Below, piece by piece: positions 1 to 49,172 of a stretch of 49,172 nucleotides of DNA. The first letter of the stretch is position 1. Every line of letters starts with the position of its first letter. The stretch comes from Pseudomonadota bacterium (GTDB taxonomy: Bacteria; Pseudomonadota; Gammaproteobacteria; Burkholderiales; Burkholderiaceae_C). Where the stretch lies: positions 1 through 49,172 of the forward strand of contig JAZKIK010000465.1 in NCBI GenBank assembly GCA_040384925.1. Reading direction: 5' to 3'. The translations under genes and the position numbers were made by a program. The notes below the pieces were generated by a model. The model worked only from the letters and a program-made list of their open reading frames with translations. It did no database searches and had not been told where the DNA came from.

Positions 1-2
1 GC

Positions 3-116
3 AAGGGCGGCAAATACCTGGGCGTCACCGTCACCATCACCGCCACCAGCCGCGAGCAGCTTGATGAGCTGTACCGCACGCTGAGCACACATCCGATGGT
101 CAAGGTGGTGCTGTGA
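3..116 (+). CDS. ybeD: YbeD/DUF493 family protein, 3' part (5' end outside window)
   Basis: Frame from position 3 reads KGGKYLGVTVTITATSREQLDELYRTLSTHPMVKVVL*, the typical YbeD C-terminus. It lies directly upstream of lipB, the conserved order. Confidence 0.9.
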   Translation, partial: KGGKYLGVTVTITATSREQLDELYRTLSTHPMVKVVL

Positions 117-139
117 GCTTGTAAAACCAAAGCCTTCAC

Positions 140-850
140 ATGCAAATTGAAACCCGCTCCCTGGGCCTGGTGGACTACCTGCCCACCTTTGAAGCGATGA
201 AATCCTTCACGGCAACGAGAAATGCTCAAATTTCAGGCCAGACCGAGCCATTGCAAAATCAGGGCGGGCATGACCAGCTATGGGTTTGTGAGCACCCTCC
301 GGTTTATACACAAGGGCTGGCGGGCAAAACTGAACACATCCTGAACCCCGCCGGCATCCCGGTGGTGCAGACGGATCGCGGTGGACAGGTGACTTTTCAT
401 GGGCCAGGCCAGGTCGTGGCCTACCCCCTGATTGACTTGAAGCGGGCAGCTTATTACGTCAAGGAATACGTTTACCGGATTGAAGAGGCGGTCATTCGCA
501 CACTGGCCCACTTCGGCGTGACCGGGCACCGCGTGACGGGTGCGCCAGGCATTTATGTACGGCTTGAAGACCCGGCCTCACACGCGGCACTGACCGGCCC
601 AGCCAACCCGCTCAGGCTGTTTGAAGGCCTGGGCAAGATTGCCGCTTTGGGCATCAAGGTCAGCCGCCATTGCACTTACCACGGTGTGGCGCTGAACGTG
701 GCCATGGACCTGGAACCCTTCTCACGCATCAACCCCTGCGGTTATGCTGGCCTGACGACCACAGATCTTTCTACAATCGGGGTATCGGTCAGCTGGCAGG
801 ATGCAGCAGATGTACTGGGCAGCAAGCTCGTCACCTATCTGGCACCTTGA
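140..850 (+). CDS. lipB: Lipoyl(octanoyl) transferase LipB
   Basis: Motifs [40 protein letters not shown]. Confidence 0.97.
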
Positions 851-865
851 AAAAAGAAACACATC

Positions 866-1864
866 ATGAGCACCACAGAAGTCGTCAGAAACATTCAGAG
901 CCAGGAAGAATACAACCCGCTGGCCAAACAAAAGGCCGCAGCCAAGCTGTCGCGCATTCCGGTCAAGGTCGAGCGCGCTGAGGTCCTGAAAAAGCCTGAC
1001 TGGATTCGTGTCAAGGCTGGCAGCCCAAGCACCCGTTTTTACGAAATCAAGCAGATCCTGCGTGAAAACAAACTCAACACAGTGTGTGAAGAAGCCAGTT
1101 GCCCGAATATTGGCGAGTGTTTTGGCAAGGGCACGGCAACATTCATGATCATGGGCGACAAGTGCACGCGCCGCTGCCCGTTCTGCGATGTCGGCCACGG
1201 CCGGCCTGACCCGCTGGATACCGATGAGCCGCTGAATCTGGCCAAAACCATTGCCGCACTGCGGCTGAAATACGTAGTCATCACCAGCGTTGACCGCGAC
1301 GATCTGCGTGATGGCGGCAGCGGACATTTTGTTGAATGCATCAGCAAGATCCGTGAGCTTTCACCCGGCACAACGATTGAAATCCTGGTGCCCGACTTCC
1401 GTGGCCGTGATGACCGTGCGCTTGAAATCCTGAAGGCTGCACCGCCCGACGTGATGAACCACAACCTGGAAACCGCCCCACGCCTGTACAAGGAAGCACG
1501 GCCCGGAAGCGACTACCAGTTCAGCCTGAACCTGCTGAAAAAGTTCAAGGCCCTGCACCCAGATGTGCCAACCAAAAGCGGCATCATGGTGGGCCTGGGT
1601 GAAACCGATGAAGAAATCCTGCAGGTGATGCGTGACATGCGCGCACATGACATCAACATGCTGACGATTGGCCAGTACCTGGCACCGTCCATGTCACACC
1701 TGCCAGTGCGCCGCTACGTACACCCCGACACCTTCAGGATGTTTGAAGAAGAAGCCTACAAGATGGGCTTTACCCACGCAGCCGTGGGCGCAATGGTACG
1801 CAGCAGCTATCACGCAGACCAGCAGGCGCATGCTGCCGGTGTCGCCGTGAACAACCAGCAGTAA
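866..1864 (+). CDS. lipA: Lipoyl synthase LipA (radical SAM)
   Basis: [12 protein letters not shown] auxiliary-cluster motif, CTRRCPFC radical-SAM motif, C-terminal RSSYHA. Confidence 0.98.
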
Positions 1865-1900
1865 GCGAACCCTTCAACCGCCCTTGCTCCTGAAGCTCAC

Positions 1901-1933
1901 ACCAGCCCGATGTGGCGGCTTCATCGGACTGGT
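1901..1933. terminator. Possible hairpin between convergent lipA and LysR genes
   Basis: ACCAG-c-CCGATG...CATCGG-a-CTGGT forms an imperfect stem. There is no clear U-tract. Confidence 0.35.
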
Positions 1934-1966
1934 CTACGGTCAAAAAGCACAGCTTGCAAGTGTGAT

Positions 1967-2920
1967 TCAAGCCTCAAGGTCGGCCCGTTCACTGACCAGC
2001 CTTGCCGCTACGTCTTCCAGGCAAGAGATCATCAGTCTGGCGCCCGGCGTCAAGCCGCGATTCTTGTTCCACAGCACACCTGCAGGCCGCACCAGCCCCG
2101 GCAAAGTCAAAGGCAGGACAGCCAGCGGCTGCGACACATCATTGGCTACGGTAGCTGCCATCACTGCGATTGAATCCGTGATCTGCAGGTAGGCACGCGC
2201 CAGATGGATTGACAAGGTTTCCAGATAGTTGCCGGGCAAGGCCACCCCGTGACGTTCAAGGGTACGTTCCAGAGGATCACGCAACAGCGAACCTGCCGGA
2301 GGCAGAACCCAGGGATAGGAATTCAGGTCAGCCCATTTCAGCCGCTTTCTTTTGGCCAGTGGATGATGGTGGCCTGTCATAAGCATCACAGGCTCTGAGA
2401 GCAACTCCTTTTCTTCAAAGCCATCCACGGAATTGCGTACCGGCAGCCTGCCGACAACCATATCCAGACGGCCTTGCCAAAGTTCGGACAAAAGGGAGTT
2501 GATGTTTCCCTCCGTTACCAGCACATGGGTGGCGGGAGAGCGCTGCTTGAGCTCGGCCAAGGCCTGTGGCAACAGCACCGGCGTCGAGGCCGGAAGTACC
2601 CCGATGTGGATCTTGCCACCCACCCCGGAACCAAGAGCTTTGAGTTCATCCCGCATCTGATGAATGCCGGTCAACAGAACTCGCGCGTGGCGTATCAGGC
2701 ACTCGCCATACGCGGTCGGCCGCAAGCCCTGCGCTGTTCGATTGAACAGTTCCAGCCCCAGGCCTTTTTCAAGTTCTGAAAGAGCTTTTGAGACTGCTGG
2801 CACTGTAACGTGAGATATGTCGGCAACCTGCTTCAAGTTACCAAAATCATCAAGCGCCACCAGCAGCCTGAGATGCCTTGCCTTCAGATTCACCTGCAGG
2901 TACCAATCGATCTGCGCCAT
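1967..2920 (-). CDS. LysR-family regulator (PcaQ/GbpR-like)
   Basis: N-terminal HTH (LKARHLRLLVAL...VTVPAVSKALSELEKGLG..LFNR) plus LysR substrate domain. Start placed at ATG 2920 (MAQIDW) rather than the ORF-track start 2977. Confidence 0.93.
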   Translation of the reverse strand: MAQIDWYLQVNLKARHLRLLVALDDFGNLKQVADISHVTVPAVSKALSELEKGLGLELFNRTAQGLRPTAYGECLIRHARVLLTGIHQMRDELKALGSGVGGKIHIGVLPASTPVLLPQALAELKQRSPATHVLVTEGNINSLLSELWQGRLDMVVGRLPVRNSVDGFEEKELLSEPVMLMTGHHHPLAKRKRLKWADLNSYPWVLPPAGSLLRDPLERTLERHGVALPGNYLETLSIHLARAYLQITDSIAVMAATVANDVSQPLAVLPLTLPGLVRPAGVLWNKNRGLTPGARLMISCLEDVAARLVSERADLEA

Positions 2921-2937
2921 ACACATCCTGTAGGAAG

Positions 2938-2959
2938 GAGTTAACCAATTGCTTAACTC
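2938..2959. promoter_or_regulatory. Palindromic operator in the LysR/Bug divergent promoter
   Basis: GAGTTAACCAATTGCTTAACTC is a 22-bp palindrome with one mispaired position, just upstream of the LysR start. It resembles the ATAACC-N4-GGTTAA type of PcaQ site. Confidence 0.6.
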
Positions 2960-3045
2960 GCTGGAAATTTTACTCAATCGACGAATCGCGCCTATCCATG
3001 CAACATCGTCAGAAATGACCAGAAATCAAAATATAAGGAGACAGT

Positions 3046-4014
3046 GTGAGCAGAAGACGTTTCATCAGACATTGTGCAGTGACGCTGGTATTCGCCGCAA
3101 ATTGCGCACCGGGGCATGCCCTGTCCTATCCAGTCAAACCAATCCAGCTCTTCGTTGCATTTGCCCCAGGCGGAGCAGGCGATATTGTTGCCCGACTCGT
3201 GGCAAAAAAGATGAGCGAGAACATGGGCCAGCCAGTGATCATAGAAAACCGTCCCAGTCCCGTGGTAGCCGTTGTCACTGTTGCAAAAGCCAGACCGGAC
3301 GGCTACACCATGATGATGGCGGGCAGTGGCACAGCCTTGACCTCCGTTCTATTCAAAAGCCTTCCCTACGATTTGATGGCGGACTTCCAGCATGTTTCCA
3401 CGCTGGCATCATTTGACCTGTCATTGATTACGAGTGGCCAGTCTGGTTTTAGCTCTGTTACGGAAGTCCTGGCTTATGCGAAGACCAACCCCGGCAAGCT
3501 CAATATCGGCACCATCCGCGTTGGCAGCACACAAAATCTTGTAGCAGAAATGTTCAAGTCGATGGCAGGCATTGATGCTGTCATCGTGCCCTACAAGACC
3601 ACATCCGAAATAATTGCCGCACTGCGTTCAAGAGACATTCAGCTAGCAATGGAAATCCTTCCTCCTGTCCTTGGGCAGATCACAGGCAAGAACGTCAAGG
3701 CACTCGCGGTCACATCGAACAGCCGGTTTCCCGGCCTGCCTGAAGTGCCAACCCTGTCGGAAAGCGGCATCCCCGGCTTTGAAGCCAGCTCCTGGAACGG
3801 CATCAGCGTGCCTGCCCATACACCGCCCTCGGTTGTGAGTCGCCTGGCCAAGGAAATTGAAACCGCCATCGCGTCACCTGAAGTGCAAAAGGAATTGCAG
3901 GCCGTGGGGGCAGTTGCGCGTTCCAGCTCGCCGGAACAGATGACACAGCGTATGAAAAGCGACATGGCCAAGTGGAAGACTGTCATCGAGAAGGCCGGGA
4001 TTCCAAGGCAGTAA
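3046..4014 (+). CDS. Bug/TctC tripartite tricarboxylate transporter substrate-binding protein
   Basis: YPVKPIQLFVAFAPGGAGDIVAR, PDGYT, VPYK, PEVPTLSESG. RBS AAGGAG precedes the GTG. Confidence 0.93.
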   Translation: MSRRRFIRHCAVTLVFAANCAPGHALSYPVKPIQLFVAFAPGGAGDIVARLVAKKMSENMGQPVIIENRPSPVVAVVTVAKARPDGYTMMMAGSGTALTSVLFKSLPYDLMADFQHVSTLASFDLSLITSGQSGFSSVTEVLAYAKTNPGKLNIGTIRVGSTQNLVAEMFKSMAGIDAVIVPYKTTSEIIAALRSRDIQLAMEILPPVLGQITGKNVKALAVTSNSRFPGLPEVPTLSESGIPGFEASSWNGISVPAHTPPSVVSRLAKEIETAIASPEVQKELQAVGAVARSSSPEQMTQRMKSDMAKWKTVIEKAGIPRQ

Positions 4015-4166
4015 TTCCCATTTCCAGATCAATCGTGAACGCGAAGGCGAAGCGCAGACAGACAGACAGACAGCACGGTTGATATGGGAGTGGAATAAAA
4101 CAGGCAGGAAATCGGCCATTCAGGTCAACGCAGAAATGGGTCACCGCTCAATTCGACCCAGAAGGC

Positions 4167-5297
4167 TCAGAACGTGTGCTTGATGCCCATAATGACGGAA
4201 CTCTGCGAACCACCCGCTCTGGGTACAGGTATGTTCGAGCTGGCAGCCAGTGCAAGATTTCCCCCGTTCCTGATATAGGCAGTGCTCACATACAGATTGG
4301 TACGCCTGGACAGCCAGTAGCTTGCACGCAGGTTCAACATCGCCGCCTTATTGGAAGAGTTGTCGAATTTGATGTGTGACACCATGCCATCGATGACCAG
4401 TGCCGTGGAGGGCACAGGCACCTGGGCTGCAAGCCAGTAAAGACCGCTCTTCGGGGTCGCACTGCCTTCGTTATTGCGTCTCAACACACCCACGCCGATC
4501 TGATTCTTGTCTATTTTCATATAGGCATTCACCGTCAGTCGAGCATCTTTCTTGTCCGGAGATGTCAAACCACCAAAGGTGGCCGGGACAGCTGCGAAGG
4601 TCGCGGTCGCTGCAAGGGCTGGTGTTCCGCCATGTTGCCGCTCGTAAGCCCCCACCACACCCCAGCTGCCAGCATCGTACTTCACCATCAATGACCATTC
4701 CCGGCATTGCTTCGCGCTGGACGTTTCACCCGGGCAATTTGTGGCAGCAGCACTTGTAGTGGCTGCGGCAGGGCTGGCGTCGCGGCCAAAACTGTAGTTC
4801 AAGCCACCACTGAAACCACCCCATTTGCCCATGTAGGAAATGGAATTGTCGGCGCGAGCATTGGGAATCCCGGAATCGAGCACACCCGTCCCATGTGCAC
4901 CGGCCCCAAACAGGTCGGCGTCCATCATGCCGAAAAAACGCATGGTGAGCTGGCGGCCCACGGTCACGGTTCCGAAATCCCCTTTTAAACCGACAAATGC
5001 CTGGCGACCAAACAGGCGTCCACCCTGGCCTGAGGCACCGGTATCCACCGCAATGCCGGACTCCAGCGTAAACACTGCGTTCCATCCACCGCCAAGATCT
5101 TCGTTCCCCCGCACTCCCCACCGGGAAGCAGCTGTTCCTGACGCGACACGATACTCAGGACCGCTGGTGCCGCTGGCACGCTCCAGGCCCTGGTCAATCA
5201 GGCCGTATAAAGTGACGCTGCCCTGGCTTTGCTGCGCGAATGCAGGCACGGTGCCCATCATGGCTGCGCAAAAGTAAATACCTGTTCTGTAGTTCAC
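4167..5297 (-). CDS. Gram-negative porin (Porin_4 type)
   Basis: Signal peptide ending AFAQ, SVTLYGLID, SRWGVRGNEDLGGG, C-terminal GIKHTF. Start placed at GTG 5297 because GGAG lies 6 nt upstream. Confidence 0.9.
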   Translation of the reverse strand: MNYRTGIYFCAAMMGTVPAFAQQSQGSVTLYGLIDQGLERASGTSGPEYRVASGTAASRWGVRGNEDLGGGWNAVFTLESGIAVDTGASGQGGRLFGRQAFVGLKGDFGTVTVGRQLTMRFFGMMDADLFGAGAHGTGVLDSGIPNARADNSISYMGKWGGFSGGLNYSFGRDASPAAATTSAAATNCPGETSSAKQCREWSLMVKYDAGSWGVVGAYERQHGGTPALAATATFAAVPATFGGLTSPDKKDARLTVNAYMKIDKNQIGVGVLRRNNEGSATPKSGLYWLAAQVPVPSTALVIDGMVSHIKFDNSSNKAAMLNLRASYWLSRRTNLYVSTAYIRNGGNLALAASSNIPVPRAGGSQSSVIMGIKHTF

Positions 5298-5351
5298 GTA
5301 TGTCTCCGTTTGTCTTTTGTTTTTTTTGTTTTTTGGTTCTTTCGTGCTCAC

Positions 5352-6248
5352 TCAGCCCAGACTGCCGGTCGTCTCATCAAACAACTCATCAACCGACAGG
5401 CGGTGCGGGATGATCTTCTGGTCCAGCGCCCAGTCGATAGCCAGCTGAAGCCCTTTGCGGTTTGCCTCCAGCCCGATGGGTGGAAAGATAGCGGGCACAC
5501 CGCCTTCGGCCAAAGCACGGCTTTCGGCGACCATCCGGTACAGTTCGCGAACAATGTCCGGCCGCTTTTTCGAGATGTCCTCATGCACTACGAACATGTG
5601 GTTGATAGGCACAACACCTTCACGTGAAAACCAGTCTTTGGCTGCGACTTGTGCATCCGGAACGAGTGTGCGTACACGCGGGTCTTTTGGCATGTCTTCA
5701 CCAAGCAGCGCGGCAGTTAACTCGCCATCGAGCATCATTTGCGGAATTGATGACCCCTGCGACAATCGCACGCAGTTCACCGGATCACTGTATTCGGCAA
5801 GATGGCCGTCGCCCAACGTCATCCAAGTCACTTTATCGAGATCGACACCATATTCGTGACGCAGGATGCCCCGAATCCACAAGGCAGTAGTCTGGGTGTA
5901 GGTACGGACACCCACTTTTTTGCCCTCTATGTCCTTGGGATTGACCTGACCAAAATCAATATTGAAACCTGCGCAGTGGTGCTGAAAGCGCCCTGAAATC
6001 GGGGCGGGCAACAGGACATATGGTTTTCCATAGGCCTTGGCTTGCAAAAAGGTGACAATGGCCAACTCACCTGCATCAAACCTGCTTTCACGCACCATGG
6101 CCTTGAAACCGTTGTGCGCCGGGGTCGGGCCACAAAAGTCGAGCTTGACGATATCGGAGCTGACCCGCCCGTCCTTCATCGCCTTCGTCACAGGATAGTC
6201 GGCCAGATTGGTGCGCAGCGTCGGCGAATCGATTGCAGTGCTTGTCAT
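5352..6248 (-). CDS. 4,5-dihydroxyphthalate decarboxylase-like (Pht5-type, PBP2-fold) protein, copy 1
   Basis: FDAGELA, PKDIEGKKVGVRTYTQTTALWIRGIL, GVVPINH, LSVDELF. Start at ATG 6248. Confidence 0.75.
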   Translation of the reverse strand: MTSTAIDSPTLRTNLADYPVTKAMKDGRVSSDIVKLDFCGPTPAHNGFKAMVRESRFDAGELAIVTFLQAKAYGKPYVLLPAPISGRFQHHCAGFNIDFGQVNPKDIEGKKVGVRTYTQTTALWIRGILRHEYGVDLDKVTWMTLGDGHLAEYSDPVNCVRLSQGSSIPQMMLDGELTAALLGEDMPKDPRVRTLVPDAQVAAKDWFSREGVVPINHMFVVHEDISKKRPDIVRELYRMVAESRALAEGGVPAIFPPIGLEANRKGLQLAIDWALDQKIIPHRLSVDELFDETTGSLG

Positions 6249-6276
6249 TTTTTTGTTTCCTTGTTTTTGAATAGAA

Positions 6277-7824
6277 CTACAGACGGACCTCAATGAGCAG
6301 CGGACCCGGCTCACGTGTCGAGTCCACCATGGCCTTGTGAAAAGCCTCTGCCGTGTCCACAGCGACGGCAGGCACACCCATGCTTTTGGCCATGGCCAGC
6401 CAGTCGATGCGCGGGCGGTCAATATCAATCATGGCCAGCGCACGCGCGCCAGGAGAGCCCGCTCCCATGTTGGCGTACTCCGCCTTGAGGATGGCGTAGC
6501 TGTTGTTGGCAAAGATGATCGTCGTGACATTCAGCCCCTCACGCGCCTGCGTCCACAGGGACTGGATGGTGTACATGGCGCTGCCATCGCCCACCGTGCA
6601 GAACACGCGCCTGTCTGGGCAGGCCAGTGCAGCCCCCGTGGCCACCGGAGTGCTGTAACCGATGGAGCCGCCCATGTTGTTGATCAAATCATGGGGGGCG
6701 GCTCCCATCGTGTGTCCCATCGACTCGCGTCCAGTGGTCAGCGATTCGTCCACCAGAATGCAGTTTTCTGGCAGCGCTGCAGCCAGGGCATGCGCCACAC
6801 TGAGCGGATTAAGTGCACCCGTAGGCACAACGGTTTGAACTCGGGATTGCAGGACGGGTGAGATTGCCCTTGCACCCAACGCATCCAGCAGCTTCTCAAA
6901 TGCCAGCGCACTGTCTTCGTCTGCCGCGACCAGCGGATGCACCAGCGTTCCCTCGGTCTTGAGCAAACTGGGTTTGTCCGGGTAGCTGAAAAAGGCAACC
7001 GGCTCCACTGTTTCAACCGTGATGATGTGCTTGAAATTCTTGAGGAAGGCGATTGCCTGCGGCACGGCGTAGGGAATGCGCTCGATGGGCACACGCCCCG
7101 CACCACGCTCGATTCGTGCCGTGAAAAATTGCGAACCCAGCCGGGCACCTGTGGCCGCAGCAACTTGTCCAGCCCGCTCCAATGCCAGCCCACGCGTCGC
7201 CCTGTTGGCCAGAATGATCAATGCCGGCTCACCCAAGCGCAACACCTTTGCAATATGTGTAATGCGCCCGGCGTCTGGGACCTTGCGCGCAGCAACTGCG
7301 CGCTGCGGCAGCACCATGGGCGCGCCGGCATCCTGCCACGAAGTGTCGCCCGGCAGGATCAGGGTGGATATCTGGCCGGGGTGGCCGGATGCTGTTGCCA
7401 CGGCCTGCGCTGCATCCCATGCAATGCCGCCCGCTGAATCGGCGCGGCGAACCCAATGACTTAGGGGACGCGCCAAGCCTTCGATATCCGAGGTCAGCGG
7501 CGGATCGTATTTGAGGTGCGAGGCTGAATGTTCGCCGATGATGTTGACCATGCCGGACGAGGCACGTCTGGCATTGTGGATATTGGCCAGCCCGTTTGCC
7601 AGCCCGGGTCCGAGATGGAGCAAGGTGGAGGCCGGCCTGTCCTTCATGCGATACCAGCCATCGGCAGCACCGGTGGCAACACCCTCGAACAGGCACAGCA
7701 CACTGCGCATCCCGGGGTTTTCCAGCGCTGCCAGAAAATGCATTTCCGAGGTGCCGGGGTTGGCAAAACAAATATCAACACCCTGATCGACCAGCGTGGC
7801 AACCAGGCTTTCTGCGCCGTTCAT
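6277..7824 (-). CDS. ThDP-dependent enzyme (acetolactate synthase large-subunit-like, probable decarboxylase)
   Basis: FANPGTSEM, LFEGVATGAADG, and the ThDP motif GDGSAMY...NN. Confidence 0.88.
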   Translation of the reverse strand: MNGAESLVATLVDQGVDICFANPGTSEMHFLAALENPGMRSVLCLFEGVATGAADGWYRMKDRPASTLLHLGPGLANGLANIHNARRASSGMVNIIGEHSASHLKYDPPLTSDIEGLARPLSHWVRRADSAGGIAWDAAQAVATASGHPGQISTLILPGDTSWQDAGAPMVLPQRAVAARKVPDAGRITHIAKVLRLGEPALIILANRATRGLALERAGQVAAATGARLGSQFFTARIERGAGRVPIERIPYAVPQAIAFLKNFKHIITVETVEPVAFFSYPDKPSLLKTEGTLVHPLVAADEDSALAFEKLLDALGARAISPVLQSRVQTVVPTGALNPLSVAHALAAALPENCILVDESLTTGRESMGHTMGAAPHDLINNMGGSIGYSTPVATGAALACPDRRVFCTVGDGSAMYTIQSLWTQAREGLNVTTIIFANNSYAILKAEYANMGAGSPGARALAMIDIDRPRIDWLAMAKSMGVPAVAVDTAEAFHKAMVDSTREPGPLLIEVRL

Positions 7825-8682
7825 TCAGTAACCTGCCATGTCACGTGCCAGGCCGACCACACCGTAGGTACGCTGCGGGGCCGACATCAGGAAACTGTAA
7901 CCCTCGCCCAGCAGGCGCTTGTGGTTTTTGGCGGTGACATGCGGATTGCCGACCACCACCTTGTGCTTGTGGCAGATTGCGACGATTTTTTGCATGGCAT
8001 CGACGACCACGGGGTGCTCATACTGACGCGCGAAACCTAGTTCCTGGCTGAGATCGCCTTCGCCAATCAGGATGAAACCAATACCGGGCACATTGGAAAG
8101 GATGTCATCAAGATTTTCAATCGCCTGGGTGCTTTCGCACATCAATCCGACAAGAATCTCACCTTGTGGAGCCAGCGGCCAGACATCGGCCCTGGCATAG
8201 TACTCGGGCATGCTCAGCCCCCAGTAGCGTGCCGCTGTTGCCGGGCCATCGCCACGCACGCCTTTGGGTTCGTAAAGGGGTACGTTTTTTGGGCGCGCGT
8301 AACGGCAGGAGGCCACGGCGTTGTATGCCTGCTCCACTGTCGCTATGTGCGGCCAGATCACGCCATAACAGCCACGATCCAGCACCTGCTTGGCGAAGGA
8401 CTGGTTCATCTCCACGCCATTGGCCGGAATGCGGGCAATCGGCGTTACCTTGGGAGCCAGGGTGCCGGACTCGACAATCTGCTTGCGGCTGAGCATGTAC
8501 TGCATGGCGTCCCCCAGGGCAGACACGTCGTAGGGATTGTGTTCCATCTCGAACACGATGCCGTCATACGGCGCGTCGCTCATCTCGATGGCAGTTTGCT
8601 TGTCCAGCTTGGAGAACGCGGCGAAGGCCGGCTTGCCTTCTTCAAAGGCGCGGATGATGTTGTTGAGACGGATGTTGCTCAT
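7825..8682 (-). CDS. HpcH/HpaI aldolase family protein
   Basis: FEMEH, ARIP, LDRG..GVIWP, MCES..AIENLDDIL, IGEGDLS. Confidence 0.88.
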   Translation of the reverse strand: MSNIRLNNIIRAFEEGKPAFAAFSKLDKQTAIEMSDAPYDGIVFEMEHNPYDVSALGDAMQYMLSRKQIVESGTLAPKVTPIARIPANGVEMNQSFAKQVLDRGCYGVIWPHIATVEQAYNAVASCRYARPKNVPLYEPKGVRGDGPATAARYWGLSMPEYYARADVWPLAPQGEILVGLMCESTQAIENLDDILSNVPGIGFILIGEGDLSQELGFARQYEHPVVVDAMQKIVAICHKHKVVVGNPHVTAKNHKRLLGEGYSFLMSAPQRTYGVVGLARDMAGY

Positions 8683-8754
8683 GCTCTTTTTTCTCTCGGA
8701 TTTTTAAATGTGAAATTCGTCACTGTGTGTCGTCGATACCCGGCGGCAACAGAA

Positions 8755-9753
8755 TCAGGTCGCGGCATTCCAGTACATGAAGCCCATTCCCTCACCCGTG
8801 CCGGCCGCTGTGCGCCAGCAAGGCACGTAGTCAACCAGGGTCATGGGCGCACCGGTGTGCTGTAGCGCTTTCATGACAGTCGAGTAAATCTTGATCTCCG
8901 AGGTGCCTGACTGGAACCAGCCATCGGGGATGGCCTTCAGGCCCTCATAGTCGTAGCTGGCCAGTTTCTTCAGGATGTCCTGGTCAAACTCTTCGTCATT
9001 GACAAAGTGCGACAGGCCACCCGAGGCGATGATGCCCACGCGCACATCGTCGGGCCATGCCAGCAGTGCGTCACGCAGCACATCACCAAACTCAATGCAA
9101 CGCGCCATCGAGGGCTGGGTCGGTGGGTAAAACAGATTCATCAGTACCGGCACATGAGGCGGCGGCTTGTCTCCCATGATCTGGTGGTAGACAAAACTAT
9201 AGGCATGCGGAACAACGGGGTAGTCGGCCTTTTTTTTCATCTGCGTTTGCATCCACACGTTTTCAGGCCACTCGAACAGGTCGGTCATATCAAAGCCTTT
9301 GGCTTGAAATACCTTGAGCAGATGCGTCGCCAGTTCCGGATGGCACTTGTGCACCACATGGTGGTCGGGGGCATACACCGGGCGCTGCGGCGGGCCGTTG
9401 TGAACTTCCGCGCCGCTGTATATGGCGATGGAAGGTGAGCAGTGAGGAAAGATCTCCTTCTGATCCTTTCCCAGCACGATGGCCACATCAATGTTGGCAC
9501 GCTGGTAGACGGCGGCCATTTCGTCAAGCGCTGCGCGGCAGCGCGCAGCCCGCGCCATACGCTCTTCGACGCTCAGGTATTTTTCGAATGCAGCACCACG
9601 GTGCGCCTCCAGCTCCGGGTAGGTCCAGGTCCGGTTGCGATACCAAAGCTGCGGATTGTTGCGGTCACGCTCACCATTTACCAGCCAGTCTTCCGGTGCC
9701 TGACCCAGCATCCCGCTGTGCGGTACCGCCATCCCGAATACAATTTTTGCCAC
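8755..9753 (-). CDS. Type II extradiol dioxygenase, DesZ/LigZ-like (LigB superfamily)
   Basis: AKIVFGMAVPHS, IDVAIVLGKDQKEIF, PHAYSFVY, FYPPTQP, ASGGLSH, SGTSEI, DYVPCWRTAAGTG. GTG start at 9753 with GAGG RBS. Confidence 0.82.
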   Translation of the reverse strand: MAKIVFGMAVPHSGMLGQAPEDWLVNGERDRNNPQLWYRNRTWTYPELEAHRGAAFEKYLSVEERMARAARCRAALDEMAAVYQRANIDVAIVLGKDQKEIFPHCSPSIAIYSGAEVHNGPPQRPVYAPDHHVVHKCHPELATHLLKVFQAKGFDMTDLFEWPENVWMQTQMKKKADYPVVPHAYSFVYHQIMGDKPPPHVPVLMNLFYPPTQPSMARCIEFGDVLRDALLAWPDDVRVGIIASGGLSHFVNDEEFDQDILKKLASYDYEGLKAIPDGWFQSGTSEIKIYSTVMKALQHTGAPMTLVDYVPCWRTAAGTGEGMGFMYWNAAT

Positions 9754-9885
9754 ATATGCCTCAGCAGTCTTATGGATTTGAAGGAAAAGCATTTCCGCCA
9801 GGGCGGAGAATGCAAGGAATACTTTTCGACAGGAAATCAGGCGGCTTCACTCACCTTGGGTTCCCATGTAGGGTGAAGCGCCAGT

Positions 9886-10878
9886 TCAATCTGCAATCAC
9901 GCCTGCCTTGGTGACGATCTGGCGCCAGACGGGAATCTCTCTCCTGATCTGCGCACCCAACTCTTCAGGCGTCGAGATGCCTGACTCGATGCCGATGACC
10001 TGCATCTGCCTGGCGATGTCGGGGTCCCTGATAAGGGTGGCAATCTCGGTGTTGAGCCGTTGCACGATGTGTCTTGGAGTGCCCTTGGGTACAAAAAGCC
10101 CAAACCACACGTCCACACTGAAGCCGGTCACGCCCTGTTCGGCCACGGTGGGCAGGTCTGGCAGGAACACGGAACGCTTGCTGCCAGCATAGGCCAGCAT
10201 CTGCAGGCGACCTTGCTTGACCAGCGGCATGGCGGCGGTGGGACCTGCGAAGGCCATGGATACCTGGCCGCTGACCACGTCGTTCAAGGCTGCCGGGCCG
10301 CCCTTGTAAGGAACGTGTGTGATGTCAACACCGGCAAGAGTATTGAACTGCGACAGCGCCAGGTGGGCGGTGGAGCCGTTACCGGAGCTGGCAGCAAGCA
10401 GCTCGCCCTTTTTGCTTTTGGCAAGAGCGATCAGCGCGGGCAGCGTCTTTGCAGGCAAGTTGGGATTTGTCACCAGCACCAGCGAGTTGCTGCCGATGTT
10501 GATAATGGGCTCGAAGTCGGTCACCGGGTTATAACCAACCTTGGACACCACCGGATTGATGGTGAAAGGGGCGTTGGAAGCCAGCAGCAGCGTGTGGCCA
10601 TCGGGCTTGGCCCGGGACGCCGTCAGCGTCCCGATGCTCTGGCCAGCGCCGTTGCGATTTTCAACGACGATGGGTTGCCCCAGGGCGGCGCTGAGCCTGG
10701 GTTGAATCAGCCGCATGAAAGCATCATGCGTGGCGCCTGGCTGAACCGGCACGATCACGGTGATAGGGCGTGTGGGGTATGCCTGGGCATCCGCAGGCGC
10801 GCTCCACACGGCAGCCAATGCGACCAGCGTTGCCGCGACGGCCGTTAGCAGCCTGGTTGCCTGGAGTTTGCCTGTCAT
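9886..10878 (-). CDS. Bug/TctC substrate-binding protein
   Basis: YPTRPITVIVP, PDGHT, HVPYKGG, LPDLPTVAEQG. Start ATG 10878 gives a signal peptide. Confidence 0.92.
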   Translation of the reverse strand: MTGKLQATRLLTAVAATLVALAAVWSAPADAQAYPTRPITVIVPVQPGATHDAFMRLIQPRLSAALGQPIVVENRNGAGQSIGTLTASRAKPDGHTLLLASNAPFTINPVVSKVGYNPVTDFEPIINIGSNSLVLVTNPNLPAKTLPALIALAKSKKGELLAASSGNGSTAHLALSQFNTLAGVDITHVPYKGGPAALNDVVSGQVSMAFAGPTAAMPLVKQGRLQMLAYAGSKRSVFLPDLPTVAEQGVTGFSVDVWFGLFVPKGTPRHIVQRLNTEIATLIRDPDIARQMQVIGIESGISTPEELGAQIRREIPVWRQIVTKAGVIAD

Positions 10879-11140
10879 GCTCGTTTTCTGAAGCTGGCAA
10901 GGAATACGAAAGGACTTCCCGCAAACGAACAACAGCAACGATGTGCCGGGCCCGGAAATATGGGGAATAAAATTTGCGGCCATTTGGAAAGAGTGATTCA
11001 TGATCGAGTATTTAAAAGTGGGTTATGGCAGCGCTGCAACGATGCGCTCAATACGGTCCTGGCACTGCAACGGTGTGCTGAAATCACGCTGAAAAATATG
11101 GAGCGGTGTGCGGCCTGTCTCCATAAAAATCGACGCTGCA

Positions 11141-11992
11141 CTAAGCCAGCGAGGGATACAGTTGTTGTGCAGTCCTGCCAAAAACCCAGGAACGATCTTC
11201 ATCACTCAGACACGCCAGGCCCGCCTGCGCTGTGGCGAGAATTTCTGAAAGTGTGCCCGGCGAGGTAGGGAAGTTGGAACCCCAGGCCATACGCCTGGCA
11301 CCGAAAGCTTCAAGCACCCGAGGGAAAAATGTTTCAGCGCTGGCTTTGTCTTTTGCCACATCCCCAAAGATGCGCGGTGTCAGCTTCAGATAGATGTTGT
11401 CAATCGAAGCCAGGTCGAACAAACCTTGCGCCCTGGCATAGGGCGCTCCGTCAGCAATCTCGGGCCGGCCGAGGTGATCCAGAATGATGTTCACCCTGGG
11501 GAACTTTTTTGCCAGCATCTCCACTTGAGGAAGTCCGACCGGGCCGGTCTGAATGCACATTGGCACACCCAGCTCGCCGAACAGTTCCCAGGCCTTGAAC
11601 GAACGTTGGTCATTCAGTTCACTGGGGTCAAAGTCCTTGGTAGACCCGCCTGTGAAGATGCGCAGTCCGGCAAGACCCTTGCCAGTCCAGTCGCGAATCA
11701 CGGCACAGACGTTGTCGTCAAGCATGTCGACCGAACCCACCGCCACCAGGCGGTCGGGATACTGGCTGCAGCCATCAACAACATAGGAATTGTCAAAACC
11801 ATAGGTTGTTGAGGAGTGAACTACCACTGCCTTGGCGACCCCCGCTGCGTCCATGGCCGCAATCAGCGATTCAACGGTACTTGGCCGCTCTTGAGACCAG
11901 TCCGATCGTTTGCCAAACAAGGGTGCCGGAGGGTAGCGGCTTTCATCGTCTGAAATGATGTGCGGATGAATGTCAATGAATGAATACGTCAT
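11141..11992 (-). CDS. Amidohydrolase_2 family protein (LigI/2-pyrone-4,6-dicarboxylate lactonase-like)
   Basis: DIHPH, YGFDNSY, LDHLG, WGSNFP. It sits next to ligJ. Confidence 0.75.
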   Translation of the reverse strand: MTYSFIDIHPHIISDDESRYPPAPLFGKRSDWSQERPSTVESLIAAMDAAGVAKAVVVHSSTTYGFDNSYVVDGCSQYPDRLVAVGSVDMLDDNVCAVIRDWTGKGLAGLRIFTGGSTKDFDPSELNDQRSFKAWELFGELGVPMCIQTGPVGLPQVEMLAKKFPRVNIILDHLGRPEIADGAPYARAQGLFDLASIDNIYLKLTPRIFGDVAKDKASAETFFPRVLEAFGARRMAWGSNFPTSPGTLSEILATAQAGLACLSDEDRSWVFGRTAQQLYPSLA

Positions 11993-12032
11993 GCTTGTCT
12001 CCTTTTTTTAATTGCATACGGCTTGTGGCCGC

Positions 12033-13058
12033 TTATTTGCCACGTGCTTTCAGTTGCGCATCAAGGCGCGGATAGACGCGCCTTACATTGCCTTCAAAAA
12101 TCTTGAACCGATCCTCGCCTGTCAGCGCAGTGCAGCTGTCGATATAACGCTTGGTGTCGTCAAAATACTCGCCATTTGCCGGGTCCCTGCCCCGCACCGC
12201 ACCGATCATTTCCGAGCCGAAAAGCACGTTGTCCGTGGGCACCACCTTGGTCAGGAGTTCGACGCCGGGAAGGTGGTAAACGCAGGTATCAAAAAAGATG
12301 TTGTTCAGCAAGCCTTCGAGCGGGCGGTCACGCATTTCGAGGGACATGCCCCGATAGCGCCCCCAGTGGTAGGGCACCGCACCCCCTCCATGCGGTATGA
12401 CAAAACGCAGCGTCGGAAAATCCTTGAACAGGTCACCCTGCAGCAGTTGCATGAACACCGAGGTATCCGCATTCAGGTAATGTGCACCCGTGCCGTGAAA
12501 GCACGGATTGCATGAAGCCGCCACGTGGATCATTGCCGGCACATCAAGATCACACAGCGCTTCATAGACCGGATACCACTCGCGGTCCGTCATCGGCGTG
12601 CCTGTCCAGTAGCCGCCAGTCGGGTCCGGGTTCAGGTTGCAGCCCACAAAATCCTTTTCCTCAACACAGCGGCGCAACTCGGGGATCGAATTTTTCGGCG
12701 GTGCAGAAGGCGACTGTGGCAACTGGCAGACCGGCACAAAATTGTCCGGATACATGTCGCAGACGCGGCGCACCAGGTCATTCGACACCTCGGCCCATTC
12801 CAGGCTGGTGCGTTCATTGCCCAGGTGATGGCTCATCAAGCCGGCAATTGGCGAGAACAGGGTCAGGTCGCTGCCGCGCTGCTGTTGCAGCCGGAGTTGC
12901 CCATTGCCAACCCCTTCGCGGATTTCATCATCGGACACATGTGCCGCAGCGCGCTTTGGAGCATTGGCGGGGTCGTTTGCAAATTCAACCTGCCTGGCGC
13001 GCCAGTTGCGGAAAGAGGTGGGAACAGTCGTGAAATGGCCGTGGCAATCAATGATCAT
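12033..13058 (-). CDS. ligJ: 4-oxalomesaconate hydratase LigJ/PmdE-like
   Basis: MIIDCHGHFTT, CQLPQSP, NLNPDPTGG, PHGGGAVPYHWGRYRG, FFDTCVYH, SEMIGAVRG, FDDTKRY. Confidence 0.88.
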   Translation of the reverse strand: MIIDCHGHFTTVPTSFRNWRARQVEFANDPANAPKRAAAHVSDDEIREGVGNGQLRLQQQRGSDLTLFSPIAGLMSHHLGNERTSLEWAEVSNDLVRRVCDMYPDNFVPVCQLPQSPSAPPKNSIPELRRCVEEKDFVGCNLNPDPTGGYWTGTPMTDREWYPVYEALCDLDVPAMIHVAASCNPCFHGTGAHYLNADTSVFMQLLQGDLFKDFPTLRFVIPHGGGAVPYHWGRYRGMSLEMRDRPLEGLLNNIFFDTCVYHLPGVELLTKVVPTDNVLFGSEMIGAVRGRDPANGEYFDDTKRYIDSCTALTGEDRFKIFEGNVRRVYPRLDAQLKARGK

Positions 13059-13075
13059 TGTTCTATCCGTTCAGC

Positions 13076-14050
13076 TCAAACTGCCAGTGGGTCTACAAAA
13101 AGTTCGCCAATCGACATGCGGCGTGGGGTCAGGCCCTGTTTGAATGCCGTGGCTTCGAGCGTTTCTATGGTTTTGAGGTTTTCCTGAAGGCCGTAGGGAA
13201 GTGGGTCGTGGCCGACAATCTTGCGCAGTTCGATGTACTTTTTGTCGCTGGCGCTCGTGGCTGTCCCGGCATCGAGCCGCTCCAGCCACTCTTTCTTGGC
13301 CTGCGCAAAGGCATCAAAGATCGATTTGGCAATCCACGGATTCGCAGCCAGCACCGAGTCCTTCACGACAATGGTTCCATGCATGGGATAGACCCCGGTA
13401 CGTGCGTAGTATTCGGCCTCAATCTCGGCTGCATTGGGCAACAGGTCGGGATAGTCCGCCTCAACTTCTTTCCATCCACCCGTAGGTGCGCCAGTCCGGC
13501 CAATGCCTGCTGCCGCGGCAAACCCAGCTGACAACTCCCCTTTGGCCATCATCTCAGCCAGGGAGCTGCCCGCTGGAGCCTGAATGACGTTCGATGGCAG
13601 CTTGAGCTGCGTGACATGCTCCTCGTCATCGACCACCCAGGTCACTTTGGATGAGTCGAGACCGAACTCGTCGATCAGCACCTGGCGCGTCCACACACCG
13701 GTTGTCACGGAATACGCACGCACGCCCACCTTCTTGCCTTCCAGGTCTTTGGGGGTTTTGATTCCGGCATCCTGGCGCACAAGCAAACCACCATGATGGA
13801 AGCGGCGCACGACAAAAATGGGCAGTCCGACAAAGGGCGCACCATAGGCCCGGGCGATGATGTAGGTGGTCGGCGCCAACTCGCAGACATCAAATTCGAC
13901 GTCGCGAACCATGCGGCGGAAGGCGCCAATCTGTGGCTGGACTGTGATGAATTCGGCATCTACACCCTCGATGGGAATGGATCCATTGCGGATGGCCGAT
14001 GTATGCGGATGCTCGGCAATTGCGATTTTGAGAGGTATTTTTTTGGTCAA
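13076..14050 (-). CDS. 4,5-dihydroxyphthalate decarboxylase-like protein, copy 2
   Basis: FRRMVRDVEFDVCELA, PKDLEGKKVGVRAYSVTTGVW, TGVYPMHG, DPLPYGL. TTG start at 14050 with AAGGAG RBS. Confidence 0.78.
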   Translation of the reverse strand: MTKKIPLKIAIAEHPHTSAIRNGSIPIEGVDAEFITVQPQIGAFRRMVRDVEFDVCELAPTTYIIARAYGAPFVGLPIFVVRRFHHGGLLVRQDAGIKTPKDLEGKKVGVRAYSVTTGVWTRQVLIDEFGLDSSKVTWVVDDEEHVTQLKLPSNVIQAPAGSSLAEMMAKGELSAGFAAAAGIGRTGAPTGGWKEVEADYPDLLPNAAEIEAEYYARTGVYPMHGTIVVKDSVLAANPWIAKSIFDAFAQAKKEWLERLDAGTATSASDKKYIELRKIVGHDPLPYGLQENLKTIETLEATAFKQGLTPRRMSIGELFVDPLAV

Positions 14051-14110
14051 CTTTGTTCTCCTTCGGATTTCTCTCGGCCGCAGCTGGACAAAGGCTCCTG
14101 CTGCAGAAAT

Positions 14111-14189
14111 TACTGTCTTGAGGCCGTAAGAATATTTGAAGCTCGCCGTCGTGCCTCTACACAAAAAGTAGATTCACTGGCATTTTTTG
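14111..14189 (-). promoter_or_regulatory. Promoter/operator element, copy A (upstream of the leftward catabolic operon)
   Basis: The reverse complement of 14151-14189 matches 15341-15379 at 37 of 39 bp. TCAAATATTCTT is also shared downstream of both copies. Confidence 0.75.
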
Positions 14190-14339
14190 TTGCTTGATGG
14201 TGGCCACGGCTTCTCATCATCAGCCTGCGCCTCGCGGTGTTTGAGCCAGCCTCGCTACGGGCCTAGAATGGCGGCGACCAGGAACCCATTGACTGGCCTG
14301 CATCAGGCCTGCCCCGTTGTTCCTTGCGAAGGAGACTTT

Positions 14340-15296
14340 ATGACCGATAGCGCGATGGCAAAGTATCACCGCGGCTCAAACAAAAAGGCGGTGCGTACAA
14401 CAGTGCCGAAGGTTCGCCTGTATGTGGAGCGCCCTGAAGAAAAGGAAGACTGGTTTGTCAATGTTGGCCATGTAACCGAACGCGGCCGCTGGCGTACCGA
14501 ACCCCACGCCCACCCAGCCTATGGGCAGGTGATATTTGTGCGGATCGGCCGCGGTGTGATGAACCGCGAAGGCTGCAGCGTGCCGTTCGAAGGCCCCTGT
14601 GTTTTGCTGCTGCCCACTGAATGCGTTCATGGGCTTGACTACGAGCTTGATACGGACAGATGGGTCGTGACGATTGAGGTGTCCTGCCTGGCACAGATCA
14701 ACGCCCGCCTCCACGAATTTACCCAGTTGTGGGCCTCGCCACGGACGATTCCTTTCACGGATGACGCCGAGGCAGCAGCGGAGTTTTACAGCCTGATCAG
14801 AAAACTTGAGCAGGAAGTCGACACCAGGGCTGCAGGCCATGTTGTGGGAACCGAGGCACTGCTGACTTCGCTTCTGCTCATGCTGGTTCGCAAGACACAG
14901 CTTGAGCAGATTGACAGTGAAGCACCAACACGCAATGAAACACGTGTAGCCGACCGGTTTCGCGAACTGATCGACCAGCACTATCGTCAGAACTGGCAAC
15001 TGCAGAACTATGCGTCCATCATGGCGGTGTCCCTGGCCCAGTTGCGTGCGGCCTGTGCCGCCGCTACAGGGCAAAGCCCCACCAAGATGATCCATGCACG
15101 CATCATCACGGAGGCCAAGCGCAACCTCATCTTTGGAGACATGTCCATGGAGCAGATTGCCTACTGGCTTGGTTTTTCGGATGCCGCGTATTTCACACGG
15201 TTTTTCCGCAAGGAAGTCGGCCAATCGCCAAGCCAGTTCCGCATCACATCAAGGCAACAGCCAGCACCAGCACCAGCACCAGCAGGTAAAACCTAA
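14340..15296 (+). CDS. AraC-family regulator with cupin sensor domain (PobR-like)
   Basis: EPHAH and ECVHG cupin histidines; C-terminal EAKRNL...IAYWLGFSDAAYFTRFFRK..GQSP. RBS AAGGAG precedes ATG 14340. Confidence 0.93.
   Translation: MTDSAMAKYHRGSNKKAVRTTVPKVRLYVERPEEKEDWFVNVGHVTERGRWRTEPHAHPAYGQVIFVRIGRGVMNREGCSVPFEGPCVLLLPTECVHGLDYELDTDRWVVTIEVSCLAQINARLHEFTQLWASPRTIPFTDDAEAAAEFYSLIRKLEQEVDTRAAGHVVGTEALLTSLLLMLVRKTQLEQIDSEAPTRNETRVADRFRELIDQHYRQNWQLQNYASIMAVSLAQLRAACAAATGQSPTKMIHARIITEAKRNLIFGDMSMEQIAYWLGFSDAAYFTRFFRKEVGQSPSQFRITSRQQPAPAPAPAGKT
15261..15284 (+). repeat. (CCAGCA)x4 in-frame tandem repeat encoding a PAPAPAPA tail
   Basis: Read directly from the sequence. Confidence 0.85.
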
Positions 15297-15340
15297 CGCA
15301 GCCTGTTTGCTCAAGGCCTCTGCAGTTGCAAACCTGTCAG

Positions 15341-15421
15341 CAAAAAGTGCCAGTGAATCTACTTTTTGTCTAGAGGCACCCAGCCAGGCATCAAATATTC
15401 TTCTGTGCCGTCGAGACACTA
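15341..15421 (+). promoter_or_regulatory. Promoter/operator element, copy B (upstream of the porin-lactonase-propeller operon)
   Basis: CAAAAAGTGCCAGTGAATCTACTTTTTGTCTAGAGGCAC...TCAAATATTCTT, a near-identical inverted copy of 14111-14189. Confidence 0.75.
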
Positions 15422-15458
15422 TGTCCCGCGGTTATAAAAATTCCAGGAGACAAATTTG

Positions 15459-16586
15459 ATGAAGAAGTCCTTGCTCACCATGGCCCTGCTCGGTTCGCTG
15501 GTCAGCGCCGCAACCGCCCAGTCCTCAGTCACTGTTTACGGCATTATCGACATGGCCGTATCAAAGGCCAATAACGGCCAGTCCAATCTGTCCTACTTCA
15601 GCGATTGGCAGGTTGGCAAAACCGATCAATTGACAATTCACTCGGCATCCAGCTCCCGGCTGGGCTTTCGCGGCTCGGAAGACCTGGGTGGCGGCATGAA
15701 GGCCAATTTCCTGATGGAACTTCGTTTCCAGCCAGATACGGGCAGTATCGAGCCCCGCGATGGTGTCACCTTCACGGGCGGTGCCCGGACTTACAACCAG
15801 GGTTTCTGGAACGCGCAATCTTACGTTGGCCTGAGTGGCAACTTCGGCGAGATCCGACTGGGTCGCAACGCCACGCCCCACTTCACGATTGGCCTGGCGT
15901 CCGATCCCTGGGCTTACGAGTACAACGTCGCAGGTTTTGCAGGCTTCACCCGTGGTGGCAACCAGGTTGCGACGACCAACAACTCAATCAATTACCTGTC
16001 CCCGAACTTCAGCGGCTTGACTGCTCAAATAGGGCTGGGTCTCGCCGAGGGTGGCACGTCCGCTGCTGCTACAGCCGCGCCCAACGGACGCAACGTGGGT
16101 TTGGCCATTCAGTATCGGCAAGGCCCCTTGTGGGCGGCGTTTGGTTACAACAACTCCAAACGCCCGGACGCCATCCTGAATCGGGCAACCATACTCGCGC
16201 TGACTTATGACTTTGGTGTCATCAAGCCGATTCTCAACTATTCCGTTGGAAAAAACAGCGTGGCAGGCAACCCCAGCACAAAGACGATGCTGATAGGCGC
16301 TCATATTCCAGCAGGTAGCGGGTATATACGTACTGCAGTTGGCCGTTATGACCCGGCCGTGGGTTTTAACATGAACACCGTCAACCCGGGAGCTACGGCT
16401 GCGTCCACACCCAATCCGTATGCAGCCTATCCGGTGACCCGAGGCCAAACCTCTACCAAGTTCGCCATCGGTTATGTTTACAACCTGAGCAAGCGCACCA
16501 GCGTATCGGTTGACGTCGGCACGAATAAGACACAGACCTACAGCCGCTCAAGCGGTTACCAGGCAGCCATCAGGCACACGTTCTGA
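15459..16586 (+). CDS. Gram-negative porin
   Basis: MKKSLL signal peptide, QSSVTVYGIID, SRLGFRGSEDLGGG, YNLSKRT, C-terminal IRHTF. Confidence 0.93.
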   Translation: MKKSLLTMALLGSLVSAATAQSSVTVYGIIDMAVSKANNGQSNLSYFSDWQVGKTDQLTIHSASSSRLGFRGSEDLGGGMKANFLMELRFQPDTGSIEPRDGVTFTGGARTYNQGFWNAQSYVGLSGNFGEIRLGRNATPHFTIGLASDPWAYEYNVAGFAGFTRGGNQVATTNNSINYLSPNFSGLTAQIGLGLAEGGTSAAATAAPNGRNVGLAIQYRQGPLWAAFGYNNSKRPDAILNRATILALTYDFGVIKPILNYSVGKNSVAGNPSTKTMLIGAHIPAGSGYIRTAVGRYDPAVGFNMNTVNPGATAASTPNPYAAYPVTRGQTSTKFAIGYVYNLSKRTSVSVDVGTNKTQTYSRSSGYQAAIRHTF

Positions 16587-16603
16587 TCCGGAGTTGCCAG
16601 ACC

Positions 16604-17788
16604 ATGATGCGATCTTTCCCGAAAAATGTGCTGATGCGGCGCGGCCTGACAATTTTATTTGCCGCAACTGCGCTGTCATCAGGGCTGCCCAGCCTACAGG
16701 TCAGTGCCGCTACCGCATCCCAGAATGCAGGTGCCGATCTGGTTTATGTAGGCATGGATGGTGGCCAGCTGGGTGCAATGCGCTTTGATGCGGGTACCGG
16801 CAAGCTGGTAAGGATTGGGGTGCTTGCAGAAGTACCCAAACCCAGATGGGCCGTGGCGCACCCGCAGTTGCCCATGCTCTATGTGAGCAGTGATGGCAAT
16901 ACAAAGGACGGAAGTGTTATTGCCTTTCTGGTTGACCGCGAAACCGGCGCACTCACGCGCGTCGGCGAGGTTTCTGCTGGTGGTGCTGGAACCACCCATC
17001 TGTGGCTGGACATGCCTTCCATGACATTGCTGGCTGCAAACTTTGGTGGTGGTTCCACTTCAAGCATTGTGCTCATGCGCGATGGAAGCCTTGGCCCCCT
17101 CGTCTCCACAATCAAGGCCACAGGCTCCGGCCCGCACCGCCGCCAGGCAAGCCCTCACGCACACGGGGTTGCGGTTGATCCATCGGGTCGATATGTGCTG
17201 GTTTCCGACCTGGGCGCCGATCGCCTGTTTGTTTACGGCTTTGACCGCAGGACCCATGTGCTGTCGCCCGACGACAAGGCCAATCCAAAGTCATTCGTCA
17301 GCTCAGCGGGCAGTGGCCCGCGCCACTTCGTGTTTGGCTTGAACGGCAACTTTGTCTATCTGCTCAATGAGCTGGCTGCAGAGCTCATGGCTCTGCGCTG
17401 GGACGCGCAGCAGGGGCGGCTGACACCCGTCCAGTCCGTACCGGCAAGCAGTCCGGAATTCAAAGGTGCGAAAAGTGCTGCCGGGATCGCCATCAGCCTT
17501 GATGGCCGTTTTGTCTATGTCGCAGATCGTGGTGAACAGACGCTGGTGGTTTATCGTGTCAACCCTGATTCGGGCGAGCTTTCTCTTGTTCAGCGCACAT
17601 CCTCAGGCGGAGAAATACCATGGGCTTTTGCAATCCATCCTTCCGGAAAATGGATGCTGGTCGCCAATCAGCGCAGCGGCAAGGTCAACGTGTTCAGCAT
17701 CAACCCAGAGTCCGGCCTGCTGTCAGACACTGGCCAGTCGGCTGACGCCCCAGCACCTTTGAGCATCACCTTTGTGAGTGGTGAGTAG
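16604..17788 (+). CDS. Exported lactonase-family beta-propeller (Pgl/cycloisomerase-2 family)
   Basis: RQASPHAH, DLGADR, GSGPRH, LNEL, GRFVYVADRG. The N-terminus looks like a signal peptide (MRRGL...). Confidence 0.88.
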   Translation: MMRSFPKNVLMRRGLTILFAATALSSGLPSLQVSAATASQNAGADLVYVGMDGGQLGAMRFDAGTGKLVRIGVLAEVPKPRWAVAHPQLPMLYVSSDGNTKDGSVIAFLVDRETGALTRVGEVSAGGAGTTHLWLDMPSMTLLAANFGGGSTSSIVLMRDGSLGPLVSTIKATGSGPHRRQASPHAHGVAVDPSGRYVLVSDLGADRLFVYGFDRRTHVLSPDDKANPKSFVSSAGSGPRHFVFGLNGNFVYLLNELAAELMALRWDAQQGRLTPVQSVPASSPEFKGAKSAAGIAISLDGRFVYVADRGEQTLVVYRVNPDSGELSLVQRTSSGGEIPWAFAIHPSGKWMLVANQRSGKVNVFSINPESGLLSDTGQSADAPAPLSITFVSGE

Positions 17789-17932
17789 GCGCGGCTCCTG
17801 GAAATGGCCTCCGGGCTGGAGCGGAGACCTTGTGTTTCCGAACACCGGCCTGGTCCATCCCTTCCAGCAACACGCCTGCAGCAGATCCAACTCCTTATCT
17901 TGAATTTTCAGACACATTACCAGGAGCACCTC

Positions 17933-19822
17933 ATGAATCGCAGACAAACCCTCCGCCTGCTTGGCATGGCCACATTGGCTGCGCAGTCACCCTTTGCAAC
18001 CATCGCCAGGGCACAAGGCGAAGCGTCCGCAACAGGCCGGGCAAAAGGCGTGATGCTGATGAACCGCATTGCGCCTTCGGTGTCGCAACTGTTCATTGCC
18101 AATATGGATGGATCCAACGAGCGCAAGCTGCTGGTCGATACGGCCTTTGAGTACAACGCAAGTCTGTCGCCTGGTGGTGACTGGCTGCTGTTCACCTCGG
18201 AACGGCGTGCGGACGGCCAGTCCGACATCTATCGCGCCCGGCCCGACGGCACGGGTATTGCCGCACTGATTGGCAGCGATTCCATGGACGATGCGGCCGC
18301 GCTGTCTCCTGACGGGCGCACCCTGGCCTTTGTATCAACGCGCAATGGTTATCGCGCCAATATCTGGCTTCTGGATGTCCTGACAGGGCGATTGAGGCAA
18401 TTGACAGGTGTGGCCGAGGTGCGCGGCAAGGAGGGCAAGCCTGACTGCTATTTCCGCCCTTCCTGGTCGGCTGACGGCCAGTGGCTTGCCTTTTCCAGCG
18501 ACCGCAACACCGAATGGACGGGCCATCATCAGGGGCATGGCTGGGAGCACACGCAGGAGCTGAGCATTTACCTCATCCGGCCCGACGGCAGGGGCTTTCG
18601 CAAGGTGGCGTCCAGGCCTGGCTACAGCCTGGGCTCGCCCAAGTGGTCACCCGACAGCAAACGCATTGTGTTTTACGAAATGACGGTCGAGGCAACTTGG
18701 GGGGCCCGCCGCCCCAATTATGTCGGCCAGGCCTTTTCGCAGATTGTTTCGGTTGATGTGGCGACGGGCGACCGGGTCGAGCACACCACCGGAGTGGATT
18801 TGAAGTTGCAGCCGCAGTTCATCAGCAACTCAGAAATAGGCTATCTTGTCAAATACGGCCCCAATGAGGGCCTGGCCTACACCTCGGGCCGCTCCCCTGT
18901 AAAACAGGCCTTCATCCGCTCCCCCAGCTGGAGCATGGACGGCAAGTCAGTGATTTACGAGAAGGTGGCATTCAAGCCTGTCAGGCCGCTGCTCAAGCCC
19001 TTGTTCAGTTGGGACCCCGATTGGGAATATCGCCACATTGATGTGTTTCCACTGATGTCGCGCGACGGCTGGATAGTGTTTACCGAAAAGCAGCTGGGCA
19101 ACAGCTCGCTTTTTGTCATGCGTCCCGACGGATCACAAAGGCGCAAGGTGTTCGAGTCCAGCGGGCGTGGGCTGGACGAGGCAAAGGTGCGCATGGGCCT
19201 GGCCGGTGCGTTCCAGCCCGGCTGGTCGCCTGATGGTGAATGGATTGCTTTTGGCCTGGGCTACTGGTTTGCCGAGCGCAACACCATGACAGCAGCATTG
19301 TGGCGTGTGCGGCGTGACGGCAGCGGCGCAGAACAGCTGACTGACGGCACACAACACTCCGGGTTTCCCAGCTACTCGGCGGACGGCAAGGAACTGGTCT
19401 ACCGCGTCTGGAGCGAGAAGGAAAAAGGGCTGCGCATCCTCAATCTGCAAACCCGCAAGACGCGTGTGCTGACCGAGGCCTATGACAATCTGCCAGGCTG
19501 GTCGCCGGACGGCAAACGCATTGTGTTCACCCGCAAGCGCGAGGACGGCAATTTTGACATCTACACCATCAGGCCGGACGGCAGTGCCCTGTTCCGCTGC
19601 ACCGACCATGAGTCAGGCGACGGCCATGCCGTGTGGACTGCCGATGGCCGCATCATGTGGAGCGGCTCGCAACACGGCTTCCGCGACGAAGCGGCGCTGT
19701 ATGAACAGACCTTTCAGCAATACGGGCAGATTTACATCATGAACGCGGATGGCTCCGGCAAGCGCATCTTGACGGACAGCAAATGGGAAGACTCCATGCC
19801 GCTTTATGTTCCGCAAGCTTAA
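17933..19822 (+). CDS. Tat-exported TolB-like (PD40 repeat) beta-propeller protein
   Basis: MNRRQTLRLL twin-arginine signal after a CAGGAG RBS; many P.WSPDG..I.F repeats. Confidence 0.85.
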   Translation: MNRRQTLRLLGMATLAAQSPFATIARAQGEASATGRAKGVMLMNRIAPSVSQLFIANMDGSNERKLLVDTAFEYNASLSPGGDWLLFTSERRADGQSDIYRARPDGTGIAALIGSDSMDDAAALSPDGRTLAFVSTRNGYRANIWLLDVLTGRLRQLTGVAEVRGKEGKPDCYFRPSWSADGQWLAFSSDRNTEWTGHHQGHGWEHTQELSIYLIRPDGRGFRKVASRPGYSLGSPKWSPDSKRIVFYEMTVEATWGARRPNYVGQAFSQIVSVDVATGDRVEHTTGVDLKLQPQFISNSEIGYLVKYGPNEGLAYTSGRSPVKQAFIRSPSWSMDGKSVIYEKVAFKPVRPLLKPLFSWDPDWEYRHIDVFPLMSRDGWIVFTEKQLGNSSLFVMRPDGSQRRKVFESSGRGLDEAKVRMGLAGAFQPGWSPDGEWIAFGLGYWFAERNTMTAALWRVRRDGSGAEQLTDGTQHSGFPSYSADGKELVYRVWSEKEKGLRILNLQTRKTRVLTEAYDNLPGWSPDGKRIVFTRKREDGNFDIYTIRPDGSALFRCTDHESGDGHAVWTADGRIMWSGSQHGFRDEAALYEQTFQQYGQIYIMNADGSGKRILTDSKWEDSMPLYVPQA

Positions 19823-19956
19823 GGCTGGGCAGGCAGGGCTGCTGCGACCGCGAGTTTTTTGGCCACCAAGACAAGCCATGCTGGGTGCCGAGCAAGCCAT
19901 TCCCTCAAAAACAACCTGAAAGCATTGATTATTGATTTTTGCGGCTGGAGCGACCC

Positions 19957-19981
19957 CAAATAAGGAACAAATCCTTATTTG
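19957..19981. promoter_or_regulatory. AT-rich perfect inverted repeat (operator or weak terminator)
   Basis: CAAATAAGGA-acaaa-TCCTTATTTG, followed by ccattttt, in the gap before the SNF2 gene. Confidence 0.45.
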
Positions 19982-20156
19982 CCATTTTTATGACGCGCAG
20001 GCCGGAGTCTTTCGTAGAATTACCACCCCAAAACCAGTCCCGCCAGGTTCTGCGTTTTGCCTCCATAAATTCTGAATGAAAAGACTCCGAAAGTGCTCAA
20101 TTGTCTCAATTGCCCCTGATTCTTCACAGGCTGGCTGATAGCGCCGCCCCGCTGGT

Positions 20157-23100
20157 GTGAGCGCGGCAAAACAGACTCTCGATCCGCAAACACTTCTAGC
20201 CAGGGTTTCCAGCGCCGTTTTTGAGCAGGGCCTGGCCCTGTACCGCAGCCAGCAGGTGCTGGAATGTGAGCTTAGCCGCGTCAACCGCCAGGAATGGGGG
20301 GTGGTCGGCAGCGTGCGGGACAGCAAACGCGAGCTTTGCGAGGTATCTGTCGTGCTTGAAGCGTCAGACGAGGGAGTGATCACGTTTTTCAGCGGTAGCT
20401 GCAGTTGCCGTGTTGGCATCAACTGCCAGCACAGCGTGGCGCTGGCCGTCAAGGCAACATACAAGGCCGGAACGATTCGTGCCGCAGTTGAAACCGGCAA
20501 AACTGCCAGCCCGGCTGCGCCGCCAGCGCAGCCGCCAAAACAACTGTCACGCGCGAACAAAACCGCGCCACAGTCGCTGGACATGTTCACGATTGACCTG
20601 TTTGCAGATACCGCTGTCCGGCCTGCTGCGAAGCCCAGGGCCAAACCCAAAGCACTGGAGCCGGTCAGAGCCAGAGTCGAAAAACCGGGTCTGGCAGAAC
20701 TGCTCATTCCAGAAGCAGAACCAATTGCCCCAGAACCGCCTGCAACAGCTGCCCATGCAGCCGCAGAAACCTGCGCGCCCGCCGTCATACCGCACGAGCT
20801 GCTGCAGGGCATTACCCCAACGGCACATTTGCACATCACACCAGTAGCCGCTGAGAGTGTGGAACAGCTTGGCCTGCTGCGCGCCAGCCTGCGTTTTAAC
20901 TACAAGGGCATTTTTCACTACGCGCTGAACGACCACAACCCGGTGCTGATTGAACGGGCAGACGCCCAGTCGCCAAGCCAGACCACACCCCGGCTGCTGC
21001 TGCAGCGTGACTTGACGACCGAGCGGGCTGCACATGACAAACTGCGCATGTTCGGGCTTGCGGGCGACACCAAAGGCCAGTTTTACCTGCCCTTCATATC
21101 CAGCGCACAACAGCAACAGTGGCTGCAGTGGCTGGACGACGACTTTGCGCAACTGCAAGGCAGCGGTTTTGTGGTGACGACCGAAGCGCGCCTTGGCAGC
21201 TGGATCACACGCGCCGACAGCCTTGACGCCTGCATGGTGCCCGAAGGCCAGGACCTGGCCTCTGGCGCAGGCCTGATGGATGACGGGAACGAAGACCACG
21301 GCGCCAGTGAAACCATCAACGCTGGCCATTCGGCCTGGTTCAGCCTGTCCCTGGGCATGAATATCAATGGCGTGCGGCGCAATATCCTGCCGCTGCTGCC
21401 AGAGCTGCTGGCGCAACTGTCGTCCAGCAGCCAGGGCAAAAGCGGTGGTACCAAAGTTGCCAGGGTACCGGGCTCAACCCTGCAGTTGCCGCCGCACATT
21501 TACCTGAAACAGGACAGCGGCGGCTATCTGCGCCTGCCGTGTGAACCGCTGCGGCCCTGGCTGCAGGCTCTGCTCGACCTGATGGCCGAGCGCAGCAGCC
21601 ATAAAGACGGCGACTTCAAAGGCCAGGCGCTGCGCCTGTCGCGGCTGGAGGCCTTGCGTGTGGGTGCCACCCTGCTGGCTGACAGCCGCGCCGCAACCGG
21701 CTGGCAGGGCTCCGACAAGCTGCGTGAAATGGTCAGCCAGCTGGCCGGGCACAGCGCCCTGCCCCAGATTGCTGCACCGGCCGGCCTGATGGCCGAACTG
21801 CGGCCCTACCAGTTGCAAGGCCTGCGCTGGCTGCAGTTTTTGCGCAGCAACGGCCTGGGCGGCATTCTGGCCGACGACATGGGGTTGGGCAAAACACTGC
21901 AGACGCTGGCCCACATCCTGACCGAAAAAAACGCTGGCCGGCTTGATTTGCCCGTGCTGGTGATGGCGCCTGTCAGCCTGATGGGCAACTGGCGGCGTGA
22001 AGCCAGCCGTTTTGCGCCAGGCCTCAGCGTACTGGTACTGCACGGCAGCCAGCGCCATCAGGCGGCTTTTGGCATGGCACGTTACGACATGGTGATTGCC
22101 CCTTACTCCCTGCTGCAGCGTGACCGCGAGCGCTGGCAGGCGCAGGCCTGGCACCTGGTGGTGCTGGACGAGGCGCAAAACATCAAGAACGCCAACTCGC
22201 ACGCCGCCAAAATTGTCAGCGAACTGAACACCCGGCACCGGCTGTGCCTGTCAGGCACACCGATGGAAAACCACCTCGGCGAGTTGTGGAGCCTGTTTCA
22301 CTTCCTGATGCCGGGTTTTCTGGGCAGCCAGGCCCGTTTCAAGGCGCTGTACCGCACGCCGATTGAAAAACACCAGGACAATGAACGCACCGACTGGCTA
22401 CGCCAGCGCGTGACTCCCTTCATGTTGCGCCGCCACAAACGTGACGTGGCGACCGACCTGCCTGAAAAACAGATTGCCATCTCAAGCGTCGAGCTGGGCG
22501 ACAGCCAGGCCGACCTCTACGAAACCATACGCCTGGCAACTGAAAAAACCGTGCGTGACGCACTGGGCAACAAAGGCCTGGCGCAATCACAGATACAGAT
22601 TTTTGATGCGCTGCTCAAACTGCGTCAGGTCTGCTGCGACCCGCGCCTGCTGGCCCTGCCTGAAGCCCACAAGGCCAGACCATCGGCCAAACTGGAACTG
22701 CTGATGGAGTTGCTGCCGGAGATGATTGCCGAAGGCCGCAAGGTGCTGCTGTTTTCACAGTTCACCAGCATGCTGGCGCTGATCGAGCAGGAGCTTGAAA
22801 CCCGCGGCATGGCCTGGGCAAAACTGACCGGCCAGTCGCAGAACCGCGAAGAAATCATTGAACGTTTTACCTCGGGCGCAGTGCCGCTGTTTCTGATCAG
22901 CCTGAAAGCCGGTGGCGTGGGCCTTAATCTGACGCAGGCCGACACCGTGATTCATTACGACCCGTGGTGGAACCCCGCCGCCGAAACCCAGGCCACAGAC
23001 CGCGCCCACCGCATTGGCCAGACCCAGCGTGTCATGGTCTACAAGCTGGTGGCGCAGGGCACGATTGAAGAACGCATTCTTGATTTGCAGGACCGCAAGG

Positions 23101-23201
23101 CCGCACTGGCCGAAAGCATGTACAGCGGCGTGGCCTCACAAGGCCAGGGCATTCTGACCGAAACCGATCTGCAGGCCCTGCTGCAACCTCTAGGTGCCTG
23201 A
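20157..23201 (+). CDS. SNF2-family helicase/ATPase with N-terminal SWIM zinc finger
   Basis: CSC....CQH SWIM motif; LRPYQ, LADDMGLGKT, DEAQ, SGTPMEN, SLKAGGVGLNL, WWNP, QATDRAHRIGQ. Confidence 0.93.
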   Translation: MSAAKQTLDPQTLLARVSSAVFEQGLALYRSQQVLECELSRVNRQEWGVVGSVRDSKRELCEVSVVLEASDEGVITFFSGSCSCRVGINCQHSVALAVKATYKAGTIRAAVETGKTASPAAPPAQPPKQLSRANKTAPQSLDMFTIDLFADTAVRPAAKPRAKPKALEPVRARVEKPGLAELLIPEAEPIAPEPPATAAHAAAETCAPAVIPHELLQGITPTAHLHITPVAAESVEQLGLLRASLRFNYKGIFHYALNDHNPVLIERADAQSPSQTTPRLLLQRDLTTERAAHDKLRMFGLAGDTKGQFYLPFISSAQQQQWLQWLDDDFAQLQGSGFVVTTEARLGSWITRADSLDACMVPEGQDLASGAGLMDDGNEDHGASETINAGHSAWFSLSLGMNINGVRRNILPLLPELLAQLSSSSQGKSGGTKVARVPGSTLQLPPHIYLKQDSGGYLRLPCEPLRPWLQALLDLMAERSSHKDGDFKGQALRLSRLEALRVGATLLADSRAATGWQGSDKLREMVSQLAGHSALPQIAAPAGLMAELRPYQLQGLRWLQFLRSNGLGGILADDMGLGKTLQTLAHILTEKNAGRLDLPVLVMAPVSLMGNWRREASRFAPGLSVLVLHGSQRHQAAFGMARYDMVIAPYSLLQRDRERWQAQAWHLVVLDEAQNIKNANSHAAKIVSELNTRHRLCLSGTPMENHLGELWSLFHFLMPGFLGSQARFKALYRTPIEKHQDNERTDWLRQRVTPFMLRRHKRDVATDLPEKQIAISSVELGDSQADLYETIRLATEKTVRDALGNKGLAQSQIQIFDALLKLRQVCCDPRLLALPEAHKARPSAKLELLMELLPEMIAEGRKVLLFSQFTSMLALIEQELETRGMAWAKLTGQSQNREEIIERFTSGAVPLFLISLKAGGVGLNLTQADTVIHYDPWWNPAAETQATDRAHRIGQTQRVMVYKLVAQGTIEERILDLQDRKAALAESMYSGVASQGQGILTETDLQALLQPLGA

Positions 23202-23464
23202 AGATCCGGCAAACAATACATTCTCACGGGCCAGCAGCACAAAACCGGAGCCTGAGGCCAGCAACGGCTTCAGGCGGCCCTCCTCAAAAAGCGCCTGCCA
23301 TGGTTCACCCAGGCTGCGCGCGACGGCTTCGTCGGCCAGCCAGACTTCATCAACAACATCTGCCGGAGCGGAATCACCGGGGCGCTGCAGCACACGGTTT
23401 CGTACTACGGCGTCAATTCCCTTGCTGCTGTCAGCGAGTAGAGGTTTCCACAAATCCAGCGTGG
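23190..23464 (-). pseudogene. Truncated 3' copy of the EthD-like gene; left direct repeat of the island
   Basis: 275 bp colinear with 35436-35710, about 26 mismatches by manual count (~90% identity). Similarity stops abruptly at 23464. Confidence 0.9.
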
Positions 23465-23644
23465 ATGCGGGTGTGTCGGCAAGGTCCAAGGGCAAATGCA
23501 GGAAGGGGTCGGGAGCAGCTTGCTTCAAATACCTGTGGTGCAAGCGCCGCAGGCTTCCTTTTTCCGGTAAAGGCTGGGCTAACATTGCAATTTGTGTCGC
23601 AGGATGTATGGCCGAAAGGCCATCATTGCGTGGAACTGGAGAGC

Positions 23645-24337
23645 ATGTTGATAGCCACTAACCCTTTTAGCCCGAGCGAGTACACCGCCGCCTTGTTGCT
23701 CCATACCCGCCGGCATCCTGGACTGGCCAATCTCGTCAGTGTGCTTGAGATGGGTACCGGCAGCGGCGTCATCATGGCGTCCCTGCTCGCCCGTGGTGCG
23801 CAGCGCGCACTTGGCATAGACATTGAAGCCAGCGCCGTCCAGACCACGCAGGAGTTATTGCGCCAGGAGGGCCTTGATGGCCGCGCGCGGGTTGTTCAGG
23901 GCGACATGTGGCCCGCCTGCAACGGTGAGCAATTCGATCTTGTGATCAGCAACCTGCCTCAGTTTGCGGCCGAACTGTTTGAATCCGATGGCCGTTTGCA
24001 AAGCTGGTGTACGGGCGGACTGGACGGGCGCAAGCTGGTAGACCGGTTCCTGAGTGGCCTGCCCGACCATCTGGCCCCCGGCGGCCTGGCCATCATGACC
24101 CACAACGTCTTTATTGATGTGGCCAGGACCCAGGCCATGCTGGAGCCGTGGGGCTTGCAGGCCAAAATTGTCTATTCAGCCTCAGCCCTGCTGTCGCCGC
24201 AGAAGTTTGAAAAACTCAGCCCCGAGGTGCTTGAGCGCTTCGCCGGCCGCGGCATCCATAAAGTTGGCAGGTATTGGTTTGGTGACTTTGACATTCTTGA
24301 AATCAGCTGGAAGCCTGATGCGCCAACCGGGCGGTGA
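23645..24337 (+). CDS. Class I SAM-dependent methyltransferase (HemK/MTS-like)
   Basis: VLEMGTGSG, GIDI, QGDM, FDLVISNLPQF, GGLDG...LAPGG. ATG 23645 follows GGAG. Confidence 0.85.
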   Translation: MLIATNPFSPSEYTAALLLHTRRHPGLANLVSVLEMGTGSGVIMASLLARGAQRALGIDIEASAVQTTQELLRQEGLDGRARVVQGDMWPACNGEQFDLVISNLPQFAAELFESDGRLQSWCTGGLDGRKLVDRFLSGLPDHLAPGGLAIMTHNVFIDVARTQAMLEPWGLQAKIVYSASALLSPQKFEKLSPEVLERFAGRGIHKVGRYWFGDFDILEISWKPDAPTGR

Positions 24338-26018
24338 AGTATTTCGCGCCGTGCTGCGCGCAGCCGGCTTGCTGGTGGCCGGCCTGTTGTTTGTCGGCCT
24401 GGATGCACTCGCGCAAACTCCTCAAACTCCAGTTAGCAAGCAGTCATCTGGTGGTGAGGCGCGGCTGCCAAAGCTGTCTGGTCCGCCAAATGGCAGTGCC
24501 TGCAATGCTCAGGCTGATGCTTTGGCCCGCGTGTTGTGTACCGGCATTCTCAGGGTGGGCGTGCGTGCGGACTACCCGCCTTACGGCTGGCGTGGAACTG
24601 ATTCGCTGCAGGGCTTTGAGATTGATCTGGCGCGGCAACTTGCCAGCCGGCTGGGCGTAGTTGCCGAGTTCTCGGTAGTGACGGCGGCCAACCGTATCAC
24701 CTTGCTGGGTGAAGGCCGGATCGACCTGGTTGTCGCGACCATGGGCCACACGCTGCAACGGGACCGCGAGGTGCTTTTTGTCAGGCCTCACTATTACCAG
24801 TCGCAAACAATCGTGTTGGGCCGCAAGGACTTTGTGCTGGACAAGACTGAGCCAGTTCGCGGCAAGACAGTTTGCGTCACGCTGGGTAACAGCACCAACG
24901 CCGAGCTTTCTTCCATGGGCGTGCGGCTCATGCTGTTTGACAATGCCTTGCGCCTGCTGGATGAGCTCAGGCTGGGTGCGTGTTCGCTCGCGGCCCAGGA
25001 CGACAGTTTTTTCGCGTCTTATCTGCAGCAGCCGGCATTTTCTGCTGTATACGAGGTGAAGCTGGGGTTTGCGCCGCTTCCCTGGGGCGTAGCGGTTGCA
25101 CGCGAGGGTGGTGGCAAGCTGGCCGAAGCGCTGGCCCTGGCTTTAAAACAGATGCATGCAGGCGGTGGTTTGCAGGCGCTTGCAGCCGTGCATGGGGTTG
25201 ATTCCAGGTTTCTTGCGGATCAGCGTGCTTTATGGAGTGGCAGCCGTTGCGCAGCGGGTCAGGCGCTTGCCGATCCAGGCTGCGTATTGCCGCCACGCGA
25301 CAGCCAATTGGTGCCGACCTCATTTGCCCCAGCCGTCGATACCATTGAAAAGCGCATCAAGGAAGTTACCGGGGCCAAGGTCACGCTGGCGATGTTTAAA
25401 ACCAAGGTGGCGCTTGGCCTCTTCATGGAGGGTATTTTTTTCTCGCTCCTCCTTGTGTCGGGTGCGGTAGCAGCTACCTTGGGCCTGGCGCTGGTCTTTG
25501 GTGCCGCCTTGAGTTCGCGTCATGCCTGGTTGCGCTGGCCCATGCGCTGCCTGCTCTGGGTCATGCAGTCCACGCCCATGATCCTGCTCATGATTCTTGC
25601 CGGCGTGCTGATCAGCGCTTTCGGCGCTATTTCCCCAGTTTCAGCCTTGCTGGGTGCCATTGTGGTGCTGGGGCTGTTTAATGGCAGCAACGCTGGCCAG
25701 GCCATTGCCGAGGCCATGGCCATGTTGAAGGCTGAAAGGCCTGGCGAGTCACCGCCCCCCCTGTTTACAGCAGTCCACCGCTGCAGTGCCCAGGTTGGGG
25801 CTTTTATAGTGAACGCCACGCGCGGTAGTCCAGCGGCATCTGTCATCGGGGTGCCTGAGCTTCTGTCCGCACTGACGGACATCGCATCGTTTTCCAGCGA
25901 GCGGGTTACGACCTACACCTTGCTGCTAGTGTTTTACATGCTGGTGGTTGCGCTGGTGGTTCGCCTGAGCCATGCCTGGCAGGCGCGCCTGGCCCGCAGG
26001 GAGTTTGCTCGTGCCTGA
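24318..26018 (+). CDS. Polar amino-acid ABC substrate-binding domain fused to a HisM/GlnP-type permease domain
   Basis: LRVGVRADYPPYG, GFEIDLARQLA, GRIDLVVATMGHT..R, then TM segments with QSTP and ASVIGVPEL. Start ATG 24318. Confidence 0.85.
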   Translation: MRQPGGEVFRAVLRAAGLLVAGLLFVGLDALAQTPQTPVSKQSSGGEARLPKLSGPPNGSACNAQADALARVLCTGILRVGVRADYPPYGWRGTDSLQGFEIDLARQLASRLGVVAEFSVVTAANRITLLGEGRIDLVVATMGHTLQRDREVLFVRPHYYQSQTIVLGRKDFVLDKTEPVRGKTVCVTLGNSTNAELSSMGVRLMLFDNALRLLDELRLGACSLAAQDDSFFASYLQQPAFSAVYEVKLGFAPLPWGVAVAREGGGKLAEALALALKQMHAGGGLQALAAVHGVDSRFLADQRALWSGSRCAAGQALADPGCVLPPRDSQLVPTSFAPAVDTIEKRIKEVTGAKVTLAMFKTKVALGLFMEGIFFSLLLVSGAVAATLGLALVFGAALSSRHAWLRWPMRCLLWVMQSTPMILLMILAGVLISAFGAISPVSALLGAIVVLGLFNGSNAGQAIAEAMAMLKAERPGESPPPLFTAVHRCSAQVGAFIVNATRGSPAASVIGVPELLSALTDIASFSSERVTTYTLLLVFYMLVVALVVRLSHAWQARLARREFARA

Positions 26019-26631
26019 GCAATTTGCGCAATTTCTGCCAGCCTTCCTGTCCGGGTTGACCATCAATTTCGAGATTGCCATCTGGTCGGTGTTTGGCGGC
26101 TTGCTGCTGGGCTCTCCCCTCGCCATTGCAAGGCTTGCGGGTGGCCCGATAGCCCGTGTTGCAGGCGGGCTGGTGGCGTTTTGCCGTGCCGCTCCTACCT
26201 TTGTCGTGATGTTTTTTCTGGTCAATGTAGTGCCGGCCAGCGTGTCACTGGCCGGCTGGAAGATATCGATGACGCCGTGGCTGGCTGTGGTGCTGTCGCT
26301 GACCGTTTACGGCACCGCCTATGTGTCCGACAACGCCATGGAGCCGATACGCCAGCTGCGCAAGGGCTCGCCGGTGGTGGCGCTGCTGTTCTTGATGAGC
26401 CTGGTGCGCGCGTTTTTTGTGATGGTGCTGTCTTCCGGATTCGGCGCTGCCGTCGGTGTTGTTGAAGCGACGACGGTGACACTGCGCGCCATAGAGCGCA
26501 TGCCGCAAGTAAGTGACCGCCTGATGCTGATTGCCATGGTCATGCTGATGTTCACCGTCATTTTTCAGGCGATTTACCGGCTGATAGATTTTTTACGCCA
26601 CCGCTTGAGTCAACGCCTGGGGCCGGCTTAG
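26011..26631 (+). CDS. Amino-acid ABC permease-like membrane protein (short, EAA loop missing)
   Basis: FLSGLTINFEIA, FCRAAPTFV, AYVSD, AVGVVEA. The GTG start overlaps the upstream stop. Confidence 0.8.
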   Translation: MPEQFAQFLPAFLSGLTINFEIAIWSVFGGLLLGSPLAIARLAGGPIARVAGGLVAFCRAAPTFVVMFFLVNVVPASVSLAGWKISMTPWLAVVLSLTVYGTAYVSDNAMEPIRQLRKGSPVVALLFLMSLVRAFFVMVLSSGFGAAVGVVEATTVTLRAIERMPQVSDRLMLIAMVMLMFTVIFQAIYRLIDFLRHRLSQRLGPA

Positions 26632-26643
26632 CCTCAGCAACAG

Positions 26644-27045
26644 GGCGGCGGTCGTGAATGGCAGCCCAAGGCCGAGCCCGAAAAGCTCAAGGTCCACGAC
26701 TACCTGAGCACCGAACCTGGCAAGGCCATTGCCTATGGCGTTTACGACATCAGCGAGAACCAGGGTTGGGTGAGCGCGGGCATCGACCTCGACACCGCGC
26801 GCTTTGCCGCCAAGGCCATTGGTCAGCCATGAAGTCATCATCAAGCTCATGACCAACACCACGACCGGAACCGGATTGAAAATTCGCGCCGCACCGGACA
26901 CTGGCAACTACCCCACTGGCCTCATCGTTACCGATGAGGAACTGGCCGCGCTGAATCTCAAGCGTGCCGACTTCCACGGTGAATGGAACTACAAGCGGCT
27001 TCCGCTTCGCAAAAAATAATGGTCAACTTATGTTGACGCAAGCCC
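26644..27045 (+). mobile_element. ISAzo13-family transposase remnant (internally deleted) with probable right end
   Basis: GREWQPKAEPEKLKVHDY...GKAIAYGVYDISENQGWVSAGID.DTARFA joins, in another frame, RPLVSHEVIIKL..NTTTGTGLKI...YPTG...FHGEWNY. These are characteristic ISAzo13/Rhodopirellula-type DDE segments. Confidence 0.82.
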
Positions 27046-28668
27046 TTAAGACTTGCCTGCTTCGTTTGCATCAAGCACCATGGTCAGAACATTCCAGTCG
27101 CCATCACGCTGGTAGCGCATATCCGACAGGTAGTTGCGCATCAGGCGGATTCCATGGCCCCCAAGTTCGGCCTCCTGGAGTGATCGGGGCAGTTCACTGG
27201 GCACGTAGGCCCTAGGGTCAAAGGGCATGCCGTTGTCTTGCACCGTGACCGATGCCGTCTTGCCATCGAAGCGATACGCGAGCCGAATTCGGGGTGCCTG
27301 CGAAGCGTCAGACTCACCGGGGCTCGCAAGATGGACAAAACCATGCATCAGGACGTTAGCCACGGCCTCGTCAAGGCAAAGGTTTAGTGCGAAGCATTGC
27401 CGCAGGCTCAAGCGGCTTTCGCTGCTGCGTTCGTCAAGCCAGGCCAGGGCGTCACCCAGCCCTTTTGGTTCGGGCAACATTTCAAAGGTGCTTGAACCGG
27501 CCTCAAGAGCCGGGTAGTCGGATGCAGGCAAAGTCGCAGTCCTGGCTGCCGGTGCCGATGCCGATGCAGCCTGGGTTGAGAAGACTGTATTGAGCGCATC
27601 GCGCACCCCAAGAAAAAAAGGATCATGCTGATACAGCTTCGAGCCATAGGGAATGTTCATGTGTGCATTGACGAACTCCAGCAGCCTGGCCTGCACCTCT
27701 ACGACTGACGCCGAAGCAACTCCTGCCTCAATGGAGTGAATCCGCTCCACAAAACCGCGCACGCCATCCAGATGTGTGGGCAGTAGCCGCAGCTTCCCGT
27801 TATCAATGACCAGATGGCCTTCGCGCCGCAGGTAATTCACCAGAACTTGCGAGCCGATGGCATCGTAGTTGGGTGTCGGTATGCCCTCTACCGAATAGCG
27901 CAGCAGACGCTCGGCCAGGATGAATTCGGTCATCACCGCAACCTTCTCGCTGGGGATCGCCTGGCAATCATTGATGGCGCAAATGGCAAGCATGTCAACC
28001 CGGCATTCTTCGAGGCCGGCGAGTGGTCGGTAAGACTTCATCTGAAGATATTCCGGTACCGGTGCCGGACCCACCCGGTGGAAATGCTCATGCAACCAGA
28101 CCCAGTGAACGCAACTGTCTTCCAGCCCTTCGCGGGCCAGGGTACGCACCAGTTGCAGGGTATCCGCATGCACAAAGTGCTCCAGGATGGGGCGAGTCCG
28201 TCGCAAGTGCCGTGAGACAAACTTGTCGATGAAGTAGAAGATGCTGTCCTGGGTTTCCTGATGGCCGTTCAGGTGATTCTCGGGAAAAAGGGCGACGACC
28301 ACCGGACTCTCGAAACCAACAGTGCAGGCGAGCGTAGTCACAGGCACCACGGGTGAATCAAAATCCAGGCCGTCGTAATGCGGAAGCGCAATCCGCTTGA
28401 ACCGCACGCCGTCCAGCGCCAGCGACGGAAAATACTTGGCGTCGAAAAGTCCGTAAAACTCATCGAAGCGTGCCGAGTTGATAAGTGACTTGTTCTCCTC
28501 ACCGCGCCCCTGCGTGGATGCCGGGTTCACATCCTTCAGCATGGCCTGCTTGAAGTCGTGGGGCAAGTCGGCCGAGGTGATGCACTCGCTCAGGGCATGA
28601 TAATTGCGTTGCGATATCCACTGCATGATCGTCGCAGATGGTGTCACGCTCAATTGCAGACGCTCCAT
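27046..28668 (-). CDS. DUF6421-like HEXXH metalloenzyme domain fused to C-terminal RsbW-type HATPase_c (anti-sigma/Ser kinase) domain
   Basis: WLHEHFH..G, LEECRVD, ERLLRYS..G...NYDAIGSQ; an Ala/Pro linker; then LCLDEAVANVLMHG, QDNGMPFDP, GGHGIRLM, WNVLTM. RBS GGAGG. Confidence 0.78.
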   Translation of the reverse strand: MERLQLSVTPSATIMQWISQRNYHALSECITSADLPHDFKQAMLKDVNPASTQGRGEENKSLINSARFDEFYGLFDAKYFPSLALDGVRFKRIALPHYDGLDFDSPVVPVTTLACTVGFESPVVVALFPENHLNGHQETQDSIFYFIDKFVSRHLRRTRPILEHFVHADTLQLVRTLAREGLEDSCVHWVWLHEHFHRVGPAPVPEYLQMKSYRPLAGLEECRVDMLAICAINDCQAIPSEKVAVMTEFILAERLLRYSVEGIPTPNYDAIGSQVLVNYLRREGHLVIDNGKLRLLPTHLDGVRGFVERIHSIEAGVASASVVEVQARLLEFVNAHMNIPYGSKLYQHDPFFLGVRDALNTVFSTQAASASAPAARTATLPASDYPALEAGSSTFEMLPEPKGLGDALAWLDERSSESRLSLRQCFALNLCLDEAVANVLMHGFVHLASPGESDASQAPRIRLAYRFDGKTASVTVQDNGMPFDPRAYVPSELPRSLQEAELGGHGIRLMRNYLSDMRYQRDGDWNVLTMVLDANEAGKS

Positions 28669-28824
28669 GATTCCTCCAAATAAAAATCATCTGTTGATAT
28701 TCGGTGTAAATATACTTGCAATACACGCAAGGTTTGCGCTTCGATAGATGACGTGTTTGTGCGTGGAGACTTTGCATCCATCTATCGTTGCCGCTCTGTG
28801 ACACCAGAAAAACGAGGTTAACTT

Positions 28825-30540
28825 TTGGCCAATAAATCAGACCGACTACGTTATGGTGCCGATGACCGGCCGCCATGGCGCGTCACCCTTGTCCTGGGTT
28901 TGCAACATGCCTGCCTGGCACTTGTTTTCCTGATATATTCTGTCGCGGCTGCGACAGCCATTGGGTTTTCCCCTCATCAGACCACTGCGTTTCTTACCGG
29001 GTGCATAGTTGCCATGGCCATTGGGGCCTTTCTGCAACCCTTGCGCCCGCCATTTGGAAGCGGCGCGCTCGCGGTTTACATTCCATCCCCCCTGATGCTG
29101 CCTGCGATCATCCAGGCGGGACTCACCGGGGGCCTGAGCCTGATCGCCGGTATGACCATACTGATGGGCGCCACCGTACTGAGCCTGGGTCGCCTTTTGC
29201 GCCACCTGCGCGTCCTGTTCCCGGCAGAAGTCTGTGGAGTTGTCATCCTGATGCTGGGGATTGCCATCGCCTCACCTGCACTAAAGCATGCGACAGGCGC
29301 CAGCTTCGGTCCCGACGGGCAAATACATGGCCTCAACTACCAGCACATGCTGGTTGCGGCAGGAACGCTGGTCGGCATCATGGTGGTCACGGTTTTTGCC
29401 CGCGGTGCCATCAAGCTGTTTGCTCTTGCCCTGGGGCTGGCTATCGGCGTCGTGTTATCGCTGGCCGTTGGGCTATTTGACGCTGCGGCATTGGCGCGTC
29501 TTGATGCCACTGCGTGGTTTGGCTGGCCGCAGCTTGAATTTGTCATGCCGACTCTTGACCTGTCACTCATTCCGCTTGTGGTGGTCCTGGCCATCTTCAA
29601 TGGTATTGACACTGTTGGCGTCATGATAGGCATACAGCGCATGGTCGATCCCGATTGGAAAAAAATCGACACCACGCAGTGCGCTGGCGGTGTCCAGGCC
29701 AGCGGGATGGCTGATGTCTGCGCAGGGGTTCTAGGCGGCATGCCGGGCGGCGTGTCGTCAGCGCATATGGGCCTGGTCTTTGCGACCGCCACGGCATCAC
29801 GAATCGTCGGGACCTGTACTGCCGGTGTGCTGCTGATGGCAGCCTTCACACCAAAAATCGTAGCGGTCCTGATGATGCTGCCGCCACCTGTCGTGGGCGC
29901 CATCATGATCTACACTGCGGCACACATGCTGGTGGCGGGCATGGAGCTTGTCCAGTCGCGCATGTACAGCGAACGCCGCATGCTCACCATTGGCCTGTCT
30001 ATCCTTGCAGGCCTGACCCCGCTGATCTTGCCCGGCTATTTCGGAAAGATGTCGCCACTCGTGGCACCCATCTTCGAGTCAAGTCTGGCGATCTCCGCAT
30101 TGGTAGCAATTGGGCTGAACCTTATATTCCGCCTGGGCATCGCACAAGAGGCATCAGTGATGATTCCGCGCCAAAGCGCGGGGCACGAGGCGGCAGGCGA
30201 GTTCCTGGATGAGATGGGCAAGGTCTGGGGCGCACGCCACGACGTCGTGCGCAGGGCCAAACAAGCCACCAGCGAAGTGATCGAGATTGCCAGCGCCATC
30301 AATCCAGAGGGCGAGGTCAAGCTTGAGGCGCGCTACGACGAACTGAATCTGTATGTCACGGTAGGCTATGACGGAACAGTGCTTGAGTTCCCGACCGAGT
30401 TGTCCAAAAGTGAGGACGGCTTGGGTGAAGACCAGAACCTGTTCCAGTTCGCAGGCTTTATCGTTCGCAAGCTGGCTGATTCCCTATCGCAAACATCCGA
30501 CGGTATCCGTCATCGGCTGGTGCTTCGCTTCGAGCACTGA
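28825..30540 (+). CDS. NCS2/SLC23 xanthine-uracil permease family protein with C-terminal soluble HATPase-like extension
   Basis: LRYGADDRPP, LGLQH, LFPAEVCGVVI, P.PVVGA, a multi-pass hydrophobic core, and a ~130-aa hydrophilic tail ending GFIVRKLADSL...RLVLRFEH. Confidence 0.85.
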   Translation: MANKSDRLRYGADDRPPWRVTLVLGLQHACLALVFLIYSVAAATAIGFSPHQTTAFLTGCIVAMAIGAFLQPLRPPFGSGALAVYIPSPLMLPAIIQAGLTGGLSLIAGMTILMGATVLSLGRLLRHLRVLFPAEVCGVVILMLGIAIASPALKHATGASFGPDGQIHGLNYQHMLVAAGTLVGIMVVTVFARGAIKLFALALGLAIGVVLSLAVGLFDAAALARLDATAWFGWPQLEFVMPTLDLSLIPLVVVLAIFNGIDTVGVMIGIQRMVDPDWKKIDTTQCAGGVQASGMADVCAGVLGGMPGGVSSAHMGLVFATATASRIVGTCTAGVLLMAAFTPKIVAVLMMLPPPVVGAIMIYTAAHMLVAGMELVQSRMYSERRMLTIGLSILAGLTPLILPGYFGKMSPLVAPIFESSLAISALVAIGLNLIFRLGIAQEASVMIPRQSAGHEAAGEFLDEMGKVWGARHDVVRRAKQATSEVIEIASAINPEGEVKLEARYDELNLYVTVGYDGTVLEFPTELSKSEDGLGEDQNLFQFAGFIVRKLADSLSQTSDGIRHRLVLRFEH

Positions 30541-30627
30541 TGCGACTGGCGGGCGGGCGAGACACCGCACCCAAGCTGACGGTATCGGGCCCAACTGAGC
30601 CCGTTCCGGTACTGCCATGAACACGTT

Positions 30628-30975
30628 CTAGGAAGCGACTTTGGCGACTGCCTCAGCCTCGGTGCCGACCACCGTGATCAAGCGGGTCAGGCCGCTGACG
30701 TCGAATACTTCCTTGACGTTCGGATTCACGCCGCACAGCGCCAGCTTGACCGGGGCGGATTTGGCTGAGCGGGCGGCCACAAGAAAGGCCCGAAGGCCCG
30801 CGCTGGAGATGTAGTCGATACCCGCACAATTGACTACCAGCCCCAGTCCGGCCGATTGCGCCTGGGAAACCACGCTTTCCAGATCCGCCTGGAAAGCGGC
30901 TGACGCGCTGTAGTCGATCCGGCCCGTAGGCCGGACAATAAGGGTGCTGCCTGTGTTTTCGCTTGGAATGGTCAT
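30628..30975 (-). CDS. STAS-domain anti-sigma-factor antagonist (RsbV/SpoIIAA-like)
   Basis: GRID, IDYISSAGLR (phospho-acceptor Ser motif), VKEVFDVSGL. Confidence 0.93.
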   Translation of the reverse strand: MTIPSENTGSTLIVRPTGRIDYSASAAFQADLESVVSQAQSAGLGLVVNCAGIDYISSAGLRAFLVAARSAKSAPVKLALCGVNPNVKEVFDVSGLTRLITVVGTEAEAVAKVAS

Positions 30976-31014
30976 ATTGGTGGTCTGTGCTGGAATTTGT
31001 CTTGAGGTGGATTT

Positions 31015-31662
31015 TCAGTGCATGAACATCAGGGCTTGCGCCTGGATCTGATAGTTCTCGCGGATGGCCGCCTCGACCTCGCGCACGATCAGGTCAACGC
31101 CGCCGACCAGGTCCAGCCTTGCGGACAAGCGGGATATTTCGTCGGTGGCCATGAAACCCTGGAGCAGATCACCCACGCGGGCCAGCCCGATCAGGGCCGT
31201 GTCATGCGGCGTTGGAAGGCCCAGGTTCAACAAGGTGGCGAGGATGCGCAACTTGGCCTCCTTTTGCTCTTGCCCGTCAATCACAGGATAGCGCCGCGAA
31301 TTGAACACCCACAGAAACTGCGTCTGAGCGGTTTTCAGGATGCCGCGCTTGACCAGTTCGGACAGGGTAAGCTTTACAAGAGACTGCGATTCCCTCTGGG
31401 TGTTGATCAGCCAGCGGGAAACCGGCATTCCTCCGCCAGGATGAATCTTGCTCAAGACCCAATCGAGGTGCGCCAGGCCCGTGGGCTCGGAGGACAACAG
31501 CGTCAGTTCCTTGAGATCGGCATCAATCCGGCCGCGAATGTTCAAGTCAATCAGGCAGGCCCCGAACAGCGCGAGGATGAAGCCTGCATTGCCCGCCGTA
31601 TAAGCGATTTTTCCGTCATCTTCAACGGCCAGCAAAACCAATTCTTCTGCAAGTGATGTCAT
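31015..31662 (-). CDS. GPP34/GOLPH3-VPS74 family protein
   Basis: SLAEELVLLA..DDG, GACLIDL...GRI, LVKRGIL....FLWVF..RRYP..DG, DTALIGL. Confidence 0.8.
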   Translation of the reverse strand: MTSLAEELVLLAVEDDGKIAYTAGNAGFILALFGACLIDLNIRGRIDADLKELTLLSSEPTGLAHLDWVLSKIHPGGGMPVSRWLINTQRESQSLVKLTLSELVKRGILKTAQTQFLWVFNSRRYPVIDGQEQKEAKLRILATLLNLGLPTPHDTALIGLARVGDLLQGFMATDEISRLSARLDLVGGVDLIVREVEAAIRENYQIQAQALMFMH

Positions 31663-31792
31663 TTGAATACCTTCTTACGTTCTTGCGGCAGTCATACTGG
31701 CTGGCATTCTACATTCTGCAACCTTTGTCCAAAAGCTGAATTTGCCGAGGCACAATGGAAGCAAACATCGATCCCGACCACAGGCTCAGCGC

Positions 31793-32257
31793 ATGACAGA
31801 ACCCAAGCCCAGTGCCGCACCATCCACCCATTCGCTAGTCTTGAACGGCTCGCTCAGCGAATTGCCGCGTGCCATGGCCTGGATCGAAGGGCAGCTTGAG
31901 GCCCTTGACATGCCGACGCGCGCCGCTTACGGCTTGACGCTGAGTGTTGACGAGGCCCTGGTCAACGTGATGACGCACGGATTCGGCAACCCGGCCGGCG
32001 GCCAGACACCGATGGAGGAAGGGCAAGGTCAAGTCCAGCTTCGCTGTGAACCTCGGGAAGGGCATGTAATGGTCCAGATCCTCGACAACGGTCCCGCCTT
32101 CGACCCCACCCAGCACGCACCGGCTGATCTGGCAGATGACATGGGCGAGGCCCGCATAGGAGGACACGGCGTTCGCCTGATGATGCATTTTCTGTCCGAG
32201 CTCAGTTATGAGCGGCAGGGCGAGTGGAACATCCTGACCCTGGTGTCCGGAAAATGA
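31793..32257 (+). CDS. RsbW-like anti-sigma factor / Ser-Thr kinase (HATPase_c_2)
   Basis: LSVDEALVNVMTHG, LDNGPAFDP, IGGHGVRLM, WNILTL. Confidence 0.9.
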   Translation: MTEPKPSAAPSTHSLVLNGSLSELPRAMAWIEGQLEALDMPTRAAYGLTLSVDEALVNVMTHGFGNPAGGQTPMEEGQGQVQLRCEPREGHVMVQILDNGPAFDPTQHAPADLADDMGEARIGGHGVRLMMHFLSELSYERQGEWNILTLVSGK

Positions 32258-34332
32258 GTACCGCCTTGCCTCCGGCCGCCTCGGCTCCCCGGTTCTTTCG
32301 GGATTACAACCGGGTGATCTCGGTGGCCTATGCGCTCATCCTTTTTGGTTTGCTGCTGTTCTTCTCCCTCCAGCTTCGGCAGCGGTATAACGAAGAGCTT
32401 GCGGTCATCGAAACCCAGGTTGCGCGGCATGGCGAGTTTCTTGAGTTCGTCCTGCGCTCATCGACAGACCAGCTGGAGTCCTTGCGAATGATCGCCGGCT
32501 CCGACACCCGCAGCGCACGGCGCTGCATGCAGGGCGGCAATGCGCGCGCCTTTCCCGACCTCCGGGAGGTCGCTGGCGGCTTCAACCGCGACGCCATCCA
32601 GGACAAGGACCTGGGGGGCAATCTGGTTGGGCTCGGCCGTCTGGTGGGACGCCATGGCGATTTTTATTGTGACATTGCCGCCGCAATGGGGCTCAACGGC
32701 AGCCTGCAAGGCATGACATTCAGTCTGCCCAGTGTCGCGCGGGCCCGCTTCATTTCTGCCCACGGATTCCATCTGGTTTCGCCGTGGCGCCCCTCAGCCG
32801 ACCTGCCCTTCAACTCCGCCAGCCTGAGCGATCCGGTCTGGCGGCTTGGTACCCCCGATGCCGACCCTGACCGGTCCAGATACTGGATTCCACCGTATTT
32901 CGCTGGCGAGCAGGCTGGCCTGCTCGCGCCGGTCGCGGCACCGGTCTACGACGGTCAGCGATTCATGGGCGTCATCGTGCTTGACTTCAGCCTCGACTAT
33001 CTCAATCGGATCAACTCCGACTTTGCCTACCCGCTGGGGAGCGTCGCTGTCATTGACGCGGGTGGTCGCGTGCTTGCACACCCGCAGCTTTACCGCGACC
33101 CGCTGATCGTACGCGAGCCGCCCACCATTCAGCAGCTTCTTGCCACCGAAGTATCCGCAGCAACAAAGACCACGATCGACGCCCTTGCCGAAGGCCGGGT
33201 CGAGAGCGTTGGTGATGCCCTGCTGCTGCGCCAGCGCTTCGTCTCGGCGCCCTGGCAATTGCTTTACAGCGTGCCCAGGTACACCCTGTGGCTCAAGCTG
33301 CTGAAAGAGCACGGCGCCAGCATGGCCGCAGTGTTTGCAGGCCTGGCCCTGCTCATGGCCGTGACCTATGTTTTAACGTCCCGGCTCTTCGTCGGGCCAG
33401 CAGCCAAGCTGGTCGACCACCTGGTTGCGGAATCCGTCGAGCAACCACGGCCCGTCCCTGCGGTTCCTTCAACATGGCGACCCTGGTTTGAGGCCATCAC
33501 AAAAGCCTTTCGCCAGTCCCTGCAGCTCAGCAGCCTGCGCCGGGAAGTTGACATCGCAGCCCGGCTGCAGCAATCCATCCTGCCGCGCCGCTGGCCCAGT
33601 GATCCACGCTTCCAGCTCTGGGGCACCATGCTCCCCGCCAAGGACGTGGGCGGCGACTTCTACGACCACTTTGTCGTGGGCGATGGCCTGCGGGGCATCG
33701 TGGTTGCCGATGTCAGCGGCAAGGGCATCTCGGCAGGTTTGTTCGGCATGGTTTCCAAGACCCACCTGCGCGCGGTCGCCACGCGCACCTCGGTCGGGCC
33801 GGGAGCCATGGTGACGCTGGCCAACAAAGCGCTTTGCGCGGACGGCGAAAACGAGAACTGCATGTTCCTGACGCTGCTCTACGCGCAGTACGACCCCGCC
33901 AGCGGCATCGCGGTTTGTGTAAACGCTGGCCATCCGTCGCCGCTTCTGGTTCATGCCGACGGACGCATTCGCTGGTTGCCAACAAGTACGTGTCCGATGA
34001 TGGGGATCATGGACGACATCGACTATGAAGAGTCGGTCGTCCAGCTGGTCCCCGGCGACACCCTGTTGCTGTTCACCGACGGTGTGACCGAGGCCATGAA
34101 TGCACAGCGTGAAGAGTTCAGCGAGCCGCGACTGGCCAGCTTGTTCGACGGCCAGCCAACCACCTCACCCGAGGAAACAATCCAGCGGGTCCTGGACGCC
34201 GTGAGCGCCTTTGCCCAGGCCGAGGAGCAGTTCGACGACATCACCTGCGTGGCATTGCGATGCGTGGCGCTGGACCAGACCGCCAGCCTTGCAGCCGCTG
34301 GCGAGACCACAGGAGGCGGGCATGCGATCTAG
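32254..34332 (+). CDS. Membrane sensor phosphatase: periplasmic Cache domain plus SpoIIE/RsbU PP2C domain
   Basis: TM, then Cache motifs (YWIPPYF...APVYDG.RFMGVI.LD; GRVLAHP), TM, then AARLQQSILP, VGGDFYD, ADVSGKG, NAGHP, FTDGVTEA, DDIT. ATGA overlap with the RsbW-like gene. Confidence 0.92.
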   Translation: MSTALPPAASAPRFFRDYNRVISVAYALILFGLLLFFSLQLRQRYNEELAVIETQVARHGEFLEFVLRSSTDQLESLRMIAGSDTRSARRCMQGGNARAFPDLREVAGGFNRDAIQDKDLGGNLVGLGRLVGRHGDFYCDIAAAMGLNGSLQGMTFSLPSVARARFISAHGFHLVSPWRPSADLPFNSASLSDPVWRLGTPDADPDRSRYWIPPYFAGEQAGLLAPVAAPVYDGQRFMGVIVLDFSLDYLNRINSDFAYPLGSVAVIDAGGRVLAHPQLYRDPLIVREPPTIQQLLATEVSAATKTTIDALAEGRVESVGDALLLRQRFVSAPWQLLYSVPRYTLWLKLLKEHGASMAAVFAGLALLMAVTYVLTSRLFVGPAAKLVDHLVAESVEQPRPVPAVPSTWRPWFEAITKAFRQSLQLSSLRREVDIAARLQQSILPRRWPSDPRFQLWGTMLPAKDVGGDFYDHFVVGDGLRGIVVADVSGKGISAGLFGMVSKTHLRAVATRTSVGPGAMVTLANKALCADGENENCMFLTLLYAQYDPASGIAVCVNAGHPSPLLVHADGRIRWLPTSTCPMMGIMDDIDYEESVVQLVPGDTLLLFTDGVTEAMNAQREEFSEPRLASLFDGQPTTSPEETIQRVLDAVSAFAQAEEQFDDITCVALRCVALDQTASLAAAGETTGGGHAI

Positions 34333-35212
34333 CAAAATACGCACGCTGGCTGCACTGGCCCTGGCGGTTGTCCTGGTGCAAATGGCTCCATGGGCCTGCG
34401 CCGACACACTGGACGATATACAGCGTCGCGGCACCCTGGTGATCGGGGTGAAAAAGGACGTGCCCTTGTGGGGTCTGGCCAAGGGCACGACCGGCGTGCC
34501 CGAAGGCCTGGAGCCCGACCTGGCGGCCGACCTGGCGGCGCGGCTGGGTGTCCGGCTGAAGCTGGTGGGATTGCTGTCTGCGGAGCGCAACGACGCGCTT
34601 GAACGCCGGCGCGTTGATCTGCTCATTGCCACGCTGTCCGACACGCCAGAGCGGCGCCAGCGGATGACGCTGGCCGTCCCGCACTACTACGCTTCGGGCG
34701 TCAACATACTGGCGCGCAAGGACGCAAAGTTTCGCGATTGGCCTGACCTGCGCAACCGCCGCGTGTGCGGACGGCTGGGCGCGTTCTACAACCGCCAGAT
34801 CACCGTGGCCTACGGCATAGACGTCGTCGCCCTTTATAACAACCAGCTTTCGATGTCAGCACTGCGCGACGGCCGCTGTGCGGCCCTGCTCTATGACGAC
34901 ACCAATATCGTCGCCCTGATGCAGGACGCCGCCTGGGCAGGCAACTTCGAGATGCCACTGAAGTCCCTGCACCTTACACCCTGGTCGGTCGCACTGCACG
35001 CGGCTGATCGCGGAGGCAGGCTGGAAACCGCCGTGTCGGATGCGATCATCGACTGGCACCGAAGCGGACTGATTGTGCGGCTCGAACGCAAGTGGCAGAT
35101 TCCGGCGTCCCCTTTCACCGTCCACATGAATGCGGTCTGGAGCCGTCGCACAGGCACCAGCTTTTATTGTGGCGACCGGGTCGGCCCACAGACGCCAAAG
35201 GATTGCCTGTAA
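34322..35212 (+). CDS. Polar amino-acid ABC substrate-binding protein (family 3)
   Basis: Signal peptide, DTLDDIQRRGTLVIGVK.D.P.WG, GLEPDLAADLA, VDLLIATLSDTPER. Start ATG 34322. Confidence 0.9.
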   Translation: MRSSKIRTLAALALAVVLVQMAPWACADTLDDIQRRGTLVIGVKKDVPLWGLAKGTTGVPEGLEPDLAADLAARLGVRLKLVGLLSAERNDALERRRVDLLIATLSDTPERRQRMTLAVPHYYASGVNILARKDAKFRDWPDLRNRRVCGRLGAFYNRQITVAYGIDVVALYNNQLSMSALRDGRCAALLYDDTNIVALMQDAAWAGNFEMPLKSLHLTPWSVALHAADRGGRLETAVSDAIIDWHRSGLIVRLERKWQIPASPFTVHMNAVWSRRTGTSFYCGDRVGPQTPKDCL

Positions 35213-35275
35213 AGCAGCTGAAACCCGGCAAACAAGGCCCGGATTAGTGGCGTATCACCAGCTTGGGCCGGCTAG

Positions 35276-35435
35276 GGATGCTCTGCATAACCCTCGCGGT
35301 CCTGTGGCAGTCGGATTGGGATGGGCTGCAAGGCGTCTTTTTGCAGCCAATAGTATGCCTATTGGCAAGAAAAGCAACGCAGCAGACCGCCCGAGCCCGG
35401 CTGATCACAGACCGCAGGGAGTTATGCAGACATCC
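35276..35435. mobile_element. 160-bp MITE-like element with terminal inverted repeats and CTAG flanks (IS5-like)
   Basis: CTAG|GGATGCTCTGCATAACCC... and ...GAGTTATGCAGACATCC|CTAG form imperfect IRs of about 30 bp. No transposase inside. Confidence 0.7.
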
Positions 35436-36158
35436 CTAGGAGCCTGAAGACCCGGCAAACAAGACATTCTCACGGGCCAGCAGTACAAAACCGGAGCCAG
35501 AGGCCAGCAGCGGCTTCAGGCGCCCCCCTTCAAAAAGCGCCTGCCATTGTTCACCCAGGCTGCGCGCAGCGGCTTCGTCGGCCAGCCAGACTTCATCAAC
35601 AACATCTGCCGGAGCCGAATCACCGGGGCGCTGCAGCACACGGTTTCGTACTACAGCGTCGATGCCGTGGCCAGCGTCAGCGAGCAGCGCTTTCCATAAA
35701 TCCAGCGTGGTCTCAGCCAGCACATCTGCGGCCACACCCGATGCACGCTGATGAAACACAAACAACTTGCTGCTGCCTCGCTTGCTTCCTTTGGTGAAGA
35801 CCTCTTCAGGCGCTACTGGCAGCTTGACCACACTGGCCTGATCCACAAAATTGTCTTCATCGGGCTGCAGTTGCTCCAGGTAAAACGCGGTCTGGGTGGC
35901 TGCGGCTGCCTGGGCCGGGCTTTCAAACCAGACCTGGGTGACAAAGTCACGGGCGACGGCAAACGGATCTGGCGCTGCACCCGGCCCCCGAAAGCTGCTG
36001 TCAAACACATGGTTTTGCACATACCGCTGCGGCATCAGGCCGGGGTCAGTCGCAATACCGGCGACCACGGCGGTGCCGTGAACATCCAGCATATAGCGGT
36101 GCAGTTGCGTTACGGTCATACCGCCACGGCGGCGGCCCACAATCATCAGTTTCAGCAT
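35436..36158 (-). CDS. EthD-domain protein (two dimeric alpha/beta-barrel repeats); its 3' end is the right direct repeat
   Basis: KLMIVGRRRGGMT..QLHRYMLDVHG, RYVQNH, DFVTQVWF, LQPDEDNFVD. Confidence 0.8.
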   Translation of the reverse strand: MLKLMIVGRRRGGMTVTQLHRYMLDVHGTAVVAGIATDPGLMPQRYVQNHVFDSSFRGPGAAPDPFAVARDFVTQVWFESPAQAAAATQTAFYLEQLQPDEDNFVDQASVVKLPVAPEEVFTKGSKRGSSKLFVFHQRASGVAADVLAETTLDLWKALLADAGHGIDAVVRNRVLQRPGDSAPADVVDEVWLADEAAARSLGEQWQALFEGGRLKPLLASGSGFVLLARENVLFAGSSGS

Positions 36159-36186
36159 AGGTTTTCCGGGTCAAAAAAAGTGTTGC

Positions 36187-37149
36187 TCATGCAGCCATGG
36201 CCTGCCGTATCAAATCAGCCAGACTGCCGTCATCGACAAAACCCAGACTGCGCGAATACGGTGTGCTCAAGGTCGGCAAACGGCCAAAAAGCGTTTCAAT
36301 CACTTCATTGGGGTGGTAGCTCAGGTTTGCTGGATGGCCGGTCAGTTGCTCGATAGCTGCCACCAGTTCACCCACCGTGGCTGTCAGCACCGGCAATTGA
36401 AGGCAAGGTCCGGCTTGCAGTTGCTCCGCAGGCAAACGGGCGGCATGCAGCAGGTTGTTGACGCAACAGGCCAGCGACATCCACCAGCAGCTCGCTGCTG
36501 CGGAAACCGGGCAGTCATACACCTCACCCGGCTCATCCGTCATCAGGCTGCGGATCAGGTCACTCATAAAGGCCGAGCCGTGGCCAGTGGGTGAACGAGG
36601 CCTGGCCACAATGCCGGGCAGACGCAAGGAAACACCATCAAGCAGGCCCTGTCGGCTCAGGTCGGCCAGCAGGATTTCGGTCATGCGTTTGTGCGCACCG
36701 TAACTTAGCGCGGGCCGGGCCGGGCAGGACTCATCCACCACCCCTTCAGTTGGCAAGGCACCGTAAACCGCCACGGAGCTGGCAAAAACCACACGTGGCG
36801 GACTGCTTTTGTCAGCCAGGCGCTGCAGCAAGCTGATGGGTGCCAGCAGATTGACCTGCAAGCCCAGTGCCTGCTCACGTTCTGCCAGGCTGCCGGGCAC
36901 ACTGGCGAGGTGAAACACCCAGTCCGGGCGCTGCGCCAGGGCGCTGTCCAGCAGCACGCGGTCGGCAAAGTCACCTTCAAGCAACGACACGCGTTGGTCA
37001 ACACGCCAGCTTTCGGCACCTGGCCCAAAACGCTGGTCAATGGCAGTCAGCCGTGTGAGTGCAAAAGGCGTTGCCGCAACATCTGTCAACAAGCGCTGCA
37101 CCAGCGCCTGCCCCACAAAACCACCAGCCCCAGTCACCAGAACATGCAT
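36187..37149 (-). CDS. NAD-dependent epimerase/dehydratase (extended SDR)
   Basis: VTGAGGFVG, FHLAS, FASSVAVYG, YGAHK, SLRLP. Confidence 0.88.
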   Translation of the reverse strand: MHVLVTGAGGFVGQALVQRLLTDVAATPFALTRLTAIDQRFGPGAESWRVDQRVSLLEGDFADRVLLDSALAQRPDWVFHLASVPGSLAEREQALGLQVNLLAPISLLQRLADKSSPPRVVFASSVAVYGALPTEGVVDESCPARPALSYGAHKRMTEILLADLSRQGLLDGVSLRLPGIVARPRSPTGHGSAFMSDLIRSLMTDEPGEVYDCPVSAAASCWWMSLACCVNNLLHAARLPAEQLQAGPCLQLPVLTATVGELVAAIEQLTGHPANLSYHPNEVIETLFGRLPTLSTPYSRSLGFVDDGSLADLIRQAMAA

Positions 37150-38147
37150 CAGGCCGCCTCCGCACGGTTCATGGCGACCACTTTCTGGTCAATCACACCA
37201 AATGGCCCTGCACTGCCATCTTCAAAACGCGCCTGCATCCGCACCCTGTCGCCAAACTTCATGAAAGCGGTGCGGGCCGCACCTTCGTCAATCATTTCAA
37301 TCACCCGACGTTCGGCCAGGCAGGCTGAACCAGCGCTGCGGGCGACATTGGACACGGTGCCCGATCCAACAATGGTGCCAGCGCTCAAACGCCGGGTGCG
37401 GGCGGCGTGGGCAACCAGCTGGCCAAAACTGAAGTTCATCTCGCCGCCATTGGGCTCGCCAAAACGCAGGCCATTCAGCTCGACATGCAGGCGCAGATGT
37501 ACACGTCCGTCAACCCATGCACTGCCCAGCTCATCAGGCGTGACGGCAATCGGCGCAAACGAGGACGAGGGTTTGGCCTGCAGAAAGCCGAAACCGGTTT
37601 TCATCTCATGCGGGCCGAGCGCGCGCAAACTCCAGTCGTTGATCTGCACCAGCAGCCTGACGGCGGCCTGTGCTTGCGCGGGAGTGGCCGCCATCGCCAC
37701 CGGGCCAACGACAACGCCGAATTCACCTTCAAAATCAATACCATCTGCCTCGCTGGGCAGCGGCACATCGTCGAAGGGCCCCAGAAAATCGTCACTGGCA
37801 CCCTGGTACATCACGGGCACGGTGTCAAACAGGGGGATGGGTGGCGTGTTGAAAGCCCGCTCCATCAAACGCCCATGATTCAGAAAAGCCGAGGCATCCA
37901 GCCATTGCGGACAACGTGGCAAGGGTGCCAGGCATTGCTGCGGGTCAAATGGAAAACTGTTTGTTGCCTTTGCAGCATTCAAGGAGTCGCTCAGGGCCTG
38001 CAGCGCCGGAGCAAGCTCGTCCCAGCGCTGTACCGCTTCAAGCAGATTGGCGGCTATGGGCGTCGCATCCAGCGCCAGCGCCAGGTCACGTGAGACAACA
38101 ACAAGTCGTCCGTCGGGCTGGCCGTTTTTGAGTGTGGCTAGTTTCAT
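37149..38147 (-). CDS. Fumarylacetoacetate hydrolase family protein
   Basis: MKLATL...DGRLVVVSRDL, YQGASD, IDFEGE, NDWSLR, GSGTVSN. Confidence 0.92.
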   Translation of the reverse strand: MKLATLKNGQPDGRLVVVSRDLALALDATPIAANLLEAVQRWDELAPALQALSDSLNAAKATNSFPFDPQQCLAPLPRCPQWLDASAFLNHGRLMERAFNTPPIPLFDTVPVMYQGASDDFLGPFDDVPLPSEADGIDFEGEFGVVVGPVAMAATPAQAQAAVRLLVQINDWSLRALGPHEMKTGFGFLQAKPSSSFAPIAVTPDELGSAWVDGRVHLRLHVELNGLRFGEPNGGEMNFSFGQLVAHAARTRRLSAGTIVGSGTVSNVARSAGSACLAERRVIEMIDEGAARTAFMKFGDRVRMQARFEDGSAGPFGVIDQKVVAMNRAEAA

Positions 38148-38162
38148 TTTTTGACTCCCGTT

Positions 38163-38972
38163 TTAGCGCGGCAAGGCCAACAGTGCATCGTCAACAATTG
38201 CCACTGCACGCGTCCAGCCTGCAGAACCGCGCCTGACCTTGTGCGGAAAACAGCTGACATAAAACCCATGGCCGGGCAGCGCTTCCAGGTTGTGCAGTTT
38301 TTCAAGGTGGCAATAACCAATGTCGCGTCCGGCCTTGTGGCCTTCCCAGATCAGGGCCTTGTTGCCGGTTTCGGCAATTTTTTGGGCGGTGTATGAAAAC
38401 GGGGCATCCCAGCTCCAGGCATCGGTACCGGTCAGGCGCACACCACGTTCCAGCAGATACATGGTCGCCTCGTAACCCATGCCGCAACCAGCGCTGACAA
38501 AGTCGTTGAAGCCATAACGGCTGCCCGCACGGGTGTTGACCATCACAATGTCCAGTGGCTGCAGGGTGTGGCCAATACGAGCCAGCTCGGCCTCGACATC
38601 GGCGGCGGTGGCGACATAACCGTCCGCAAAATGACGAAAGTCCAGCTTCACACCGGGCTGAAAACACCATTCAAGCGGCACCTCGTCAATCGTGATCGAC
38701 GGTTTCTGTACGCCGTTTTTGGCGTCCATTGTTGAATGGAAATGGTAAGGCGCATCCAGATGGGTGCCGCTGTGGGTGGTCATGGTCACCCATTCGGCTG
38801 CAGCGGCCTCACCGTCTGGGTAGTCATCTACCGTGGTGCCAGGAATCATGGCCATGAACTCGGGCAGCGTGTCCGTGTGTTTCTGGTAAGTGATTTTTGG
38901 CGCCAGCGGCGGCGGGTCGGAGAGGACTTCGTTTTCGAGGTAAATCGACAGGTCCACAAATTTTCTTGTCAT
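38163..38972 (-). CDS. Cyclase family (kynurenine formamidase-like) metal hydrolase
   Basis: HSGTHLDAPYH, GTDAWSWD, WEGH, EKLHNL. Start ATG 38972. Confidence 0.9.
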   Translation of the reverse strand: MTRKFVDLSIYLENEVLSDPPPLAPKITYQKHTDTLPEFMAMIPGTTVDDYPDGEAAAAEWVTMTTHSGTHLDAPYHFHSTMDAKNGVQKPSITIDEVPLEWCFQPGVKLDFRHFADGYVATAADVEAELARIGHTLQPLDIVMVNTRAGSRYGFNDFVSAGCGMGYEATMYLLERGVRLTGTDAWSWDAPFSYTAQKIAETGNKALIWEGHKAGRDIGYCHLEKLHNLEALPGHGFYVSCFPHKVRRGSAGWTRAVAIVDDALLALPR

Positions 38973-38976
38973 CGTT

Positions 38977-39750
38977 TTAATTTCCATCAGAGATAAGAGT
39001 GCCGCCATCCACAACCATGTTTTGCCCGGTGACAAAAGCACCTGCGGCGCTGGCCAGCATCACGGCAACACCGGCAACTTCATGCGGTTCGCCAACACGG
39101 CGCAGCGGTGTGGCAGCCAGCCGGCGCTGCATGAAGCTCGCGTCAACCATCAGGCCGCTGGACAAGGGCGTACGAATCAGGCCGGGTGAAATCGCATTGA
39201 CACGTACACCCTGCGGCCCCCACTCCACCGCCAGGTTGCGCGCCAGTTGCGCCAGCGCGGCTTTGGACAGGCCGTACAGGCCAATCGCCTTGTTGCCACG
39301 CAGCCCGGCAATGCTGGCCATCAGGGTCACACTGCCTCCACCGTTGTTGGCCATCTGCGGAATCAGCTGTTTGCAAAGCCGCATGGCACTGCGCAGGTTG
39401 ATATTCATGACCTTGTCCCAGTCGTCGTCGGTGATGGCCGTGATGGGGCCGGCGGGGCCTTGCACACCTGCGTTGCAGACCAGCCCATCGACACAACCGA
39501 ATTTTTCAATCGCGGCATCAGCCAGCGCATCGACCTGCGACGCTTCGCCCAGGTCGGCAGGCAGCGCAAAACATGGTTTTGTGCCCTGGGAAAGCTCGGC
39601 AGCCAGCTTTTCACAGGCGTCGGCGTCCTTGTCAGACACCAGCACAGTCGCGCCCTGCGCCGACATGGCACCTGAAATCGCCAGCCCCAACCCGCCCGTC
39701 GCGCCAGTCACCAGCACCACCTTGCCGGACAGATCAAACAGGCTGCTCAA
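38977..39750 (-). CDS. SDR family oxidoreductase
   Basis: TGATGGLG, CNAG, YGLSK, NAISPG, VDGG. Confidence 0.93.
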   Translation of the reverse strand: MSSLFDLSGKVVLVTGATGGLGLAISGAMSAQGATVLVSDKDADACEKLAAELSQGTKPCFALPADLGEASQVDALADAAIEKFGCVDGLVCNAGVQGPAGPITAITDDDWDKVMNINLRSAMRLCKQLIPQMANNGGGSVTLMASIAGLRGNKAIGLYGLSKAALAQLARNLAVEWGPQGVRVNAISPGLIRTPLSSGLMVDASFMQRRLAATPLRRVGEPHEVAGVAVMLASAAGAFVTGQNMVVDGGTLISDGN

Positions 39751-40325
39751 TGAGCCTCCAGCGCGGTTTTCAGTGCAGCTTCGTACTCACCACCGACCAG
39801 CACAAACAACATGCGGCAAGGTTTGCCAGAGCGATTCGCCCAGGCGTGGTTGGTGCCACGCTGCACAACAACCGTGCCGGGTTTAAGCTGCACCTCGGAG
39901 TCATCAAGCACCAGGGTCAGTTCACCCTCTATAACGATGCCGTAATCGACTGATACGGTACGGTGCATCAATGGATGAGGCGAGCCAGCCGCCACGGTAG
40001 AGGCTTTGGCATCACCAATCTGGCTGAAAGCGTCATGCATTTTTGCAGCACCTTGCGCCAGAAACTCCGCCGTGTCAGGTGGAATGTCCACAAAACGGAT
40101 GCGTGTGCCGTTTTTGGGTGGCGGCAGGCTTAGCGGACCCACAGTGGGGTCACTTCCGGTATCAATCAGCACCGGGCTTTCAGCAGTGCTCCAGACTTCA
40201 TGAAACACCGTGCCGGGAATGGCGTCCAGCTCAACTACTTTGGCAAGCGGCCCATCAAGGCTGACGATGGCTTTGCCACTGGCGTCGTGGCCTGTAACAA
40301 CTCTGTGGATAGCAGGGAAAATCAT
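39747..40325 (-). CDS. Cupin domain protein
   Basis: HRVVTGHD..GK, MHRTVSVDYG, VVQRGTNHAW.N. Start ATG 40325 overlaps the MFS stop. Confidence 0.9.
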   Translation of the reverse strand: MIFPAIHRVVTGHDASGKAIVSLDGPLAKVVELDAIPGTVFHEVWSTAESPVLIDTGSDPTVGPLSLPPPKNGTRIRFVDIPPDTAEFLAQGAAKMHDAFSQIGDAKASTVAAGSPHPLMHRTVSVDYGIVIEGELTLVLDDSEVQLKPGTVVVQRGTNHAWANRSGKPCRMLFVLVGGEYEAALKTALEAH

Positions 40326-41488
40326 TTGGCGGGCTCCAGGTTTTTCAGGGAAGCGGAAGCAGCAAGTGGCTGCGGGCGCGCACGCCAGAAACAAAAAACA
40401 GCCAGCGTTGCCACCAGCACGGCGGCCAGCCCCAGGCTGCCGTAACCGGCGACTTTGGTCAATGTGCCGCCCAGCACCGGGCCAATGGCCGCACCAATCA
40501 TCAGCATGGCTGGCGTTGCCGCCACGGCGCGGCCGCTGGGGTCCAGCCTGGCCAGCAGACCAAAAGCGAAGGTGTGGGTAAAAATGATGATGGCGGGCAA
40601 CATGGCCGTGGCCACCGCGTAGGGCACAAAACTGCTGCTCTGGGTGATAAAAAGGGCCAGCACGGCCTGCAACACCGGCCCGGCCAGCACGACCTGATGG
40701 GCAGCAAGCCGCCGCTGCAGCAACACCGCCAGCGGTGCCGGTGTCAGGTTGACAAAGCCAATCGCAATCAGCACCCCAGACACGGCGGCAAAACCAAACC
40801 CACTGTCAGTGCCAATACGCTCGACAAAACTGAACATCATGGCTTGCACCAGCCCCATGCAGGCCACGCCAAAAACAGCAAACCACACGGCAGGCGCAAG
40901 TTTGCCCTGCGCCCTTGATGTGTCCTGCGGCTCTGCATCAGGCACAGGAAAGGCAAATGCCCCGACCACGGCAGCCAGCAACATCACACAGCCAAACACC
41001 ACAAACAGCGCTGGCCCGCCGGTTTTGGCAATCAGCTGCGGCACAGCGGCAAAAAACACAATTGCAAAAATGCCCAGCGCAATGCCGACCACCGCAAACA
41101 GCCGGTGCGGATTGGCACTGCGGCCAATCGTGCCGTGGGTAAAACTCAGGCCACACCCTGCAGACAAACCGGCCAGCGCATGCAGCAAGGCCAGCGTCAA
41201 AAAGTCAGTGGTGTTGGACACGGCAAAAAAAGCCGCGGCCGCCAGCACAAAACCCAGCGGTGCCGCCAGACGCCCCCTGATGCGGTTGAAACGCGGCGCA
41301 AAAACCAGGCTGCTGACCACCGCCCCGGCCAGAAACAGGGTGACCAGCCCGCCCGCCTGTTGCGGGTCCAGCCCGTATCTTGAAATCAGCGTGCCGACCC
41401 AGACCGGCAGCGCAACCAGATCGACCATGCCCGCGCAATGCGCCACCATCAGGGCGATGCGCCCCAGTTTGCTGTCTGTTCTGACCAT
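40322..41488 (-). CDS. MFS transporter
   Basis: About 12 hydrophobic segments in 388 aa; LARLDPSGR loop. Confidence 0.88.
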   Translation of the reverse strand: MVRTDSKLGRIALMVAHCAGMVDLVALPVWVGTLISRYGLDPQQAGGLVTLFLAGAVVSSLVFAPRFNRIRGRLAAPLGFVLAAAAFFAVSNTTDFLTLALLHALAGLSAGCGLSFTHGTIGRSANPHRLFAVVGIALGIFAIVFFAAVPQLIAKTGGPALFVVFGCVMLLAAVVGAFAFPVPDAEPQDTSRAQGKLAPAVWFAVFGVACMGLVQAMMFSFVERIGTDSGFGFAAVSGVLIAIGFVNLTPAPLAVLLQRRLAAHQVVLAGPVLQAVLALFITQSSSFVPYAVATAMLPAIIIFTHTFAFGLLARLDPSGRAVAATPAMLMIGAAIGPVLGGTLTKVAGYGSLGLAAVLVATLAVFCFWRARPQPLAASASLKNLEPAK

Positions 41489-41518
41489 TTTTTGTCTCCT
41501 TGTTTTTTCAGCGCAGCA

Positions 41519-42667
41519 TCAAATCGGCTCTGCAAGCGTTGCGAAAGACGAGTTCATGATTCGGGCATGTTCATGCTTGTCGCCGTTGCTGATTTCGATT
41601 TCACCCAGGCGGCCCGAGTTTTCAACCACCATGCGGCAACGCTCCCAGCGCCTGCTCTGGAAGTTTTGCAGGCCGGCTTCAACCGTGGCACCCTTGCCCA
41701 GTTCATCAGCCAGCACCAACCCGTCTTCAATGCCGATGCAGGCACCTGATGCCAGGTGCGGCGTGGTGGCATGTACCGCATCACCGATCAACACCACCCG
41801 GCCCTTGAACCAGGGTTGCGGCAGCAGCATGCTTTCAAGCGGGCGGTAAACGATCTGGGAATGTTCATCAAGCTGCTCGCGCAGTTGCTGCAGCAGCGGG
41901 TCAGAAAACGGTGCCAGCATGTCACGCATCAGGCCCAGGTGCAGCTCAGCAGGAATGTGCTCATTGGTGGGGCGCTGTTCCGTGATGTACATATACATCT
42001 CGTCCGTTGACACCGGGTTGATGCCGGGCTTGACCCGGCCGCCCATCCACATGCGGCCCCGCTCCAGATCAGCAGGACGTTTGAGCACTGCACGCCAGAC
42101 CCCCTGGCCGGTGTACTGGGGTTTGGGAGCTTGGGGAAACACCGCTTCGCGCACTTTGGAATACACACCGTCAGCACCAATCACCAGGTCATATCGACCC
42201 CTCGTGCCGTCGGTGAAAGCGACTTCTACGCCTTCGGTATCCTGCGTGATGGCTGTAAAACTGCATCCCAGCCTGACATTGACATCAGCCCTGCGGGTAG
42301 CCTCAGACATCAGCCTTGCCAGTACCGGCCGCATGATGCCTGCCGTGCCACCTACCGCCGCACCGGCACCAACGGCAGGCGGTGTAGGCAGACGGACAAT
42401 AAAGTGGCCATGGGGCGTAAACAAGTCCAGCCCGTCACTGGGTGCGCCATTCTTGACAAAGCCCTCGTAGATGCCCAGCGTTTCAAATGCACGCAAGGTT
42501 GCGCCGCCCAGGCTGATGCCTGCACCGTAGGAGCGCCACCTGGCATCAATCTCGACCAGATCAACCTCGATGCCACGTTTGCGCAGCTCGATGGCAGCGG
42601 CCATGCCGGAGAATCCGCCGCCGATAACCAGCGCTTTAGTCAAGGCCTTTTTTGTGTTGTCAGTCAT
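41519..42667 (-). CDS. FAD-dependent monooxygenase (FdeE-like flavonoid hydroxylase candidate)
   Basis: VIGGGFSG, DLVIGADGVYS, LIGDAVHATTPHLASGACIGIEDG. Confidence 0.88.
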   Translation of the reverse strand: MTDNTKKALTKALVIGGGFSGMAAAIELRKRGIEVDLVEIDARWRSYGAGISLGGATLRAFETLGIYEGFVKNGAPSDGLDLFTPHGHFIVRLPTPPAVGAGAAVGGTAGIMRPVLARLMSEATRRADVNVRLGCSFTAITQDTEGVEVAFTDGTRGRYDLVIGADGVYSKVREAVFPQAPKPQYTGQGVWRAVLKRPADLERGRMWMGGRVKPGINPVSTDEMYMYITEQRPTNEHIPAELHLGLMRDMLAPFSDPLLQQLREQLDEHSQIVYRPLESMLLPQPWFKGRVVLIGDAVHATTPHLASGACIGIEDGLVLADELGKGATVEAGLQNFQSRRWERCRMVVENSGRLGEIEISNGDKHEHARIMNSSFATLAEPI

Positions 42668-42702
42668 GATGTTGTCTCGCTAAAAACTTGCTTGTCTATT
42701 TG

Positions 42703-43038
42703 TTATTGAAAAAAGTCAATGTGGATGTCACCGTTGGCCGCCACCTGCACAGGCACAGCCGTCAGGGACTGGCCCAGACAGGGGCCCAATATGCAAAGCC
42801 CGCTGTCCGGCTCAAACTGCGCACCATGTGCCGCGCAAACAATACGCGAGCCATCGGCATTGAGGTAGGCGTCCTTGCGCCAGGCCAGCGGTGTGTCGCC
42901 GTAGTGCGGGCAGGCATCACGCCAGCCATATACCTGGCCCGCACAGCGCAGCACAAAAACACCCAGTTCGGCAAACCCGCGCGCACTGCCCTCAGGCAGT
43001 TCACTGCTCGCGCAAAGTCTGGTCATGTCGCTGGTCAT
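42703..43038 (-). CDS. Rieske (2Fe-2S) ferredoxin
   Basis: CPH...CAAHGAQF....G.C..GPC. Start ATG 43038 (or 43026). Confidence 0.9.
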   Translation of the reverse strand: MTSDMTRLCASSELPEGSARGFAELGVFVLRCAGQVYGWRDACPHYGDTPLAWRKDAYLNADGSRIVCAAHGAQFEPDSGLCILGPCLGQSLTAVPVQVAANGDIHIDFFQ

Positions 43039-43049
43039 GATTTGGCGGG

Positions 43050-44024
43050 TCAGTGCGCCTGCTCTGCGGCTGCGGCAGGTGCTCCGCCTTTGGCACCCGG
43101 AGGCGGGCCGCCTGGTGCCCATTTTTCGGTACTTTTGAAAAGGAAGAGCTGCGATGCATCCGCCCCCATGGGCACTTCTCGCGCCACCCACTGGTCGTCA
43201 TGCAGGTCCATGTCGGCGTCGTATTCAACATGGCAACCCAGCGGGCTGTTGAAGTACCAGAACCAGTTGGAGCCAAAACGGTGACGGCCCGGCCCCCAGA
43301 AGGACTGGTAACCTTTTTCAATAAAACGGGTGCCGGCACGCATGACTTCGGTCGGCCCGCCCATGTGGAAGGTGAAGTGTTCACAGCCTTTCATGAAGGG
43401 CGGGGTCTGTATCAGAAACAGCGTGTGGTGGTCGGTTGTGCCTGCGGGGCGAAGAAACGGCCCGGCATCCACAAACCGGTCGGTACACACAAAACCCAGG
43501 CGCGTGTAAAAGGCCTCGGCCTTGGCGGCATCAGGCACAAAATAAACCACATGCGACAGCGTGCGCGGCACCACCGCCACACTCTCGTCAAAGGCCAGCA
43601 CATTGGCAGGTCGTTGCAACGATGCACCCGGCGCATTGACGGTTTCTGCTGGCAGGCTCAGGGGGCGACGTATCGTGACCTGAAAGCCAAGCACAAAACC
43701 GGCATCGTCCTCGACTTCAATCGAATTGTCCGCCAGGCGGCGAACGGTTCGGTCGCGGCCCAGTTCTGCGGCCACCGCCTCCAGCGCCTCTTTGTCGGCC
43801 ACACCGTAAATGGTTTTGCGCAGCATGGTGGCCGTGGGCATAGCTGGCGGCAGGCCCGGATCAGTCTTGTGCGCGATGATGATGCAGGTGCCGTCCAGTG
43901 CCTCAAAACGGCCACCACTTGCGCTGACATCAACAGGCGTCAAACCGTAGTCGGTCAGGTACTGCGCGCATGCGGCCACATCATCAACGCCAAACACCAG
44001 CGCATCAGGTCCAATGATTTTCAT
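43050..44024 (-). CDS. VOC-family (type I extradiol) dioxygenase
   Basis: LSHVV, HHTLF, EHFTF, WGPGRH..GSNWFWYF.SP.G..VEY. Start ATG 44024 after AGGAG. Confidence 0.88.
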   Translation of the reverse strand: MKIIGPDALVFGVDDVAACAQYLTDYGLTPVDVSASGGRFEALDGTCIIIAHKTDPGLPPAMPTATMLRKTIYGVADKEALEAVAAELGRDRTVRRLADNSIEVEDDAGFVLGFQVTIRRPLSLPAETVNAPGASLQRPANVLAFDESVAVVPRTLSHVVYFVPDAAKAEAFYTRLGFVCTDRFVDAGPFLRPAGTTDHHTLFLIQTPPFMKGCEHFTFHMGGPTEVMRAGTRFIEKGYQSFWGPGRHRFGSNWFWYFNSPLGCHVEYDADMDLHDDQWVAREVPMGADASQLFLFKSTEKWAPGGPPPGAKGGAPAAAAEQAH

Positions 44025-44043
44025 GAGTTCTCCTTGAATGGTT

Positions 44044-45225
44044 TTAGAGGGAAGAAGTCGCTGCTGCGGTATGGCCACCCAGCGCTTCGGCCACCCAGTC
44101 GGCGATGTAGTGGCCGGCGTTGATGCTGTTGTCAAAACTGCTGTGCTGCACACCACCTTCACGCTCGGTGAATATCTTCAGTTCGCGTTTCGGACTGTTG
44201 ACCAATTGCTCGTAGGTGGCATGCGCCCACTTCAGCGGAATCTGTGAATCCTTTTCACCATGGGTGACCAGAAACGGCACCTTGATGCGGTCAAGGATGC
44301 CGTCGAGATGCACGTTCTGAGCAATCCGCATGAAGTCGTCAATATCCTTGGCACCCCATACCCAGCAGACATGCGCCCAGTAATGCGGCACTGGCAGGTT
44401 GCCCTCTCTGGCCAGGCGTTTGGCCTGTACATCGCGCCAGTCATGATTGGCACCCCAGACCACGCCCATGGCAAAACGCGGCTCAAAAGCCACGGCGCGC
44501 GGGCAGTAATAACCGCCCAGCGACACACCTTCCATGCCTATGCGTTTGGCATCCACATCGGCCCGGGTTTCCAGCCAGTCCACCACCCGGCTGGCCCAGT
44601 GTTCGGAGTCAAAACGCGCCGTCAGGCCGCGCAGGCGCAGGGCGTCACCTGTGCCTGGCTGGTCAACAATCAGCGAAGACACACCACGCTCGGCCAGCCA
44701 GCGCGGCAGGCCGACCAGATACTTCATCTCCTTGGTGGAGTCCAGACCATTGACCTGAAGCAGAACCGGTGCGCGGTCGCCTTTTTTCACGCCCTTGGCC
44801 GGAACAAATATCCCCGACAGAAACGATTCACCGTAGGGAATCTGAACCAGCTCGCAGTCATCACCCGCAAGTTTCAAACCTTTGGCAAACATGTCCTGAA
44901 ACCGGCTGTAAAGCTCGATTCGGCCCGGCGCACCATGGGCCTGCAGGCGTTCGCAGGTCTGCAGGTAGTTGGCTGCACGTTTGTACTTTTCGCCCGCAGA
45001 CAGCAGACGGCCCTTGGCCTCGTCTTCGGCGGCCAGGATACAAAGTTTGTCGGCCATGCGCGACCAGGTTTCACGAAAGGCCGCAGTACCTGCAGCGTCG
45101 GGCTGTTTTGCAGCCTCCTGCAACGGAGCACACATCTCCTGGATTTCGCCCATGCGGGCACCCATTTCAATCGCCAGATTGACGGACAAGTCCCAGACGT
45201 AGTTGGTGGGGAAATAACGAAACAC
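44044..45225 (-). CDS. Alpha/beta hydrolase (FrsA/2,6-dihydroxypseudooxynicotine hydrolase-like; possible C-C hydrolase)
   Basis: NGLDSTKE, DQPGTG, GVSLGGYY nucleophile elbow, THGEKD, QH. GTG start 45225 after GGAG. Confidence 0.88.
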   Translation of the reverse strand: MFRYFPTNYVWDLSVNLAIEMGARMGEIQEMCAPLQEAAKQPDAAGTAAFRETWSRMADKLCILAAEDEAKGRLLSAGEKYKRAANYLQTCERLQAHGAPGRIELYSRFQDMFAKGLKLAGDDCELVQIPYGESFLSGIFVPAKGVKKGDRAPVLLQVNGLDSTKEMKYLVGLPRWLAERGVSSLIVDQPGTGDALRLRGLTARFDSEHWASRVVDWLETRADVDAKRIGMEGVSLGGYYCPRAVAFEPRFAMGVVWGANHDWRDVQAKRLAREGNLPVPHYWAHVCWVWGAKDIDDFMRIAQNVHLDGILDRIKVPFLVTHGEKDSQIPLKWAHATYEQLVNSPKRELKIFTEREGGVQHSSFDNSINAGHYIADWVAEALGGHTAAATSSL

Positions 45226-45274
45226 GATAAGAACTCCAGAAAAAATCAATCAAAAAACCGAAACCTTCGACAAG

Positions 45275-46402
45275 TCATCGCCGAAAGCGTCCATCCGGCG
45301 TGACGATGGTCATTTCGACAAAACGCGAACCACGATGGTCAGTAGGGCTGAACTGCAGGCGGTAAGCCCCGATATCGAGAGGACGCGCTTCCAGCGCCGT
45401 GACCAGGCATCGGCGGGTCAGATCCTTGGCGCAGCGTTTGAGCGCCTCGGTGATGACCACGGCATACAGATAACCCTCAAAGGCCGCGTAGCTCGGGTTG
45501 GCCTTGCCAGCCAGCGCTGACTGGCGCTGAAACTCGGCCGCCAAAGGTGATGAGGACGATGGGTTGGGCAAGACCTGCGACACAATCACACCCGCCAGTT
45601 CCCTGGGCGACGCCGTGCTGGCCAGCATTTGTGAGCCGGCTTCGCTCATCACATAAAACTGCTGCGTACAAGCCTGCTTTTTGGCCTGGCGTATCACGGC
45701 CACCGTGCTGCGGGCGTCCAGCGCCATCACCAGTGCCTGCGGGCTATTTTTGCACAGCGTTGCAACGGCCTGTGCCACGGCAGCATCGCTGGCTGCCAAT
45801 GGCAACCGGGCACGGGCAGTGGGCAAAATGGCCAGCCGCACCAGTTCGGTATTAAAAGTCTCCAGCGCGGCGCGGCCTGCTGCATCGTCCTGAGTGATGA
45901 TGGCAATGTCGGTCAGGCCTATGGTGTCAAGTTGCAGCACCATGGCCACCGACTCGTCCCGTGCACCGGCGCGCAGATTGAACAGGGCCGGGCGCACAGG
46001 GTCGCGCAGCACTTCAGCCCCGCTGGCTATGCCAATCACCGGCACACCGGCCTCATCCCACAGTGGCAGGGCGGCTTCGATGGATGCAGAACCGTGGTAA
46101 CCCGTCAAGGCCAGTACACCTGTCGCCAGCAGTTCCTGTGTGTTGAGCACCGCACGTTCAGGCAAACCGGCATCATCACGCACCAGCAGGTCAATCTGCC
46201 GCCCGGCAATACCACCCGCCGCATTGACCTGTGCAAAACCCAGGTTCAGTCCGCGCTGCAGTTCCAGACCATAAGGTGCCAGCGCCCCCGAAAGTGGTGT
46301 TGACATGCCCAGCACCAGCTTTTGGCTGCTCACGCCGGGCTCTGCCAGGGCCATGCCATGCGCGAACAGCAGGGCCTGCAGCAACAAGACAAAACGTTTC
46401 AT
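45275..46402 (-). CDS. ABC substrate-binding protein, type 1 periplasmic (Liv-like) fold
   Basis: LGMSTPLSG, VNAAGGIAGRQI, DD, FNLRA, FEGY. Confidence 0.88.
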   Translation of the reverse strand: MKRFVLLLQALLFAHGMALAEPGVSSQKLVLGMSTPLSGALAPYGLELQRGLNLGFAQVNAAGGIAGRQIDLLVRDDAGLPERAVLNTQELLATGVLALTGYHGSASIEAALPLWDEAGVPVIGIASGAEVLRDPVRPALFNLRAGARDESVAMVLQLDTIGLTDIAIITQDDAAGRAALETFNTELVRLAILPTARARLPLAASDAAVAQAVATLCKNSPQALVMALDARSTVAVIRQAKKQACTQQFYVMSEAGSQMLASTASPRELAGVIVSQVLPNPSSSSPLAAEFQRQSALAGKANPSYAAFEGYLYAVVITEALKRCAKDLTRRCLVTALEARPLDIGAYRLQFSPTDHRGSRFVEMTIVTPDGRFRR

Positions 46403-48852
46403 ACGCTGCCAGCCGCCAAAGGTGAAACATGCAAATCCCGCGCTGCCAGCTCACGGCTTTTTTCAACTGGCGCGGGCTTGAGCAAAAAGTGCGCAAGCGC
46501 TGGCAGCAGAACCAGTGCGCCCAGCATGTTCCACAAAAACATGAAAGCCAGCAGCAAACCCATGTCAGCCTGGAACTTGATGGGGCTGAAGCTCCAGGTA
46601 ATCACCCCAATTGCCAGCGTGACACCGGTCAGCATGACCACCTTGCCGGTAAACAGCAGGGAGCGGTAATAGGCCTGCGACAGGCTTTCACCCTCGCGCA
46701 AGCGGGCCAGGGTGACACTCAGGATGTACAGCGCGTAGTCAACACCTATGCCCACACCCAGGGCAATCACCGGCAGGGTCGCCACTTTCACGCCCATACC
46801 CAGGGCAACCATCAAGGCTTCGGCAAGCAGGGAAGTCAGTACCAGCGGCAACACCGCAACCACCACGGCCCGCCATGACCGGAAGGTGATGAAACACAGC
46901 AGCACCACCGCGCCGTACACCAGAAACAGCATCTGCCGCCAGGCGGACTTGACCACCCTATTGGTCGCAGCTTCGATGCCGGCGGAGCCTGCAGCCAGCA
47001 GAAATTCGCTATCCGGGCCGTTGTTGTCGCGTGCAAAGGCCTCCACATGCTCTACCACCCTGGTCAGGGTGTCGGCCTTGTGATCCCGCAGGTAAACATA
47101 CACCGTCAGCAGTCCGCAACTGTCGTTGTACAAACCACGCGGGGCACCGGCAGTCACGGTATTGAGCATCTGCTGGTTTTGCAAAAACTCGTACCACTTG
47201 GGGTTGCCTTCATTCAGGCCCGACAGGACGCGCCGGTTAAGCAATGCCAGGGTATTGGTTGACTCCACGCCCTCAAGCTGGCGCAGTTCCCACTCCAGCA
47301 CATCCACCTTGTTCAGCGTGCTGTAGCTGGAGCACTGTCCCTCAGGGGTTTTGACCATCACGGCCAGCACATCACTGGAGGCACCATAAGCCGCCGTCAT
47401 GAAGGCCACATCGCGGTTGTAGCGGCTGTCGGCGCGCAGTTCCGGTGCGCCGGGGTCAAGGTCACCGATCTTCAACTGGGTGCTGAGGGCAAAACCGGCC
47501 ACACCAAGCACACCGGCCACCACCACCGCCACCCCAGCCCAGCGCCGCTGTGTGAAAAGGTCAAGCCAGGCCCACAGGCTTGCCTTTCCAGCAGCGCCTT
47601 CACCTGCATTCTCGGCGCGCAGGCTGCGCGCGGCGGCCTGCGCACTGACGCCGGTGTATGACAGCAGCACCGGCAGCAGTATCAGGTTGGTAAAAATCAG
47701 CGCGGCAACCCCGATGGACGCCGCAACGGCCAGCTCGCGAATCACCTGTATGTCAATCACCAGCAGCACGGCAAAACCCACTGCATCGGCCAGCAGGGCA
47801 GTCAGGCCAGCCAGGAACAGCCGCCTGAAAGTAAAACGGGCAGCCACCAGCTTGTGCATGCCCCGGCCCACATCCTGCATGATGCCGTTCATCTTCTGTG
47901 CACCATGGCTCATGCCGATGGCAAACACCAGAAACGGCACAAGAATCGAATACGGGTCCAGTGCATAACCCAGGGTTGGCAACATGCCTAGCTGCCACAC
48001 CACCGCCACCAGTGAAGCCAGCACCACCAGAGCGGTAGAACGCCAGCACCGCGTGTACCAGAACACCGTCACCGTTGCGATGGCAACCGCCAGTGCAAAA
48101 AACAGCAACACCGCACGTACACCGTCAATCAGGTCACCCACGATCTTGGCAAAACCGGTGATGTGAATCTCGACACCTTCTGCCTGGTACTGGCTGCGCA
48201 GTTGCTCCAGGCTTGCCGAGAGCCGGGCATAGTCCAGCGCCCGCCCGTTGGCGTCCTTGATGAGCAAGGGCACAAAAATCACGCTCGAACGTGCGTCCCT
48301 TGCCACCAGTTGCCCTTGCTCACCCGACCTGGCCACATTGGCGCTCAGCTGTTGCAGAGATTTGGCCGAGCCGTCGTAACCCTCGGGTATCACCGGACCG
48401 CCCTCCAGCCCTTCCTCGGTCACACCAACCCAGCGTGTGGTGGGTGTCCAGAGTGACTTCATCCGGGCACGGTCAACACCAGGCAGCAAAAACACCTGGT
48501 CGCTGAGCTTGCGTAGCGTCTCCAGATATCGGGCGTCATAAATCGACTGCGCGCCACTCGTGGCCGGAACCGCAACAGCAATCCGGACGGCATTGCCCAG
48601 ACCAGTCAACTCGGACTGGTACTTGAGGTAGTTCTGGATATACGGGCTGTTGACGGGAATCGTTTTTTCAAAACTTGCATTGAGCTGCAGCCGACTCGCC
48701 TGCCAGCCCAGCAACACGGTGACCATGGCACACAAGACAATGACCAGCCAGCGGTGGTTAAAAAGCGCCCGCTCTATCAGCGACCCGGACTGCGCATCAA
48801 ACCCGCCTGCGTCACCAGCCGCTCCGGCACTGGAATAAGCCGCGCCGCTCAC
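46399..48852 (-). CDS. RND/MMPL-family transporter
   Basis: Two-repeat TM architecture; LVFAIGMSHG, LGVGIGVDY, FQADMG. Confidence 0.9.
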   Translation of the reverse strand: MSGAAYSSAGAAGDAGGFDAQSGSLIERALFNHRWLVIVLCAMVTVLLGWQASRLQLNASFEKTIPVNSPYIQNYLKYQSELTGLGNAVRIAVAVPATSGAQSIYDARYLETLRKLSDQVFLLPGVDRARMKSLWTPTTRWVGVTEEGLEGGPVIPEGYDGSAKSLQQLSANVARSGEQGQLVARDARSSVIFVPLLIKDANGRALDYARLSASLEQLRSQYQAEGVEIHITGFAKIVGDLIDGVRAVLLFFALAVAIATVTVFWYTRCWRSTALVVLASLVAVVWQLGMLPTLGYALDPYSILVPFLVFAIGMSHGAQKMNGIMQDVGRGMHKLVAARFTFRRLFLAGLTALLADAVGFAVLLVIDIQVIRELAVAASIGVAALIFTNLILLPVLLSYTGVSAQAAARSLRAENAGEGAAGKASLWAWLDLFTQRRWAGVAVVVAGVLGVAGFALSTQLKIGDLDPGAPELRADSRYNRDVAFMTAAYGASSDVLAVMVKTPEGQCSSYSTLNKVDVLEWELRQLEGVESTNTLALLNRRVLSGLNEGNPKWYEFLQNQQMLNTVTAGAPRGLYNDSCGLLTVYVYLRDHKADTLTRVVEHVEAFARDNNGPDSEFLLAAGSAGIEAATNRVVKSAWRQMLFLVYGAVVLLCFITFRSWRAVVVAVLPLVLTSLLAEALMVALGMGVKVATLPVIALGVGIGVDYALYILSVTLARLREGESLSQAYYRSLLFTGKVVMLTGVTLAIGVITWSFSPIKFQADMGLLLAFMFLWNMLGALVLLPALAHFLLKPAPVEKSRELAARDLHVSPLAAGSV

Positions 48853-49172
48853 TTTGCCACTCCCATGGCCGCGCTCTTTGCCACGCCATCTGGCATCGCG
48901 CCTGCCGCCTGCACATGCCGTATTCCGGCGACACCCAAAGCCAGCACACCCCGGTCGCGATTGGGCAACAAGCCGCTCAATGAAGGCAAAGCCGTCTTGT
49001 TGACGGGCACCAACACACCGGCCTGAAGACGCGATACAAAACCAGACTGATTGGCCAGCAGCACCGCACCATCACCGTCAAGTGCCGATGCCGTCCATGT
49101 CACCGGCATGGCTGCGTTTATCTGCAGCCAGTTCGCACCGGCCTGGGTGCCGTTCGCGGCGGTGCCCCCGTC
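48849..49172 (-). CDS. YCF48/BNR-repeat beta-propeller protein, 3' part (5' end outside window)
   Basis: The frame is open to the window edge (DGG...NWLQI...GAVLLANQSG...LALGVAGI). It overlaps the RND start, a common pairing for this RND family. Confidence 0.65.
   Translation of the reverse strand, partial: DGGTAANGTQAGANWLQINAAMPVTWTASALDGDGAVLLANQSGFVSRLQAGVLVPVNKTALPSLSGLLPNRDRGVLALGVAGIRHVQAAGAMPDGVAKSAAMGVAK

What the first reader, a model, noticed from the sequence alone, without database searches (positions are those of the whole stretch)
23465..35275. Partner-switching island with no sigma factor, apparently wired to an enzyme and transporters
Seen: one ~12 kb block encodes a Cache-PP2C phosphatase, an RsbW-like kinase, a STAS protein with DYISSAGLR, a GPP34-like protein, two more RsbW-type domains fused to a HEXXH enzyme and to an NCS2 permease, two amino-acid binding domains, two permeases with no ATPase, and a methyltransferase. 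No sigma factor or DNA-binding regulator is present. Established: RsbU/RsbV/RsbW-type modules usually control a sigma factor. Inference: here the STAS protein may switch between three HATPase-type partners, so a periplasmic ligand would control an enzyme and a transporter post-translationally. The methyltransferase and HEXXH enzyme might make or modify that ligand, giving a self-contained signalling circuit. I do not recognise this combination as a described system.
Basis: partly seen in the sequence, partly recalled or inferred. Interest (0 to 1): 0.9.

Follow-up and report, generated by a model that had tools for sequence, protein, structure and literature searches.

The report
Sigma-less phosphoswitch wired to repurposed transporters
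This 12-kb island joins a bacterial kinase/phosphatase/STAS switch, with no sigma factor beside it, to a permease ending in a dead copy of the kinase, an amino-acid pump pair that has lost its motor-docking loops and a PolE-type oxidase fused to an intact kinase domain, so the switch likely acts on membrane proteins by docking rather than on transcription.

Summary
All ten genes are real. The block is a mosaic of two recurrent modules and one rare fusion.

Module A: an NCS2 permease whose tail has the RsbW/SpoIIAB fold but has lost the ATP-binding motifs. It lies near STAS, RsbW and PP2C genes in 52 of 80 related loci, and near a sigma factor in 1 of 80. A model docks the island's STAS phospho-site Ser58 on this tail (0.62, best control 0.00; like complexes are solved).

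Module B: methyltransferase, SBP3-permease and permease. Both permeases have lost the ATPase-coupling loop. In a genome sample such pairs had an ATPase in 0 of 11 loci and a signalling enzyme in 8 of 11 (intact pairs: 14 of 15 and 1 of 15). A and B are joined in 10 other loci, where the permease is fused to RsbW.

The 'HEXXH enzyme' is a PolE-family Fe/pterin oxidase with an intact RsbW kinase domain; only 3 other fused clusters were found.

Self-made ligand is unsupported: the oxidase is missing from all 80 loci. No function has been tested. Not found in print in my searches; earlier scan notes saw A and B separately.

The parts
23179..23464 (-). Left copy of a 286-nt direct repeat: the last 92 codons of the EthD-like gene, overlapping the stop of the SNF2 helicase gene; left boundary of the island
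   Evidence: 13 synonymous and 9 non-synonymous codon differences from the right copy
23645..24337 (+). HemK2/N6AMT1-like class I methyltransferase (NLPQF motif), module B
   Evidence: orthologs directly upstream of the permease pair in L139, L141, L148, L150, L151, L159
24318..26018 (+). SBP_bac_3 fused to polar-amino-acid permease 1 (566 aa); coupling-loop segment 54 aa against 66 in canonical permeases
   Evidence: start matches a database protein
26011..26631 (+). Permease 2 (206 aa) with a 20-residue deletion of the EAA/coupling helix; fused to RsbW in Kaistia-type loci
26632..27019 (+). ISAzo13-family transposase remnant (two pieces, internal deletion) between modules B and A
   Evidence: Pfam PF07592, E 8.6e-18 and 3.1e-12; single copy in the genome
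27046..28668 (-). PolE-family (DUF6421) Fe/pterin-type oxidase fused to an intact RsbW-type kinase domain (540 aa)
   Evidence: H193/E194/H197/E220-221 and the residues aligned to PolE F140, Y157 and Y280 are kept
28825..30540 (+). NCS2/SLC23 permease with a rebuilt substrate site and a C-terminal pseudo-RsbW domain (residues 438-571)
30628..30975 (-). STAS protein; Ser58 aligns with SpoIIAA Ser58
31015..31662 (-). GPP34-family protein, co-oriented with STAS; function unknown in free-living bacteria
   Evidence: a 52% ortholog lies between a Na/Pi cotransporter and STAS-RsbW in G540; another follows the PP2C in L145
31793..32257 (+). Stand-alone RsbW-type serine kinase with N-box, G1 and G2 intact
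32254..34332 (+). Membrane dCache_1-PP2C (SpoIIE) phosphatase; the dCache lacks the YxxxxRxW amino-acid motif
34322..35212 (+). Free SBP_bac_3 with signal peptide, overlapping the PP2C stop
35270..35440 (.). ~170-nt imperfect palindromic element, many copies elsewhere in the genome
35425..35710 (-). Right copy of the direct repeat, within the intact EthD-like gene (35436-36158)

Best explanation
The island is a mosaic, likely horizontally acquired, in which a PP2C/STAS/RsbW phospho-switch with no linked sigma factor likely acts by docking its STAS protein on the dead RsbW-like tail of an NCS2-fold membrane protein, with input likely from an ABC-derived permease pair that has lost its ATPase-docking loops.

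Shown by sequence or computation: gene content; RsbW fold and loss of ATP motifs in the NCS2 tail; loss of UraA H245/E290 equivalents; coupling-loop deletions in both permeases; recurrent linkage of these parts.

Predicted: STAS Ser57/Ser58 sits on tail residues E484 and A543-I546.

Inferred: ligand binding by the SBPs, the permease pair and/or the dCache domain sets PP2C activity. RsbW, and perhaps the oxidase-fused kinase, phosphorylates Ser58. Unphosphorylated STAS would bind the tail and switch transport of a non-nucleobase solute, and phosphorylation would release it. This works like the STAS domain of SulP/SLC26 transporters supplied in trans.

The PolE-RsbW fusion is a lineage-specific add-on: a second kinase or STAS partner that would tie an amino-acid oxidase to the same switch. 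The methyltransferase most likely modifies a component of the permease-pair complex rather than making the ligand.
For: NCS2 tail fold: model pLDDT 86. Top structural matches are UsfX (Z 15.2, rmsd 2.0, 117 aligned), SpoIIAB (Z 15.0) and RsbW (Z 14.4); Foldseek E 6.6e-8; hhalign 94.6%.

Lost kinase motifs: N-box Asn in 6 of 89 tails, G1 Asp column Y/H, no GGxG. By contrast Asn is kept in 58 of 58 and GGxG in 58 of 58 RsbW domains. Surface residues W468, E484/E487, D505-E506 and G517 are near-invariant.

Docking model: 0.62, best of 3 controls 0.00; the mark was reached by 116 of 157 solved and 2 of 215 mismatched pairs; runs agree in at least 89% of contacts; partner pLDDT at least 78.

Linkage of module A: STAS 58, RsbW 57, PP2C 55 and all three 52 of 80 loci, which is 15 of 27 hand-made genus-level groups (my count). 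Sigma-70 hit in 1 of 80. The tail family has 609 clusters at E<=1e-3.

Permease 2: the segment is 45 aa in the window and in 120 of 120 family members, against 65 aa in 15 of 15 canonical permeases of the same genome. Permease 1: 49-57 aa against 66.

Sampled loci: deleted type has an ATPase within 1.5 kb in 0 of 11, a cyclase/kinase/PP2C in 8 of 11 and a methyltransferase in 9 of 11; intact type 14, 1 and 1 of 15 (kin not independent).

A and B are joined in 10 loci with permease-RsbW fusions; 15 of 120 listed family members carry HATPase_c_2.

The tailed NCS2 was found in 0 of 203 other genomes of the genus.
Against: No binding, phosphorylation or transport has been measured. The docking pass may reflect likeness to solved SpoIIAA-SpoIIAB and RsbV-RsbW complexes (one search says so), and the STAS was folded without an alignment.

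28 of 80 NCS2-tail loci lack the full triad nearby (some on short contigs), and 23 of 80 fall in my Ancylobacter-centred group.

The window's closest module-B relatives (window-type methyltransferase) lie by dCache cyclases (4 of 6), a kinase (1) or a TAXI-like protein (1), not a STAS switch. An IS remnant separates B from A here, so B may be an orphan neighbour.

The genome has 15 sigma-70 hits and a second STAS-RsbW pair on C526, so a sigma target in trans is not excluded. One plasmid NCS2-tail gene lies near an ECF sigma with its own ChrR anti-sigma.
Confidence: 0.5

Rival explanations
1. Transceptor direction: the tailed NCS2 is an input, not an output. Solute binding changes how much STAS the tail sequesters, and free STAS or RsbW then controls a target elsewhere (a sigma factor, or an unknown protein as for SypA or BtrV).
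For: The substrate and proton site is degenerate: UraA E290 is never E/Q (0 of 89), H245 is not H among the commonest residues, and E241 is D in 65 and K in 16. No common effector gene recurs in the loci. Switches with unlinked or unknown targets are described (PMC8256260). The genome has 15 sigma-70 hits.
Against: The loci already carry a dedicated sensor PP2C (dCache, HAMP or REC). Other transporters (Na/Pi in 32 of 80) and carbonic anhydrase (8 loci, 7 groups) recur, as expected for a transport output.
Confidence: 0.27
2. Chance mosaic: modules A and B and the PolE fusion were assembled by mobile DNA. Only A works as a unit here; B has lost its cognate cyclase and the oxidase fusion is incidental.
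For: IS remnant at the A/B junction. Bounding repeat. Closest B relatives lie by cyclases. A close relative's B genes and A genes are on contigs of different length, 12302 and 8416. DUF6421 in 0 of 80 loci.
Against: A and B are joined in 10 other loci, and B with PP2C in 3 more (L143-L145). GPP34 follows B plus PP2C in L145. The PolE-RsbW fusion is intact at 78-92% identity in 3 other clusters and adjacent to the tailed NCS2 (consecutive accessions HSH92312/HSH92313; shared contig lengths 8416 and 28750). Its kinase falls in the same supported clade as the island's RsbW.
Confidence: 0.15
3. One reading: the oxidase and methyltransferase make a modified amino acid that is exported, bound by the SBPs and sensed by the PP2C (autoinducer-like).
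For: PolE desaturates L-Ile (PMC12614342) and the active-site residues are kept. Both SBPs are of the polar-amino-acid family. A methyltransferase almost always accompanies the deleted permease pair (9 of 11).
Against: The oxidase is absent from the loci where the rest recurs (0 of 80; none in the module-B loci). The methyltransferase is closest to protein N5-glutamine methyltransferases, and two unrelated methyltransferase types fill the slot. No exporter is present.
Confidence: 0.08

Closest known systems
RsbU-RsbV-RsbW-sigmaB and SpoIIE-SpoIIAA-SpoIIAB-sigmaF partner switches (PMC8256260; PDB 1TH8, 1TIL, 6M36, 8IH8)
   Same: PP2C, a STAS with the Ser58-equivalent, and an RsbW kinase with intact motifs; the NCS2 tail has the same fold
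   Different: No linked sigma factor (1 of 80 related loci); extra RsbW domains fused to a permease (dead) and to an oxidase (intact)
Non-canonical STAS switches: Vibrio SypE/SypA, Bordetella BtrU/V/W, Chlamydia RsbU/V/W (PMC8256260 parts 1-2); Pseudomonas SiaABC (NCBIfam and PDB 6KKO matches; its role is recalled)
   Same: Sensor phosphatase, kinase and STAS with a non-sigma or unknown output; extracellular ligand sensing by the phosphatase (Chlamydia)
   Different: None is described with a transporter carrying a pseudo-RsbW docking domain or with an ATPase-less ABC-derived pair
NCS2/NAT/SLC23 transporters (UraA, UapA, SVCT1) and SulP/SLC26 with fused STAS
   Same: NCS2 core; related 14-TM fold shared with SLC26 (PMC5539350 abstract), whose STAS is fused
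   Different: UraA H245 and E290 are replaced; carries an RsbW-like tail that would recruit a separate, phosphorylatable STAS
PolE / DUF6421 Fe- and pterin-dependent oxidases (PMC12614342; PDB 9J2E, 9J3G)
   Same: E 6.6e-76; TM 0.86 of target, rmsd 2.4; HExxH-x22/23-E motif and F140/Y157/Y280 equivalents kept
   Different: Fused to an RsbW kinase domain; no PolF-like or other biosynthetic genes in the island; substrate untested
Polar amino-acid (PAAT) ABC importers, HisQMP/GlnPQ type, including SBP-fused forms
   Same: SBP_bac_3 plus two HisM/GlnP-type permeases
   Different: Both coupling loops are shortened and no ATPase gene is present; linked to a methyltransferase and signalling enzymes
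SupE permease of sponge-symbiont sup clusters (PMC3908369, Table row)
   Same: A 557-aa permease followed by an anti-anti-sigma gene; an earlier scan note places SupE in the tailed family
   Different: Named only as 'permease'; no RsbW-like tail or mechanism in the passages read; I did not test its homology

Membership tests
Canonical sigma-controlling partner switch (Rsb/SpoII) | PP2C + STAS with phospho-serine + HATPase_c_2 kinase with N, G1 and G2 boxes | tested here: met
Canonical sigma-controlling partner switch (Rsb/SpoII) | Cognate sigma factor encoded with the switch | tested here: not met
   none in the island; 1 of 80 related loci, using a profile built from this genome's sigma factors
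Canonical sigma-controlling partner switch (Rsb/SpoII) | RsbW binds a sigma factor in trans | not testable with these tools
   15 sigma-70 hits in the genome; needs a pull-down
RsbW/SpoIIAB kinase (NCS2 tail) | RsbW-type fold | tested here: met
RsbW/SpoIIAB kinase (NCS2 tail) | ATP-binding N-box Asn, G1 Asp, G2 GGxG | tested here: not met
   pseudokinase
RsbW/SpoIIAB kinase (oxidase-fused domain) | N-box, G1 and G2 motifs | tested here: met
   EAVAN, DNG and GGHG in the window and in P0001-P0003
NCS2/NAT nucleobase:H+ symporters | NCS2 core with TM1 QH motif | tested here: met
   (below the NCBIfam pbuX and ncs2 cut-offs)
NCS2/NAT nucleobase:H+ symporters | UraA E241/H245/E290 substrate and proton residues | tested here: not met
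   D262/V266/A313; E/Q at E290 in 0 of 89; roles from PMC5539350
PolE/DUF6421 Fe/pterin oxidases | HE/DxxH-x(21-23)-E motif and PolE fold | tested here: met
PolE/DUF6421 Fe/pterin oxidases | Fe-, O2- and pterin-dependent amino-acid oxidation | not testable with these tools
   a PTPS-family gene is in the genome; activity needs an assay
PAAT ABC importer | EAA coupling helix in the permeases and a linked ATPase | tested here: not met
dCache_1AA amino-acid sensors | YxxxxRxW...Y...D motif | tested here: not met
   window pocket lacks the N-terminal Y and R, read by eye; motif from PMC8915833

The most novel reading that the evidence does not exclude
A complete signalling circuit with no transcriptional step, built from repurposed transporters. 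An ABC importer that lost its ATPase became a ligand receptor for a membrane phosphatase. An SLC23-fold carrier is gated in trans by a phosphorylatable STAS docking on its dead kinase tail. The RsbW domain serves as a portable STAS socket that evolution has fused to permeases, phosphatases and, here, a PolE-type oxidase to put them under the same switch.
Probability: 0.3. Interest if true: 0.87.

Novelty: new variant of a known kind. Interest (0 to 1): 0.72.

Why it matters
Partner switches are known mainly as sigma-factor regulators, and in several Proteobacteria their output is unknown (PMC8256260). This island and its relatives name concrete, testable outputs and inputs.

Output: a family of over 600 sequence clusters of NCS2 carriers with a pseudo-RsbW tail. 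If STAS gates them, that parallels in trans the fused STAS of SLC26 transporters.

Input: a class of ABC permease pairs with a precise loss of the ATPase-coupling loop that sit beside cyclases, kinases and PP2Cs.

The PolE-RsbW fusion would be a case of a newly described oxidase family coupled to phospho-signalling.

My ten literature searches found no paper on these architectures. Earlier AI notes of this scan had already flagged modules A and B separately, so the new points here are their union, the permease-RsbW and PolE-RsbW fusions, and the GPP34 link.

Tried and rejected
1. Single-protein scan of GTDB with the NCS2 found nothing; the alignment scan then gave 80 of 130 confirmed loci.

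2. The metagenome scan with the DUF6421 alignment returned 17 stand-alone loci and none of the fused relatives, so the neighbourhoods of P0001-P0003 are inferred from accession order and contig length only.

3. Empty-site search: the EthD-like gene was found in 0 of 40 relatives and 0 of 203 genus genomes, so the insertion mechanism is open; no integrase gene is in the island.

4. The idea that the IS cut an RsbW domain off permease 2 was rejected: a close relative's permease 2 has the same 206 aa.

5. The idea that the NCS2 imports pterin for the oxidase was considered and has no support beyond adjacency in four records.

6. The island's PP2C sensor region is only weakly like the cyclase sensors beside module B (best E 1.4e-4 over about 57 residues), so it is not a simple output swap.

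7. The promoter/terminator scan was at chance level. GC and GC3 do not set the island apart.

8. Plasmid search: permease 2 no match, NCS2 tail 2 records.

9. phmmer of RsbW against PDB sequences gave no anti-sigma alignment, so sigma-binding residues were not compared.

11. The RsbW tree (30 rows, a chosen subset of the 58 RsbW domains plus 5 others) puts the island's RsbW and the oxidase-fused domain in one supported 12-row clade but does not resolve them as sisters.

Full report
Observation. ORF listing and family scans confirm the ten genes. From left to right: methyltransferase, SBP3-permease, permease, then on the other strand DUF6421-HATPase_c_2, then NCS2 permease, STAS and GPP34 (minus strand), RsbW, dCache_1-SpoIIE and a free SBP3. 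Starts were refined against database proteins. The block is bounded by a 286-nt, 89% direct repeat that is the 3' end of an EthD-like gene, with 13 synonymous and 9 non-synonymous codon differences. It holds an ISAzo13 remnant between the permease pair and the oxidase gene. The tailed NCS2 was found in 0 of 203 other genomes of the genus and in 9 of 300 of the family, so the island is sporadic. No empty site could be found. A contig of run X1, possibly the source, spans 26517-32037 with one difference.

Module A: the switch core. The STAS Ser58 aligns with SpoIIAA Ser58, the position mutated in PDB 1TID. The free RsbW and the oxidase-fused domain keep the N-box, G1 and G2 motifs. The 134-residue NCS2 tail has no Pfam hit, but its model (pLDDT 86) matches UsfX, SpoIIAB and RsbW best (Z 15.2, 15.0, 14.4; Foldseek), and profile alignment to RsbW gives 94.6%. 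The ATP motifs are gone: Asn at the N-box position in 6 of 89 tails, Y or H at the G1 Asp, no GGxG, against 58 of 58 for Asn and GGxG in the RsbW set. A profile finds 609 clusters at E<=1e-3 and 333 at 1e-10. Among the best 150, every protein of 250 aa or more also has the NCS2 core.

Module A: the permease core and the docking model. In the core, UraA E241/H245/E290, essential for uracil binding and proton coupling (PMC5539350, passages), become D262/V266/A313. No homolog of 89 has E or Q at E290. A complex model places STAS Ser57/Ser58 on tail residues E484 and A543-I546. Score 0.62, best of 3 controls 0.00; the mark was reached by 116 of 157 solved and 2 of 215 mismatched pairs; runs agree in at least 89% of contacts; partner pLDDT at least 78. 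Like complexes are solved, so this shows likeness rather than binding.

Module A: neighbourhoods. Of 130 confirmed GTDB loci the best 80 were kept. STAS lies within 10 kb in 58, RsbW in 57, PP2C in 55, all three in 52, and a Na/Pi cotransporter in 32. That is 15 of 27 genus-level groups by my hand count; 23 loci fall in one Ancylobacter-centred group. A profile from this genome's sigma factors hits 1 of 80 loci. RsbW there is free, fused to the PP2C, or fused to a permease. DUF6421, GPP34 and the window-type methyltransferase were found in 0 of 80. The host genome has 15 sigma-70 hits and a second STAS-RsbW pair, but no other PP2C or tailed NCS2 (87% complete).

Module B: the deletions. Both permeases lack the ATPase-coupling loop. 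The segment between fixed anchors in permease 2 is 45 aa in the window and in 120 of 120 listed family members, against 65 aa in 15 of 15 canonical permeases of the same genome. For permease 1 it is 54 aa (49-57 in relatives) against 66.

Module B: neighbourhoods. Two 400-genome samples gave 6 and 25 non-centre hits, of which I fetched 6 and 20. Eleven were of the deleted type and 15 intact. Within 1.5 kb, deleted loci had an ABC ATPase in 0, a cyclase, kinase or PP2C in 8, and a methyltransferase (within 300 nt) in 9. Intact loci had 14, 1 and 1 (related genomes are not independent). The six loci with the window's methyltransferase type lie by dCache adenylate/guanylate cyclases (L141, L150, L151, L159), a hybrid kinase (L148) or a TAXI-like gene (L139). 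In 10 Kaistia/Bosea/Mesorhizobium/Zavarzinia loci the pair is followed by PP2C, STAS, tailed NCS2 and a different methyltransferase, and permease 2 is fused to RsbW. L143-L145 have B plus PP2C, and L145 adds GPP34. So the union of A and B recurs, although here an IS scar separates them. The methyltransferase is closest to HemK2/N6AMT1. The island's dCache lacks the amino-acid motif of PMC8915833 (passages), which fits sensing through an accessory SBP (inference).

The oxidase fusion. DUF6421 is the PolE family of Fe/pterin-dependent oxidases; PolE desaturates L-Ile (PMC12614342, passages). The window protein matches PolE at E 6.6e-76 with the metal motif and F140/Y157/Y280 equivalents kept, and its model overlays PolE structures (TM 0.86 of target, rmsd 2.4). 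Of 120 listed homologs, 3 carry the kinase domain (92, 81, 78%). Records with consecutive accessions or equal contig lengths put the fusion beside the tailed NCS2 in three of them, with STAS and GPP34 also on the 8416-nt contig. None of 17 stand-alone DUF6421 loci has switch genes. It is therefore a recent, lineage-limited recruit.

GPP34. It was found in 5 of 400 class genomes. The closest (52%) lies in a Na/Pi-GPP34-STAS-RsbW operon, and others are fused to MFS or P450 domains. PMC11706023 (passages) leaves its role in non-symbionts open.

Mechanism. Best reading (0.5): ligand sensed by the SBPs, the permease pair and the dCache-PP2C sets STAS-Ser58 phosphorylation against RsbW. Free STAS docks on the dead tail and switches the NCS2 carrier. 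The oxidase-fused kinase is a second partner. Gene content, folds, motif losses and linkage are shown; docking is predicted; direction, ligand and cargo are inferred. Rivals: the NCS2 as a sensor feeding an unlinked target (0.27); a chance mosaic with B orphaned (0.15); the self-made-ligand loop (0.08).

Literature. Ten searches were run. DUF6421 gave 1 paper. NCS2+STAS+anti-sigma gave 0. HATPase_c_2+permease+SpoIIE gave 0. The accessory-SBP/dCache/PP2C query gave 0. The EAA-loss query gave 1 unrelated listing. Searches gave listings with no description of these architectures in titles or abstract starts. I read parts 1-2 of 5 of PMC8256260 and a table row naming the SupE permease beside an anti-anti-sigma gene (PMC3908369). 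No supplements were read, and the library lacks most subscription papers. Earlier AI notes of this scan describe module A and module B in other genomes. They are not independent support and were seen after my own tests of each module; none covered the PolE-RsbW fusion or GPP34.

Verdict. This is a new variant of partner switching with undescribed parts; interest 0.72.

Noticed in passing
window 35270-35440: ~170-nt imperfect palindromic element with full-length copies at 92-98% on at least six other contigs and many partial ones; MITE/REP-like
   Followed up: partly
window 23179-23464 and 35425-35710: Diverged duplicate of the EthD-like gene's 3' end; the left copy overlaps the helicase stop, which suggests insertion by single crossover; empty site not found
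   Followed up: partly
G000 C349:3691-4373 (-): Frameshifted paralog (55-57%) of the island methyltransferase with no permease pair on that contig
   Followed up: partly
G000 C526:483-1582 (-): Second STAS-RsbW pair without a PP2C or sigma factor nearby; possible cross-talk
   Followed up: partly
L059:12170-12997, L083:12529-13296: Beta-carbonic anhydrase lies between two tailed NCS2 paralogs (8 loci, 7 groups); 16 of 89 tailed NCS2 have Lys at the UraA E241 position, a hint of anion or bicarbonate cargo
   Followed up: no
L133:7404-14692 (G540:C33): Operon of Na/Pi cotransporter, GPP34, STAS, RsbW, ABC binding protein, a 431-aa protein with N-terminal STAS, permease and ATPase: another switch-plus-transporter unit
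   Followed up: partly
L135:5607-7511; L136:7012-9024: GPP34 fused to an MFS transporter, and to a cytochrome P450 next to a sterol-methyltransferase-like gene
   Followed up: no
L146, L147, L149: SBP-fused permease pairs of the same lineage with intact coupling loops, two with a nearby ATPase and methyltransferase (L146 also with RsbW, PP2C, STAS): likely resemble the ancestor of module B
   Followed up: partly
L021:4340-7571: Two tandem reverse-transcriptase genes and a beta-lactamase-fold gene beside a tailed NCS2 locus
   Followed up: no
window 35436-48852: Adjacent catabolic-looking operon (EthD, epimerase, FAA hydrolase, cyclase, SDR, cupin, MFS, FAD monooxygenase, glyoxalase, MMPL); its EthD gene was found in no other genome of the genus searched
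   Followed up: no
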